NCBI GenBank assembly: GCA_003645845.1
Contig: QNCV01000001.1
Coordinates: forward strand, 1 to 28,975
DNA length: 28,975 nucleotides
Direction of reading: 5' to 3'
Origin: Fidelibacterota bacterium
Lineage (GTDB): Bacteria > Fidelibacterota > UBA2242
Part shown: piece after piece, positions 1 through 28,975 of the stretch
Layout of the letters: every line of letters begins with the position of its first letter
How positions within the stretch are numbered: the stretch's first letter is position 1
Notes under the pieces: model-generated
What the model saw: only the letters and a program-made list of their open reading frames with translations
Databases searched by the model: none
Told to the model about the DNA's origin: nothing
Program-made: the position numbers and the translations under genes

Positions 1-960
1 CTGGATATCCTGTTGCCACCCCGCAAATCGGTCCGTGATTCGGAAACCTCCTTGGCAACAAAGGATGAACAGCTGTCTAATACCCGTGAAAAATTCCGGG
101 AAATGTTAAATAACGGTTCCATGGAAGACCGGGTTATTGAAATTACGGTTCAAAAGGGTGGGACGCCAATGATGCAAGTCTTTGGGCCTGCAGGTATGGA
201 AGAGATGGGCCTGAACCTGACCGAGATGCTGGGCAACGCATTTCCCAAGAAGAGGAAAATTCAAAAAGTCACCGTGGCCGAAGCACGGAAAATTTTTACC
301 CGGGAAGAGGCCGAGAAACTGGTGGATAACGACCGGGTGATCCAGGAGGCGATCCGACGGGTTGAGGAATCGGGGATTGTTTTTCTGGATGAGATTGATA
401 AAATAGCCTCGTCCCACGGTGATACCGGTCGTGGTCCCGATGTTTCCCGGGAGGGGGTTCAGCGGGATATTTTGCCAATTGTGGAGGGCTCCAATGTCCA
501 GACCAAATTCGGCGTGGTGAAAACGGATCATATTTTGTTTATTGCCGCCGGTGCGTTTCACATGACCAAACCGTCCGACCTGATTCCGGAACTACAGGGC
601 CGCTTCCCGATTCGGGTGGAGATGGACAGCCTGGGACGGGATGAATTCATTCAAATTTTGCAAAATCCACGGAATGCTTTGCTGAAACAGTATCAGGCGC
701 TGCTGGAAACGGAAAATGTCGAACTGATTGTGGAAGATGATGCCATTGAAAAGATTGCCGAACTGGCCGCCGAGGTCAATGATAAAATGGAAAACATCGG
801 CGCACGCCGTCTGCACACGATCATGACGACTTTGCTGGAGGATATGTTGTTTCAAATTCCCGATAAAAAGATTACAAAGGTTGTCATTACACGGAAAGAT
901 GTTGAAAAACGCCTCACGGAACTGATTAAAGATCGTGATTTGAGTCGTTATATATTGTAA
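1..960 (+). CDS. hslU: ATP-dependent protease ATPase subunit HslU (ClpY), 5'-truncated by window edge
   Basis: Frame is open from base 1. Motifs: IVFLDEIDKIA (Walker B), DVSREGVQRDILPIVEG, IPELQGRFPIRVE, GARRLHT, and the diagnostic C-terminus DLSRYIL. Confidence 0.97.
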   Translation: MDILLPPRKSVRDSETSLATKDEQLSNTREKFREMLNNGSMEDRVIEITVQKGGTPMMQVFGPAGMEEMGLNLTEMLGNAFPKKRKIQKVTVAEARKIFTREEAEKLVDNDRVIQEAIRRVEESGIVFLDEIDKIASSHGDTGRGPDVSREGVQRDILPIVEGSNVQTKFGVVKTDHILFIAAGAFHMTKPSDLIPELQGRFPIRVEMDSLGRDEFIQILQNPRNALLKQYQALLETENVELIVEDDAIEKIAELAAEVNDKMENIGARRLHTIMTTLLEDMLFQIPDKKITKVVITRKDVEKRLTELIKDRDLSRYIL

Positions 961-972
961 AAGGAGGAATAC

Positions 973-1887
973 GTGAAACGAGATTTTGTCCATATTACCG
1001 ATTTTTCGGCTGATGAAATCCGGGAAGTGTTCGAATTAACTGCGAAGATGAAAACCTTAGTCAAAGAGGGCAAAGAATATACTCCCCTTAAAGGGAAAAA
1101 TCTGGCAATGATTTTTGCCAAACCATCGGCACGGACCCGGGTTTCCTTTGAAACCGGTATGTCCCAACTGGGCGGGCATGCTATTTACCTCAGTCCCAAT
1201 GATATCGGTATCGGGAAACGTGAAGCGGTCAAAGATATCGCCCGGGTGATTTCCCGCTATGATGATATTATCATGGCCCGCCTTTTCGATCATGCGCACA
1301 TGCTGGAATTGGCTGAGTATTCCACGGTTCCGGTGATTAACGGACTTACCGATCTGAATCATCCCTGCCAGATCATGGCGGATATTTTTACGGTCCTGGA
1401 ACACCGTAAACATTTGAATGATTTGAAAATTGCCTTTATCGGCGACGGCAACAATGTGGCCAATTCCTGGATTAATCTGGCGGCGCGGCTGCCGATGCAT
1501 TTCGTGCTGGCGTCTCCAAGCGGTTATGATCCCGATGAAGATATACTTAAAAATGCCCGGAATGTTGGTATCAGCCGGATCGATATCCTTCGTGATCCTG
1601 TTGAGGCTGTTCAGGACGCCGATGTCATCTATACCGACGTCTGGGCCAGCATGGGGCAGGAAGCCGAAGCCGCTCAGCGCCGGAAGGACTTTATGCCCTA
1701 TCAGGTAAACAGAGAATTGATGAGCCATGCCAAAGAGGATGTGCTGGTCATGCACTGTCTGCCGGCCCACCGGGGCGATGAGATCACCGATGATGTGATT
1801 GACGGGCCCAATTCGATTGTCTTTGATGAGGCCGAGAATCGCATGCATGTTCAGAAGGCAATAATGGTCAAATTGCTGCAAGCTTAA
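973..1887 (+). CDS. argF: Ornithine carbamoyltransferase
   Basis: Motifs PSARTRVSFE, HPCQIMAD, DVIYTDVWASMGQE, MHCLPAHRG, FDEAENRMH. AAGGAGG ribosome-binding site just upstream of the GTG start. Confidence 0.96.
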   Translation: MKRDFVHITDFSADEIREVFELTAKMKTLVKEGKEYTPLKGKNLAMIFAKPSARTRVSFETGMSQLGGHAIYLSPNDIGIGKREAVKDIARVISRYDDIIMARLFDHAHMLELAEYSTVPVINGLTDLNHPCQIMADIFTVLEHRKHLNDLKIAFIGDGNNVANSWINLAARLPMHFVLASPSGYDPDEDILKNARNVGISRIDILRDPVEAVQDADVIYTDVWASMGQEAEAAQRRKDFMPYQVNRELMSHAKEDVLVMHCLPAHRGDEITDDVIDGPNSIVFDEAENRMHVQKAIMVKLLQA

Positions 1888-1964
1888 TCCCTTTTCAAAA
1901 AAATATTGGTGTCTTTACTTTTTTCGATTATATTATCCGAATAGGAAATATAGGTTCAACACCA

Positions 1965-4124
1965 ATGAAAACAGAGACTTTTCCAGGTATTAATAAGGGA
2001 ACCGGAATGAGTTCCGGGAAGTTATTTGAAAATCTCCCCGGAATGGTTTACCTGTGCAAGAATGATCCCGATTGGACCATGTTGATGATCAGTCAGAATT
2101 GTTCCGATGTGACCGGCTATTCGTCGGAAGATCTGATCGGAAATCGGCGCATCAGTTACGCACAGCTGATTCTTCAGGATGACCGGGATATGGTTTATGC
2201 TGAAATTCAGAAAGCCCTTCAGGATAAAACCTCATATATCATCGAATACCGAATTAAAACGGCAGCAGGAAAGATCAAATGGGTCTGGGAGCAGGGGATC
2301 GGGGTATATTCCCGCCGGGGAGAGTTGAAATATCTGGAAGGCTATATTACCGAGCTGTCGGAAGCCCAGATCATGGGAAAAGAAGAAAAGTACCGTCTCC
2401 TGGTTGAAAATATTCAGGATGGGATAGTTATCAGCCAGTTTGATAAATTTATATTTATTAATGAACGGTTTGCCCGGATGCTGGGATATACGGTTAAAGA
2501 ATTGCTCATGCGGGACTATAGAGATGTCTATACCGAAAAAGGACTGCAAATTCTGAGCGAACGACACGGTCGACGGCAGCGGGGCGAAGTCGTGCCCTCG
2601 AAGTATGAGACGGTCTTTAAGCGTAAAGACGGTTCTGAAATCGACGTCGAGGCCAATGTAACAATCATTGATTATAAAGGCAACCCCGCTACATTTGCGG
2701 TTATCCGCGATATCCGGGAACGAAAGAGAGCCGAACAGGAAATTCGGAAGCAGCGGCAGTATTTTGAAGCAGTCTTTGACAGTAGTCCTGCAGCAATTGT
2801 ATCACTCGATATGGACGAAAGGATCGTCAGAGCCAACGCTCAGTTTGAAAAGTTGTTTGGTTATACTCTGGATGAAATCAGAGGACACAACATCGATGAT
2901 CTGATTGCGCCCAAAGAGTTACAGCAGGAAGCGCGACAGATTACCCGGAAGATACGGCAGGGCGGCATGGCGGGCACCGAGTCAAAGCGGTTGCGAAAAG
3001 ACGGTACCCCGGTGGATGTCTCCATCAGCGGCGCTCCTATCAAAGTCGACGGGAAACAGATCGGTATTATCGCAATATATGTCGATATTTCCGAAATTAA
3101 AAAAGCCCATGAAGAGATTAACCGGCAGAAACAGTATTTTGAAGCCCTGGTCAACAGTGCCTCAGACGCTATTGTTTCGCTTGATCTCAATAACAAGGTG
3201 GTCAGTGTCAACCGCTGTTTTGAGAAGATGTTTGGCTATTCGCTCGAAGAGATCAAAGGTAAAAATATTGACCATTACATTATACCGGATGAAGATATAG
3301 ATAGCGCCATTAATATTACGGCGTCGGTGCAGAAGGGCAGCGAAACTCATTTTGAGCGTAAGCGCAAACGCAAAGATGGCAGCCCGATAGATGTGGAGAT
3401 CAGCGGTGCACCGATAGTCGTGAACGGAGAACATATCGGAGCTTTGGCGATTTACAGAGATATTACCGAACGGAAACGATTTGAAAACGCTTTGACGGTT
3501 GAACGCAATCTGATGCGGACCCTGATCGATAACCTACCCGATTCAATTTATGTTAAGGATACTGAGAGTCGGAAAACTCTTTCTAACCGGGCGAATTACA
3601 GTGATATGGGCGCCAAATCGGAGTCGGAGGTGCTTGGCAAAACCGATTTCGATTTTTATCCGCCGGACCTGGCGGCGTCCTTCGTTGCGGATGACAAGAA
3701 AGTCATTCAGACCGGTCAACCGGTAATTAACCGGGAGGAAGAAACCACCCGCTCCGACGGCAGCATCGGCTGGCAACTGACTTCGAAAATTCCGCTGCGA
3801 GACAGCAACGGAAACATAACCGGGCTTGTTGGAATCGGGCATGATATTACCGAGCGAAAGAAAGCAGAAGAAGAGCGGGAGAAAATCATTTCCGAACTGC
3901 GGGAGGCTCTGGCGAAGGTGAATACCCTGAGCGGCCTGATTCCGATTTGTGCCAATTGCAAGAAAATCAGGGACGATAAAGGATACTGGAGTGATGTAGA
4001 ACTCTACATATCCAAACATTCCACAGCAGAGTTCAGCCACGGACTCTGTAACGATTGCATGAAAAAATTATATCCCGAGCAGTACAAACGTATGGTGAAG
4101 CAGGGCAAGATTAAAGATCACTGA
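1965..4124 (+). CDS. Multi-PAS sensor protein (five PAS/PAC repeats) with a C-terminal CxxC...HGxCxxC domain and no kinase or cyclase output
   Basis: Repeated PAS signatures (GYxxxE, RKDG, DITERK S-boxes). Ends in ICANCKKIRDDKGYW...FSHGLCNDC. Confidence 0.9.
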   Translation: MKTETFPGINKGTGMSSGKLFENLPGMVYLCKNDPDWTMLMISQNCSDVTGYSSEDLIGNRRISYAQLILQDDRDMVYAEIQKALQDKTSYIIEYRIKTAAGKIKWVWEQGIGVYSRRGELKYLEGYITELSEAQIMGKEEKYRLLVENIQDGIVISQFDKFIFINERFARMLGYTVKELLMRDYRDVYTEKGLQILSERHGRRQRGEVVPSKYETVFKRKDGSEIDVEANVTIIDYKGNPATFAVIRDIRERKRAEQEIRKQRQYFEAVFDSSPAAIVSLDMDERIVRANAQFEKLFGYTLDEIRGHNIDDLIAPKELQQEARQITRKIRQGGMAGTESKRLRKDGTPVDVSISGAPIKVDGKQIGIIAIYVDISEIKKAHEEINRQKQYFEALVNSASDAIVSLDLNNKVVSVNRCFEKMFGYSLEEIKGKNIDHYIIPDEDIDSAINITASVQKGSETHFERKRKRKDGSPIDVEISGAPIVVNGEHIGALAIYRDITERKRFENALTVERNLMRTLIDNLPDSIYVKDTESRKTLSNRANYSDMGAKSESEVLGKTDFDFYPPDLAASFVADDKKVIQTGQPVINREEETTRSDGSIGWQLTSKIPLRDSNGNITGLVGIGHDITERKKAEEEREKIISELREALAKVNTLSGLIPICANCKKIRDDKGYWSDVELYISKHSTAEFSHGLCNDCMKKLYPEQYKRMVKQGKIKDH

Positions 4125-4666
4125 TCCTTCATCTCCTTTATATCCTCACCTGAACTTGACATTCGTTTCCGCTTGACGGATTCGATGACGGAGCGGATAA
4201 TAATGACCGGCAGGGCGATATAGAGAATGGCATTAATATACTGATCGCATAGATTACTGGGCCAGGGGAAGGGTTTAAAGATGAAAAAGTCGGTGGCATA
4301 TCCGATAAAAAGGATTTCCAGTATATTGCCGGTGGCGCCGATTGTCAGACTAAGGATTGCCGCATAGATAAAGCGATTGGCTCGGTCCAGATCTTCTTTG
4401 ATTAGTGAATGGATTAAAGAAACAAGCAGAATGGTAACAAATACCAGACCGGCCAACGCCCAGAGAAAATGGTTGTTAATATTGCCGAAAATAAAATGAT
4501 AACCGGTATTGTGGGTCCGGTAAAGATTCAGAAAGGGAAAGACCGTTTCCCGGACCTTTTCAAAGGGCAGATGGCGGTTGACTGTGGATTTGCTGAGAAT
4601 ATCTACTAAAAGCAAGAAAACTCCGATGATCACGGAAGTCAGAACTGTTTTGAATTTGGGCTTCAT
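4118..4666 (-). CDS. lspA: Signal peptidase II (LspA) family protein, divergent
   Basis: Four hydrophobic segments. Motifs VDILSK, NTG, IGATGN, ATDFF (catalytic Asp) and PWPSNLCD (second Asp). Confidence 0.8.
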   Translation of the reverse strand: MKPKFKTVLTSVIIGVFLLLVDILSKSTVNRHLPFEKVRETVFPFLNLYRTHNTGYHFIFGNINNHFLWALAGLVFVTILLVSLIHSLIKEDLDRANRFIYAAILSLTIGATGNILEILFIGYATDFFIFKPFPWPSNLCDQYINAILYIALPVIIIRSVIESVKRKRMSSSGEDIKEMKDQ

Positions 4667-4686
4667 GGTTTATCCTGGGTATAAGG

Positions 4687-5679
4687 TTAGCGATGGGAAC
4701 GGCGGTACTGGCTTAGAAAGCGGACCGGGTTTTCGTGGCTGCCCCGGATTTTCCGGAACATTTCGGTATAGATTTGATTGATTTCGGGAGATTTCTTTTC
4801 AGCTTCGGGATTCAGGATTAATCCGCGGAGAATACGGGCCCAGCCGGCGTTGAGTTCACCGCATTGAGCCTGGGCGGCGCCGAGAATAATATTACCGTTT
4901 TGGTTATCCGGATTACCGTATTTAGAGGCCTGAGAGATCAGGTTCAGAGCATAGGAATAGCGCTGTTGGCGGTAAGCGTTCCAGGCCAGGGCGGTGTAAA
5001 GGGTGTAATACGTCTGATTGCGGGCCGAATCCGAGATTGCCAAATATCGATTTTGGCGGATTCCGTGGATCAGGAAGCGGTTGGAAAGAGGTATCAGGCG
5101 TTGATCATGAAGGGACAGTATCTGATCCGAAAACTGTTTTAAGGTATCCACTTGATGATAGTCCGGTCGGATAATGACGTCCGCGTAATTTTCCAGGCTC
5201 CGATTGCGCAGACTGTCGGATTGAAAGCATGTGCTTAGATATGGAAAAACCACCAGGGCAATTCCCAGCGGATCGGGGTAAATTTCCTGATATATTTTTT
5301 TTTGATGATTCAATTGACGAATCCCGGCCGAATCGGTTGCCAGTATGTTGATCAGGAGGCTGTCCAGATAATTGCGGATTTCGGGGGAATGAACCATCAG
5401 GCGCTGTTTGAGAGTGAAAAAACACTTTTCATCGCTCTGCCCGTACTTGTTCCAGAGGGCCAGGGCGGACTCTATAGCTGGTTGCAGGCTGTCGCTTTCG
5501 GGATATTGCCGAAGGAAATCCAGTGTGGCCTGTAGCCGGCTTGAATCGGAATCGATGGTGGACAGGGCCTGAAATTGTTCGTGCTCGTGCCGGTGAGAAC
5601 AGGTCGTCAGACCGGTTACGATCACCAGGATCAGAAGAAAGGAAATTTGTTTTAAAACAGGCGGGTATTGACTATTCAC
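4687..5679 (-). CDS. Hypothetical exported helical/TPR-like protein, possible lipoprotein
   Basis: The ORF track starts at 5883, but that overlaps the upstream gene. An in-frame GTG at 5679 gives MNSQYPPVLKQISFLLILVIVTGLTTC (signal, atypical lipobox). The C-terminus has TPR-like helices. Confidence 0.6.
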   Translation of the reverse strand: MNSQYPPVLKQISFLLILVIVTGLTTCSHRHEHEQFQALSTIDSDSSRLQATLDFLRQYPESDSLQPAIESALALWNKYGQSDEKCFFTLKQRLMVHSPEIRNYLDSLLINILATDSAGIRQLNHQKKIYQEIYPDPLGIALVVFPYLSTCFQSDSLRNRSLENYADVIIRPDYHQVDTLKQFSDQILSLHDQRLIPLSNRFLIHGIRQNRYLAISDSARNQTYYTLYTALAWNAYRQQRYSYALNLISQASKYGNPDNQNGNIILGAAQAQCGELNAGWARILRGLILNPEAEKKSPEINQIYTEMFRKIRGSHENPVRFLSQYRRSHR

Positions 5680-5692
5680 AAATATCGATCGG

Positions 5693-6274
5693 TTATTTTT
5701 TCTTGATAATCCTGCGCCAGCCGAAGCCCGGAGAGCGTATCGGCATAAAGCCGGCGTCCACTGCCCGGACATCCTGCAGAGAAATGAAAATGTTAGGATC
5801 GATCTCCCGGGCGAGAGCGATTGCCTCTTTGACTTTACTGCGGGGTACCACGCATAAGATGATATTGACTGCACCTTTGGCACCGTTGGCTTTGATTACG
5901 GTAGCGCCGTACCCGGCATCCCGCAGCGCCATGGGTAAAATATCAATGGTATTCCGGGTGATGATGCGGATAATTTGCTGGCCCAGAGCGATTTTTTCTT
6001 CGATGGTGATGCCGATGTAATTACCGCAGGCAAAACCCAGACCGTAGGCCAGGAAACAGGCGACATTGGACAGATGTTGAAACACCTGTGAAATGGCCAA
6101 CAGCCAGATTGAAATCTCAATAAATCCGAGAAGGGCGGCAATCCCGCGTCTTCCTCTGGATATTAAGATAATCCGGAATGTGCCGATGGATACATCGGTA
6201 ACGCGAGCCAGGAAAATTAAAAGCGGGATTGCTATCCAGCTAAGGATCCAGGGATTATCGGTTAAAAACGGCAT
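5693..6274 (-). CDS. UPF0316 / DUF2179-DUF5698 family membrane protein
   Basis: IFLARVTDVSIGTFRIILISRG, LGFIEISIWLLAI and AYGLGFACGNYIGITIEEKIALG, followed by a soluble ACT-like C-terminal domain. Confidence 0.88.
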   Translation of the reverse strand: MPFLTDNPWILSWIAIPLLIFLARVTDVSIGTFRIILISRGRRGIAALLGFIEISIWLLAISQVFQHLSNVACFLAYGLGFACGNYIGITIEEKIALGQQIIRIITRNTIDILPMALRDAGYGATVIKANGAKGAVNIILCVVPRSKVKEAIALAREIDPNIFISLQDVRAVDAGFMPIRSPGFGWRRIIKKK

Positions 6275-6292
6275 CCGGGTATGATCCTGATT

Positions 6293-7267
6293 CTATTCAA
6301 AGAGTTCGATGTTACCGCCGGTGTGCAAAAAGACCACATTTTCATCGGGAGCAATTTTCCCCGATCGACAATAATCGATCAGACCGCTGGCTGCTTTTCC
6401 GGAGTAGACATGGTCCAGCAGAATCCCTTCATTCCTGGCAAATAGTTCAATGGCTTCTTCGGCGGCGTCGGTACGCTTTCCGTATCCTTTGCCAATATAG
6501 CGGTCATCTACGGTTACCAGGTCTCTGGAAATCTGAACATTGAGAAAGTTTCCGACGGACAGGGACAGATCATAGACATTTTTTTCCAGTTCTGGCTGCG
6601 GGACATCGACGCTGATACCAATTATTTTCCCGGACCAGCCGCTAATGGCCTGTCCGGCCACAAGTCCCGCCTGAGTTCCTGCTGATGACGAGGCGTGAAA
6701 TACTTTATCAACTCTGAGATTCAGGCGTTCGAAATCGTCCATCAGTTCTCCCCAGCCGGCTATATAGCCCAGAGCTCCGATGGTTGTGGAACCGCCGGGT
6801 GGCAGGAAATAGACCTTTTTACCATTATATTCGAGATTCTTACGGACCTCCAGGGCTTTTTCCATGCGTTCTTCCGGATCTGTGGTTTCGATATGATGAA
6901 CAGTGGCGCCGAAAAGGTGGTCCAGCAGCAGATTACCGGTGGGATTCTCAGGCTCTGAACCGTTCAGAATCAGGTGAACCGACAGACCGAATTTGGCGCC
7001 GACGGCGCTTAGAATCCGGCAGAAGTTGGATTGATTGGCGCCGATGCCGATAATCGTATCACAACCCTGAGCGATGGCATGCGGGACAAGGAAATCAAAT
7101 TTACGGGTTTTGTTTCCGCCAAAGGCAAAACCGGTCAGATCGTCCCGTTTGATATAAATATTCCGTTCCAGTAGTTCCGAGAGGGTTTCCAGTTTGTAAA
7201 ATGGGGTCGGCAGAACCGAAATGCTTTCACGGTCAAGGTGGGCCAGAACTTCATCTATTGCTTGCAT
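6293..7267 (-). CDS. D-cysteine desulfhydrase / ACC deaminase family PLP enzyme
   Basis: IYIKRDDLTG...GGNKTRK (PLP Lys), QSNFCR, LLDHVYSGKA, FLHTGG. GAGGAG ribosome-binding site on the minus strand. Confidence 0.92.
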   Translation of the reverse strand: MQAIDEVLAHLDRESISVLPTPFYKLETLSELLERNIYIKRDDLTGFAFGGNKTRKFDFLVPHAIAQGCDTIIGIGANQSNFCRILSAVGAKFGLSVHLILNGSEPENPTGNLLLDHLFGATVHHIETTDPEERMEKALEVRKNLEYNGKKVYFLPPGGSTTIGALGYIAGWGELMDDFERLNLRVDKVFHASSSAGTQAGLVAGQAISGWSGKIIGISVDVPQPELEKNVYDLSLSVGNFLNVQISRDLVTVDDRYIGKGYGKRTDAAEEAIELFARNEGILLDHVYSGKAASGLIDYCRSGKIAPDENVVFLHTGGNIELFE

Positions 7268-7294
7268 ATTAGCTCCTCAAATTAACCCTTGAAA

Positions 7295-7822
7295 TTACGA
7301 TGTTGTAACCTTTTTTAAAAGCATATCCGAATAGGATACCTTAATCAAATGCTCTTTTTTGATTTGCAGGCGATCCATCAGGCGTTGGCACTGACTCCGG
7401 AGCTCACGGTCACTGTGCCGTGGATTAGATGCGATCGCTTCTATTTCGATGAAAGTGCCGAGATTTTTTACGGTGTCGAGATGAATTTTGACATTATCCA
7501 GAAAATATATTTCCCGCTGTTTTTCGACAATGACCAGAGTATCCAGCGCGGCTGACAGAAGCCTTTCCAGCGTTTCCGGATCGGCACAGGGGTAGAGTAT
7601 AACTTCGGATAATTTGGGACCTGCCTGATTCCGGCGGTGGTAGTGGATCAGTTTTTTTTCAATCTGTCCCCGCCGTAACTTCAGACGTCCCCGGGAAACC
7701 TTGAAGTAGTGATCAATCTGATAATCGGTTCCGACAAATCGGGGTTGCAGTGCCCGGAGGATTCTTCGAGCTCCGTCAAGATCGGGACAGCGGGCTTTTA
7801 TTTCTCTGATTTTTACCGACAT
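7295..7822 (-). CDS. CYTH-domain protein, class IV adenylate cyclase (CyaB)-like
   Basis: N-terminal REIKAR, QIDHYF, RLKLRR, KQREIY, IHLDTVKNLGTFIEIE. The CYTH fold is supported; cyclase activity is not proven. Confidence 0.85.
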   Translation of the reverse strand: MSVKIREIKARCPDLDGARRILRALQPRFVGTDYQIDHYFKVSRGRLKLRRGQIEKKLIHYHRRNQAGPKLSEVILYPCADPETLERLLSAALDTLVIVEKQREIYFLDNVKIHLDTVKNLGTFIEIEAIASNPRHSDRELRSQCQRLMDRLQIKKEHLIKVSYSDMLLKKVTTS

Positions 7823-7953
7823 CGTGATGATAATCTAATAAAAATTATGATACTGCCCACTAACTTTTCCGAGCCTGAAGGGTTTCTCCGGAGTCCGGAA
7901 CGTTCTGTTAAATTATCTTGAATTATCAACTGAAAATAGGCATATTGTAACCT

Positions 7954-9237
7954 ATGAAGAAAGGTCGTTATAGTGCTCTGATATTAATTTTAGTGAGCAG
8001 TCTGGTTCTAAGGGCTGATCTGCCGGAGGGATTACGGTATAAGCGGCTCAAATCGGCGATCCCCACGTCCTATCGTTTTGATTTTAAACGGGCCCTTTCT
8101 TTTTTAAAGAAAGACCAGAACTACCAGGCGAAAATAATACTGGAACGCCTTGTGAAAACACACCCTGATTTTTACGTTTACTGGGCCTATGGTTATACGG
8201 AGCGGATGATGAATAATACAGCCAGTGCCCGCGCTCTGTATTTTAAAGCCTTTGAGATGAATGATTCTCTGCTGACTTTTTTGCGGGATTATGCTGATTT
8301 TGTTGAGGCAACCAGTGCGGAATGGCTTGTTGTCAGGCGGCTAACCCGGGCGCTTTACACCGCCCAGCCCGATGATTACCCTCTGATGTTTATGCTGGAT
8401 AAAGCCGTAGAAACCGGTCAGCAAAGTGCGGCGCTTGATTTTCTTCGGGAACTGGCCGAAACGCACCCCGGCGACACCAGAATCGGGGTCTTTCAGGCTG
8501 TGGTCCTCAGCTACCTGGGGCGTGGGACTGAGGCGGTACAGTCGGCCCTTGAGGTGGTTGAGGATACGGAAAGCCTGTTTCAATTGCAAATGCTGGAACG
8601 AATTCTGGCGAACAACGGCTATTTTGTGGAAGCCGCCGGGGCCTGTGAAAAAATGACCGGCATCGCAAAAAAATCTGCCGTTACGTATAGCGCCTGGGGG
8701 CATCTTGAATTCATGCAGGGTCATTATGAGAATGCGGTCACCTATTATCGGAAATCCTTGAATGCGGATTATCGTCCGAGCACTCTGATTAAACTGGCCC
8801 GGATTACTCTTTTATACCTGAATGATCCGAAGCAGGCGGTTTATTATGGAAAATCGGCCCTGCAGATTGATCGTCGGGAATCCGATGCCTGTTTTATCCT
8901 GGCGGAATCCTACCGCCGGCTGGCCAGGATGGACAAAGCTCTGGACTATTCAAGCCGCCTGCTCAAGCTCATGCCGGATCATCCTCATCCCTACTATTAT
9001 CACGGGAAACTGCTGTTTGAATTAAAACGCTATACCGAGGCGGTGACTTACCTGGAACAGGCTGTTGCACTAAGTCCGGAAGTGCAGCGTTACCGGCTAA
9101 TTCTGGCAAAAGCCTATGCAGGAGCCGGTCAAAAGGACAGAGCCAAAGCTATTTACACGAATTTTATTAACGAACCTATCGGCAATTTATGGTCCGAAGA
9201 AGAATTACTCAAAGAAGAACCTCCAGAGCCGCGTTAA
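7954..9237 (+). CDS. Exported tetratricopeptide-repeat protein
   Basis: Signal peptide (MKKGRYSALILILVSSLVLRA). Many TPR units, e.g. AWGHLEFMQGHYENAVTYYRKSL and YYHGKLLFELKRYTEAVTYLEQAVALSP. Confidence 0.85.
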   Translation: MKKGRYSALILILVSSLVLRADLPEGLRYKRLKSAIPTSYRFDFKRALSFLKKDQNYQAKIILERLVKTHPDFYVYWAYGYTERMMNNTASARALYFKAFEMNDSLLTFLRDYADFVEATSAEWLVVRRLTRALYTAQPDDYPLMFMLDKAVETGQQSAALDFLRELAETHPGDTRIGVFQAVVLSYLGRGTEAVQSALEVVEDTESLFQLQMLERILANNGYFVEAAGACEKMTGIAKKSAVTYSAWGHLEFMQGHYENAVTYYRKSLNADYRPSTLIKLARITLLYLNDPKQAVYYGKSALQIDRRESDACFILAESYRRLARMDKALDYSSRLLKLMPDHPHPYYYHGKLLFELKRYTEAVTYLEQAVALSPEVQRYRLILAKAYAGAGQKDRAKAIYTNFINEPIGNLWSEEELLKEEPPEPR

Positions 9238-10811
9238 TTGTTCTGATTCTGTGTGCTCAGATGCTTATTATTCTGGCGTCCTGTTCGGCTCGTCTTCCCC
9301 GGAAGCATCTTCCGGAGCCGGTTCTGCCGAATCATCCGGAAATTTTGAATTTATACTGGGAAAGCTGGCGCCTTGTTAATAATGCCCGCTATCAGGGTAC
9401 CCGGTTGAACGGATTTCCTGATCAATATTTAAATATAGAAAACGGAAGTGTTATTAATCAATGGCCAACCCTCTCTTCGGCCCTTTTCGCTATGTACGGG
9501 TACCGGGATTTTCCGGTCATGCAAACGCTGGATCTGTTTTACAACAAGCAGCGTTCCGACGGGTTCATAGCCCGGACGTATATCGTCAATTCCGGTGATC
9601 CTTTGCATCTACCCACACAATTGGACCCCATGATTAATCCGCCACTGTTTGCCTGGGTTGAGTTGAAATATTTTACCCTTTCCGGTGACAGCGTCCGTCT
9701 GCGGCAGGTTTTCCCGAAATTGGAGCGTTATTTTGCCTGGATTGATCAGTTCTGCCGGGGAAAATACGAGGCGACGGATTTGTATTACACGACGGCAATT
9801 GGTTCCGGGATGCTGAATCTGCCCCGCGGTGATGTTGAGCATGGTGGCTGGACGGACTTGACGGCTCAGATGGCCCTCTTCGCCGAGCAGCTTGCCAGGA
9901 TTGCCGGCATTCTGAATGTTCCGGAAAGGGAGCGATACTACCATGAGCGTTATCTGTCCATTAGTCGGGCGATTCAGTCAAAACTCTGGAATCCCGATTC
10001 CAGTTTTTATTACGATTATTCACGTGAGGGTAAGACATCCTTTCTGCGGACAATCAACGGTTTTTGGCCTTTGCTGGCTGGCATTCCCGACACCGATCAG
10101 GCCCGCCGATTGATCGGATATCTCAAAGACCCCAACGATTTTGCGCCGAAACACATGTTCCCCAGTGTCTCCGTCCGGGAAATCGATTATAATCCCCTGG
10201 GATTTTACTGGCGCGGTGGCGTATGGGGAATTTCCAATTACATGATTATTCAGAGCCTGAAGCGCTATGGTGAGACGGAGTTTGCCCGCGAAGCGGCCTG
10301 GAACCATTTGAAAAATATGGCGGAAGTATATCGGGGATTCGATCTTTCGGTGGATGCCGAATGCCCGGAACCGGAGAGCGGAATGGCTGGCAAAATATGG
10401 GAGGTTTATGCGCCCGAAAAGGTCTGTCCGGGGACCAACTGGAACGCTCAAAATCTCTGCCGGCCTGACCAGATCAGCTTTTCCGGTCACGGCCCGATCT
10501 CTATGGTCATTGAGGATATTCTGGGGTTTCAGACCGATGCTCCGGAGGACGAACTTCGGTGGCATATGACCAGGGCGGATCGGCACGGTATCCGACGCCT
10601 GGGTTTCGGTGATAATACGGTATCTGTCTGGACAGAACCTGATACGGTCCGACCGGAAGTTCTGACTTTGGCAGGATCCACGGATTCGGAGTTTAAACTG
10701 ATCATTGATACTGTACAGGACAGTTTTCTGGTAAACTTTGATCCGGGACCGATTGCGGTCAGTTTTCTACCGGCGGATTATCTGCTGAGGGGCCGTTTCA
10801 GTCAACAATAA
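9189..10811 (+). CDS. GH63/MGH1-like (trehalase-type alpha6/alpha6 barrel) glycoside hydrolase-fold lipoprotein, probably catalytically degenerate
   Basis: Lipobox LASC. Motifs QRSDGFIAR, NPPLFAWVE, LWNPDSSFYYD, FWPLLAG, YWRGGVW, IWEVYAPE. Start codon uncertain. Confidence 0.8.
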   Translation: MVRRRITQRRTSRAALIVLILCAQMLIILASCSARLPRKHLPEPVLPNHPEILNLYWESWRLVNNARYQGTRLNGFPDQYLNIENGSVINQWPTLSSALFAMYGYRDFPVMQTLDLFYNKQRSDGFIARTYIVNSGDPLHLPTQLDPMINPPLFAWVELKYFTLSGDSVRLRQVFPKLERYFAWIDQFCRGKYEATDLYYTTAIGSGMLNLPRGDVEHGGWTDLTAQMALFAEQLARIAGILNVPERERYYHERYLSISRAIQSKLWNPDSSFYYDYSREGKTSFLRTINGFWPLLAGIPDTDQARRLIGYLKDPNDFAPKHMFPSVSVREIDYNPLGFYWRGGVWGISNYMIIQSLKRYGETEFAREAAWNHLKNMAEVYRGFDLSVDAECPEPESGMAGKIWEVYAPEKVCPGTNWNAQNLCRPDQISFSGHGPISMVIEDILGFQTDAPEDELRWHMTRADRHGIRRLGFGDNTVSVWTEPDTVRPEVLTLAGSTDSEFKLIIDTVQDSFLVNFDPGPIAVSFLPADYLLRGRFSQQ

Positions 10812-11745
10812 AGTTTTCTCTGATCAAACTGGCGGTTGTCAATACATCTGCGACATAGGTGCGGCTGTTATTATAACGTAACAGTGCCCGTTGCTGACGC
10901 AGTATGTCATCCGTCCAGCCTTTACGGCTCAGAAAGTTTCCAACGCTCATAATGGCGTCAGTGTAATTATATAGATCGATTTTTCCATCCCGGTCGCCAT
11001 CGATGCCATACCGTAAAACATTCGAGGGCATGAACTGGGGATACCCGAAGGCGCCGGCGTAGGAACCGGGCAGTTCAAGAATATCCAGATGACTTTCGTC
11101 ATGGAGTCTTAGCAAAGCGCCGAATTCGGTCCGCGCCCAGGCTGCTTTACGAATAGCCCGTTTCTGATAAAGATTGATCAGATACCTTCGTTTATCAAAA
11201 CTCAGATAATGATATCGCTCGTTGATATAATTCTCAATCCGTGCCAGGGACTCCGGACTATCGGCATTTGAAAGGGAACTGAGAACATTGAAAACCGAGT
11301 ATTTGCCAACTATTTTACCCAGTTTTGTTTCGACAAACAGGACTGCGACGATAGCCTCTCTGTTTACTCCGAACCGCTGTTCGGCAGTATCCAACTGGCT
11401 CTGATAATGCTGCAGAAAATCTTCAATTTCATAGGTAACGTTTTCTGTATGGAAAAATGTACTGCTGTAACTGTCCATCGCCGGTGGACTTGATAACTTA
11501 ACGGCAATGTCAGGGTAATAGACCACCCGAGGGTCCCGAAAGAGCTGTTGCACTTCAGCCATATTAAAATTTTGTTCGGCGAGGTAGCTAAACAGCATGG
11601 CATAATCCCGGGACGGGACCGGCTTGGCATCCGTTTCCGGCACCATTGCGTAGTCGCGTACCCTGAATGAGAGCACAACGACCAGCAGTATAGCAACCAT
11701 AAGCCCTTTTTTAGTTCGTTTCAAATAATTTATTAAGTTCTTCAT
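10798..11745 (-). CDS. Lytic murein transglycosylase, MltB/SLT_2 family, with N-terminal membrane anchor
   Basis: VETKLG (catalytic Glu), GSYAGAFGYPQFMPS, EF-hand DGDRDGKIDL, YNNSRTYV. Confidence 0.92.
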   Translation of the reverse strand: MKNLINYLKRTKKGLMVAILLVVVLSFRVRDYAMVPETDAKPVPSRDYAMLFSYLAEQNFNMAEVQQLFRDPRVVYYPDIAVKLSSPPAMDSYSSTFFHTENVTYEIEDFLQHYQSQLDTAEQRFGVNREAIVAVLFVETKLGKIVGKYSVFNVLSSLSNADSPESLARIENYINERYHYLSFDKRRYLINLYQKRAIRKAAWARTEFGALLRLHDESHLDILELPGSYAGAFGYPQFMPSNVLRYGIDGDRDGKIDLYNYTDAIMSVGNFLSRKGWTDDILRQQRALLRYNNSRTYVADVLTTASLIRENFIVD

Positions 11746-11799
11746 GATGATTCCTTATTATCAAACACCCTAATATTACGGTGAGTTTTAGAGATTAGA

Positions 11800-11815
11800 G
11801 GTGAAACAAATCACA
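11800..11815. promoter_or_regulatory. CRP/FNR-family-like operator GGTGA-N6-TCACA in the divergent intergenic region
   Basis: 9/10 match to the TGTGA-N6-TCACA consensus, located between the divergent transglycosylase and amidohydrolase genes. Confidence 0.4.
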
Positions 11816-11925
11816 TTGTTACAAAATTAGCGTAAATGTTACGAAACTTATTTTCATAATGCAACTATTTGTTTTTACGGGCAGTCCTCTTATATTTCCC
11901 GTGAGAATGATTTTGAAGTGAGATT

Positions 11926-13170
11926 ATGGAGACTGATGTGAAACAGGAGTCAAATAACCTGCCCGGGCGGGCTTTTCGAGCGCGTTGGATATTGCCGTTG
12001 TCGGCTCCACCGATCGAAGATGGTGTTATTGTTCTGAAGGGTGACAGAATTCAGCTTATCGGCCATTTTAACCGGTTGAGGGACGATCTGCCGGAAAATC
12101 TGATTGACCTGGGAGATGCCGTGATTTTTCCGGCCTTTGTAAATGTTCATACTCACCTTGAAGATGATATTCTTGAAGAACTCCCCGGGAATGTTTTTCA
12201 ATACCTGAGACAAAGCCAAGCTGCTTTAAATAATCGTAGTGCCGAAGAGCAGAAAGCACTGGTTTATCAAAATATTACCGATTGTGCCCGTACCGGAACA
12301 ATTGCATTGGGTGATTTTTTCAACACAGACCATTCAACGGAAGGTTTGGAGGGAGCCCGTGTGTTTGCCCGGGTTTTTCATGAACTCAGGGGGTTTAAAA
12401 ATTATGAAGCCGATTATATTATAAGACAGGTTCAGGCCCGGATGGAGCAGACCGTTTCCCAGAGGCAGCTTACCCACCATTTGGGGATGTCATCACCCTG
12501 GCAACTCTCGCCCGAACTTTTTCGGATGATCAGTATCCGGGAACGGCATGTAGCTATACACATGGCGATGACGGAGGCGGAAACCGAATTCATGCATAGC
12601 GGTAAGGGACCGGTCAAACAGTATCTGTTGTCCATCGGTGATTTTGACTATAGCTGGGAGGCTCCGAAAGTTTCACCTGTCCAGTATTTTTTCAATAACC
12701 GATTTTATGCTCGTCACAATATTCTGATTCATATGAACGAAGTATCTGAGACGGATATTGATGTCATTAAAAACAGTCCGGCCAAGGTCAATGTCTGTCT
12801 CTGCCCCCGGGCTTCGCAAACACTGCAGCTGCGTCCCACGCCGGTAAAACGGATTCTGGAAAAAGGGATTAATATTTGTATGGGTACGGAGAGTAGGGCG
12901 CTTACCGGTGATCTGGATATGCGCAAGGAGCTGCGAACTGCCGTGGATCTCTATGGTGTCAGTCCTGATACTGCGCTGAAATTTGCGACTTTGAACGGTG
13001 CTTATGCGATTGGTTTTCACAAGGAGGTGGGTAGTCTTGAGACGGGGAAAACTGCCCGCTGTCTGGTTGCCTGGGCGACCGGTGGTCCGTCGAATGATCC
13101 TTTTGAAATGATCCTTGATGATTCCCGGGAACTGGTCTGGCTTGACAATTATGACGAGCAACATACGTAA
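11926..13170 (+). CDS. Amidohydrolase-superfamily protein (SsnA/MqnF-like deaminase fold) with altered active site
   Basis: RARWILP N-terminal strand, FVNVHTHLE (HxH), CLCPRAS, MGTES, ATLNGAYAIG, GSLETGK. Confidence 0.85.
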   Translation: METDVKQESNNLPGRAFRARWILPLSAPPIEDGVIVLKGDRIQLIGHFNRLRDDLPENLIDLGDAVIFPAFVNVHTHLEDDILEELPGNVFQYLRQSQAALNNRSAEEQKALVYQNITDCARTGTIALGDFFNTDHSTEGLEGARVFARVFHELRGFKNYEADYIIRQVQARMEQTVSQRQLTHHLGMSSPWQLSPELFRMISIRERHVAIHMAMTEAETEFMHSGKGPVKQYLLSIGDFDYSWEAPKVSPVQYFFNNRFYARHNILIHMNEVSETDIDVIKNSPAKVNVCLCPRASQTLQLRPTPVKRILEKGINICMGTESRALTGDLDMRKELRTAVDLYGVSPDTALKFATLNGAYAIGFHKEVGSLETGKTARCLVAWATGGPSNDPFEMILDDSRELVWLDNYDEQHT

Positions 13171-13387
13171 AAGAGAAAAATAATTTGGTCAACCATTGAT
13201 TAGCTGTTGATAATTAATAAAATTTTTCTTATCTAATATTTGTGGTATATCCAGACGGTTTGCTGATCAGACCATTTTATCAATATTGCCGATTGTTACC
13301 TGGAGAGGCCGGCGGATTTGGAAAACCGGAATGGATCGCCATGCTGCCAGAACCTGCAATCACCTTAATAAATAATAACCCCGAGGA

Positions 13388-14533
13388 GTGACTATGATCA
13401 AAAGCAAAGTCGTTGAAGAATTGATTCATTTTACTCAGAATGAGTATCCGGTAACCAGCGCTTATTTTACCCTGTCCAGTAAAGTCGGCAATCACAAAAC
13501 CAGTCTGGTTGAACTCAAAAAAATGATTCGTTACAAGAAGAATACGACCTATTTCAGGCAACTGAATGAAGTCGAGAAAAAATCGGTTTTAGCCGACTTC
13601 GAAAAAATTCTTAACTGGTTTGAAGAGGAACTGGATAGCTCAAAATATGTCAGCTCCATTTGCTTTTGTCAAAGCGGAACCGGTTTCTGGAAGGTTCGTA
13701 ATCTGCGGATTCCACTTCAGAATGAAATAATCATTCAGCCCAAACCCTCGATTTACCAACTGTCACAATTGTTCAGTCAATACAGTCGTTATGCGGTAGT
13801 TCTGGTGGATAAAAGCAAAGCCCGCATTTTTGAGCAGTCGCTGGGTGATTTTACCGAAATCTATGCCGTAGAGGACAATGCACCCGAGACTGTCAAAGTC
13901 GGGGGTTATCGTGGACGCCAGGAGCGTCGGGTCGAACGGAATATTAAAAAAGGGGTGGCGGAACATTACAAGGAGGTTGCCAATAAGATATTTGCTCTTA
14001 ATAAACGCCGGGATTTTAATTGGATTGTCCTGGGCGGCCGCCGGGAATCCGTCGGAAAGTTTCAAGGTATCCTGCATGATTACGTGGCTTCCAAAATTGC
14101 AGGAACGGTTGAAATTGAACCTCAGGCTCCCCTGAGCGAGGTCTTCAGTAAGGTTCAAAAGGCCGGTCTGAAGGCTCGCCGGAAGTATGAGACGGGACTG
14201 TTGGAAACTTTTAACAATAAAAAAACTGCCAACCAGGCCGTAGCCGGAATAGATGCGGTTTTACCGATGCTGCGGGATAATTGGGTGGATACTCTTTTAT
14301 TACAGGAGAATTACCGCCGTAAAGGGGTCTTTTGCCGGCATTGTCAGTATATCGATCTGTCGACGCACGCCGAGTGTCCAAAGCATGGCGGACCGCTTGA
14401 ACGAACCCATAATATAATCGAACATATGCTGCATAACGCCTTACTTCAGGGGGTTGATGTTCAATATCTGCAGCAATCGCTGGAGCAATACGGATATCTG
14501 GGCGCAATATTGCGCTTTCCTCTGACCTCCTGA
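13388..14533 (+). CDS. Bacterial archaeo-eukaryotic release factor (eRF1/aRF1-like, baeRF) family protein
   Basis: YAVVLVDKSKARIF, GG loop (VGGYRGRQERR), IVLGG, C-terminal eRF1 domain-3-like VDTLLL...CRHC...CPKHG...LGAILRF. GAGGAG ribosome-binding site. Confidence 0.85.
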   Translation: MTMIKSKVVEELIHFTQNEYPVTSAYFTLSSKVGNHKTSLVELKKMIRYKKNTTYFRQLNEVEKKSVLADFEKILNWFEEELDSSKYVSSICFCQSGTGFWKVRNLRIPLQNEIIIQPKPSIYQLSQLFSQYSRYAVVLVDKSKARIFEQSLGDFTEIYAVEDNAPETVKVGGYRGRQERRVERNIKKGVAEHYKEVANKIFALNKRRDFNWIVLGGRRESVGKFQGILHDYVASKIAGTVEIEPQAPLSEVFSKVQKAGLKARRKYETGLLETFNNKKTANQAVAGIDAVLPMLRDNWVDTLLLQENYRRKGVFCRHCQYIDLSTHAECPKHGGPLERTHNIIEHMLHNALLQGVDVQYLQQSLEQYGYLGAILRFPLTS

Positions 14534-14556
14534 CCGGATTCGGTTATCCGGTTTTG
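14533..14556 (+). terminator. Putative intrinsic terminator after the baeRF gene
   Basis: ACCGGAT-tcggtt-ATCCGGT 7-bp stem followed by a short T run, directly after the stop codon. Confidence 0.5.
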
Positions 14557-14654
14557 CGGGTCCGTTCCGCTAGCGGCACTTGAAAGGTTGGAGATACACT
14601 TCAATTATCAATTTAAGTCATTCGGCTAACTTGCCTATTTTCATTATTTTTTCC

Positions 14655-14684
14655 TTGACATTATCCCGATATGAGGACTATATT
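14655..14684 (+). promoter_or_regulatory. Putative sigma70-type promoter of the motor operon
   Basis: Perfect TTGACA at 14655-14660, an 18-nt spacer, and TATATT at 14679-14684, about 70 nt upstream of the first ATG. Confidence 0.6.
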
Positions 14685-14753
14685 TTTTCTGAATGCAACG
14701 CCATAGTGTCAATTGTAAATATTTAGACACTTTATACCCGAAGGTGTGGGATT

Positions 14754-15725
14754 ATGAAAGTCAAAATTCTTTTTGTAGCCTTTCTTCTATTTCCTCTGAT
14801 ACAGGGGTGTAGTCTCTTCAGCAGCGAGGCTGTTGACGAGACGGAAACCGAGACGCTTCAAACTGCTCAGTCGACGGACACAGTGGTAGCGCCAGCTACC
14901 GGCCAGGTGGTAACCAACAGTACACTAACGCCAACCCGGCAATCCCGCTCGGTGGCAACTGCCCCTGCCCGGACGACTCCTGCTGATCAGGATTATGTGG
15001 TCAACGAGCTGACCTTTGAAGTGAAAAAATTGTCTGCCGAGCTGAAACATGTGCAAAGTCAGCTGCAAGACCTGCAGGCCAACAGCCAGATGTGGATGAA
15101 TCCACTGGCCATGTATGACAAGGAAATCGTGACCGATAACGGTACATCAATCTACGGTAAAATTATCTACCAGGATGATAAAATTGTCAAAGTAGAGACC
15201 CTGATCGGTTATCTGGTGCTGGATAAATCATCAATTGTCCGGGTAATTACCAATGTTCCCGAAGAGCCGGCTCAGAAATATGTGCCTCAGGAACTGGTGA
15301 GTGAGGTCTCGCGAGGCACCAGCTATCCTCAGGTTCCCCAACCGGCCTATATCTCCAAATCCGGTGAACCGGCGCAGCTGCCGGAAAGTGCTGCCAAACT
15401 GCCCAATTGTGTACTGGTCGGCAATATCAGTGAGAAAAAAGATCGTTCCGGGAACACCATCTTTTCCGGTGAGGTTAAGAATATCGGTGCCCGGCGTGCG
15501 GATTTTGTGAAGGTTAATTTTATTTTTCGGAAAAACTGGAGCGGCGACACAAAAACCCGGACCGCTTTCGTGGAAGGTACCTATTTTACTTTCGAAGATT
15601 CCGGAATTACGACGAACAATTCACTGTTGCCGGGTGCGACCGGTAAATTTGAGCTGATCATTCCCAAGAATTTTGGCAGCTTCATCGGCTATTCCTACAC
15701 AATTGAGTGGGAGCAGTATAAATAA
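14754..15725 (+). CDS. Lipoprotein: Thr-rich linker, coiled coil, small beta domain, C-terminal FxLYD-like Ig domain
   Basis: Lipobox IQGC (Cys19). Coiled coil NELTFEVKKLSAELKHVQSQLQDLQ. C-terminal GEVKNIG...VKVNF...LLPGATGKFEL resembles FxLYD domains. The stop overlaps the next start (TAATG). Confidence 0.7.
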   Translation: MKVKILFVAFLLFPLIQGCSLFSSEAVDETETETLQTAQSTDTVVAPATGQVVTNSTLTPTRQSRSVATAPARTTPADQDYVVNELTFEVKKLSAELKHVQSQLQDLQANSQMWMNPLAMYDKEIVTDNGTSIYGKIIYQDDKIVKVETLIGYLVLDKSSIVRVITNVPEEPAQKYVPQELVSEVSRGTSYPQVPQPAYISKSGEPAQLPESAAKLPNCVLVGNISEKKDRSGNTIFSGEVKNIGARRADFVKVNFIFRKNWSGDTKTRTAFVEGTYFTFEDSGITTNNSLLPGATGKFELIIPKNFGSFIGYSYTIEWEQYK

Positions 15726-16528
15726 TGCATTTACCATTCACTAAGATTGCCGGTTTGTCGTTTTTACTAATGGGATTCGCTTTTTCTCAAACCGACTCGA
15801 CTTTGATTGATATTTCTGAAAAAAAAGCGAAGCTGAACGAGAAGAATGTTCAGATGCTGGAATTGCAGTCCGATATCAGCAGTCATGACGAAGAGCTTCG
15901 GGCTATTCGGGATGAAATTGAAAAACTGAAAGCCTATAATCGGCGACTTCAGGATTCTTTGCTAACCAAACAGGCGGAGATTGATTCGCTGAAAGAGCAG
16001 CAGAACCAGGTGGAAAATTTTAAGATGATCGTCAATGCGTTTGACGAAGACAAAGCCCTGACCGATGAAATCCTGGAGTCAATTAAAAGCTCTGATGTGG
16101 CGCCGAAGGATACGGTGGCGACCGTTACTCTGGAGGAAACTCCGGATGATACGGAGTACCGGACACTATACAACGAAGCGCTTAATCTATATTTTGATCG
16201 GGATTATAAGTCCAGTATTGGCAAATTCAGAGAACTATTAACCCGCAGTCGGAAACATCCCCTGGCAGATAACTGCCAGTACTGGTTGGGTGAAAACTAT
16301 TATTCTCAGGAAAATTATTCCCAGGCAATTGCGGAATTTCAGAAAGTTGCTCCCCTGGGTGACGGTAATAAGGCGGATGCCGCTCTGTTTAAAATCGGGA
16401 TGAGCCAGCTGAAGATGGGACAGGACGCCTCCGCCCGGGAAACCTTTACCCGGCTGGAAAAACAGTTTCCCGACAGCGATTTGCTGGATAAAGCCCGGCA
16501 ATATTTAACGTCCCGGGAAAAGTTTTGA
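15725..16528 (+). CDS. CpoB/YbgF-like periplasmic coiled-coil plus TPR protein
   Basis: Signal peptide and long coiled coil, then YNEALNLYFDRDY, LADNCQYWLGENYYSQENYSQAIAEFQKV and KADAALFKIG, which are typical YbgF TPRs. Confidence 0.82.
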   Translation: MHLPFTKIAGLSFLLMGFAFSQTDSTLIDISEKKAKLNEKNVQMLELQSDISSHDEELRAIRDEIEKLKAYNRRLQDSLLTKQAEIDSLKEQQNQVENFKMIVNAFDEDKALTDEILESIKSSDVAPKDTVATVTLEETPDDTEYRTLYNEALNLYFDRDYKSSIGKFRELLTRSRKHPLADNCQYWLGENYYSQENYSQAIAEFQKVAPLGDGNKADAALFKIGMSQLKMGQDASARETFTRLEKQFPDSDLLDKARQYLTSREKF

Positions 16529-17277
16529 AAGGATATGTTTGTAAGGTAATTTTAATGCTTTGTCTGCCCCTAATCTTAGACGCTCAGGAAAGCGATACGA
16601 CGCGGGGTAAAACCGACAAAAGTTTCATGTACGATTTAGGAATCAAGATTGAGCCAGCGAGGGAGTCTGCCCCCCTTCAAGGCATTGGCGTTGCTAACCC
16701 AAGTTTGGTTCGACTACAGAGCCAAATGGACTCCCTCACCTCGGCTTTTTCAATGTATAAGCAGGATACCGACCGGCGTATTACAGAACTGGATCAAGCG
16801 CTTGATTCTGTGAAGCTGGTAAACAGGCAACTTGAAAAGCGGATTTATTTATCACCCTATGCATCGGCGGGAAATCCTCGTTTAATTTATTCAAAAAAAG
16901 AAGGAGAGCGCTTTTTTCAAAAGGGCACGGATGCCTATAACGCTCAAAATTATCCGGTTGCGGTGGATTATTTCCGGAAATGTATTGATAGTGAGGCCGG
17001 CGGTAGCCTGATCGGGGATGCCTATTTCTGGGTTGGTAACAGTTATATTCATCTCAAAGACGAATATCTGGCGCTGGAATATCTCAAACGGGTACCGGAA
17101 TATCCGCTATGTAAGAATATTGACGATGCACTTTTTCTGACGGCGGTTACCTACCGGAAACTGGGTGATGCAGAGATGGCCAGATTTTTTTTAGAGAGGC
17201 TGCTCAGGCGTTTTCCCGATGGGGAGATGGCCAAACTGGCTCTATTGGAGTTAAAGCGACTGAAGTCTATGGATTGA
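16525..17277 (+). CDS. Second CpoB/YbgF-like coiled-coil plus TPR protein
   Basis: TTG start overlaps the previous TGA. Signal peptide and coiled coil, then DAYFWVGNSY and DDALFLTAVTYRKLGD...LLRRFPDG. Confidence 0.75.
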   Translation: MKGYVCKVILMLCLPLILDAQESDTTRGKTDKSFMYDLGIKIEPARESAPLQGIGVANPSLVRLQSQMDSLTSAFSMYKQDTDRRITELDQALDSVKLVNRQLEKRIYLSPYASAGNPRLIYSKKEGERFFQKGTDAYNAQNYPVAVDYFRKCIDSEAGGSLIGDAYFWVGNSYIHLKDEYLALEYLKRVPEYPLCKNIDDALFLTAVTYRKLGDAEMARFFLERLLRRFPDGEMAKLALLELKRLKSMD

Positions 17278-17299
17278 GACCAAAACGGAGTAAGAATTA

Positions 17300-18640
17300 A
17301 TGATAAAACGTACTTATATTCTGTTACTAATCATTCTGATACTGACGGTTTCGGCGTTGGGGCAGATAACGCGGGTCGCTTTTACCAAACCAGGATATAT
17401 GATGAAAATCCCGACCAGCAGTATCTATCGGACCCCCTATATTTTCCGCACCGGGATCAGCACCGATATTTACGGATTTGCCGATACCCTGATTACGCGG
17501 GGCGTCTTTTTCGAAACCGATCTGTCCAACACGTTTAAGATTGGCGTTACGTCGATTCAGGGGTTGGGAACGAGTCCTCCGGTGGAATTTGGCCTCCATT
17601 TTCAAAAACGGCTATTCGTCTATGGCGATATCAGTTTCTCGGCCGGCATTCATGATCTCGTGTTGAAGCAGGGAGATAAAGAACTGAACATTGATACCAG
17701 GACCCTGTCGATTTTTGGGGTCATCAGTAATGAAAAACAATTTGAAAACAGCAGCATGTCTACCTATATGGGCTTTGGTACCGGTGGTTTGGCAACCGGG
17801 TTCGGGAGTGACTCGGCGACCAGTGCCGGCGTGTTTGCGGGGATTTTGCTGCATACCAATATCATGGCCGAGCGCGGCGGTGTCGAATTCATCGGTGAAT
17901 TTGATGGTGGCGGAATTAACGCTGGTGTGCGGATTCCCTTTACCAAGGACTACAATCTCTCACTGGGTGTCAATAATCTGGTTAAACTGTATAATTTCGG
18001 CGCGGAGGATTTTGACCTGACTAATGTCAGTGATTATCCCAGTCTGAATATCGGCCTTGACTTTCGGATTCCACGGGTCAAGCCCGAAAGCGCCCGGAGG
18101 CGCCGGCTGGAAGGCATGGTGGACGATGAATCCCAGATGGTTCTGGATATGGAAGAACAGTTTGCGATGAAGTTGGATTCGACTCTGAAAGCTGCGGATT
18201 TTGAAATTGCCAAACTGAAAGATTCTTTGCGGGTCTTTGAGTCTGAGATCAAATATCTGACCAGTGAAGTTGCTCAGCTGCGCCAGAAAACCGCAGTTTT
18301 GGAGGATTCGGTTCGTTCGGCAAAACTGGCCAGACACGCCATGGAGCAGAACATCAACCTGGCGCTTAAGCATCTCTCCCGTTCACTACGCTATTTCTAC
18401 GCCGGTGATTACCGGGAAGCGCTGCAGGAAGTCGAAGCGGCGATTGATCTGAATCCGAATCTGGCTCTGGCCTATGCCCGCCGGGGTTCGATCTATTATA
18501 AACTGGGCGATATTGACCGGGCCACCATCAACTGGAACCTGGCCCTGCGGATAGATCCCGAGTACGATGATGTTCGCAATATTTTGAGAGCCCTTAACGA
18601 AAACCGTCTCAGAAGCACAGGGTCGACTCGAAAGGAATAA
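17300..18640 (+). CDS. Outer-membrane beta-barrel (YjbH-like) fused to a coiled coil and C-terminal TPRs
   Basis: Signal peptide. Residues ~45-257 are Gly/aromatic alternating beta strands including EFDGGGINAGVRIPF. Residues ~265-352 are heptad-rich. Residues 353-425 are canonical TPRs (NPNLALAYARRGSIYYKLGD). Confidence 0.7.
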   Translation: MIKRTYILLLIILILTVSALGQITRVAFTKPGYMMKIPTSSIYRTPYIFRTGISTDIYGFADTLITRGVFFETDLSNTFKIGVTSIQGLGTSPPVEFGLHFQKRLFVYGDISFSAGIHDLVLKQGDKELNIDTRTLSIFGVISNEKQFENSSMSTYMGFGTGGLATGFGSDSATSAGVFAGILLHTNIMAERGGVEFIGEFDGGGINAGVRIPFTKDYNLSLGVNNLVKLYNFGAEDFDLTNVSDYPSLNIGLDFRIPRVKPESARRRRLEGMVDDESQMVLDMEEQFAMKLDSTLKAADFEIAKLKDSLRVFESEIKYLTSEVAQLRQKTAVLEDSVRSAKLARHAMEQNINLALKHLSRSLRYFYAGDYREALQEVEAAIDLNPNLALAYARRGSIYYKLGDIDRATINWNLALRIDPEYDDVRNILRALNENRLRSTGSTRKE

Positions 18641-18650
18641 GGATTAGTTT

Positions 18651-19439
18651 ATGGATATTGCAAGTTTATTAGGTATTTTAGCCGGCATTGGTTTAATTGT
18701 TCTGGGAATTTACCAGCTCACTCCCAACTTTATGATTTTTGTCAGTATGGCCAGCTTGCTGATCGTGGCCGGCGGTTCCTTTGCGGCCACTCTGCTGAGT
18801 TTTTCACTCAGCGATGTGTTTGGCCTGCTGCGCTCCGCCTTTGCGGTCTTTAAAAAACAGAAGATCGATCTGCCGGCGGAGGTGGACGCCATCGTGGAGC
18901 TGGCGCCGATTGCCCGCAAGAGCATGCAGGAGCTGGAAAAATCATTGGTCAATGTCAGGAACTACTTCCTTCGGGACGGTTTACAGATGGTGGTGGATGG
19001 CTATAACCCGGATGAAATCCGGGAAATCCTGGAAACCCGAATCGAAAACCGGATCCTTCGTGAAAAAAGCGAGGCCAATGTGCTGCGGACCATGGGCAAA
19101 TATTCCCCGGCTTTCGGAATGATCGGAACCCTGATCGGTCTGGTGGTGATGCTTTATGGGATGGCGGACATGGCCGGTGGCGGTGAAGACCCCATGGCCG
19201 TGCTGGGCGCCGGAATGGGCGCGGCGCTGATCACGACCTTTTACGGCACGATCCTGGCAAATATGTTTTTTAATCCCATGGCCGAAAAATTTGAAACCCG
19301 GATCAAAAAACAGACAACGATGCAACAGATGCTGATTGAGGGAACGTTGCTTATTCATGCACGTAAGCATCCTCTGATTGTCCGGGAAAAATTGAATTCC
19401 TATCTGAGGCCGCGGGATTGGAAGAAACCTGAGGAATAG
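18651..19439 (+). CDS. motA: Flagellar-type stator A subunit (MotA/PomA)
   Basis: MDIASLLG start, LLIVAGGSFAATL, ARK...LE, FLRDGLQMVVDG, SPAFGMIGTLIGLV, ALITTFYG, NMFFNPMAEK, PLIVREKLNSYL. Confidence 0.93.
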   Translation: MDIASLLGILAGIGLIVLGIYQLTPNFMIFVSMASLLIVAGGSFAATLLSFSLSDVFGLLRSAFAVFKKQKIDLPAEVDAIVELAPIARKSMQELEKSLVNVRNYFLRDGLQMVVDGYNPDEIREILETRIENRILREKSEANVLRTMGKYSPAFGMIGTLIGLVVMLYGMADMAGGGEDPMAVLGAGMGAALITTFYGTILANMFFNPMAEKFETRIKKQTTMQQMLIEGTLLIHARKHPLIVREKLNSYLRPRDWKKPEE

Positions 19440-19446
19440 AGCGTAA

Positions 19447-20133
19447 ATGACTGAAAAGGCGGCTCGTAAAAAGAAAAATTTATATGCTGAAGAGGGCGGC
19501 AAAGAGGCCGAACCGTGGCTGTTGACCTACGGTGATATGATGACGCTTCTGATGACCTTCTTCGTGCTGCTGTTTTCCATGAGCACCATAGATCCGGTGA
19601 AGCTGGAACAGTTCAGTGATTCCATGGGGCAGGCTCTGGGAAAGAAAACCAAGGCCAAAAAATATTCCCTGGCGGAAATCTACAAGGATGTCGTTAAGGT
19701 TATCGAGGAAGAATCTCTTCAGGATCAGATTCAGGTGGAGACCAGTGAAAGGGGTGTCGCCATTAAAATTCCCAGCGAGATTTCCTTTGGTGTCGGTAGC
19801 GCCGATTTAGATCCCCGCATTTATCCGATTTTAAATAAGTTTGTCGATATGATGCAAAAATCAACCTACCCGATTGCCATTGAGGGGCATACCGATAATG
19901 TTCCCATGCGTTCAGCCGTGTTTCCGTCGAACTGGGAGCTTTCGGCGGCCCGGGCCGCCCAGGTGGTGCGTTATTACATCAATCAGGGAATTTCATCGGA
20001 ACGGTTTCAGGCCATTGGGTATGCGGATACCCGGCCCCGGGCCCGCGGGGCTACTATTGCGGAAGCCAACGCAACTTCGGCGCAGAGAGACATGAACCGC
20101 CGGGTTGAAATTTTCTTTCTGACAATTCAATAA
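19447..20133 (+). CDS. motB: Flagellar-type stator B subunit (MotB/PomB) with OmpA-like peptidoglycan-binding domain
   Basis: WLLTYGDMMTLLMTFFVLLFSMS (ion-binding Asp30), plug helix, IEGHTD, NWELSAARA, NRRVEI. Confidence 0.93.
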   Translation: MTEKAARKKKNLYAEEGGKEAEPWLLTYGDMMTLLMTFFVLLFSMSTIDPVKLEQFSDSMGQALGKKTKAKKYSLAEIYKDVVKVIEEESLQDQIQVETSERGVAIKIPSEISFGVGSADLDPRIYPILNKFVDMMQKSTYPIAIEGHTDNVPMRSAVFPSNWELSAARAAQVVRYYINQGISSERFQAIGYADTRPRARGATIAEANATSAQRDMNRRVEIFFLTIQ

Positions 20134-20149
20134 ATTTAGGAGACATGCA

Positions 20150-21622
20150 ATGCTCAAGAGTCGGAAATATATGAATACAATAGCGGCGCTCTGTATCATC
20201 CTGCTGATGATCTCCCAACAGGCGCTGTCTCAGGAAAATCAGATGTCCTATCTCTCCCAGAAACTGATGCTGGAAAACAGCATTCGTGAGCGGGTGGCGG
20301 ATGCTCTGGATAAACTTCTTGATGATATAAAGTTTGTAGTGGATGTCGCTGTGGAACTGGAGTTTAAGGTGCCGGAGAGAACCGTTACCGAAACCCAGCC
20401 CCTTACTCGGCAGGAAACTCCGACCACTCCAGCGAAGGCGGCTTCAAATGTATTGACGGCGCAGGAATCAACAACAAAACCTGCATCAAAACAGGGCAGT
20501 GCTGATCTGGGATTACCATTGCCGGGATTTGAAACTCCTGAGGATGTAGTCCGAACCGAAGAGAAAACCACACCGGTTCTGAAAGAGGGTCCGCCGACTG
20601 AATCCGAGACATCGGAAACGTCGACAACTACCGTAACTCCGGCTCAGCAACCAGCCGGAATTGTTAGCAAGACGGTTCAGGCAGGCAGGGCTGTACCGGT
20701 TGTCAAACGGCAACAGGTCAACATCATTATGGAAGACGGTGTTACGCCTGAAATTATTGAAAATGTTCGTCAGGTTGCAGCAATTGCGTCCCACTATGAC
20801 CGCACCCGGGGGGATGTGATCAGTGTAATGACTGCATCATTTAAAAAACGGGAAAAACAGGATGGCGCCGAAGCCGTTATTTTAAAGAATATTGCTGAGA
20901 AAATTGATGATCTGGAACGTCGTCAACAGCGTGCCGAACAGGAAGCCCGGATTGAAGCCCAGAAGCGGATTGAGCGTCAGGCCGTGGTGCGGGATTCACT
21001 GCGAATTCAGGAATTACGGAAGCAGATTGCCGATTTACAGAACCAGCTTCAGGCTCCCATGTTACCTGATGACCAGAGGGCTCGGACCGAAGCCATGGCC
21101 AGTGCACGGGAAACCGAATTGGCGAATCTCAAAGAGCAGCTGCGGGAAAGTAACCGGCGGCTCCAGGAACTTGAGATGGGCGCTATGGAGACGATTCCGC
21201 CGCGCTTTATTCGCTCTGATAATCTGGCGCTATACATCATTTTAGGTCTTTTTGTCATTGCTCTGTTGATATTGCTGATCCTTTTACTGGTGAATCGAAG
21301 AAATCATCAAAAACGTCAGGAACTGGAATGGGGCTATGGCACGAAAGTCCCGATGGGCCCCAGACCGCAGCCGGCAGCCCGGCCGCAACCCCAGACACCG
21401 CCGACCGCACCGCCACCTGTTCAACCCGAAGCTCCGGCTGCACCACAAGCACCGTCGGTACAGGCACCATCGGTTGATCCTGCCGCCCTGAAGGAAGAGA
21501 TGAAAAGCATTAAACAATCGGTCATTTCCATGAGTGTTGGTCAGCCCGATACGGCCTCGCGGGTAATTAACGAATGGCTGGGACAGACGAAAAAAACCGA
21601 AGAGTCCGAATCGGAATTCTAA
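20150..21622 (+). CDS. FliF-like (M-ring C-terminal/RBM3-like) protein with signal peptide, periplasmic coiled coil, single TM and cytoplasmic FliG-binding tail
   Basis: LENSIRERVADAL..FVVDVAVELEF and KRQQVNII...IENVRQVAAIASHYDRTRGDVISV resemble the split RBM3 of FliF. The C-terminal QPDTASRVINEWL resembles the FliF tail. It lies directly upstream of fliG. Confidence 0.72.
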   Translation: MLKSRKYMNTIAALCIILLMISQQALSQENQMSYLSQKLMLENSIRERVADALDKLLDDIKFVVDVAVELEFKVPERTVTETQPLTRQETPTTPAKAASNVLTAQESTTKPASKQGSADLGLPLPGFETPEDVVRTEEKTTPVLKEGPPTESETSETSTTTVTPAQQPAGIVSKTVQAGRAVPVVKRQQVNIIMEDGVTPEIIENVRQVAAIASHYDRTRGDVISVMTASFKKREKQDGAEAVILKNIAEKIDDLERRQQRAEQEARIEAQKRIERQAVVRDSLRIQELRKQIADLQNQLQAPMLPDDQRARTEAMASARETELANLKEQLRESNRRLQELEMGAMETIPPRFIRSDNLALYIILGLFVIALLILLILLLVNRRNHQKRQELEWGYGTKVPMGPRPQPAARPQPQTPPTAPPPVQPEAPAAPQAPSVQAPSVDPAALKEEMKSIKQSVISMSVGQPDTASRVINEWLGQTKKTEESESEF

Positions 21623-21635
21623 GAAGGAGTGTAAT

Positions 21636-22568
21636 ATGGTAGATTTTAAAAACCTCGACGGTTTAGATAAAGTGGCCATCCTGTTTAAAACCCTGGGTAA
21701 CAACCTGGCCCTGCAACTATTTAAGGGTATGACAAAAGACCAGATTCGCAAAGTCCGGGAACGAATGAGCAGCATTAATAATATACCCTTTACAGTGAAA
21801 AAGGAGATTCTGGAGGAATTTTATTTCGGCTTTGTTTCGGAAAAATTTTCTCCACCTACCGAAGAGACAAAAAAGCCCTTTGAATTTTTACTTAATATGA
21901 CCGATGAGCAGGTCGTTTATCTGATTGCTACGGAGACACCGCGCATTATGGCTCTGGCCATTGCTCAGCTGCCGGTGGATCGACAGGTGAATGTGCTTCA
22001 GGCTCTTGACCCCACCATTCAGCCCAAAGTGATGACCGAAATCGGTCATCTGGGTGATATCCCTCTGGAGGGGGTGGTCAGCATTGCCAATGAATTGAAA
22101 GAAAAATCCGCTTTTATCCCCAGGGCGTCGGAATTCAACCGGGGTGGCGGAGAAAATCTGGCCGGGATTCTCAGCCAAATGCGTCCCAGGGATGAAAAAC
22201 GTTTTCTGGAACATCTGGAAAAAGAGGCTCCGGATGTGGTTCAGGAAGTTAAACGTCACTATTTCAGTTTTGAGGATTTGCCTAAACTGCCACATGATAT
22301 CCTGGCGGATGTGCTGAAATCCGTAGAAGCTTCTGAGGTGGCCTACGCTCTCAAGGGACAGCCTGAAGAAATGAAAGAGTTGTTTATCAATTCGCTGCCC
22401 CAGCGAACCCAGATTATTCTGGAAGATGAAATGGAATTGCTGGAGGGTCCCCAGCCCCGCCGCAAAGTCGAAGCCGCCCAGAAGGCGATTGTGGACAAAG
22501 CCCGGGAACTGGAGAAAGAGGGTCGTTTTCGGCTGGAAGATTTTATGGAAGCCGATTTTATCGAGTAA
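21636..22568 (+). CDS. fliG: Rotor/switch protein FliG homolog (310 aa)
   Basis: GLDKVAILFKTLG (FliG-N), PFEFL, ETPRIMALAI (FliG-M), GGENLAGIL, FSFEDL, ALKG...PQR...EDE...GP...VEAAQKAI (FliG-C). Confidence 0.92.
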   Translation: MVDFKNLDGLDKVAILFKTLGNNLALQLFKGMTKDQIRKVRERMSSINNIPFTVKKEILEEFYFGFVSEKFSPPTEETKKPFEFLLNMTDEQVVYLIATETPRIMALAIAQLPVDRQVNVLQALDPTIQPKVMTEIGHLGDIPLEGVVSIANELKEKSAFIPRASEFNRGGGENLAGILSQMRPRDEKRFLEHLEKEAPDVVQEVKRHYFSFEDLPKLPHDILADVLKSVEASEVAYALKGQPEEMKELFINSLPQRTQIILEDEMELLEGPQPRRKVEAAQKAIVDKARELEKEGRFRLEDFMEADFIE

Positions 22569-22596
22569 ACTTCTTGAGCATTGGATATGAGAAACG

Positions 22597-22624
22597 AAAA
22601 TGCCCCGTTCCTTAGGGGCATTTT
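22597..22624. terminator. Intrinsic (likely bidirectional) terminator closing the motor operon
   Basis: Perfect 10-bp inverted repeat AAAATGCCCC-gttcctta-GGGGCATTTT, starting 29 nt after the fliG stop. Confidence 0.8.
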
Positions 22625-22657
22625 ACTGCACAAATCAAAATAGTGAAAGAGATACAA

Positions 22658-23791
22658 ATGCATCGGTTGATTTGCTTCGGACAGTGGGCAATTATCCTGA
22701 TAATCTTGTCCTTTGGATTACATGCCCAGACCGCTGAAATTCAGGAAGCCCGGTTGCAGGAGGCCCTGAAGGCCATGAACCGAATGGAGCATGAAAAGGC
22801 GGTGGCCCTTTTTCAGGAAGTTGCCCTGAATCAGCCGTATCATCCACTGGGCTCTTTTGGTGCGCTGGCAAACCGGTGGATTGTGAATCAGGGTAAATAC
22901 GGCTATCGCGCCGGAAACAGGGAACTTTTGGAAGATGTCGATGCCGTAATTATCGATTTCCGGCGTCGTTTGGTCGCAAATCCGGACGATGCGGAGCTTA
23001 AATATTACATCGGATTGTGCAACGGTTTGCGCGCCCGGGTGCTGTTGGCCGAGAAAGACTGGATTGGTGTTCTGGTCAGTGGTTACCGGATTATCCGCAA
23101 TTTTAAATCCGTATTGAGAGACAATTCCAAGGATCCCGACATTGTGATTGCCTTCGGCGTGTTCAATTATTATGTCGGTTTGTCGTCGGGATTTATGAAA
23201 ATCGCCTCTTGGATCATGCATCTCTCGGGCTCCAAAGAAGAGGGCTTGCAGCAAATTGAATTTGCAGCTCTTAAGGGAAATTACTGCCGTTACGAAGCCC
23301 GCAGCATTCTGGCTTATCTGAATCTTTATTTTGAATCCGATTACCCTGCCGCAAAACGCTGGCTGGATATGCTGATTGCCGAATTTCCCGAAAATCCCTA
23401 TTACAACTTTCTTTATGCAGAGTATAATGTCCGTACCGGTAATCCGGATATCGACATTTACCTCCGACTGATCCGTCAGCGTCTCGACAGTCTCGATCCC
23501 TTTTTTCGGCAAGAGTATGTGCAGCGCCTGCGGCTTCTGGAGGGCAGCCAGGCTCTGCTGCAGCATGATCTGGATAAGGCAGAGGGAAAACTGCTGAGTT
23601 TTTTGGAGCATTTTGATTCAGAAATGGATTATGATCTGGCCAGCGCCTATCTGCGCTTGGGTCAGCTCTACGATCTTCGCCACGAGCGTCAAAAAGCCCG
23701 GGAGTACTATCAGAAAACCGTGAATCTTGATAATCGCAGCGCTGCGGTGCTGGAAGCAAAAAAATATCTGGATACACCGTATTTGCAGTAA
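22658..23791 (+). CDS. Exported TPR-containing helical protein of unknown function
   Basis: ATG at 22658 is preferred over GTG at 22643. Signal peptide ending LHA-Q. C-terminal TPR AYLRLGQLYDLRHERQKAREYYQKTV. Confidence 0.75.
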   Translation: MHRLICFGQWAIILIILSFGLHAQTAEIQEARLQEALKAMNRMEHEKAVALFQEVALNQPYHPLGSFGALANRWIVNQGKYGYRAGNRELLEDVDAVIIDFRRRLVANPDDAELKYYIGLCNGLRARVLLAEKDWIGVLVSGYRIIRNFKSVLRDNSKDPDIVIAFGVFNYYVGLSSGFMKIASWIMHLSGSKEEGLQQIEFAALKGNYCRYEARSILAYLNLYFESDYPAAKRWLDMLIAEFPENPYYNFLYAEYNVRTGNPDIDIYLRLIRQRLDSLDPFFRQEYVQRLRLLEGSQALLQHDLDKAEGKLLSFLEHFDSEMDYDLASAYLRLGQLYDLRHERQKAREYYQKTVNLDNRSAAVLEAKKYLDTPYLQ

Positions 23792-23842
23792 TAAATATGG
23801 TTTTTTATTGTTAACAAAAAATGGTCATTGTAACTTGGACGG

Positions 23843-24922
23843 ATGAGTAGTTATAAACGTCGAATAAGCAGAATTGTTAATGTTGGAAATCTGCCGATTG
23901 GTGGCGGCGCGCCTATCAGTGTGCAGTCTATGACGACACCGCCTACTTCGGACATTGATGCCGTAATACTACAGATTCTCGAATTGGAAGCCGCCGGCTG
24001 CCAGCTCATCCGGGTAACGGTTGCCGATGAAGCTGCGGTAAAAGTCTTGCCCCGAATTAAATCTGCTATGACGGTTCCATTGGTTGCAGACATCCATTTT
24101 GATTACCGATTGGCCATTGGGGCGATTGATGCGGGCGTCGACAAAATCCGGATCAACCCCGGCAATATCGGCAGTAAAGAGCGGGTTAAGGCGGTGCTTA
24201 AAGCCGCCCGGGCCGCGCATGTTCCGATCCGGATCGGTGTGAATGCCGGTTCCCTGGAAAAGAACTTATTGCAGCAATATGGACATCCCTCGGCCGAAGC
24301 CATGGTGGCGAGTGCTGCCCGGCATATCCGCATCTGTGAGGATTTTGGTTTTGAGGATATCATTGTGGCATTGAAAGCCAGCGACGTTGATCTGATGATC
24401 GCGGCCAATCGGCTCTTCGCTCAACAGTACGACTATCCCCTGCATCTCGGTGTCACCGAGGCAGGACCGCCATGGCAGGGGACGATTAAATCCGCCATCG
24501 GGATCGGCACGCTGCTGGCGGAAGGTATCGGAGAAACAATCCGGGTTTCACTGACAGGCGATCCCGTTCAGGAAGTCCATGCCGGGTTTGAAATCCTGAA
24601 ATCCCTGAATCTGATCAAAAAGGGCGTCACCATCATTTCCTGTCCAACCTGCGGACGGGCCGATGTGGATATCATTGGGATTGTCAATGAATTGGAAAAA
24701 CGGGTTAAGCATATCAAAAAACCCCTGTCAGTGGCAGTGATGGGCTGTGCCGTCAACGGTCCCGGTGAGGCCCGGGAAGCGGACGTTGGAGTTGCCGGCG
24801 GGAAACATAGTTTCCTGTTATTTAAAAAGGGTGAAGTAATTGACAAGATTCCGGAATCCAAAGTCGTTGACCGACTTCTGGAGGAAATTGAAATAATCTC
24901 CGCAGCGAAGGAGGAGGAATAG
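23843..24922 (+). CDS. ispG: 4-hydroxy-3-methylbut-2-en-1-yl diphosphate synthase (GcpE)
   Basis: ISVQSMT, PLVADIHF, KIRINPGNIG, YPLHLGVTEAG, IRVSLT, and Fe-S ligands CPTCGR and GCAVNGPGEA. Confidence 0.97.
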   Translation: MSSYKRRISRIVNVGNLPIGGGAPISVQSMTTPPTSDIDAVILQILELEAAGCQLIRVTVADEAAVKVLPRIKSAMTVPLVADIHFDYRLAIGAIDAGVDKIRINPGNIGSKERVKAVLKAARAAHVPIRIGVNAGSLEKNLLQQYGHPSAEAMVASAARHIRICEDFGFEDIIVALKASDVDLMIAANRLFAQQYDYPLHLGVTEAGPPWQGTIKSAIGIGTLLAEGIGETIRVSLTGDPVQEVHAGFEILKSLNLIKKGVTIISCPTCGRADVDIIGIVNELEKRVKHIKKPLSVAVMGCAVNGPGEAREADVGVAGGKHSFLLFKKGEVIDKIPESKVVDRLLEEIEIISAAKEEE

Positions 24923-24924
24923 CG

Positions 24925-25368
24925 ATGAAATACATATTGACGGTTATCTTGGCGCTGATGGTCATAACTCCGATTAAGGCTCAGGAGACTGTTAGGTCTA
25001 AAGATATTGATTACACAGCCTATGGCCAGATGATTTACTGGAAAGCGCTCAACCAGGATGAGAAAAAAGTCTTTCTTCAGGCTTATTTGTACCGGACCCA
25101 TGAGGTCGGTCAGGAGATGCAAGCCAACCGGAAGCTGCGTTCGGCGGTTGAAAGGTATGAAGATGATATTGCGGCGCCGGTCTATAATATCTTTCGGCAA
25201 CTTGAAGACAATGATAAGATCGAACTGATAAAATGGATTGACGTATTTTATCGGCAGGAATTTAACCATGAAGAGAGTTTCGGCAAGGCGCTGCGGTATG
25301 CCTATGAAAAGCTGCAGCGGGGTTCCGAAAGTATGCATGATGTCTATAGGCGAGCCTATTCTCAATAA
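24925..25368 (+). CDS. Hypothetical secreted helical protein
   Basis: Signal peptide MKYILTVILALMVITPIKA. Tightly packed in the operon, with an AGGAGG site upstream. Confidence 0.7.
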   Translation: MKYILTVILALMVITPIKAQETVRSKDIDYTAYGQMIYWKALNQDEKKVFLQAYLYRTHEVGQEMQANRKLRSAVERYEDDIAAPVYNIFRQLEDNDKIELIKWIDVFYRQEFNHEESFGKALRYAYEKLQRGSESMHDVYRRAYSQ

Positions 25369-25399
25369 AGCGACTGTCAGAACGGATAATTGACAGCCC

Positions 25400-26326
25400 A
25401 TGAAAACATCCCGATCCACACTTTCTTTCCGAATTGAATATTTTTGTTTACGGGGACTGACCGACCTCTTGCCCCGACTAAGCCATTCAGCCCGGCGGCG
25501 GCTGGCGGGAGTCATCGGAACTTTCTGGTACCGTATCTTGCTCTATCGGCGGAAAACGGTTCGCCGCAATCTGATGAATGCTTTCCCTGAGCAATCACCC
25601 GCTTGGCACAAACAGATTCAGCGGCGCTGCTTTCAGACCATTGCCCGGATATATCTCGATATTTTTGCCGGGTTTCAACTGGATAATAAAAGTTTTCAGC
25701 AGATGTTCAACCCCATTGATCTGGCACCGCTCGAAACTGCTTTGAAGGAGGGTAAAGGGGTCTTGATTCTGAGTTTTCATTTTGGCAATTGGGAACTGGC
25801 GGCCGACTGGCTGGTCCGGCAGGGTTATACACTGGCAGCGATTGCCGCCCGACTCGCCAATCCCCTGGCTGACAGGCTGATTACTGCGATCCGAACGCGC
25901 AACGGATTGCAGATTTTGCCAAAAGGTCGGCGACATACGGTTAGAACATTTCGCTTTCTTAGAAATAATCACCTGCTCTATATGATATCCGACCAGAATG
26001 CCGGCCGGAAGGGCGTCTGGGTGCGATTCTTCGGGCAGTGGGCGTCCAGCTTTCGGGGACCGGCCCTGTTTGCTTTACGAAAAAAATGCCCGGTCATACT
26101 TACCACCTGTCTGATGGACAGGAACGGCCGCTATACCATCAAATTCGATAAATTATCAACAGATACTCCGAATAGTATGAATGAAGATCAAAAAATTCAA
26201 CATCTGGTTCAGTCCTATACGTCATATTTTGAGAAACTGATTCGTGAAAACCCGGAACAATATTACTGGGTACACCGACGCTGGAAAACGAAAGCGCCTG
26301 AGTATTTGAAGAAATCCGGAGATTAG
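25400..26326 (+). CDS. Lipid A biosynthesis acyltransferase (LpxL/HtrB family)
   Basis: RRNLMNAFP, HFGNWELA, MISDQNAG, VRFFG, PEQYYWVHRRWK. Confidence 0.9.
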   Translation: MKTSRSTLSFRIEYFCLRGLTDLLPRLSHSARRRLAGVIGTFWYRILLYRRKTVRRNLMNAFPEQSPAWHKQIQRRCFQTIARIYLDIFAGFQLDNKSFQQMFNPIDLAPLETALKEGKGVLILSFHFGNWELAADWLVRQGYTLAAIAARLANPLADRLITAIRTRNGLQILPKGRRHTVRTFRFLRNNHLLYMISDQNAGRKGVWVRFFGQWASSFRGPALFALRKKCPVILTTCLMDRNGRYTIKFDKLSTDTPNSMNEDQKIQHLVQSYTSYFEKLIRENPEQYYWVHRRWKTKAPEYLKKSGD

Positions 26327-26327
26327 C

Positions 26328-26984
26328 ATGATGCCAAAGATTGTCAGTCTGAAGCAATGGACTTCCGCCGATCAGCAGGCTGTCTGTGATAGTTTGGCAA
26401 AGGGTCAGGTAATTGCTTATCCCACCGATACGATTTACGGTCTGGGCGTCGATGTTTTTCATGATGAAGCGGTGACAAAACTCCTGAATTTGAAAGGGCG
26501 GGACAGAAATAAGCCGGTCAGCATTCTCTATGCAAGTGTTGAAAAACTTCAGCGGGATTTTGACGATTTGTCTGATTTTCAAAGAGCGGCCGTCAGAACG
26601 CTTCTGCCGGGGAAAGTGACTCTGCTGCTGCCTCTCGCGGACCAAAACCGATTTCCCCATGTATTTTCCGTCAACGGTTTTATTGGTGTCCGGGTTGTGG
26701 ATTTACCGGAACTGAACCGGCTTTTATCCGTCTATCCTCATCCTATTTCAACCACCAGCGCCAATCCGGCCGGAGCCGAACCGGCCCGGTCAGCGGCGGA
26801 AATCCGTGACTATTTTCCCGATGGAATCAGCGCTATTATCGATAACGGAATAAATTCCCAAACCCTGGGATCTGTAATTATCAGACTAAACCGGAGCGAT
26901 TGGGAAATTGTACGGGAAGGCGCAATCCCGACGGGCCGGATTGATGAATTGTTAAAGCAATGCCAACGAGATTTATATGAATGA
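26328..26984 (+). CDS. tsaC: L-threonylcarbamoyladenylate synthase (TsaC/YrdC/Sua5)
   Basis: AYPTDTIYGLG, LKGRDRNKP, LLPGKVTL, STTSAN, REGAI. Confidence 0.92.
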   Translation: MMPKIVSLKQWTSADQQAVCDSLAKGQVIAYPTDTIYGLGVDVFHDEAVTKLLNLKGRDRNKPVSILYASVEKLQRDFDDLSDFQRAAVRTLLPGKVTLLLPLADQNRFPHVFSVNGFIGVRVVDLPELNRLLSVYPHPISTTSANPAGAEPARSAAEIRDYFPDGISAIIDNGINSQTLGSVIIRLNRSDWEIVREGAIPTGRIDELLKQCQRDLYE

Positions 26985-28392
26985 ATCAATATCAAACCAA
27001 TTTCAATATTTACCGTCGGTGCAACAGATTATTGAAACCCTGAGTGATCATCCGGTGAAGCCGGCTGTCATGACCGAAATAGTACGTCAGGAACTGGAAA
27101 TCCTGCGCCGCGAAATCGCCGACGGGAAGCAGAGTGTCGCTTCAAAAGATGATGCCCTGGCGCTCATCCGCCCCAGGCTAAATTCAAGGATCAGGATGCT
27201 GCTCGAGACGCCGTTGAAACGCGTGGTCAACGCCACGGGCATTGTCCTGCACACCGGCTTTGGGCGGGCTCCGCTGGGTGAACACGCCCTGCAATATCTG
27301 CTGAATATGACTTCCGGCTATCTGAATCTGGAATTTGATCTGAATAGCGGTAAAAGGGGTGAACGTCTCGATTTGACCGATGAATATTTGTGCCTGCTGA
27401 CCGGCTCGGAATCGTCCGCCGTCGTGAATAACAATGCCGCGGCCGTTATGCTGGTTCTGAACAGTCTGGCGAACCGCAAGGAGGTAATTGTATCAAGAGG
27501 CGAATTGATTGAAATCGGGGGCTCCTTTCGTTTGCCCGATGTGATGAAAAAGAGCGGCGCCAAAATGGTTGAAGTTGGAACCACCAACCGTACCCATCTC
27601 AAGGATTATGAAAATGCCATGACTTCCCGCACCGGGGCTGTTCTGATTGCCCATACGTCCAATTACCGGGTCATGGGATTTACACAAAAACCGGCCGAGA
27701 CAGATATTATTGATTTGGCTCACAGTCGGGGAATTCCTGTTATTATGGACCTGGGCAGCGGGGCGTTATTGTCGCCGGAATCCCTGGGGCTTCCCAGGGA
27801 ACCGGTAGTGTCAGAAGCGGTGTCACGGGGCTTTGATGTCGTGACATTCAGCGGTGATAAACTGCCGGGCGCCGGCCAGGCCGGACTGATTGTCGGCCGG
27901 AAGGAATTCATCCGTAAAATCCGGAAAAATCCGCTGATGCGTGTTTTGCGCTGTGACAAAATTACCCTGAGCCTGTTGGCGTTTACCCTGAGTAAATATA
28001 TTACGAATAGTGAAATGCCGGATCTGCCGACCTTTCATTTTCTGACGGCGGATCGGAAACAACTGCGTTCAAAGGCCGGAGAAATTATTGATAAATTGGA
28101 GCAGAAGACCGGGAAATCACTCAATGTTGAAATCCGTGATACCGAGACAGAAGCCGGCAGCGGTTCCATGCCGACGGAAAGGATTCCCAGTGTTGCGCTT
28201 CGGGTTTCGGCAGCCGGTGTCTCGGAGGAAAGGCTGGCCCGCCTGTTTCGGCAGCAGGACCCGCCGGTGATCGGCTATCTGAAAGACCGGCAATTCTACC
28301 TGGATTTGAAAGCGGTCTCAGATAAGGAAATACCTTTTGTCGTCAATGCGTTAAACCGGGTTGCCAAAGATGTTCAAACCGGGCAAAAGTAA
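26977..28392 (+). CDS. selA: L-seryl-tRNA(Sec) selenium transferase
   Basis: VVNATGIVLHTGFGRAP, NLEFDLNSGKRGER, VNNNAAAV, SRGELIEIGGSFR, EVGTTNRTH, DLGSG, FSGDKL (PLP Lys). Confidence 0.96.
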   Translation: MNESISNQFQYLPSVQQIIETLSDHPVKPAVMTEIVRQELEILRREIADGKQSVASKDDALALIRPRLNSRIRMLLETPLKRVVNATGIVLHTGFGRAPLGEHALQYLLNMTSGYLNLEFDLNSGKRGERLDLTDEYLCLLTGSESSAVVNNNAAAVMLVLNSLANRKEVIVSRGELIEIGGSFRLPDVMKKSGAKMVEVGTTNRTHLKDYENAMTSRTGAVLIAHTSNYRVMGFTQKPAETDIIDLAHSRGIPVIMDLGSGALLSPESLGLPREPVVSEAVSRGFDVVTFSGDKLPGAGQAGLIVGRKEFIRKIRKNPLMRVLRCDKITLSLLAFTLSKYITNSEMPDLPTFHFLTADRKQLRSKAGEIIDKLEQKTGKSLNVEIRDTETEAGSGSMPTERIPSVALRVSAAGVSEERLARLFRQQDPPVIGYLKDRQFYLDLKAVSDKEIPFVVNALNRVAKDVQTGQK

Positions 28393-28401
28393 GGCAAATC
28401 C

Positions 28402-28975
28402 ATGCGCCCTGTAATTATCGGGACTGCCGGACATATCGATCACGGTAAATCCAGCCTGATCCGGGCCCTGACCGGCACCGATCCCGATCGGCTTGCCGAA
28501 GAAAAAGAGCGGGGCATGACGATTGATATCGGCTTTGCCTTTTTGAATCAGGACATTGCCTTTATCGATGTTCCGGGTCATGAAAGATTCATCAAAAATA
28601 TGGTGACCGGCGCCAGTACCATTGATACCGCCCTCCTGGTGGTCGCCGCCGATGACGGGATTATGCCTCAGACCCGGGAACATTTTGATATATTGAAACT
28701 GCTGGATGTCAGACACGGCCTGATTGTCATTACGAAAATTGATCTGGCCGAGGCCGACTGGGTCGACCTGGTTGAGGAGGATATCCGGGAAATGGTTCGG
28801 GGGAGTTTCCTGGATAAAGCGGCAATTTTCAGAGTTTCGGCAGCCAATGGCCGGGGCGTGGAAGCATTGAAGAAATATCTGCTGGCATTGCCCCGGGAGA
28901 ATCGTCGGGATGCTGTATCAACGGCATTTTTCCGACTGCCTGTTGATCGTGTATTTAGTGTAAAAGGGTACGGTA
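28402..28975 (+). CDS. selB: Selenocysteine-specific elongation factor SelB, 3'-truncated by window edge (not in the ORF track)
   Basis: Manual translation from ATG 28402: MRPVIIGTAGHIDHGKSSLIRALTG...EEKERGMTIDIGFA...IDVPGHERFIKNM...TKID...FRLPVDRVFSVKGYG. Directly downstream of selA. Confidence 0.95.
   Translation, partial: MRPVIIGTAGHIDHGKSSLIRALTGTDPDRLAEEKERGMTIDIGFAFLNQDIAFIDVPGHERFIKNMVTGASTIDTALLVVAADDGIMPQTREHFDILKLLDVRHGLIVITKIDLAEADWVDLVEEDIREMVRGSFLDKAAIFRVSAANGRGVEALKKYLLALPRENRRDAVSTAFFRLPVDRVFSVKGYG

Follow-up and report, generated by a model that had tools for sequence, protein, structure and literature searches.

A flagellum-independent MotA-MotB-FliF-like-FliG operon with outer-envelope partners in Fidelibacterota, probably an undescribed envelope machine

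The core of the flagellar motor is formed by the FliF MS-ring, FliG and the MotA5B2 or PomA5B2 stators. FliF and FliG can also be joined in a single polypeptide, and a natural fusion of this type has reportedly been published for Chlamydia. Engineered fusions of the Vibrio proteins have been described as well (PDB 8Z4D; PMC10941966). In the Tol-Pal system with CpoB (TolQRA, TolB, Pal and CpoB/YbgF), a 5:2 ion-driven motor is combined with a periplasm-spanning helical protein, coiled-coil/TPR proteins, an OmpA-like peptidoglycan binder and an outer-membrane target. Similarly, GldLM/PorLM, which serve gliding and type IX secretion, and Agl-Glt are inner-membrane 5:2 motors that power outer-membrane complexes, including TPR lipoproteins and barrels. 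Finally, high-torque flagellar motors have periplasmic scaffolds for their stators, PflA and PflB among them. Two further members, MotX and FlcA, appear as TPR proteins in PMC13277936.

The locus considered here lies in a window of 28,975 nt, the whole stretch of DNA that was analysed, from a Fidelibacterota genome bin. Eight co-directional ORFs (g1 to g8) are tightly packed on the + strand between 14754 and 22568 (Table 1); g1/g2 and g2/g3 overlap, and the remaining intergenic gaps are of 7-22 nt. Their products are, in order, a lipoprotein, a pair of CpoB-like proteins with coiled coil and TPR, a protein that combines an outer-membrane barrel with a helix and a TPR, MotA, MotB, a FliF-like protein with RBM3 only, and FliG. 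The ORF coordinates and profile matches thus agree with the gene arrangement and domain content given in a preliminary description of this DNA, and its count of five coiled-coil proteins is matched by coiled-coil-like segments in g1, g2, g3, g4 and g7. It had also taken a TTGACA promoter and a 10-bp hairpin as the operon's bounds. Both sites are present, but promoter-type and hairpin sites in the region are no more numerous than in shuffled sequence, and so these boundaries are plausible, not proven; promoter rules in this phylum may also differ from the consensus used. Whether g9, beyond the hairpin, belongs to the system is uncertain. It has only weak TPR matches and a dN/dS of 0.07-0.11, and a homologue follows fliG in 9/20 loci, every one from relatives of the same order; eight of the nine g9-type homologues form one flank cluster.

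Table 1. Positions of the operon genes and neighbouring features in the window
Feature	Coordinates	Strand	Basis or remark
Promoter-like site TTGACA-18-TATATT	14655..14684	+	Upstream of g1; 11/12 consensus matches
g1, lipoprotein, 323 aa	14754..15725	+	Lipobox LIQGC
g2, secreted coiled-coil and CpoB/YbgF-like TPR protein, 267 aa	15725..16528	+	TIGR02795, TPR_6, TPR_2
g3, second secreted coiled-coil and CpoB-like TPR protein, 250 aa	16525..17277	+	TIGR02795
g4, predicted N-terminal outer-membrane beta-barrel, helix, C-terminal TPR, 446 aa	17300..18640	+	AlphaFold2 and Foldseek
g5, MotA, flagellar-type stator A subunit, 262 aa	18651..19439	+	PF01618
g6, MotB, plug, Asp30 and OmpA-like peptidoglycan-binding domain, 228 aa	19447..20133	+	Domain matches
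g7, FliF-like protein, 490 aa	20150..21622	+	PF08345 only
g8, FliG paralogue, N/M/C domains, 310 aa	21636..22568	+	PF14842, PF14841, PF01706
Terminator-like 10-bp GC-rich hairpin, A and T runs on flanks	22597..22624		After fliG
g9, secreted alpha-helical protein, weakly TPR-like, 382 aa	22643..23791	+	3' of hairpin; possible lineage-specific ninth member

The operon resembles the flagellar motor core in its gene order motA-motB-fliF-like-fliG, in a MotA/MotB pair with plug, channel Asp and OmpA-like anchor, in a three-domain FliG that has the hinge motifs and keeps much of the torque-helix charge pattern, and in the FliF-derived RBM3, TM segment and C-terminal tail of g7. Nevertheless, it neither needs nor is linked to an export gate, FliM/N, rod, hook or filament, its family scores all lie under the equivalog cutoffs, and it brings its own outer-membrane partners. 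In contrast to FliF-FliG fusions, its rotor is divided between two genes and has a long stalk. One such fusion, in genome G073 of the same phylum, carries the LPGF motif of g7 and a g4-like C-terminal TPR; it shares with the operon an RBM3-like domain, a TM segment, a FliG used outside a flagellar locus and TPR partners. The resemblance to Tol-Pal extends to all the component types named above, but the motor here is of the flagellar type, and coupling would pass through cytoplasmic FliG and not a TM helix. GldLM occurs in the same FCB superphylum as Fidelibacterota; however, the GldLM/PorLM and Agl-Glt motors use neither FliG nor FliF, and a family-profile search found no homology by sequence to GldL/GldM or Glt proteins in the operon beyond generic TPR. 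The high-torque scaffolds are comparable in that TPR proteins of the periplasm are encoded alongside MotB-type stators or act upon them, although these scaffolds are parts of complete flagella.

A complete flagellar-type stator, with plug, channel Asp and peptidoglycan anchor, is encoded by g5 and g6. The MotA_ExbB channel domain is found in g5 (PF01618, 4e-29), and g6 has the channel Asp together with matches to the MotB plug (1.3e-21) and the OmpA-like domain (9e-20). The best NCBIfam matches are MotP (180.2 bits, cutoff 394) and PomA (176.8, cutoff 341) for g5, and MotD (182.4, cutoff 283) for g6; none of the stator equivalog cutoffs (MotP, PomA and MotA; MotD, MotS and MotB) is reached. 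Throughout the family, MotB is invariant at Asp30, in the plug and in its OmpA-like motifs, and MotA conserves R89 and E96 in its loop, with a spacing one residue shorter than in flagellar copies.

As to the rotor, g8 has lost the FliM site but retains the N domain that binds FliF and a good part of the torque helix. It matches FliG_N (PF14842, 2.6e-16), FliG_M (PF14841, 2.3e-11) and FliG_C (PF01706, 4.9e-30). Against TIGR00207 (cutoff 226.7) it scores 143.5 bits, compared with 368.9 for the genome's canonical FliG, on contig C139, to which it is 26% identical. Only the Glu of EHPQ survives in the cluster FliGs (21/21), and E, Q, N or S stands in place of Arg160, whereas canonical FliGs have Arg160 in 17/17 and EHPQ in 16/17, the remaining one being ENPQ; the N-M linker is also shorter by about 27 residues. 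The stator-contact residues are largely preserved. Of the torque-helix residues checked (K264, R281, D288, D289 and R297, E. coli numbering), the K264 equivalent never varies, R or K occupies position 281 and D or E position 288. At 289 the close clade has E and the marine clades have Pro, which follows a four-residue deletion. The hinge motifs GG and FxFED are retained. In a FliG tree, an analysis that the preliminary description had proposed, the cluster copies form their own clade (100/100) and E. coli FliG groups with the canonical copies. The marine-clade torque helix is shortened by four residues and lacks one of the acidic residues, with no matching change in MotA; this shortening speaks against a rotary function.

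The product of g7 is a FliF derivative cut down to the ring-building RBM3 domain, a single TM segment and a tail that resembles the FliG-binding one. From the N-terminus, it comprises a signal peptide, an RBM3 interrupted by a disordered Thr/Pro/Glu insert, a 121-residue helical stalk, a single TM segment (353-386), a Pro-rich linker and a conserved tail ending in VINEWL. The N-terminal hydrophobic segment, which takes the place of TM1 of flagellar FliF, resembles a cleavable signal peptide (cleavage between ALS and QEN), which brings the predicted number of TM segments to one, not two. PF08345, the FliF C-terminal/RBM3 family, is matched at 30.5 bits (cutoff 23.8). The g7 profile also finds FliF RBM3 among solved structures (E about 1e-4), and hhalign aligns g7 with E. 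coli FliF 237-441 at a probability of 88.6% (E 2.7e-6). By contrast, g7 has no match to PF01514 (YscJ_FliF, RBM1/RBM2), for which the only match in the genome lies on contig C139. The absence of RBM1/RBM2 and the exchange of the FliF beta-collar for a disordered insert count against ring formation. The stalk, another departure from flagellar FliF, measures 118-172 residues over 17 homologues, or 18-26 nm in extended form. The tail is conserved as SVVSMSVGQP..A.RI...WL and aligns weakly (2.2 bits) with the FliG-binding tail of Vibrio FliF.

The remaining genes would supply the outer-envelope partners. In the AlphaFold2 model of g1, a disordered tether is followed by a 40-residue helix, a small five-stranded beta-module, a linker and a C-terminal beta-sandwich (pLDDT about 90). 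Its fold matches are weak, for instance the SadB trimeric lipoprotein (E 3e-3), and a sequence search against solved structures gave no match; still, g1 is conserved in 20/20 loci, with a CarboxypepD_reg domain standing in place of the lipobox in the marine clades. Both g2 and g3 have a signal peptide, a coiled-coil-like segment (34-123 and 60-110, respectively) and a YbgF/CpoB-like TPR, whose TIGR02795 scores of 81.3 and 46.8 bits both fall below the 90.1 cutoff for the CpoB/YbgF family; the marine clades keep g3 as the sole CpoB-like gene.

For g4, modelling supports, at the level of fold, an outer-membrane barrel followed by a coiled coil and a TPR, as had been read earlier. AlphaFold2 places about 14 strands at residues 47-258 (pLDDT around 70-80), followed by an 86-residue helix of 13 nm and the TPR. 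The best Foldseek matches are all outer-membrane barrels, namely FapF, a KdgM-type porin and OmpG; target-normalised TM-scores are 0.55 for FapF, 0.56 for the KdgM-type porin and 0.61 for a designed 12-stranded barrel. By sequence, no solved structure is matched. The earlier name "YjbH-like" was dropped, with an hhalign probability of 0.08. Among the accessory proteins g4 is the most conserved, and its C-terminal TPR is nearly invariant. Its beta-domain family has only 132 representatives in 1.84 billion proteins, and the 230 loci in named genomes have, wherever the title is informative, a Marinimicrobia/Fidelibacterota source. At the sensitivity used, the partner set of g1, g2/g3 and g4 appears to be phylum-specific.

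No other flagellar genes are found within the window, in keeping with the preliminary description. Its claim that there is no flagellum does not extend to the genome, as other contigs of the bin carry FlhA, FliF, a canonical FliG, FliM/N, rod and hook genes, flagellins and a separate stator. Because this flagellar set has its own rotor and stator, the operon is an extra, paralogous set. The description had left room for these being the flagellar copies, or for the upstream four genes not accompanying motAB-fliG in relatives; instead, the flagellar core is separate, and the synteny of those four genes with motAB-fliF-like-fliG holds, the g1-g8 order being kept in 20/20 loci across the phylum. 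The FliF-like gene is present in 129/201 Fidelibacterota genomes, 98 of which lack both FlhA and FliM/N, and the cluster is about as frequent in FlhA-positive (65%) as in FlhA-negative genomes (64%). FliM/N without FlhA was found in none of the sampled genomes of the phylum. The complete operon is also present in Fidelibacter multiformis IA91, the sole cultured species of Marinimicrobia (Fidelibacterota), an ocean phylum. Searches of the IA91 genome found no flagellar genes, and no flagellin or rod family proteins were found in five cluster-positive genomes that include this closed one. IA91 is described as non-motile (PMC11652737), and its non-motility was counted against a rotary machine.

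In effect, this is a self-contained, flagellum-independent operon, conserved across Marinimicrobia/Fidelibacterota under purifying selection, and a search of the literature found no published description of it. It is highly likely to encode a working machine that does not depend on the flagellum and, since it is kept in flagellum-free genomes that include non-motile IA91, probably an undescribed envelope machine. How such a machine might work can be outlined from its parts. Copies of g7 may assemble into a ring through RBM3, and their tails would hold a FliG ring beneath the inner membrane without FliM/N, and hence without a switch. Peptidoglycan-anchored MotA5B2 units, powered by ion flow, would turn or push this ring, and the g7 stalks could relay the motion to the outer periplasm, where g4, g2/g3 and g1 may receive it. 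The output would be mechanical work on the outer envelope rather than swimming; candidates are remodelling, the movement of surface or outer-membrane components, and transport. The full rotary reading, in which a stator drives a g7/FliG ring for such work, falls slightly short of an even chance. A ring on long stalks turning in or through the peptidoglycan layer is mechanically awkward, which counts against it.

Two alternatives would tie the operon to a present or past flagellum. It might be a second rotor-stator set for a conventional flagellum, providing for instance an extra motor mode, as the flagellar gene set of the source bin and the cluster's presence in 31/48 flagellated genomes would allow. 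This is very improbable given its distribution: the 98 genomes and IA91 have it, as do 6/6 congeners, all six without FlhA. Moreover, its FliG has no FliM site, and RBM1/RBM2, the domains that seat the export gate, are absent from g7. Partial rotor sets of non-motile species are often interpreted as remnants (PMC12199754), and the operon could be a functionless, decaying leftover of a lost flagellum. That possibility is scarcely credible for genes whose reading frames are intact at 20/20 loci, with a dN/dS of 0.02-0.21 against the flagella-less congeners, that are conserved phylum-wide together with a dedicated set of four or five non-flagellar partners, and that 31 genomes carry beside intact flagellar genes.

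Other alternatives accept an envelope role without rotation. In a force transducer akin to Tol-Pal, no ring would form; g7, with its distal globular domain, long helical stalk and TM segment, would be an inverted TolA tugged by the stator via FliG, and full rotation would be unnecessary. Together with the CpoB-like proteins, MotB and g4, it could serve outer-membrane tethering, constriction or peptidoglycan handling. The two CpoB/YbgF-like proteins agree with this, as does a stalk that could span the periplasm, and single helices fit through the peptidoglycan mesh where a rotating ring cannot. The source bin (G000) lacks TolB_N and has a single ExbB-type motor, which is Ton-system-like, and the phylum has an unusual peptidoglycan biology, IA91 needing scavenged muropeptides (PMC11652737). 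Yet RBM3 builds rings, FliG has no known mode of action outside a ring, the CpoB matches are sub-cutoff, the Pal and TolB partners are absent (neither tolQRAB nor pal occurs in the window), and TolB_N is also missing in the Bacteroides control, so that its absence may be a group-wide trait. On balance, such a transducer is rather unlikely. A device that senses envelope stress or ion-motive force, or gates ion flow, would suit the non-motile IA91 and the flanks of the compared loci, where no cargo gene is conserved beside the operon, an absence that also counts against the rotary reading. It is nevertheless improbable, as signalling domains occur in 0/8 proteins, and anchoring to peptidoglycan, a long stalk and a barrel in the outer membrane together make the architecture of a mechanical link.

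A broader form of the stator-driven rotary reading is less likely than not: the operon may represent an undescribed class of rotary machines that work in diderm envelopes and are driven by ions, an old duplicate of the flagellar core, related to fused FliF-FliG cassettes and put to a non-swimming task throughout Fidelibacterota, in which torque from a switch-less FliG ring would pass through a palisade of stalks to an outer-membrane barrel/TPR complex. The finding that cultured, non-motile IA91 holds the full operon is new, and makes experiments feasible. If this reading is true, the tasks of the machine could be surface movement or the remodelling of the outer membrane or peptidoglycan and, in a muropeptide-scavenging phylum, might also include the uptake of cell-wall fragments.

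The eight co-directional genes g1 to g8 are tightly packed, with neighbours that overlap or lie 7-22 nt apart, as the preliminary description had stated. The promoter-like site and the hairpin proposed there as the bounds of the operon are both present; nevertheless, matches to the consensus are no commoner than in shuffled sequence. Domains were assigned to the products of g1-g8 by Pfam and NCBIfam profile searches, and the table below collects the positions. The remaining genes of the window are housekeeping genes, and when conserved flanking genes were examined for a clue to a cargo, only housekeeping genes and an eRF1-like gene were seen. The latter, located about 220 nt upstream of the operon, is kept beside it in 11 of 20 loci, distant families included (genomes G013, G004 and Fidelibacter multiformis IA91). 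Another gene of possible interest, as the phylum scavenges muropeptides, is that for an SLT_2 lytic transglycosylase 3 kb upstream of the operon, although no conserved linkage between the two was seen.

Features of the operon and its neighbourhood (positions in the window)
Feature	Position	Strand	Remarks
SLT_2 lytic transglycosylase gene	10798-11745	-	upstream of operon
eRF1-like gene	13388-14533	+	baeRF family 10
Promoter-like TTGACA-18-TATATT	14655-14684		5′ of operon
g1	14754-15725	+	lipobox
g2	15725-16528	+	signal peptide, coiled coil, YbgF/CpoB-type TPR; below equivalog cutoff
g3	16525-17277	+	signal peptide, coiled coil, YbgF/CpoB-type TPR; below equivalog cutoff
g4	17300-18640	+	predicted barrel, helix, TPR
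g5 (MotA)	18651-19439	+	PF01618, 4e-29
g6 (MotB)	19447-20133	+	plug 1.3e-21, OmpA-like domain 9e-20
g7 (FliF-like)	20150-21622	+	PF08345 sole family match, 30.5 bits (cutoff 23.8)
g8 (FliG)	21636-22568	+	all three FliG domains
10-bp hairpin	22597-22624		3′ of operon

The distribution of the operon was followed in 201 genomes of the phylum; calls of presence or absence are drawn from metagenome-assembled genomes that are 57-100% complete. A FliF-like protein was found in 129 of them, representing 61 of 78 genera, and FlhA in 48; FliM/N occurred in 46 genomes, every one FlhA-positive. Both FlhA and the cluster are present in 31 genomes, FlhA alone in 17, the cluster alone in 98, and neither in 55. 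Thus, the cluster is equally common with and without flagellar genes (65% versus 64%). The order g1-g8 is held in 20 of 20 loci across the phylum, so the upstream genes are indeed syntenic with motAB-fliG; in marine clades, a single CpoB-like gene takes the place of two. Lineages free of the cluster include one genus (g22, 0 of 22 genomes) and one family with genomes of about 1 Mb (f12, 0 of 13). A search of named genomes with g4 returned 230 loci, whose informative titles were all Marinimicrobia, Neomarinimicrobiota or Fidelibacterota, the search beyond the phylum being of limited sensitivity. Synteny of g9, the gene after the hairpin, is limited to relatives from the same order. All nine genes, g1-g9, show dN/dS values of 0.02-0.21 when compared with congeners lacking flagella, values that are approximate because dS is saturated.

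The absence of a flagellum noted in the preliminary description is true of the window, but not of the genome bin to which it belongs (G000, completeness 89.8%), where flagellar genes lie on other contigs. FlhA (894 bits), FliM, FliN, rod proteins and a MotB are encoded on C11, while on C139 a FliF (PF01514, 196 bits) adjoins a canonical, that is flagellar, FliG (368.9 bits, over the TIGR00207 cutoff). A hook-like protein and a MotA are found on C217, and flagellin-family proteins on C299 and C188. Since fliF, fliG and motAB are all represented within this flagellar set, the operon is not the flagellar copy. FlhA is absent from all six congeners sampled, leaving G000 as the sole carrier of flagellar genes among seven, and mis-binning of these contigs therefore has to be considered. 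Either the relatives have lost these genes recently, or the contigs come from a related population and were mis-binned. Contamination would agree with the FlhA-negative congeners and with the GC content of the five flagellar contigs (0.38-0.42, versus 0.484 for C1, the contig of the operon, and 0.444 for the genome mean). Against it, the contigs are not tetranucleotide outliers, and the canonical FliG clusters in the tree with those of family mates. Some chance of contamination must still be allowed for, and the main conclusion is unaffected either way.

The phylum is also represented by a carrier in culture. Genome G029, a single contig of 2,788,509 bp, corresponds to F. multiformis IA91, as identified by the exact sequences of its homologues of g4 (BFN36228.1, FMIA91_01070), MotA (BFN36229.1) and g7 (BFN36231.1). 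This strain, the sole cultured member of the phylum, is described as non-motile and diderm, and its cell wall depends on the muropeptides of other bacteria (PMC11652737). It holds the complete g1-g8 cluster, and searches of its genome found no FlhA, FliM/N, canonical FliG, flagellin or rod protein. This non-flagellated organism also has an orphan flagellar-type stator about 7 kb downstream of the operon (L157, 7648-9858), in which MotA is followed by two MotB-like genes, with housekeeping genes on either side. The MotA of this second stator groups with one from G000 (C210, 2401-3249; 99% support), and the stator is thus conserved as well.

Two populations of FliG can be told apart by their FliG_C scores: canonical copies reach 130-150 bits and occur only in FlhA-positive genomes, and the cluster copies, beside the FliF-like gene, reach 65-105 bits. 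The cluster FliG shares 26% identity with the canonical FliG encoded in its own genome and misses about 27 residues of the N-M linker. Arg160 is present in 17 of 17 canonical FliGs and EHPQ in 16 (the other has ENPQ); in all 21 cluster FliGs, Arg160 is replaced and only the Glu of EHPQ is kept. This loss fits the absence of FliM/N. The cluster FliGs all keep K264 and have R or K at position 281 and D or E at position 288; those of marine clades show a four-residue deletion in the torque helix. In a maximum-likelihood tree, unrooted and with one outgroup only, the cluster FliGs form one clade (100/100), and about 2.6 substitutions per site separate it from the group that comprises every canonical copy and E. 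coli FliG, which points to an old duplication or to fast early divergence. On the stator side, MotB conserves Asp30, the plug helix and the peptidoglycan-binding motifs, and MotA its loop Arg and Glu. Across clades, the FliG torque helix showed no co-variation with the charges of the MotA loop. The MotA tree has a minimal outgroup, and its E. coli branch is too long for rooting. Candidate matches to a third FliG proved to be mostly internal repeats or MgtE, with the exception of a fusion protein in genome G073, described below.

The g7 profile matches the RBM3 region in solved FliF structures and aligns with residues 237-441 of E. coli FliF (hhalign 88.6%). In place of the collar region, g7 has a variable Thr/Pro/Glu insert, in which a single motif, LPLPGFE, is invariant. 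The idea that this motif is a new peptide ligand for a TPR is weakened, as it aligns with the GGVPGALSN segment of the FliF collar region. Between RBM3 and the sole transmembrane segment runs a helical stalk of 118-172 residues, which would measure 18-26 nm if extended. The cytoplasmic tail is conserved and resembles, in a weak alignment, the FliG-binding tail of FliF. A third rotor-like module is found in G073, from the same order (C45; L155, 7580-11149), where a signal peptide, an RBM3-like domain with an LPGF motif, a transmembrane segment and FliG-like domains are fused into one protein of 509 aa. It is followed by two secreted TPR proteins whose C-terminal unit resembles that of g4, and no stator was seen within 18 kb.

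Structure models, as monomers only, were obtained for g4 and g1. The barrel, coiled coil and TPR attributed earlier to g4 are supported by its model (mean pLDDT 72), in which residues 47-258 form about 14 strands, accompanied by an 86-residue helix and a TPR predicted with confidence; its YjbH-like label is not (hhalign probability against E. coli YjbH, 0.08). The best fold matches are outer-membrane barrels, namely FapF, a KdgM-type porin, OmpG, OMPLA and a designed 12-stranded barrel. An exhaustive search of 1.84 billion proteins shows the barrel family to be tiny (132 representatives); distant matches in this search were weak and without names. A word-based search for stand-alone homologues outside the phylum was swamped by full-length Marinimicrobia proteins. 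The near-invariance of the g4 TPR across the phylum suggests a fixed binding partner. The g1 model is that of a lipoprotein on a tether, comprising a 40-residue helix, a small Sm/SH3-like beta-module and a confidently modelled beta-sandwich; its fold matches are weak, the best being the trimeric lipoprotein SadB, and no sequence match to solved structures was found. A 233-aa paralogue, likewise built of a coiled coil, a small beta-module and a beta-sandwich, is encoded outside any stator context in G000 (C19, 10705-11403). In marine clades (L034-L040), the lipobox of g1 is lost, and an ordinary signal peptide is followed by an added N-terminal CarboxypepD_reg-like beta-sandwich. The predicted signal peptidase I sites of g2, g3, g4, g7 and g9 would all leave Gln at the start of the mature protein (FS↓Q, DA↓Q, LG↓Q, LS↓Q, HA↓Q), which resembles the pattern reported for signal peptidase I substrates in Bacteroidetes and fits export of these five proteins.

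Together, a stator, FliG, a stalk and outer-membrane parts favour an envelope-spanning machine. In such a machine, the stator would push on FliG, which would be tied through the tail and transmembrane segment of g7 to a long periplasmic stalk with the ring-building domain at its end. Other genes of the operon would supply proteins of the outer membrane and periplasm that contain helices and TPRs. Ion flow would thereby yield mechanical work at the outer envelope, with no switch and no export function. A closed ring of g7 and FliG in continuous rotation is plausible, if slightly short of probable. The main alternative, a Tol-like force transducer without a ring, would account for the CpoB-like genes of the operon and avoid a stalked ring that is hard to turn through peptidoglycan; we consider it less likely. 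A distribution complementary to that of Tol-Pal was sought through TolB_N, which G000 lacks; as it went undetected in a Bacteroides control as well, the test is uninformative. Two further readings, that the operon is a flagellar accessory or a decaying remnant, are both contradicted by its distribution and by the selection data.

The phylum is among the most abundant in the deep ocean. To our knowledge, FliG and FliF are known only from flagella, with FliF relatives also in injectisomes and the sporulation channel. Ion-driven machines with 5:2 motors comprise the flagellum, Ton, Tol, the gliding/type IX secretion motor, Agl-Glt and Zorya, and a flagellum-independent rotor-stator module, if true, would be a new member of this small set. 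No paper describing the g1-g8 system was found in a literature search, although motAB and fliG have been reported in non-flagellated Elusimicrobiota, where their role is unclear (Uzun et al. 2022). Such a module would also help to explain the rotor proteins repeatedly found by surveys in non-motile bacteria (PMC12199754). The presence of the operon in the cultured IA91 opens the question to tomography, proteomics and physiology, and the operon bears, more generally, on the evolutionary reuse of flagellar parts.

Follow-up and report, generated by a model that had tools for sequence, protein, structure and literature searches.

Gene order at the locus and its distribution in the phylum

The window analysed here is a stretch of 28,975 nt from a member of the Fidelibacterota (contig QNCV01000001.1 of assembly GCA_003645845.1), and its forward strand carries, at 17300..18640, an open frame of 446 amino acids that is present as a single copy in the genome. 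We coined the name BCT (barrel - coiled coil - TPR) for the product of this frame, which is preceded by a Shine-Dalgarno-like GGAG and whose stop codon lies 10 nt from the ATG of motA. Upstream on the same strand are a gene for a 323-residue lipoprotein, the candidate core partner (14754..15725), and two accessory genes for CpoB/YbgF-like proteins with a coiled coil and TPRs (15725..17277). Downstream follow motA (PomA/MotP-like) and motB, whose product has a plug and an OmpA-like domain (18651..20133), and then the rotor genes for a FliF-like protein (490 aa) and FliG (310 aa) at 20150..22568, all on the forward strand. The initial annotation had described a single chain with a barrel, heptads and TPRs immediately before motA; this description was confirmed as a whole, with corrections to the length of the heptad region and to the reading of the C-terminus. 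Its interpretation stood for the anatomy and the synteny with motor genes, but not for a C-terminal anomaly or for membership in the Agl-Glt system.

The order lipoprotein, zero to two CpoB-like genes, BCT, motA, motB, FliF-like gene and fliG was found in all 46 sampled loci from about 25 families, with a gap of 2-21 nt between BCT and motA, and even the farthest homologs (24-28% identity) retain it; a minimal operon of six genes occurs at locus L065. The possibility raised in the initial annotation that homologs might mostly occur apart from the motor genes does not hold. Judged from its sequence, BCT appears to be the sole integral outer-membrane protein of the cassette. The barrel family is rare: a set of 1.84 billion proteins includes only 104 of its representatives, and all contexts examined were this operon. 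A scan of genome contigs returned 254 relatives, and among the 80 of these that were listed, the taxon-named ones all belong to Marinimicrobia, Neomarinimicrobiota, Fidelibacterota or the 'FCB group'. Our search of the literature found no published description of the protein or of the operon.

Within the phylum (Marinimicrobia), the BCT barrel is present in 199 of 301 genomes, and FliG_C follows it family by family (both 0/30 in f12, both 0/22 in g22 and both 39/42 in f20), which bears out the co-occurrence with motor genes that the initial annotation had asked for. FlhA, in contrast, is found in 44 of the 199 barrel-positive genomes (22%) and in 23 of the 102 barrel-negative ones (23%). In addition, four closed or near-closed genomes (G029, which is closed, G206, G239 and G063) contain the operon's FliG only, and neither FlhA nor rod genes. 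We therefore rejected the idea that BCT is a component of the flagellar basal body; the cassette that bears it is independent of the flagellum. Ten FlhA-negative genomes gave a FliG match and no barrel match; in two of these, fragments of BCT lie at the ends of contigs, two carry a second family of barrel-TPR proteins (the sister family, described below), and six have weak generic TPR matches or none.

Domain anatomy of BCT

The chain begins with a putative Sec-type signal peptide (17300..17362, aa 1-21), read by eye from the sequence as K3 and R4, a hydrophobic stretch of some 11 residues and then SALG/Q, and modelled as a helix at residues 2-19. This reading found no lipobox cysteine, and cleavage presumably occurs after residue 21. 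The following segment (17363..17437, aa 22-46) is strongly conserved, with the pattern T-R-V-A-[YF]-T-R-P-G-x-M-M-K-I-P-T-S-S, in which P38 is invariant and P31, G32 and M34 are nearly so (45-46 of 47 orthologs). It has low pLDDT, without confident structure or position in the model, and could act as a plug or as a docking peptide.

The initial annotation had placed a beta-strand region at nt 17432-18070 (aa 45-257) and had allowed that it might instead be predicted as a soluble domain. The AlphaFold2 model agrees with the former, with 12 long strands at aa 47-258 (17438..18073; pLDDT about 80) that would form an outer-membrane barrel. Its closest structural match is KdgM (Z 17.7, rmsd 2.1 A over 162 of 171 residues), followed by other solved 12-strand barrels, namely NanC (Z 16.2), FapF (15.8), EstA/NalP (15.2-15.6) and LpxR (15.3), and Foldseek likewise returned 12-strand outer-membrane barrels. 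The strands are amphipathic (mean face difference 2.83 vs 1.53 +/- 0.35 in the helical half), and turns of 2-4 residues (one of 9) alternate with loops of 7-22 residues (one of 4). Ten conserved glycines together with E96, H100, Q102, E200 and N207 line the lumen face, whose mean conservation (0.70) is higher than that of the lipid face (0.60). Our data thus support, at the level of a model, a closed outer-membrane barrel at aa 47-258, and the even number of strands and the pattern of loops and turns suggest that both termini of the chain are periplasmic.

The label 'YjbH-like' may suit the fold and general features but found no support for the family. The barrel resembles YjbH in Atlas features (0.93, 179 shared), in Atlas shape (TM 0.67 over 234 aa) and in one AFDB row (17), and other barrel families score as well in these comparisons. 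No Pfam model, PF06082 (YjbH / GfcD) included, matched aa 20-285 at E <= 10, and PF06082 was outside the 25 most-matched families when 43 orthologs were scanned at E <= 1. A profile search of PDB sequences with BCT matched the TPR only and not the barrel. The initial annotation also correctly noted that the chain does not end in the usual C-terminal aromatic residue, and indeed the C-terminus is polar in 47 of 47 orthologs; this is, however, not unusual, because the last barrel strand holds an internal motif resembling a beta-signal, as in OmpA-type proteins. Across the 47 orthologs this strand reads P-[GAS]-h-[TS]-h-G-h-D-h-x-h-P-R (h, hydrophobic), and the signal positions in BCT are G252 (43/47), h253, D254, M/F255, x, V/I257 and P258, inside the chain rather than at its end.

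A flexible, presumably periplasmic linker follows (18074..18163, aa 259-288), which is disordered in the model (pLDDT <50), varies from 18 to 35 residues among orthologs and is poorly conserved (mean identity 19%). It leads into a single modelled helix at aa 286-368, within which the heptad register is unbroken over aa 289-345 (18164..18334), that is, 8 heptads or 57 residues in one phase with scores of 0.38-0.64. The coiled coil has this length in 39 of 47 orthologs, so the heptads proposed in the initial annotation stood while their extent (about 85 aa, nt 18092-18355, aa 265-352) was reduced. Leucine fills 51% of the d cells, most a positions hold L, V, I or M, and a polar a-position at 331 is conserved; this make-up is compatible with either a dimer or a trimer.

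The last part of the chain (18335..18622, aa 346-441) is the continuation of the helix, two TPRs and a capping helix that ends at residue 441, in agreement with the TPRs first placed at nt 18356-18574. The repeats match TPR_2 (PF07719, 41.9 bits vs a cut-off of 27), TPR_1 (PF00515, 34.8 vs 27.8) and TPR_11 (35.6 vs 26.8), with TPR matches in all 43 orthologs scanned, and the module is 96 residues long in 46 of 47 orthologs. Across the phylum, its mean identity to the window's protein is 79%. On the same measure the barrel reaches 44%, the coiled coil 42%, MotA 53% and FliG 46%, which makes the TPR the slowest-evolving module of the operon. Together, the N-terminal barrel, the predicted periplasmic termini and the fixed-length coiled coil and TPR fit the earlier picture of a rod that is anchored in the outer membrane and holds a TPR in the periplasm.

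Candidate partners, a sister family and known systems

In the lipoprotein, the lipobox and a disordered tether of some 60 residues precede a helix (aa 76-115), which is followed by a small SH3/Sm-like barrel and, at aa 219-320, an Ig-like sandwich; fold searches returned generic SH3/Sm-like and Ig-like matches only (Z <= 7.9). Complex prediction of BCT with this lipoprotein scored 0.59 (best control 0.00), with at least 5% of contacts agreeing between runs and a partner pLDDT of at least 72. Of 80 solved complexes, 58 reached the mark used, as did 2 of 110 mismatched pairs, counts that hold only roughly here because our own alignments were supplied; scores of 0.60 or below comprise only 7 of the 80 solved complexes but both of the passing mismatches, and a partnership proposed from such a score would more often be wrong than right unless a strong prior favoured it. 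Residual rate covariation, computed on non-independent pairs and therefore a weak hint, gave r 0.50 for the BCT barrel and the middle domain of the lipoprotein and 0.27 for the TPR and its C-terminal domain, against a yardstick of 0.25 for the known pair of FliF C-terminus and FliG. The motif [IL]-P-G-[FIL], invariant in a disordered insertion of the FliF-like protein, was considered as a ligand of the TPR and dropped because it may be left over from a collar motif that is conserved in canonical FliF.

A second family of barrel-TPR proteins shares the C-terminal module. When BCT and this sister family were compared by hhalign, the C-terminal TPR alone aligned (probability 99.5, E 3.3e-22), whereas generic TPR proteins of the window, used as a control, gave E values of 0.011 and 0.018; the sequences thus indicate a TPR module specifically common to the two families. 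The barrels are unrelated: those of the sister family give PorV/PorP/FadL-type matches, and precomputed PF11751 or PF19572 matches exist in its members only and not in BCT. In five of five contexts the sister gene lies directly 3' of a gene for a large Big_5/FG-GAP/cadherin-like protein and is adjoined by a gene for a FliG_C protein; CHU_C occurs in three of the five, and MotA and MotB in all four with a long enough contig. The giant surface proteins are partly of T9SS type, and one genome (G000) has SprA and 83 T9SS CTD matches. The finding of the same TPR on another barrel that adjoins giant surface proteins in FliG/MotAB cassettes leans us towards an output adaptor for BCT.

Among known systems, SprF/PorP of Bacteroidota T9SS and gliding, with the GldK/PorK hub and the GldLM motor, resembles BCT in being a barrel with a periplasmic C-terminal extension, through which it couples, as BCT would, to a structure that a MotAB-family motor drives (PMC9143113, PMC12635249). 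Type B CTD cargo relies on a cognate PorP/SprF barrel as its anchor (PMC9143113), and the sister family adjoins type B (CHU_C) cargo in the way that sprF lies beside sprB (PMC9143113, PMC12635249). An outer-membrane lipoprotein is a partner in both the SprF/PorP system and the system proposed for BCT. The two differ in that BCT belongs to an unrelated 12-strand family, with no PF11751 (PorP/SprF) match in its barrel, in that its extension is a coiled coil with TPRs and not a short twin-cysteine tail, and in the motor, where a FliG/FliF-like ring and a flagellar-type stator take the place of GldLM. Because the window's BCT operon has no CHU_C or CTD cargo gene, the analogy with SprF runs through the sister family by way of the shared TPR alone.

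Agl-Glt of Myxococcus (GltA/B/H/K, GltC, GltE), the comparison first proposed, follows the same logic of a MotAB-family motor joined to barrels and TPR proteins, but there the barrel and the TPR are separate proteins and FliG and FliF are absent, and membership found no support in profile scores (GltE 15.4 bits vs 225; Tgl 21 vs 225). By analogy, we consider SprF/PorP with the GldK track the closer working analogue.

Other likenesses concern parts of the chain. OmpA-type proteins share the N-terminal barrel, the internal beta-signal in the last strand and the C-terminal periplasmic domain, and proteins combining a barrel with OmpA or PorP with SPOR are among the Atlas shape neighbours of BCT; OmpA differs in having 8 strands rather than 12 and a peptidoglycan-binding domain instead of the coiled coil and TPRs, and the two have no sequence similarity. 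FapF (PDB 5O65) likewise combines a 12-strand barrel with a periplasmic coiled coil and a plug segment beside the barrel; its coiled coil is N-terminal and trimeric, and it differs from BCT in lacking a TPR, in its operon and in an identity of only 7%. The top fold matches, KdgM and NanC (PDB 4FQE, 4PR7, 2WJQ), are sugar-specific porins of 8-9% identity without a periplasmic extension. CpoB/YbgF of the Tol-Pal system has a periplasmic coiled coil followed by TPRs and is associated with a MotAB-family motor, but has no barrel. BCT did not match TIGR02795 (CpoB/YbgF), and the two neighbouring genes scored 81.3 and 46.8 bits, under the cut-off of 90.1. Homology between the C-terminal half of BCT and these neighbours was rejected (BLASTP E 7 and 0.029; hhalign E 0.018, not significant).

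A putative outer-membrane end of a rotor-stator machine

A barrel, a stalk and a conserved docking domain encoded right before the stator suggest that BCT probably links an undescribed, flagellum-independent rotary motor to the cell surface. Our preferred reading, to which we give a probability of about one half, is that BCT serves in the outer membrane as an adaptor or carrier, is coupled to the motor through its TPR and works like SprF in Bacteroidota gliding. In the proposed model, BCT would form the outer-membrane end of a six-gene machine (lipoprotein, BCT, MotA, MotB, FliF-like protein and FliG). After Sec export, its N-terminal barrel would be inserted into the outer membrane through the beta-signal-like last strand, leaving both ends of the chain on the periplasmic side. 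The flexible linker would then pass into the coiled coil, which probably pairs with that of a second copy of BCT to give a stalk of about 9 nm, and the stalk would continue directly into the two-TPR module well below the outer membrane. There the TPR would be the coupling element, docking on a conserved periplasmic partner in the motor, for which the operon lipoprotein is the leading candidate, followed by the FliF-like ring or MotB, while the barrel would be the membrane or cargo side. In this way the outer membrane could receive the force that MotAB exerts on the FliG/FliF-like ring, or serve as a brace for it, in a manner resembling SprF, which connects the adhesin SprB with the motor-driven GldK track. 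What we observe is the domain anatomy, obligate synteny, flagellum independence, conservation pattern and shared TPR module; the docking partner, the oligomeric state and the mobility or fixity of the barrel are points that we infer. A point against the adaptor is that MotB keeps its own peptidoglycan-binding domain, so that the stator needs no anchor in the outer membrane. A bolder form of the proposal, which we regard as tentative and on balance doubtful, derives a previously unknown surface machine from the flagellar motor and gives barrel-TPR proteins like BCT the role of its cargo-carrying output. Here the MotAB-driven FliG/FliF-like ring would propel outer-membrane carriers laterally, and these would hold the lipoprotein or a giant adhesin, as GldLM/GldK propels SprF-SprB.

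The constant position of BCT before motA could also mean that the protein is an immobile stator scaffold, whose TPR binds periplasmic MotB or keeps the stator ring in register while the barrel anchors the cage. Stator scaffolds of TPR/SLR proteins occur in three flagellar lineages (PflA/PflB in Campylobacter, MotX/MotY in Vibrio and FlcA in Borrelia), and a stalk of fixed length resembles a spacer. We nevertheless consider a scaffold unlikely, given that rates in BCT do not covary with those of MotB (r -0.10 for the TPR and -0.40 for the barrel), that the OmpA-like domain already gives MotB an anchor, and that the homologous TPR of the sister family sits on a barrel encoded after a giant surface protein and not before motA. 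The barrel itself invites a different proposal, a gated channel of the FapF or autotransporter kind that motor force, transmitted by the stalk, would open for secretion or uptake, its lumen holding the conserved N-terminal segment or the disordered tether of a partner. The matches to FapF and autotransporter barrels, which are pores with a plug or a helix, the conserved glycines and charges of the better conserved lumen, the near-invariant P-G-x-M-M-x-I-P core of the N-terminal segment and the tether of the lipoprotein would all fit such a pore. Yet the N-terminal segment has no confident position, plain porins head the fold matches, a polar conserved lumen is normal in small barrels and the operon lacks a substrate gene, all of which makes gating improbable in our view. 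Least probable of all is that BCT is a general envelope factor, like Tol-Pal/CpoB, BamD or NlpI, which is merely co-transcribed with the motor genes and has no physical link to the motor. The adjoining CpoB-like genes and weak, sub-threshold TPR matches to PilW, NlpI, Tgl and BatC point that way; against it, BCT never occurs apart from the motor genes, in the sampled loci or in distant homologs, its presence tracks FliG across families, its rare barrel family is confined to this operon in the contexts examined, and the CpoB-like genes are dispensable to the locus where BCT is not.

To our knowledge, the known ion-motive links to the outer membrane (Ton, Tol, T9SS/gliding and Agl-Glt) all use MotAB-family stators acting on a periplasm-spanning protein, and we know of no ion-motive outer-membrane machine that uses a FliG/FliF ring. 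With the best conserved module of the operon in its TPR and as the only apparent integral outer-membrane part, BCT offers a natural handle on the function of the machine, and the occurrence of the same TPR on another barrel beside giant adhesin-like proteins yields the testable idea that the motor drives something at the cell surface. Marinimicrobia (SAR406), which mostly lack flagella, count among the most abundant bacteria in the dark ocean. If correct, lateral propulsion of outer-membrane carriers would give them surface motility or active attachment to particles, and, in view of their abundance, a new device for motility or attachment would matter for particle colonization and carbon flux.

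Domain architecture of the barrel, coiled coil and TPR protein

The open reading frame at 17300-18640 (+) starts at an ATG preceded by an SD-like GGAG and encodes a 446-residue protein, here called BCT for its barrel, coiled coil and TPR; the motA ATG lies 10 nt after its stop codon. In the AlphaFold2 model (43 homologs, mean pLDDT 77; all structures for these proteins are predictions), a hydrophobic N-terminal helix (aa 2-19) and an unstructured segment lead into 12 long beta strands (aa 47-258, pLDDT ~80), followed by a disordered stretch (aa 263-289), a single 83-residue helix (aa 286-368) and four more helices up to aa 441. The model thus confirms the beta, heptad and TPR regions of the initial annotation, approximately where they had been placed. 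Membership tests assigned BCT to outer-membrane barrel, coiled-coil and TPR proteins and left it outside YjbH, PorP/SprF, CpoB and GltE/Tgl.

VIA-align superposed aa 49-258 onto solved 12-strand outer-membrane barrels, best onto KdgM (Z 17.7, rmsd 2.1 A, 162 of 171 residues) and also onto NanC (Z 16.2), FapF (Z 15.8), the autotransporter barrels EstA (Z 15.6) and NalP (Z 15.2), and LpxR (Z 15.3); Foldseek returned the same families. The strands are amphipathic, with a mean face difference of 2.83 hydropathy units in 47 orthologs compared with 1.53 +/- 0.35 (maximum 2.56) in equal-length stretches of the helical half. Short strand connections, of 2-4 residues apart from one of 9, alternate with longer loops, of 7-22 residues apart from one of 4; such a pattern is that of periplasmic turns and external loops and locates both ends of the predicted barrel in the periplasm. 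The earlier description of this region as YjbH-like holds for the fold but not for the family, since the likeness lies solely in language-model features (0.93) and shape (TM 0.67); no Pfam model matched aa 20-285, even at E <= 10, and PF06082 (YjbH) was outside the 25 families most matched by 43 BCT orthologs at E <= 1. A missing C-terminal aromatic residue, also pointed out earlier, is true of all 47 orthologs but is not anomalous, because the last barrel strand carries an internal beta-signal-like motif, P-[GAS]-h-[TS]-h-G-h-D-h-x-h-P-R (47 orthologs). OmpA-type proteins are built likewise, with a periplasmic domain after the barrel. Conservation is 0.70 at lumen-facing and 0.60 at lipid-facing positions, the former including ten near-invariant glycines, and the modelled lumen could have room for a polypeptide.

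One heptad phase spans aa 289-345, that is, eight heptads or ~57 residues rather than the 85 first proposed; the initial 25-30 residues of that longer interval are a disordered linker, which ranges from 18 to 35 aa among orthologs. Leucine occupies 51% of cells at position d, L, V, I or M predominate at position a, and a-position 331 is polar and conserved. The coiled coil has 57 residues in 39/47 orthologs, and the length of the next 96 residues (junction, two TPRs and capping helix) is unchanged in 46/47; these constant lengths suggest that the coiled coil and TPR part acts as one rigid piece of set size. The C-terminal region exceeds the Pfam cut-offs for TPR_2, TPR_1 and TPR_11, and its match to small peptide-binding TPR domains (Z ~15) is near the noise level for helical repeats and speaks for the fold only. 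In many orthologs the tail after the TPR cap is acidic (such as S-F-x-E-E or T-S-I-V-E-E), a motif absent from the window's copy (…STRKE; 18623-18637).

A conserved motor operon independent of the flagellum

BCT belongs to a co-directional block that begins with a 323-aa lipoprotein and two CpoB/YbgF-like proteins (coiled coil plus TPR) and continues, directly 3' of BCT, with a PomA/MotP-like MotA, a MotB with plug and OmpA-like domain, a FliF-like protein whose only match is YscJ_FliF_C, and a FliG with N, M and C domains. We compared 45 loci from ~25 families of the phylum and one Tara contig, and the order lipoprotein, 0-2 CpoB-like genes, BCT, motA, motB, FliF-like and fliG was found in 46/46, with a BCT-motA spacing of 2-21 nt throughout. 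Even the most distant homologs (24-28% barrel identity) keep this arrangement, and homologs occurring mostly without the motor genes, which had been named as grounds for doubt, were not what we found. On one contig the operon is reduced to a minimum of six genes; CpoB-like genes are absent there, and the lipoprotein gene and BCT overlap by 8 nt. When 1.84 billion representatives were searched exhaustively by HMMER with the barrel, only 104 proteins were returned; those of full length all measure ~440-470 residues, and the named homologs, among the matches listed, are exclusively Marinimicrobia, Neomarinimicrobiota or Fidelibacterota.

Several neighbouring features were also recorded. Upstream of the operon, at 13388-14533, is a gene for a bacterial aeRF1-like protein (baeRF_family10, with kinship to ribosome hibernation or release factors); it occupies this place in 11/45 loci, comprising closer relatives of the window and three loci of two more distant families. 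A 382-aa TPR protein after fliG (22643-23791) occurs in 6/45 loci, all from closer relatives (families f1-f3), and therefore falls outside the core cassette. Within a disordered, otherwise unconserved periplasmic insertion of the FliF-like protein, aa 123-127 (20516-20530) form an invariant P-[IL]-P-G-[FIL], with P125 and G126 in 46/46.

Among 301 genomes of the phylum, the barrel was present in 199, FliG_C in 227 and FlhA, counted over its cut-off, in 67; FlhA occurred in 44/199 barrel-positive (22%) and 23/102 barrel-negative (23%) genomes. FliG and barrel went together family by family, both being at 0/30 in family f12, 0/22 in genus g22 and 39/42 in family f20; the exceptions are families with flagellar FliG. 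Four closed or nearly closed genomes (G029, G206, G239 and G063) have a single FliG, that of the operon, and lack FlhA and any rod protein, and the closed genome G134 has both systems. The BCT operon is independent of the flagellum. Ten FlhA-negative genomes gave a FliG match without a barrel match; in two of them, contig ends carry fragments of BCT, and another two have the sister family treated in the next section. FlhA also occurs in the window's own genome, along with a second FliG of flagellar type that scores better, on other contigs (C11, 7616-9568; C139, 3778-4098), and FlhA was not found in any of six searched congeneric genomes; these genes represent either a flagellum peculiar to the strain or contigs that are foreign to the bin (estimated contamination 2.84%).

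A shared TPR module and the operon lipoprotein

G034 and G062, two Marinimicrobia genomes in which the BCT barrel is absent, encode 489-495 aa proteins scoring 72-74 bits against the BCT profile, compared with 20-30 bits for generic TPR proteins. The G034 protein has weak matches to the outer-membrane barrel families TraF_2 and FadL/Toluene_X, its C-terminal part is 27% identical to BCT aa 278-432 (E 6e-17), and its 15 database relatives, two named Cloacimonetes, carry precomputed PorV, PorP_SprF, OMP_b-brl or Toluene_X matches. Profile-profile comparison aligned only the last 84 columns, the TPR (probability 99.5, E 3.3e-22, 35% identity), against E 0.011 and 0.018 for two generic TPR proteins of the window. 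In 5/5 contexts examined, the sister gene directly follows a large Big_5/FG-GAP/Big_9/cadherin-like protein, with CHU_C in three, and adjoins a ~460-aa protein ending in FliG_C; MotA and MotB are present in the four whose contig extends far enough. [quoted passage not shown] This second cassette, exemplified by locus L147 (G034:C29:12500-22567, genes 1418-9090) and by L150 and L151, comprises the FliG_C-ending protein, MotA, MotB, the large FG-GAP/Big_5 protein with CHU_C and the ~490-aa barrel-TPR protein, whose barrel resembles PorV/PorP/FadL, and occurs in Marinimicrobia genus g37, a Cloacimonetes-labelled MAG and metagenome contigs. Thus, the same TPR module is found on two unrelated barrels, each in a FliG/MotAB cassette.

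Mean identity to the window's copy across 46 orthologs is 79% for the BCT TPR, 56% for the BCT N-terminal segment, 53% for MotA, 47% for both MotB and the lipoprotein, 46% for FliG, 44% for the BCT barrel, 42% for its coiled coil, 31% for the FliF-like protein and 19% for the BCT linker. Two modules evolve most slowly in the operon, the TPR at a mean distance of 0.32 and the lipoprotein's C-terminal Ig-like domain at 0.44. In the model of the lipoprotein (14754-15725), aa 76-115 form a helix and the other parts are a small barrel of SH3/Sm-like type and a sandwich of Ig-like type, with generic fold matches only. Many orthologs are called at 380-409 aa and include a CarboxypepD_reg-like domain (PF13620), absent from the 323-aa copy of the window, and start choices may have shortened some of them.

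With the shared trend removed, the strongest rate covariation linked the BCT barrel to the lipoprotein's middle domain (r 0.50); the TPR and the lipoprotein C-terminal domain gave r 0.27, the known pair of FliF C-terminus and FliG 0.25, and MotB with BCT negative values. All of these values are a hint only, as pairs are non-independent. Complex prediction for lipoprotein aa 76-323 and mature BCT aa 22-446 scored 0.59 (runs 0.59, 0.18 and 0.61), rated 'weak support', against 0.00 for the best control, with at least 5% of contacts agreeing between runs and partner pLDDT of at least 72. The mark was reached by 58/80 solved complexes and 2/110 mismatched pairs, and marks at 0.60 or under include only 7 of those 80 and both passing mismatches, counts that hold roughly given our custom alignments.

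A putative outer-membrane adaptor

Literature searches found no published description of BCT or its operon; the nearest papers are a survey of MotAB relatives, in which cassettes of this kind go unmentioned (PMC12505986), and one finding that Vibrio fischeri motA2B2 is dispensable for swimming (PMC3948606). In Bacteroidota, a cognate PorP/SprF barrel keeps type B cargo at the surface (PMC9143113), and SprF is bonded, by its short C-tail in the periplasm, to GldK, a lipoprotein of the motor-moved track, whereby the SprF barrel and adhesin are propelled through the outer membrane (PMC12635249). In its proposed working BCT comes closest to SprF, although it lies outside that family. The window's genome has SprA and 83 T9SS sorting-domain matches and therefore belongs among T9SS/SprF-type systems. 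Across the genome (for example at C44:51-509 and C195:6-1196), SprA is present as fragments and the 83 matches are to Por_Secre_tail, a T9SS secretome that is very large for a genome of 2.8 Mb.

Because of the SprF/GldK precedent, we read BCT as a candidate outer-membrane adaptor of the motor whose TPR would provide the coupling, with a probability of about 0.5. The invariant BCT-motA adjacency would fit a static scaffold for the stator, comparable to PflA/PflB, MotX/MotY or FlcA, a role that seems unlikely to us, and the glycine-lined lumen and conserved N-terminal segment would fit a gated pore resembling FapF, which we regard as distinctly improbable. That BCT is a general envelope factor is the most doubtful of these proposals, given its distribution. 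The analysis shows the domain anatomy, gene order, flagellar independence, pattern of conservation and common TPR module; for the adaptor, we infer rather than observe what the TPR binds, how BCT oligomerizes and whether it moves or stays in place. As such an adaptor, BCT would have its barrel at the membrane or cargo side, perhaps holding the lipoprotein of the operon, its stalk would set a fixed distance, and its TPR would act as the arm coupling to the motor.

Follow-up and report, generated by a model that had tools for sequence, protein, structure and literature searches.

The established role of FliF, FliG, and MotAB is as components of a single machine, the flagellum. The window analyzed here, a stretch of 28,975 nucleotides from a Fidelibacterota bacterium MAG (assembly GCA_003645845.1, contig QNCV01000001.1), encodes a relative of each of them together with a set of envelope proteins, which raises the question of what a FliF-like protein may do outside of this machine. 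The open reading frame (ORF) concerned spans positions 20150 to 21622 of the forward strand, is preceded by an AGGAG ribosome-binding site, and encodes a protein of 490 amino acids. This protein is a relative or paralogue of FliF that has been cut down to the S-ring module, with RBM3 alone. Its domains are arranged in the order signal-peptide-like N-terminus, split RBM3, charged helical region, transmembrane (TM) helix, proline-rich linker, and two-helix tail (Table 1).

Architecture and fold of the FliF-like protein

The Pfam profile PF08345 matched residues 53 to 231 over its full length (E 5.6e-7), and the AlphaFold model shows an alpha-beta-beta-alpha-beta fold in which residues 82 to 171 are disordered. 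The best 15 matches obtained with Foldseek were all FliF S-rings. Using VIA, residues 28 to 231 of the model were aligned to residues 256 to 451 of Vibrio FliF (Z 15.2) and 228 to 438 of Salmonella FliF (Z 14.9), with rmsd values of 1.8 to 2.0 A to these solved S-rings. A profile of the family matched only FliF in the PDB; a single-sequence search of the PDB with the whole protein gave no match. The first-pass annotation, made from the DNA sequence, had described an RBM3 split by a Thr/Pro/Glu-rich insert, and the Pfam, AlphaFold, Foldseek, and VIA results bear this out. It had also named two folds for comparison, of which FliF RBM3 was recovered (at the above Z of 15.2), but SpoIIIAG was not among the 50 best matches of Foldseek or of VIA. 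SpoIIIAG was therefore ruled out as the nearest fold, which is FliF itself in both searches. The Foldseek matches included PDB entry 8ftf, a 33-mer of Salmonella RBM3 alone, and an RBM3-only chain can therefore form rings.

In canonical FliF, the SctJ-homology region (PF01514), which consists of RBM1 and RBM2, holds the export gate. No match to PF01514 was detected in the FliF-like protein, whereas the canonical FliF of the same MAG scored 5e-58. RBM1 and RBM2 were sought at the N-terminus and are absent, in line with the initial description, since just 27 residues precede RBM3 and the mature chain would begin at its first helix, at residue 28. An identity as an inner-ring lipoprotein of the SctJ/YscJ/PrgK type was also considered and rejected, because the protein has neither a PF01514 match nor a cysteine at the cleavage site.

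A signal peptide had been proposed in place of TM1. The N-terminus is indeed signal-peptide-like, with an uncharged core of only 13 residues followed by A-L-S/Q, and in 39 of 40 homologues the alignment shows a junction of the type [A/S/G]/Q at this same site. The operon encodes four further exported proteins that are not lipoproteins, soluble periplasmic ones included, and these have the junction too. By signal peptide rules, these features are consistent with a signal peptide that is probably cleaved.

The insert within RBM3 has a length of 90 residues (T, 21%; P, 13%; E, 11%) and lies where FliF has its beta-collar loop, as judged from the profile alignment to residues 241 to 438 of Salmonella FliF. 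It contains the motif GLPLPGFE, in which P125 and G126 are invariant and L122, P123, and F127 are conserved in at least 90% of 40 homologues. Related xPG[FVL] motifs were seen in the fused relatives described below. We make no claim that GLPLPGFE is the equivalent of the GVPGALSN collar motif of Salmonella, given that the profile alignment places GLPLPGFE further downstream by a few residues, where its confidence is low. In the second half of RBM3, the block R220-G221-D222 is invariant and aligns with the RGD of canonical FliF.

RBM3 is followed by a charged helical region of 113 residues, which was modeled as two helices (residues 235 to 301 and 307 to 347) with a pLDDT of about 88 to 94. This segment had been read as a coiled coil of residues 241 to 345. 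A long helical region is present, but the label coiled coil is unproven because 53% of its residues are E, A, R, or Q, the helix-breaking proline at residue 303 is conserved in the near clade, and the hydrophobic 3.5-residue periodicity of residues 235 to 347 was equalled by 651 of 2,000 shuffles and is thus not significant, in a crude test with which oligomeric coiled coils remain compatible. In the AlphaFold monomer, residues 266 to 301 pair with residues 307 to 347 as a hairpin, and hairpin-type VIA matches were obtained for residues 266 to 347; in the fused RBM3-TM-FliG relatives of other phyla, the helical region is absent altogether. In view of the hairpin, the proline, the periodicity, these fused relatives, and the lack of any evident gene for a bushing or a peptidoglycan hole, the further proposal that a continuous coiled coil of ~15 nm lifts the ring toward the outer membrane is not established. 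Among homologues, the helical region falls into length classes of 108 to 116, 149, 187, and 259 residues, and the 187-residue versions contain no Pro or Gly in most members of the marine clade; both of these observations would favor an extended stalk.

The AlphaFold model confirmed the TM helix, the disordered Pro/Ala/Gln linker, and a tail ending in VINEWL (helices 444 to 462 and 466 to 482), all of which had been predicted. Within the tail, E450, V463, G464, P466, and W476 are invariant, and the motif P-x-x-A-x-x-[IV]-I-x-x-W-L occupies the same place as in the canonical FliF tail of this MAG. Alignment of the two tails with hhalign gave a probability of 16% and an E value of 0.0016, corresponding to weak sequence homology, and the tail profile produced chance matches in the PDB but none to FliF. 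When folded in fusion with FliG, the tail had a pLDDT of 71 to 81, in a read-through fold whose alignment held rows for FliG only and none for the tail. The earlier suggestion of a FliG-binding tail thus finds support only at the level of motif and gene context, where the tail motif and the adjoining FliG point to a candidate FliG-binding peptide.

Table 1. Features of the FliF-like gene and of its operon in the 28,975-nucleotide window
Feature	Position	Residues	Strand	Basis or remark
Lead lipoprotein	14754..15725		+	Lipobox LIQGC
Two CpoB/YbgF-like coiled-coil plus TPR proteins	15725..17277		+	TIGR02795, E 8e-23 and 4e-12
Protein with beta-rich N-domain, coiled coil, and TPR (barrel-TPR protein), directly 5' of motA	17300..18640		+	
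MotA/PomA-type stator A subunit	18651..19439		+	Pfam, NCBIfam
MotB-type stator B subunit, plug and OmpA-like domain	19447..20133		+	Pfam, NCBIfam
FliF-like: signal-peptide-like N-terminus (...ISQQALS/Q)	20150..20230	1-27	+	Conserved [A/S/G]/Q junction
FliF-like: RBM3 first half (helix 28-56, long strand 62-79)	20231..20392		+	AlphaFold model; VIA alignment starts at residue 28
FliF-like: disordered Thr/Pro/Glu-rich insert	20393..20662	82-171	+	pLDDT <50
FliF-like: GLPLPGFE motif inside the insert	20510..20533	121-128	+	Conservation in 40 homologues
FliF-like: RBM3 second half (strands 174-195, helix 200-213, strand 223-229)	20663..20845		+	AlphaFold model, VIA
FliF-like: charged helical region, conserved break at APMLPDD (residues 302-308)	20852..21190	235-347	+	AlphaFold model
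FliF-like: TM helix	21224..21292	359-381	+	AlphaFold model; followed by basic cytoplasmic flank NRRNHQKRQ
FliF-like: Pro/Ala/Gln-rich disordered cytoplasmic linker	21332..21469	about 395-440	+	pLDDT <50
FliF-like: two-helix C-terminal tail SVISMSVGQPDTASRVINEWL, candidate FliG-N binding peptide	21479..21595	444-482	+	
FliG paralogue, 310 amino acids, N, M, and C domains	21636..22568		+	Pfam

A conserved operon independent of flagellar genes

The operon is collinear in 80 Marinimicrobia loci, with a core in the order lipoprotein, barrel-TPR protein, MotA, MotB, FliF-like protein, and FliG, and the same order is found in distant clades. None of the 80 loci contains flagellar genes within the operon. 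FliG adjoins the FliF-like gene in 73 of the 80 loci and was detected by tblastn in 76 of them. In 57 loci the DNA extends far enough upstream to include MotA, MotB, and the barrel-TPR protein, and all three were found in each of them (57/57); where it extends 6.5 kb or more, a homologue of the lipoprotein was found in 46/46. The CpoB/YbgF-like genes are variable members that are found in part of the loci only. The barrel-TPR protein shares 47% identity with its marine-clade homologue; that it looks like a YaiO barrel with TPRs is noted as a lead only. A further TPR domain is encoded at positions 22643 to 23791 of the window. A search for RNA sequencing runs containing the operon found none listed.

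MotA and MotB score as flagellar stators and not as TolQR/ExbBD. The fold of FliG-C matches that of stator-bound FliG-C (8ucs_H, rmsd 1.4 A), FliG-N matches the FliG-N domains of the 5TDY and 5WUJ complexes (Z 8), and the R..DE of the torque helix is retained in the alignment to Thermotoga maritima FliG. The operon thus encodes together a flagellar-type rotor-stator core, with the torque-helix charges of FliG and with MotA and a MotB containing plug and OmpA-like domain.

The family was found in 131 of 201 sampled Marinimicrobia genomes, representing 61 of 78 genera, and the operon is independent of flagellar genes across the phylum. FlhA scored above the cut-off in 48/201 genomes, and rod proteins were found in 50/201, which are almost the same genomes. 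The frequency of the family is equal in genomes with FlhA (31/48) and in those lacking it (100/153), namely, 65% in both cases. Whole families have no rod proteins, as illustrated by family f20 with 19 carriers among 20 genomes and rod proteins in 0/20. Since RBM1 and RBM2 are missing, and FlhA and rod proteins are absent from most carrier genomes (100 of 131 are without FlhA and 31 have it), the ring would have no cradle for a type III export gate, in agreement with the first-pass annotation, and the FliF-like protein is therefore neither an export-gate housing nor a rod socket.

The MAG from which the window derives encodes, on other contigs, FlhA, a full-length FliF (531 amino acids), a second FliG (352 amino acids), and rod genes; the statement that there is no flagellum therefore fails for this genome. 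FlhA and rod genes are absent from all six of the same-genus genomes, and the flagellar contigs of this MAG may therefore be mis-binned.

Relatives in other phyla, found in Elusimicrobiota and on other metagenomic contigs, have a signal peptide, RBM3, and TM helix fused directly to FliG-M/C. They are the nearest in architecture and are uncharacterized. At least two of these fused relatives (P0250 and P0237) have neither the tail nor FliG-N. The fused relatives nevertheless lie with a gene for a TPR protein, and motAB is also there at three of four loci. Beside fused relatives there are, in addition, genes for PorP/SprF-like barrels and for CHU_C (type B CTD) proteins.

A proposed envelope rotor and its alternatives

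Because the operon is kept mostly in genomes that are free of flagella, the FliF-like protein probably serves as rotor in a so far undescribed machine of the cell envelope that is driven by ions. We thus favor, with reasonable though not high confidence, the reading that it is the RBM3-only rotor ring of a FliG/MotAB envelope motor with a non-flagellar load. Following export and probable cleavage at ALS/Q, the mature protein would consist, in this order, of a periplasmic RBM3, a long charged helical spacer, a membrane helix, a flexible cytoplasmic linker, and the two-helix tail. FliF rings contain about 33 to 34 subunits, and if the protein behaves as FliF does, RBM3 would likewise assemble many copies into a ring. 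The tail of every subunit would bind the N-domain of a FliG made from the same operon, and MotA5B2 stators, anchored to the peptidoglycan via MotB, would push the torque helix of the FliG C-domain so that the ring turns. The likely load is the upstream envelope set (lipoprotein, barrel-TPR protein, CpoB-like proteins), which GLPLPGFE, carried on a flexible tether by every subunit, may contact. A point on the other side is that Fidelibacter multiformis, the one species of the phylum in culture, is non-motile (PMC11652737).

The alternative that fares best, although we judge it unlikely, is that MotAB and FliG transmit limited force or a conformational signal to envelope partners via the helical spacer, serving a Tol-Pal/CpoB-like upkeep of the outer membrane or the peptidoglycan, with a ring that does not spin freely. 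The operon contains two CpoB/YbgF-like genes (TIGR02795), but such genes are missing at many loci, whereas the core is constant. The spacer is charged, helical, and variable in length, like periplasm-spanning transducers; furthermore, no bushing or peptidoglycan-hole gene was evident, and rotation through the peptidoglycan would be difficult for a ring carried by roughly 34 long helices. Against this, FliG has a whole torque helix and a C-domain that matches the structure of FliG bound to a stator. We know of no flagellar-type stators that are other than rotary drives, which also counts against transduction.

The protein could also be an accessory or second rotor of an ordinary flagellum, as part of a condition-specific stator-rotor set similar to the paralogous FliG/stator sets of some flagellated bacteria. 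This is improbable: even though the present MAG has FlhA, the 531-residue FliF, the 352-residue FliG, and rod genes, and 31 of the 131 carriers are FlhA positive, the remaining 100 carriers have no FlhA, entire families such as f20 are rod free, carriage is 65% irrespective of FlhA, the operon contains flagellar genes at 0/80 loci, the lack of RBM1/2 leaves no gate and no rod socket, and the flagellar contigs are perhaps mis-binned, as the six same-genus genomes have neither FlhA nor rod genes. We give hardly any credence to the idea that the gene has no present function and is decaying after the loss of a flagellar system, since the reading frames are intact, gene order is strict across 61/78 genera, many residues are invariant, and the protein has acquired features (a putative signal peptide, the spacer, and the conserved motif) as well as dedicated partners that are not flagellar, even though about 11% of non-motile species have rotor proteins and no filament genes, which are sometimes read as remnants (bioRxiv 10.1101/2024.12.05.626484).

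Our preferred reading, an RBM3-only rotor ring with a non-flagellar load, can be extended to a broader one, which we put forward tentatively and consider less likely than not. RBM3-only FliF, FliG, and MotAB might form the core of a distinct and widespread class of non-flagellar rotary envelope machines, in which a periplasmic S-ring on a helical spacer of tunable length turns against, or drives, the outer-membrane barrel-TPR protein and the lipoprotein, with docking via the GLPLPGFE tethers. The fused version in related phyla might move giant surface adhesins with PorP/SprF-like partners.

In our literature search, no account of an RBM3-only FliF accompanied by FliG and MotAB came up; a 2025 survey remarks that an alternative function is possible for rotor proteins found without filament genes. 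The operon, which is carried by about two thirds of the Marinimicrobia genomes sampled and has fused variants elsewhere, in other phyla, provides a concrete and conserved case of a torque-generating core apart from secretion, rod, hook, and filament, which has gained new periplasmic features and is linked to outer-envelope proteins. If the FliF-like protein is a rotor, it would reveal the minimal needs of a FliF ring, bear on the evolution or reuse of the flagellar motor module, and point to an unrecognized envelope function that depends on energy, in a marine phylum that is abundant worldwide and has hardly been cultured. If the broader reading were true, the flagellum and the type IX/gliding motor would be joined by another class of ion-driven envelope motor, at work in a phylum that is among the most abundant of the ocean.

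Comparison with known systems

The FliF-like protein shares with FliF of Salmonella and Vibrio (PDB 6SCN, 6SD1, 8T8P, 8Z5V, and 8Z4D) the RBM3 fold, an insertion at the beta-collar position, the RGD block, a C-terminal TM helix, a disordered linker, a short helical tail with a conserved Trp, and a fliG gene directly downstream. It differs from FliF in having no RBM1/RBM2, a signal-peptide-like N-terminus in place of TM1, a 90-residue disordered insert with GLPLPGFE in place of the collar loop, and a charged helical region of 113 residues between RBM3 and the TM helix. In addition, its gene lies beside motAB and envelope TPR genes and not beside fliE, fliH, or fliI.

FliF and FliG form one 1:1 unit in FliF-FliG fusions, which are known from Salmonella mutants, Vibrio (PDB 8Z4D), and Chlamydiaceae (PMC4768692). 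The chlamydial protein is a remodeled FliF in a non-flagellated lineage (Bergeron 2016, PMC4768692); however, it is truncated in the opposite way, with RBM2 kept and the RBM3-type domain missing, and its gene is unlinked to motAB. In contrast to these fusions, the FliF-like protein is separate from FliG, and the tail and the putative FliG-N interface are retained. SpoIIIAG, the precedent named in the first-pass annotation, has a single ring-building motif with an inserted beta element and forms a large periplasm-like ring without RBM1/2. It is not known to have FliG or MotAB partners, whereas the operon of the FliF-like protein has no sporulation context.

GldLM/PorLM is similar in being an ion-driven inner-membrane motor of the MotAB superfamily with a periplasm-spanning helical part that is thought to drive outer-membrane-associated components. 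However, GldM is itself the B-type subunit, and there is no FliG and no RBM ring, whereas the motor proposed here would have a separate FliG/RBM3 rotor driven from the cytoplasmic face. We also considered a replacement of GldLM in type IX secretion. SprA was found in 197 of the 201 genomes of the phylum, with or without the family, and there is therefore no strict coupling to type IX secretion; on this basis, such a role was rejected. GldM_1st was found in 0/201 genomes in a search that had no positive control and thus carries little weight.

Tol-Pal with CpoB likewise combines a MotAB-superfamily motor with co-encoded coiled-coil/TPR CpoB-like proteins, and the composition of the helical spacer presumably resembles that of TolA domain II, which we regard as a lead only. 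In contrast to Tol-Pal, there are no TolA, TolB, or Pal proteins here, the stator scores as MotAB/PomAB and not as TolQR, and FliG is present.

Domain composition of the FliF-like protein

The FliF-like open reading frame (490 codons) is intact and preceded by AGGAG 8 nt upstream. Pfam gave a single match, PF08345 (FliF C-terminal, RBM3 family; aa 53-231, whole profile, E 5.6e-7), and none to PF01514, the family of ring-building motifs RBM1 and RBM2. An AlphaFold model was built from an alignment of 40 homologues (Table). Its best 15 Foldseek matches in the PDB were all FliF S-rings, and an exhaustive structural scan was headed by Vibrio FliF (Z 15.2) and Salmonella FliF (Z 14.9), aligning model residues 28-231 with their residues 256-451 and 228-438, respectively, at an rmsd of 1.8-2.0 Å. 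SpoIIIAG was not among the matches listed by either search. When searched against the PDB, a profile of the RBM3 region of the family matched FliF and nothing else (best E 2.3e-6; Salmonella FliF 3.4e-6); its alignment spans Salmonella FliF 241-438 and places the disordered insert at the FliF collar loop. Since PF01514 is absent and the structural alignment begins at aa 28, the mature chain is predicted to start straight at RBM3. These data bear out the first-pass annotation, which had described a FliF reduced to a split RBM3 and lacking RBM1 and RBM2. The insert (aa 82-171) consists of 21% Thr, 13% Pro, and 11% Glu and contains the motif GLPLPGFE (aa 121-128), in which Pro125-Gly126 is invariant and Leu122, Pro123, and Phe127 are near-invariant.

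A signal peptide had been proposed in place of TM1. The uncharged N-terminal core is shorter than that of the canonical FliF in the same metagenome-assembled genome (MAG), at 13 versus 21 residues, and terminates in A-L-S↓Q. Gln occupies the aligned junction in 39 of 40 homologues, preceded in nearly all by Ala, Ser, or Gly. An [A/S/G]↓Q junction likewise closes the hydrophobic N-terminal segment in four other proteins of the operon, namely the two CpoB-like proteins, TPR446, and TPR382; five of the six signal-peptidase-I-type N-termini in the window thus end in this way, the exception being the TPR protein at 7954. This pattern matches the Bacteroidetes Q-rule for signal peptidase I substrates (PMC5837995), which, according to that paper, is not valid for the entire FCB group. 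A Q-rule-like pattern is present in this Marinimicrobia genome. The short core and the conserved junction support a signal peptide, and its cleavage is predicted as likely.

Features of the window, the FliF-like protein model, and the loci of fused relatives
Feature	Position	Remarks
Lipoprotein	14754-15725	
CpoB/YbgF-like coiled-coil + TPR proteins (two)	15725-16528; 16525-17277	
TPR446	17300-18640	446 aa, beta-rich, coiled-coil, TPR
MotA	18651-19439	
MotB	19447-20133	Plug + OmpA-like domain
FliF-like gene	20150-21622	(+)
FliG	21636-22568	310 aa, domains N/M/C
TPR382	22643-23791	Additional TPR protein
Helix	aa 2-56	AlphaFold model
Strands	aa 62-79	AlphaFold model
Disordered stretch	aa 82-171	AlphaFold model
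Strands; helix; strand	aa 174-195; 200-213; 223-229	AlphaFold model; complete the alpha-beta-beta-alpha-beta ring-building motif
Helices	aa 235-301; 307-347	AlphaFold model
Hydrophobic helix	aa 354-393	AlphaFold model
Disordered stretch	aa 395-440	AlphaFold model
Helices	aa 444-462; 466-482	AlphaFold model
Locus L089 with fused gene	1-12002	After TPR protein; MotAB with two MotB copies; CHU_C and PorP/SprF-like barrels nearby
Locus L090 with fused gene	5349-8715	After TPR protein; PorP/SprF-like barrels nearby
Locus L091 with fused gene	987-9479	After TPR protein; MotAB; CHU_C nearby

Operon conservation and distribution

The FliF-like gene is the seventh in a run of nine co-directional genes, the first eight of which are spaced by -4 to 22 nt; ispG follows downstream. 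Homologues place the window in Marinimicrobia, a phylum also known as Fidelibacterota or Neomarinimicrobiota. We retrieved 80 loci with the gene from GTDB species genomes, single-cell genomes included. All were labelled Marinimicrobia, Neomarinimicrobiota, Fidelibacterota, or unclassified, except for a short contig binned as SAR86 (L078). MotA, MotB, and TPR446 were found in identical order and strand at every one of the 57 loci whose contig extends 3.5 kb or more upstream, and a homologue of the lead lipoprotein at all 46 that extend at least 6.5 kb. FliG adjoins the FliF-like gene in 73/80 loci and always measures 309-314 aa, whereas the CpoB-like genes vary. Within the core, conservation is lowest for the FliF-like protein (median best-segment identity 33%, versus 45% for TPR446 and 51% for MotA). 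The barrel-like TPR446 also outdoes it in identity to the marine clade (47% versus ~30%), and a near look-alike cluster in the protein atlas is labelled Margulisiibacteriota. A baeRF family 10 (bacterial eRF1-like) gene lies immediately upstream of the operon (13388-14533) and likewise in L007, a contig of a distant relative (2900-4057), so that this synteny is conserved. An SLT_2 lytic transglycosylase gene (10798-11745, minus strand) lies 3 kb upstream on the opposite strand; as it is outside the conserved core, a link to peptidoglycan hole-making is probably absent.

Across 201 Marinimicrobia genomes, the family profile matched 131 (61/78 genera; 100/141 high-quality genomes), FlhA exceeded the cut-off in 48, and the rod/hook family PF00460 was found in 50, almost the same set as FlhA. 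According to a tally of the lists, the family occurred in 31 genomes with and 100 without FlhA, and was absent from 17 with and 53 without it. It is thus equally frequent with (31/48) and without (100/153) flagellar genes, a comparison that is descriptive only, since the sampled genomes are related. The profile does not pick up canonical FliF; in the family labelled f3, FlhA was present in 9/9 genomes and the profile matched 1/9. The MAG of the window (90% complete, 423 contigs) encodes FlhA, a 531-aa FliF, a 352-aa FliG, and rod genes on contigs C11, C139, C188, and C217. FlhA and rod genes were found in none of six same-genus genomes, and these contigs may reflect strain-specific gain or loss, or mis-binning. 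The description 'without a flagellum' does not fit this MAG, a reservation that leaves the phylum-wide counts untouched. SprA of the type IX translocon was detected in 197/201 genomes, and the GldM N-terminal family in 0/201, in a search without a positive control.

Fused relatives, helical spacer, and tail

When the profile was searched exhaustively against 1.84 billion representatives, only 275 proteins scored E <= 0.001. Apart from members of the Marinimicrobia family and ordinary FliF, the set contains fused proteins (545-647 aa) in which a signal peptide and an N-terminal RBM3 are followed by a single TM helix and then by FliG-M and FliG-C. One derives from an Elusimicrobiota MAG, and the protein atlas labels clusters of this type Elusimicrobiota, Pseudomonadota, and Balneolota. 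Inserts of distant fused relatives carry xPG[FVL] motifs that resemble GLPLPGFE. At the four loci examined, a TPR protein always precedes the fused gene; MotA and MotB lie downstream in three, the 13-kb contig L090 having no stator gene, and CHU_C (type B CTD) proteins, PorP/SprF-like barrels, or both are adjacent in three. FlhA, SprA, and GldM had no match in the Elusimicrobiota genome holding L089.

The annotation had read aa 241-345 as a coiled coil, ~15 nm long if continuous, that would raise the ring. A long helical region is real and rich in E/A/R/Q, but the coiled-coil label is unsecured: the 3.5-residue hydrophobic periodicity of the spacer (aa 235-347) was no better than in shuffled sequences (651/2000), Pro at aa 303 is kept throughout the near clade, and AlphaFold paired aa 266-301 and 307-347 as an antiparallel hairpin, the structural scan matches also being helical hairpins. 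The hairpin and Pro303 also argue against the proposed lift of ~15 nm. Furthermore, the fused relatives have the membrane helix directly after RBM3, which makes the spacer an addition specific to the lineage and not a component of the minimal machine. In addition, were ~34 helices of 15-28 nm to rotate as a palisade, they would need to clear the peptidoglycan bound by short-linker MotB, and no bushing gene was seen. On the other side, spacers fall into length classes of 108-116, 149, 187, and 259 residues, and most 187-residue versions from marine clades entirely lack Pro and Gly, a pattern that would fit an adjustable reach.

Second only to RBM3 in conservation are the last 50 residues, in which E450, V463, G464, P466, and W476 are invariant. 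BLAST and hhalign aligned this tail, SVISMSVGQPDTASRVINEWL, with the C-terminal ...VVNYVKESPEDAAKLIRSWI of the canonical FliF from this MAG, with weak statistics (E 0.0016, probability 16%); a PDB search with the tail profile matched no FliF. We regard the tail as a candidate FliG-N-binding peptide. The FliG N-domain matched FliG-N of co-folded FliF-C:FliG-N crystal structures (Z 8), its C-domain matched stator-bound FliG (rmsd 1.4 Å), and the torque helix retains Arg...Asp-Glu in register with Thermotoga maritima FliG. The window tail was also folded as a read-through into FliG, X marking the junction and alignment rows being supplied for FliG alone; in this model the tail formed two helices with pLDDT 71-81, versus 61-72 in the full-length monomer. 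In at least two fused relatives (P0250 and P0237), tail and FliG-N are both missing where RBM3-TM is joined covalently to FliG-M/C, a joint absence that lends independent support to the putative tail-FliG pairing. The tail motif SMSVGQP (21518-21547) resembles ALKGQP of FliG-C (FliG aa ~238-245, 22347-22370), and MAFFT repeatedly aligned tails onto FliG-C; this likeness could be fortuitous, or could reflect armadillo-like repeats common to the FliF-C/FliG-N unit and FliG domains.

Proposed mechanism and nearest known systems

From this architecture, fold, synteny, and distribution we infer a motor in which MotB-anchored stators would turn the FliG ring, whose N-domains would be held by the FliF-like tails. 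The TM helix and helical spacer would pass torque to the periplasmic RBM3 ring, which, without gate or rod, would couple to two conserved partners, the barrel-TPR protein and the lipoprotein, perhaps via GLPLPGFE tethers.

Our literature search found no paper describing an RBM3-only FliF with FliG and MotAB. Among the nearest in print are a 2025 survey reporting rotor proteins in non-motile species (bioRxiv 10.1101/2024.12.05.626484) and the FliF-FliG fusion of Chlamydiaceae (Bergeron 2016, PMC4768692), which, unlike the FliF-like protein of the window, has no RBM3-type domain.

Follow-up and report, generated by a model that had tools for sequence, protein, structure and literature searches.

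A FliG-like protein of Marinimicrobia is probably the rotor-like part of a non-flagellar operon with its own stator

FliG is usually taken as a marker of flagella. In a 28,975-nucleotide stretch of a Fidelibacterota contig (hereafter the window; all features discussed lie on its forward strand), the open reading frame at 21636–22568 encodes a FliG-like protein of 310 amino acids, and an earlier note on this sequence had read it as the rotor of a flagellum without its FliM/FliN switch, a unidirectional motor uncoupled from chemotaxis. Does the gene belong to such a flagellum, or does it serve another machine? The reading that we favour, and hold to be reasonably probable, is that the protein belongs to the FliG superfamily but not to a flagellum, and is the cytoplasmic rotor-like part of a self-contained operon that Marinimicrobia inherit vertically.

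The protein is homologous to FliG and shares its fold. Pfam FliG_N (E 2.6e-16), FliG_M (2.3e-11) and FliG_C (4.9e-30) each matched above their cut-offs, the FliG_N match spanning only profile positions 1–65 of 104; phmmer against the PDB aligned residues 80–298 to Thermotoga maritima FliG (1LKV; E 4e-25). Its AF2 model (pLDDT 79.4) retrieved Salmonella FliG in Foldseek (8UMX_B; E 9e-12), and the C-domain superposed on that of stator-bound FliG (8UCS_H) with a TMt of 0.91 and an rmsd of 1.3 Å. The protein missed the equivalog cut-off of TIGR00207 (143.5 bits for a required 226.7) and the cut-off of NF004260 (40.5 for 550). As the earlier note had supposed, this is a shortened FliG from which a segment between FliG-N and FliG-M is gone: MAFFT alignment revealed the loss of ~26 residues, with a gap at T75/E76 opposite the unmatched segment 'GGLDYAQKVLESAWGHKRAEDIIKRV' of the canonical FliG from the same bin, and AF2 models residues 72–75 of this junction as a loop of low confidence. 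Beyond it, the MFxF hinge reads YFSF, and a Gly-Gly(-Gly) linker between FliG-M and FliG-C (G170-G171-G172; 22143–22151) aligns to the 'GG' of T. maritima FliG, G170 and G171 being present in 112 of 114 orthologs. Length is constant at 310–311 amino acids, with an intact frame in about 166 genomes.

The torque-helix charges that face the stator in flagellar FliG are recognizable in the C-domain: K240, R257, E263-D264-E265 and R275-R276 (22353–22463). Alignment to E. coli FliG with MAFFT bore out the spacing claimed earlier, placing K240, R257, D264 and E265 in the columns of K264, R281, D288 and D289 with identical intervals of 17 and 7 residues; the equivalent of R297 is shifted by 1–2 residues, its column holding P274, followed by R275/R276. 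Because they lie inside a highly significant homologous alignment, these motif positions are not chance matches. Among the 114 orthologs, K240 (113/114), E263 (111/114) and R276 (113/114) are nearly invariant and residue 257 is Arg in 58 and Lys in 56, whereas position 264 is Asp in 58 and Pro in 53, and position 265 is Glu in 57 and a gap in 54: about half of the family carries a Pro plus a 4-residue deletion instead of D264/E265. Since this pair is replaced in about half of the family, and since the K264 equivalent, conserved in the Marinimicrobia protein, is not conserved in the FliF::FliG fusion clade described below, the canonical electrostatic rotor–stator interface is not universal across the paralogs and fusions. 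The idea that selection has retained torque transfer stands only in part. The comparison of the two faces that the earlier note had proposed came out in its favour, in that dN within the clade is lower for stator-facing residues (0.014–0.056) than for the former FliM face (0.07–0.20), but the D264/E265 pair has been kept in only about half of the family.

The FliM-binding EHPQ...R surface has changed throughout. ETPR (residues 100–103; 21933–21944) replaces EHPQ, and Glu135 (22038–22040) sits at the position of Arg160, a conserved charge reversal; both substitutions, noticed before, are confirmed by phmmer and MAFFT. In the phmmer alignment to 1LKV, ETPR falls opposite EHPQ, and E135 opposite the Arg of 'lkRia'; MAFFT alignment with E. 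coli FliG (NC_000913.3) puts E100, T101, P102, R103 and E135 in the columns of E125, H126, P127, Q128 and R160, the distance of 35 residues from E100 to E135 being identical to the E. coli spacing. The loss of the motif is family-wide: over the 114 orthologs, position 101 is D, T, S, E or P and never H, position 103 is R, P, V or K and never Q, and position 135 is never R. All 34 canonical FliGs have the Q of EHPQ, and all 34 have R or K at the Arg160 position. Glu occupies that position in 21 of 25 fusion proteins, and when paralogs and fusions are taken together (E. coli numbering), residue 128 is R or K in 32 of 41 and never Q, and residue 160 is E in 32 of 41 and never R or K. The claim that selection has not retained the FliM face holds for the motif but oversimplifies: since E100 (114/114) and E135 (110/114) are nearly invariant, this face has been remodelled and is conserved, not relaxed. 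R103 and E135 might form a salt bridge.

The FliG-like gene closes the core of an operon that runs lipoprotein, CpoB-like TPR proteins, large TPR protein, MotA, MotB, FliF-like, FliG-like. The order lipoprotein-TPR-MotA-MotB-FliF-like-FliG-like, comprising 6–8 genes, is kept in 20/20 diverse Marinimicrobia genomes. Flagellar genes for export, rod, hook or filament are absent from the operon, and fliM and fliN from the window. Ending 13 nt upstream of the FliG-like gene is the gene for a FliF-like protein of 490 amino acids (20150–21622), and the two are likewise separate genes in all 20 Marinimicrobia loci. The sole Pfam match of the FliF-like protein is PF08345 (YscJ_FliF_C; E 5.6e-7). Its parts are, in order, a signal/TM segment, an RBM3 (S-ring) domain interrupted by a disordered stretch rich in T, P and E, a periplasmic coiled-coil hairpin, a TM segment and a FliG-binding tail; in the AF2 model these appear as strands at 62–82 and 173–229, disorder at 83–171, helices at 238–347, TM at 356–393 and tail helices at 444–476. 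Foldseek matched the model to the FliF S-ring/RBM3-collar (8Z5V_A, E 3e-6; also 6SD1_A), an S-ring match only. RBM1 and RBM2, which in FliF house the export gate, were found in this protein neither with Pfam nor in the AF2 model or by Foldseek, and a search of the bin with PF01514 gave no match in it, canonical FliF being found on another contig (C139) only. FliF-like orthologs again show the tail motif A-[TS]-[RK]-I-[VI]-x-[ED]-W-[LM], with W476 invariant; this motif suggests that the tail binds the N-domain of the FliG-like protein.

Upstream of these two genes lies a pair encoding a stator. The A subunit (18651–19439; 262 amino acids; PF01618, E 4e-29) is of MotA/PomA type, with flagellar MotA (8UCS_C/6YSF_E; 163 bits) and PomA (137 bits) as its best solved relatives, and in all 21 MotAs compared from such clusters, Arg and Glu stand where E. 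coli MotA has R90 and E98. The MotB-type B subunit (19447–20133; 228 amino acids) has a plug (MotB_plug, E 1.3e-21), a channel Asp30, the sequence 'TYGDMMTLL' and an OmpA-like peptidoglycan-binding domain (E 9e-20); its matches to the NCBIfam MotD, MotS and MotB models are each below the equivalog cut-off.

The lead gene of the operon (14754–15725), first of the cluster in 20/20 loci, encodes a predicted lipoprotein of 323 amino acids with no matching Pfam family, whose orthologs in the 20 Marinimicrobia loci are 42–58% identical and whose Atlas look-alikes are only unnamed Fidelibacterota clusters. Two CpoB/YbgF-like proteins follow, one with a coiled coil, TPR_6 and a TIGR02795 (tol_pal_ybgF) match of 81.3 bits that does not reach the cut-off of 90.1 (15725–16528), the other with TPR_6, TPR_2 and 46.8 bits to TIGR02795 (16525–17277); one or two such genes occur in most of the 20 loci. 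The large TPR protein (17300–18640; 446 amino acids), encoded directly upstream of motA, has an ortholog in 20/20 loci at 39–53% identity, and its C-terminal TPR part resembles the TPR lipoproteins of gammaproteobacterial fusion cassettes (HMM E 2e-19 and 1e-16); HMM comparison linked neither its N-terminal half nor the lead lipoprotein to the uncharacterized 352–377-residue proteins of those cassettes. An Atlas resemblance of the large TPR protein to YaiO-type outer-membrane barrel-TPR proteins (score 0.88) is a lead only. Downstream of the FliG-like gene, a TPR protein of 382 amino acids with weak TPR matches (22643–23791) is an uncertain member of the module, with an ortholog among the 20 loci only in the genome of the same order (L026). 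Where flanking genes were matched, in 4 of the 20 loci, they were housekeeping genes (ispG and an lpxL-like gene in one, a baeRF gene in three). A look for public RNA runs covering 18651–22568 turned up none.

Does this operon travel with flagella? We scanned 251 genomes of Marinimicrobia (Marinisomatota/Fidelibacterota), taking E ≤ 1e-75 as a strong profile match and judging absences on MAGs that are 57–100% complete. The FliG-like gene occurs in about 166 of the 251, FliM in 58, with a patchy distribution within genera, and FlhA in 60 genomes that almost coincide with those carrying FliM. A hand tally gave 38 genomes with both the FliG-like gene and FliM, 128 with the FliG-like gene only, 20 with FliM only and 65 with neither, so that the FliG-like gene is as frequent with FliM (66%) as without it (66%); its occurrence is independent of flagellar genes. 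In the roughly 128 carriers neither FliM nor canonical FliG was found, most having a single FliG-type match, and families without FlhA retain the gene in 29/30, 14/15 and 11/11 genomes (f20, f16 and f9). None of 6 same-genus genomes yielded FliM, FlhA or canonical FliG. The only cultured member of the phylum has been described as non-motile (PMC11652737). The cultured, non-motile Fidelibacter multiformis IA91 (AP035449) was not among the best 80 of 211 loci in a scan of genome contigs.

To place the protein among its relatives, we built a quick, unrooted tree of FliGs. A branch of length 1.05 and SH-aLRT 100 separates canonical FliGs, including that of E. coli and that of the bin itself, from the paralogs and FliF::FliG fusions. 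The two latter share the signature E-x-x-[R/K]...E and a short N–M junction, matched to the profile as a single stretch. The resemblance extends to the surroundings: two of these Rosetta-stone fusions, in gammaproteobacterial (Saccharospirillaceae/Pseudomonadales) MAGs, adjoin a TPR lipoprotein, MotA and MotB. These cassettes (with an outer-membrane protein besides) have in common with the Marinimicrobia operon a FliF part cut to the RBM3 region, flagellar-type MotAB genes alongside and a TPR domain of shared ancestry. Unlike the cassettes, the operon keeps its FliF-like and FliG-like proteins unfused, has MotAB before rather than after the rotor genes, and adds CpoB-like genes, a lipoprotein and a long periplasmic coiled coil in the FliF-like protein. 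In the literature on FliG in Marinimicrobia/SAR406, on FliG paralogs or non-flagellar homologs and on FliF-FliG fusions, our searches met no published account of this module or of the fusion cassettes.

These data bear on several ways of connecting the gene to a flagellum. The proposal of a flagellum without FliM/FliN drew on the lost EHPQ..R, the retained torque charges and a window without fliM or fliN, but we now consider it highly improbable. The search of the genome for fliM that the earlier note suggested goes against it: elsewhere in the same bin are fliF, a 343-residue canonical fliG with EHPQ...R, fliH, fliI, fliM, flhA, flagellins and a separate stator, on contigs whose tetranucleotide distances are unremarkable and whose GC is 0.41–0.42 (window contig 0.484; bin 0.444 ± 0.026). 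Moreover, the operon has no flagellar structural genes, RBM1/RBM2 are missing from the FliF-like partner, the tree places the gene apart from canonical FliGs, and the approximately 128 carriers without FliM are, in nearly the same genomes, without FlhA as well. Could the protein instead be an accessory FliG that joins or modifies a true flagellar motor under some conditions, in the manner of the second FliG of spirochetes? Its C-domain is structurally very close to stator-bound FliG_C and 38 of 58 FliM-positive genomes have both genes, yet the gene is equally frequent where FliM is absent, always accompanies its own MotAB and FliF-like gene and never sits inside flagellar clusters, and the flagellar contig of this bin starts with a motB of its own; we regard such a role as very unlikely. 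In a phylum where flagellar loss is frequent (FliM in 58/251, patchy within genera), one might expect the gene to be what is left, in decay, of a flagellar operon since lost, and occasional broken copies do exist (a fragment with two stops in G147 and a short remnant in G022). But purifying selection on the gene is strong (dN/dS 0.03–0.04), so that it is not a decaying remnant, as the earlier note had argued; the fixed length and intact frame, the synteny of 6–8 genes in 20/20 loci and the new invariant residues E100 and E135 speak the same way, and leave this explanation practically no probability.

Two further explanations accept a non-flagellar operon and differ in what it does. In one, the FliF-like and FliG-like proteins would form a static scaffold, connected to the CpoB-like proteins, on which MotAB pulls. 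This would be a non-rotating force transducer of the Tol-Pal/TonB kind or an envelope tether, serving for example outer-membrane or cell-wall maintenance. The two CpoB/YbgF-like genes, the torque-helix acidic pair that is not kept family-wide and the unusual peptidoglycan biology of the phylum (PMC11652737) are in its favour. So, nominally, is the lack of a TolB_N match in the bin, which says little because the model was also silent in a Bacteroides control genome. Against it stand the components of a rotary interface: an RBM3 S-ring domain, a ring protein of FliG type and a flagellar-type MotA whose Arg/Glu contacts are conserved. We judge the static alternative unlikely, though it deserves to be kept in mind. 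The other is a Zorya-like, MotAB-based anti-phage defence, raised by matches of the cluster MotB to ZorB models (E 2e-23). PADLOC found no ZorA, ZorC or ZorD and no match of any kind for MotA, the FliF-like or the FliG-like protein; the cluster MotB scores better on flagellar MotD/MotS/MotB models; and housekeeping neighbours in 4/20 matched loci and near-universality in many families are unlike defence islands. As PADLOC gave only generic MotB~ZorB matches, we dropped a Zorya-type identity and assign it only a minimal chance. Because a dedicated stator and a reduced MS-ring protein accompany the FliG-like protein, and because most genomes that carry it have no flagellar genes, it is probably part of an undescribed ion-driven envelope machine and not of a switch-less flagellum.

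How does this module compare with known systems? With canonical FliG (E. coli/Salmonella and T. maritima; 8UMX, 1LKV, 3HJL) the protein shares the three-domain fold, the Gly-Gly linker, the FxF hinge, the equivalents of K264, R281, D288 and D289 and a superposable C-domain (TMt 0.91), and its gene, like canonical fliG, directly follows a FliF-type gene with a FliG-binding tail motif. It differs in having ExP[R/K]..E for EHPQ..R and a FliG-N that is ~26 residues shorter, in the absence of a fliF-G-H-I operon and in an occurrence independent of FliM/FlhA. The second FliG of spirochetes is also a FliG-family gene beside that of the motor, but Borrelia FliG1 reportedly works in cells that have flagella, and its gene is not known to be accompanied by a dedicated MotAB pair and FliF-like partner, whereas the Marinimicrobia gene occurs mostly without flagellar genes. 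GldLM/PorLM (gliding and T9SS), ExbBD-TonB, TolQR-TolA, AglRQS and ZorAB each couple a 5:2-type stator to a dedicated, envelope-spanning, non-flagellar partner; to our knowledge none has a rotor of the FliG/FliF type, and the Marinimicrobia operon differs from them in its flagellar MotA/PomA-type stator and FliG-fold partner. We know of FliG rings without FliM/FliN only from engineered FliF-FliG fusions (PDB 8Z4D/8Z4G).

A working model for the favoured, rotor-like reading can be drawn from these parts. The FliF-like protein would form an inner-membrane ring through its RBM3/S-ring domain, and its conserved C-terminal tail (...ASRVINEWL) would hold the shortened FliG-N. The C-domain of the FliG-like protein would in turn offer its conserved charges to the cytoplasmic loop of a dedicated MotA5B2-type stator, and ion flow through MotAB would turn or push the FliG/FliF ring. 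Through its periplasmic coiled coil, the FliF-like protein would then transmit this motion to the CpoB-like and TPR proteins and to the outer-envelope lipoprotein. Such a module would be independent of FliM/FliN, its FliM surface having been rebuilt as a conserved acidic/basic patch (E100, R/K103, E135), a signature that FliF::FliG fusions from other phyla have too. The rotary contacts of a FliG-like ring are suggested, indirectly, by the tail motif, the conserved Arg and Glu of MotA and the natural fusions; that the module forms a ring and rotates, in which direction it would do so and what it would do for the cell, we infer from its components. In the dark ocean, few uncultured bacterial phyla are as abundant as Marinimicrobia. 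It is conceivable, although we put this forward tentatively and with more doubt than confidence, that a flagellum-independent rotary motor is a near-core feature of the phylum, with a FliF S-ring and FliG ring, its own MotAB and a coiled-coil link to TPR/CpoB-like proteins and a lipoprotein, and that it is the unfused form of a cassette found in many phyla.

For the use of FliG as a marker, this distinct lineage, with its diagnostic ExP[R/K]...E signature, own stator and minimal FliF, provides a concrete and testable case of FliG independent of FliM and the export apparatus. JGI records label the orthologs 'flagellar motor switch protein FliG', a label that would mislead predictions of motility in SAR406/Marinimicrobia. 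The family also offers a natural experiment on a FliG ring without FliM/FliN and on which torque-helix residues are dispensable, and it bears on how the flagellar rotor–stator core relates to simpler envelope motors. If the tentative reading of a near-core rotary motor is true, Marinimicrobia would have a novel type of ion-driven envelope machine whose components come from the flagellar motor, or possibly one that resembles a pre-flagellar rotor.

The FliG-like gene of the window (21636–22568, forward strand) encodes a 310-aa protein with Pfam FliG_N, FliG_M and FliG_C matches, the first covering only profile positions 1–65 of 104. Its score against the NCBI FliG equivalog model, 143.5 bits, lies below the cut-off of 226.7. 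A phmmer search of the PDB aligned residues 80–298 with Thermotoga maritima FliG (1LKV; E 4e-25), pairing EHPQ with ETPR, the conserved Arg with E135 and the Gly-Gly linker with GGG170–172. Alignment with E. coli FliG (from NC_000913.3) placed E100-T-P-R103 and E135 in the columns of EHPQ 125–128 and R160, and K240, R257, D264 and E265 in those of K264, R281, D288 and D289; P274 occupies the column of R297, and R275/R276 come directly after it. About 26 residues are absent between T75 and E76, the segment reading GGLDYAQKVLESAWGHKRAEDIIKRV in the canonical FliG of the bin. The residues and the gap that the earlier note described are all present in the sequence. The AF2 model of the protein (pLDDT 79.4) has a FliG fold, matching Salmonella FliG (8UMX_B, E 9e-12): by superposition, its C-domain fits stator-bound FliG_C (8UCS_H; TMt 0.91, rmsd 1.3 Å), its M-domain fits 4FQ0_C (0.90), and its N-domain fits FliF-bound FliG_N (5TDY_D), the last over 65 columns only.

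The gene is the last of a co-directional run that comprises a lipoprotein (14754–15725), two CpoB/YbgF-like coiled-coil TPR proteins (15725–17277), a 446-aa TPR protein (17300–18640), MotA (18651–19439), MotB (19447–20133) and a 490-aa FliF-like protein (20150–21622). Directly upstream lies a bacterial eRF1-like gene (baeRF family 10; 13388–14533), a neighbor also found at loci L018, L026 and L031. The operon MotA is of flagellar type (163 bits to MotA 8UCS/6YSF, 137 bits to PomA). YscJ_FliF_C is the sole domain match of the FliF-like protein, whose AF2 model has an RBM3 domain interrupted by a disordered T/P/E-rich insert, followed by a long coiled-coil hairpin, a single TM and two helices in the tail. 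Foldseek matches of this model are confined to the FliF S-ring/RBM3 collar (8Z5V_A, E 3e-6; 6SD1_A); RBM1 and RBM2, the domains around the flagellar export gate, are absent. The tail (...ASRVINEWL) resembles AAKLIRSWI of the bin's canonical FliF; across orthologs the motif A-[TS]-[RK]-I-[VI]-x-[ED]-W-[LM] recurs, with W476 invariant. In many FliF-like proteins of the open ocean, the C-terminus is a run of 4–10 lysines preceded by an acidic/Pro-rich stretch (e.g. ...DGDKKKKKKKK; L021:10262–11803, L023:10201–11742, L028:10347–11936), unlike that of the window protein (...TKKTEESESEF).

The bin (2.8 Mb, 423 contigs, 89.8% complete) also carries canonical flagellar genes: contig C139 encodes fliF (535 aa), fliG (343 aa, NEHPQTAA...AYRLAT), fliH and fliI; C11 begins with a motB of its own and also encodes fliM and flhA; and C217 has a second flagellar-type motA at one end. 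Contigs C210 and C33 add a third MotA and a third MotB, respectively, and two flagellins are present as well. Because the flagellar contigs C11, C139, C188 and C299 have a GC content of 0.38–0.42, as compared to 0.484 for the window contig and 0.444 ± 0.026 for the bin, and because FliM, FlhA and canonical FliG were found in none of six same-genus genomes, these contigs may come from a co-binned relative, the bin mixing two related populations. The bin whose FliG-like gene the earlier note read as part of a possibly switch-less motor holds fliM and an EHPQ-bearing fliG, both possibly co-binned. Whether or not these contigs are native, the FliG-like gene is distinct from flagellar FliG.

Hundreds of relatives of the 310–311 aa protein, 40–100% identical, come nearly all from Marinimicrobia bins, and the source names of near-identical proteins assign the window to Candidatus Marinimicrobia (Neomarinimicrobiota, Fidelibacterota). 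A profile built from 22 orthologs found matches in 192 of 251 genomes scanned across the phylum, about 166 of them strong (E ≤ 1e-75); the weaker ones are canonical FliGs. Of the scanned genomes, 58 have FliM and 60 have FlhA, and the two sets are essentially one. By hand tally, the paralog is present in 38 genomes with FliM and 128 without, and absent from 20 with and 65 without, a frequency of 66% either way among genomes that are related, hence not independent, and incomplete as MAGs. Whole families without FlhA keep the gene (f20, 29/30; f16, 14/15; f9, 11/11). In 19.5 kb around the gene, all 20 genomes sampled from many families share the order lipoprotein, (CpoB-like), large TPR, MotA, MotB, FliF-like, FliG-like. 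In L018 (17130–19355) and L031 (17163–19388), a second set, made up of one MotA-like gene with 31% identity to its window counterpart and two MotB-like genes, lies some 7 kb downstream of the operon; FliM and FlhA were not found in their genomes (G029 and G011). The module can be lost, since one genome holds a FliG-like fragment broken by two stop codons, TGA and TAA (G147:C599:5158–5511), and another, flagellated and 99% complete, a 63-residue remnant (G022:C16:43121–43309).

Against same-genus orthologs, the dN/dS of the FliG-like gene is 0.03–0.04, with dS saturated at 1.4–2, and dN is lower in the torque-helix region (0.014–0.056) than at the former FliM face (0.07–0.20). Among 114 full-length orthologs, position 100 is always E; 101 is D/T/S/E/P and never H; 102 is P in 87; 103 is R/P/V/K and never Q; and 135 is E in 110. 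Positions 170 and 171 are each G in 112, 240 is K in 113, 263 is E in 111 and 276 is R in 113, while 257 is divided between R (58) and K (56), 264 between D (58) and P (53), and 265 between E (57) and a gap (54). These counts indicate, at the level of sequence, that the former FliM face is rebuilt and conserved, not relaxed. The earlier proposal that selection retains torque transfer but not C-ring assembly fits the lower dN at the torque helix within this clade, but oversimplifies the former FliM face, which is conserved in a new form (E100, E135). The canonical acidic pair (264/265) persists only in the clade containing the window; in the ortholog alignment, the helix (window 22425–22445) reads ILEDEMxLLEGPQPRR in that clade and AM[YF]EP----[VI]EG in open-ocean clades, where YEP and a 4-residue deletion replace the pair. 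Whichever form is present, the counterparts of E. coli MotA R90 and E98 are kept in 21/21 cluster MotAs.

Outside the paralog family (>230 bits), an exhaustive profile search returned two further classes: canonical FliGs, matching in two stretches split at the missing N–M segment, and proteins of 580–712 aa, matching in one C-terminal stretch. The latter are FliF-like::FliG-like fusions (signal/TM, RBM3-like N-half, TM, FliG-like part), and their N-half matches the FliF-like HMM (E 1e-6). In Saccharospirillaceae/Pseudomonadales MAGs the gene order is fixed, an unknown protein and then a TPR lipoprotein preceding the fusion, and MotA and then MotB following it; the lipoprotein matches the C-terminal TPR part of the large Marinimicrobia TPR protein (E 2e-19). 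At L038:3196–6229, a high-GC fusion (P0132, 667 aa) precedes a TPR protein, with no MotAB on the 12.6 kb contig. A quick, unrooted ML tree built from 78 sequences has a branch of length 1.05 (SH-aLRT 100) with all 34 canonical FliGs, including those of E. coli and the bin, on one side; on the other, non-canonical side, the fusions form a group (96) and are joined by the Marinimicrobia proteins.

The evidence best supports a flagellum-independent rotor-stator module, which, rotation included, we infer from its parts. The S-ring domain of the FliF-like protein would form a ring and its tail would hold the FliG-like protein, a physical pairing suggested by the natural fusions; the FliG-like C-domain would face the dedicated MotAB, and the periplasmic coiled coil would pass movement to the TPR/CpoB-like proteins and lipoprotein. 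Its main rival, a static Tol-Pal-like force transducer, we consider unlikely; TolB_N had no match in the bin despite the two CpoB/YbgF-like operon genes, with a model that is also matchless in a Bacteroides control genome.

The possibly switch-less flagellar rotor of the earlier note is contradicted by the 128 paralog carriers in which FliM and, in nearly the same genomes, FlhA were not found, by the gene's place outside the canonical clade and by an operon free of export, rod, hook and filament genes. That note's argument against a decaying remnant holds, given the low dN/dS and the invariant synteny. An accessory flagellar FliG and a Zorya-like defence are likewise contradicted, the evidence across these candidates including distribution, synteny, dN/dS, the tree and a PADLOC scan that gave no ZorA, ZorC or ZorD hit.

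Our literature search found no paper describing a rotor-stator module of this kind; the sole isolate of the phylum, Fidelibacter multiformis, is non-motile (PMC11652737). By the tests that define flagellar FliG (equivalog score, EHPQR, FliM co-occurrence and clade), the protein is a FliG-superfamily member of a different kind: like flagellar FliG it keeps the fold and, in the window clade, the stator-facing charges, but unlike it, it lacks EHPQR, scores below the equivalog cut-off, falls outside the canonical clade and occurs independently of FliM. In E. coli numbering, all 34 canonical FliGs have E125, Q128 and R/K160, whereas the 41 paralogs and fusions share E125 (41/41) but have R/K at 128 (32/41, never Q) and E at 160 (32/41, never R/K). 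Residues 125, 128 and 160 thus provide a usable diagnostic signature of a non-flagellar FliG lineage.
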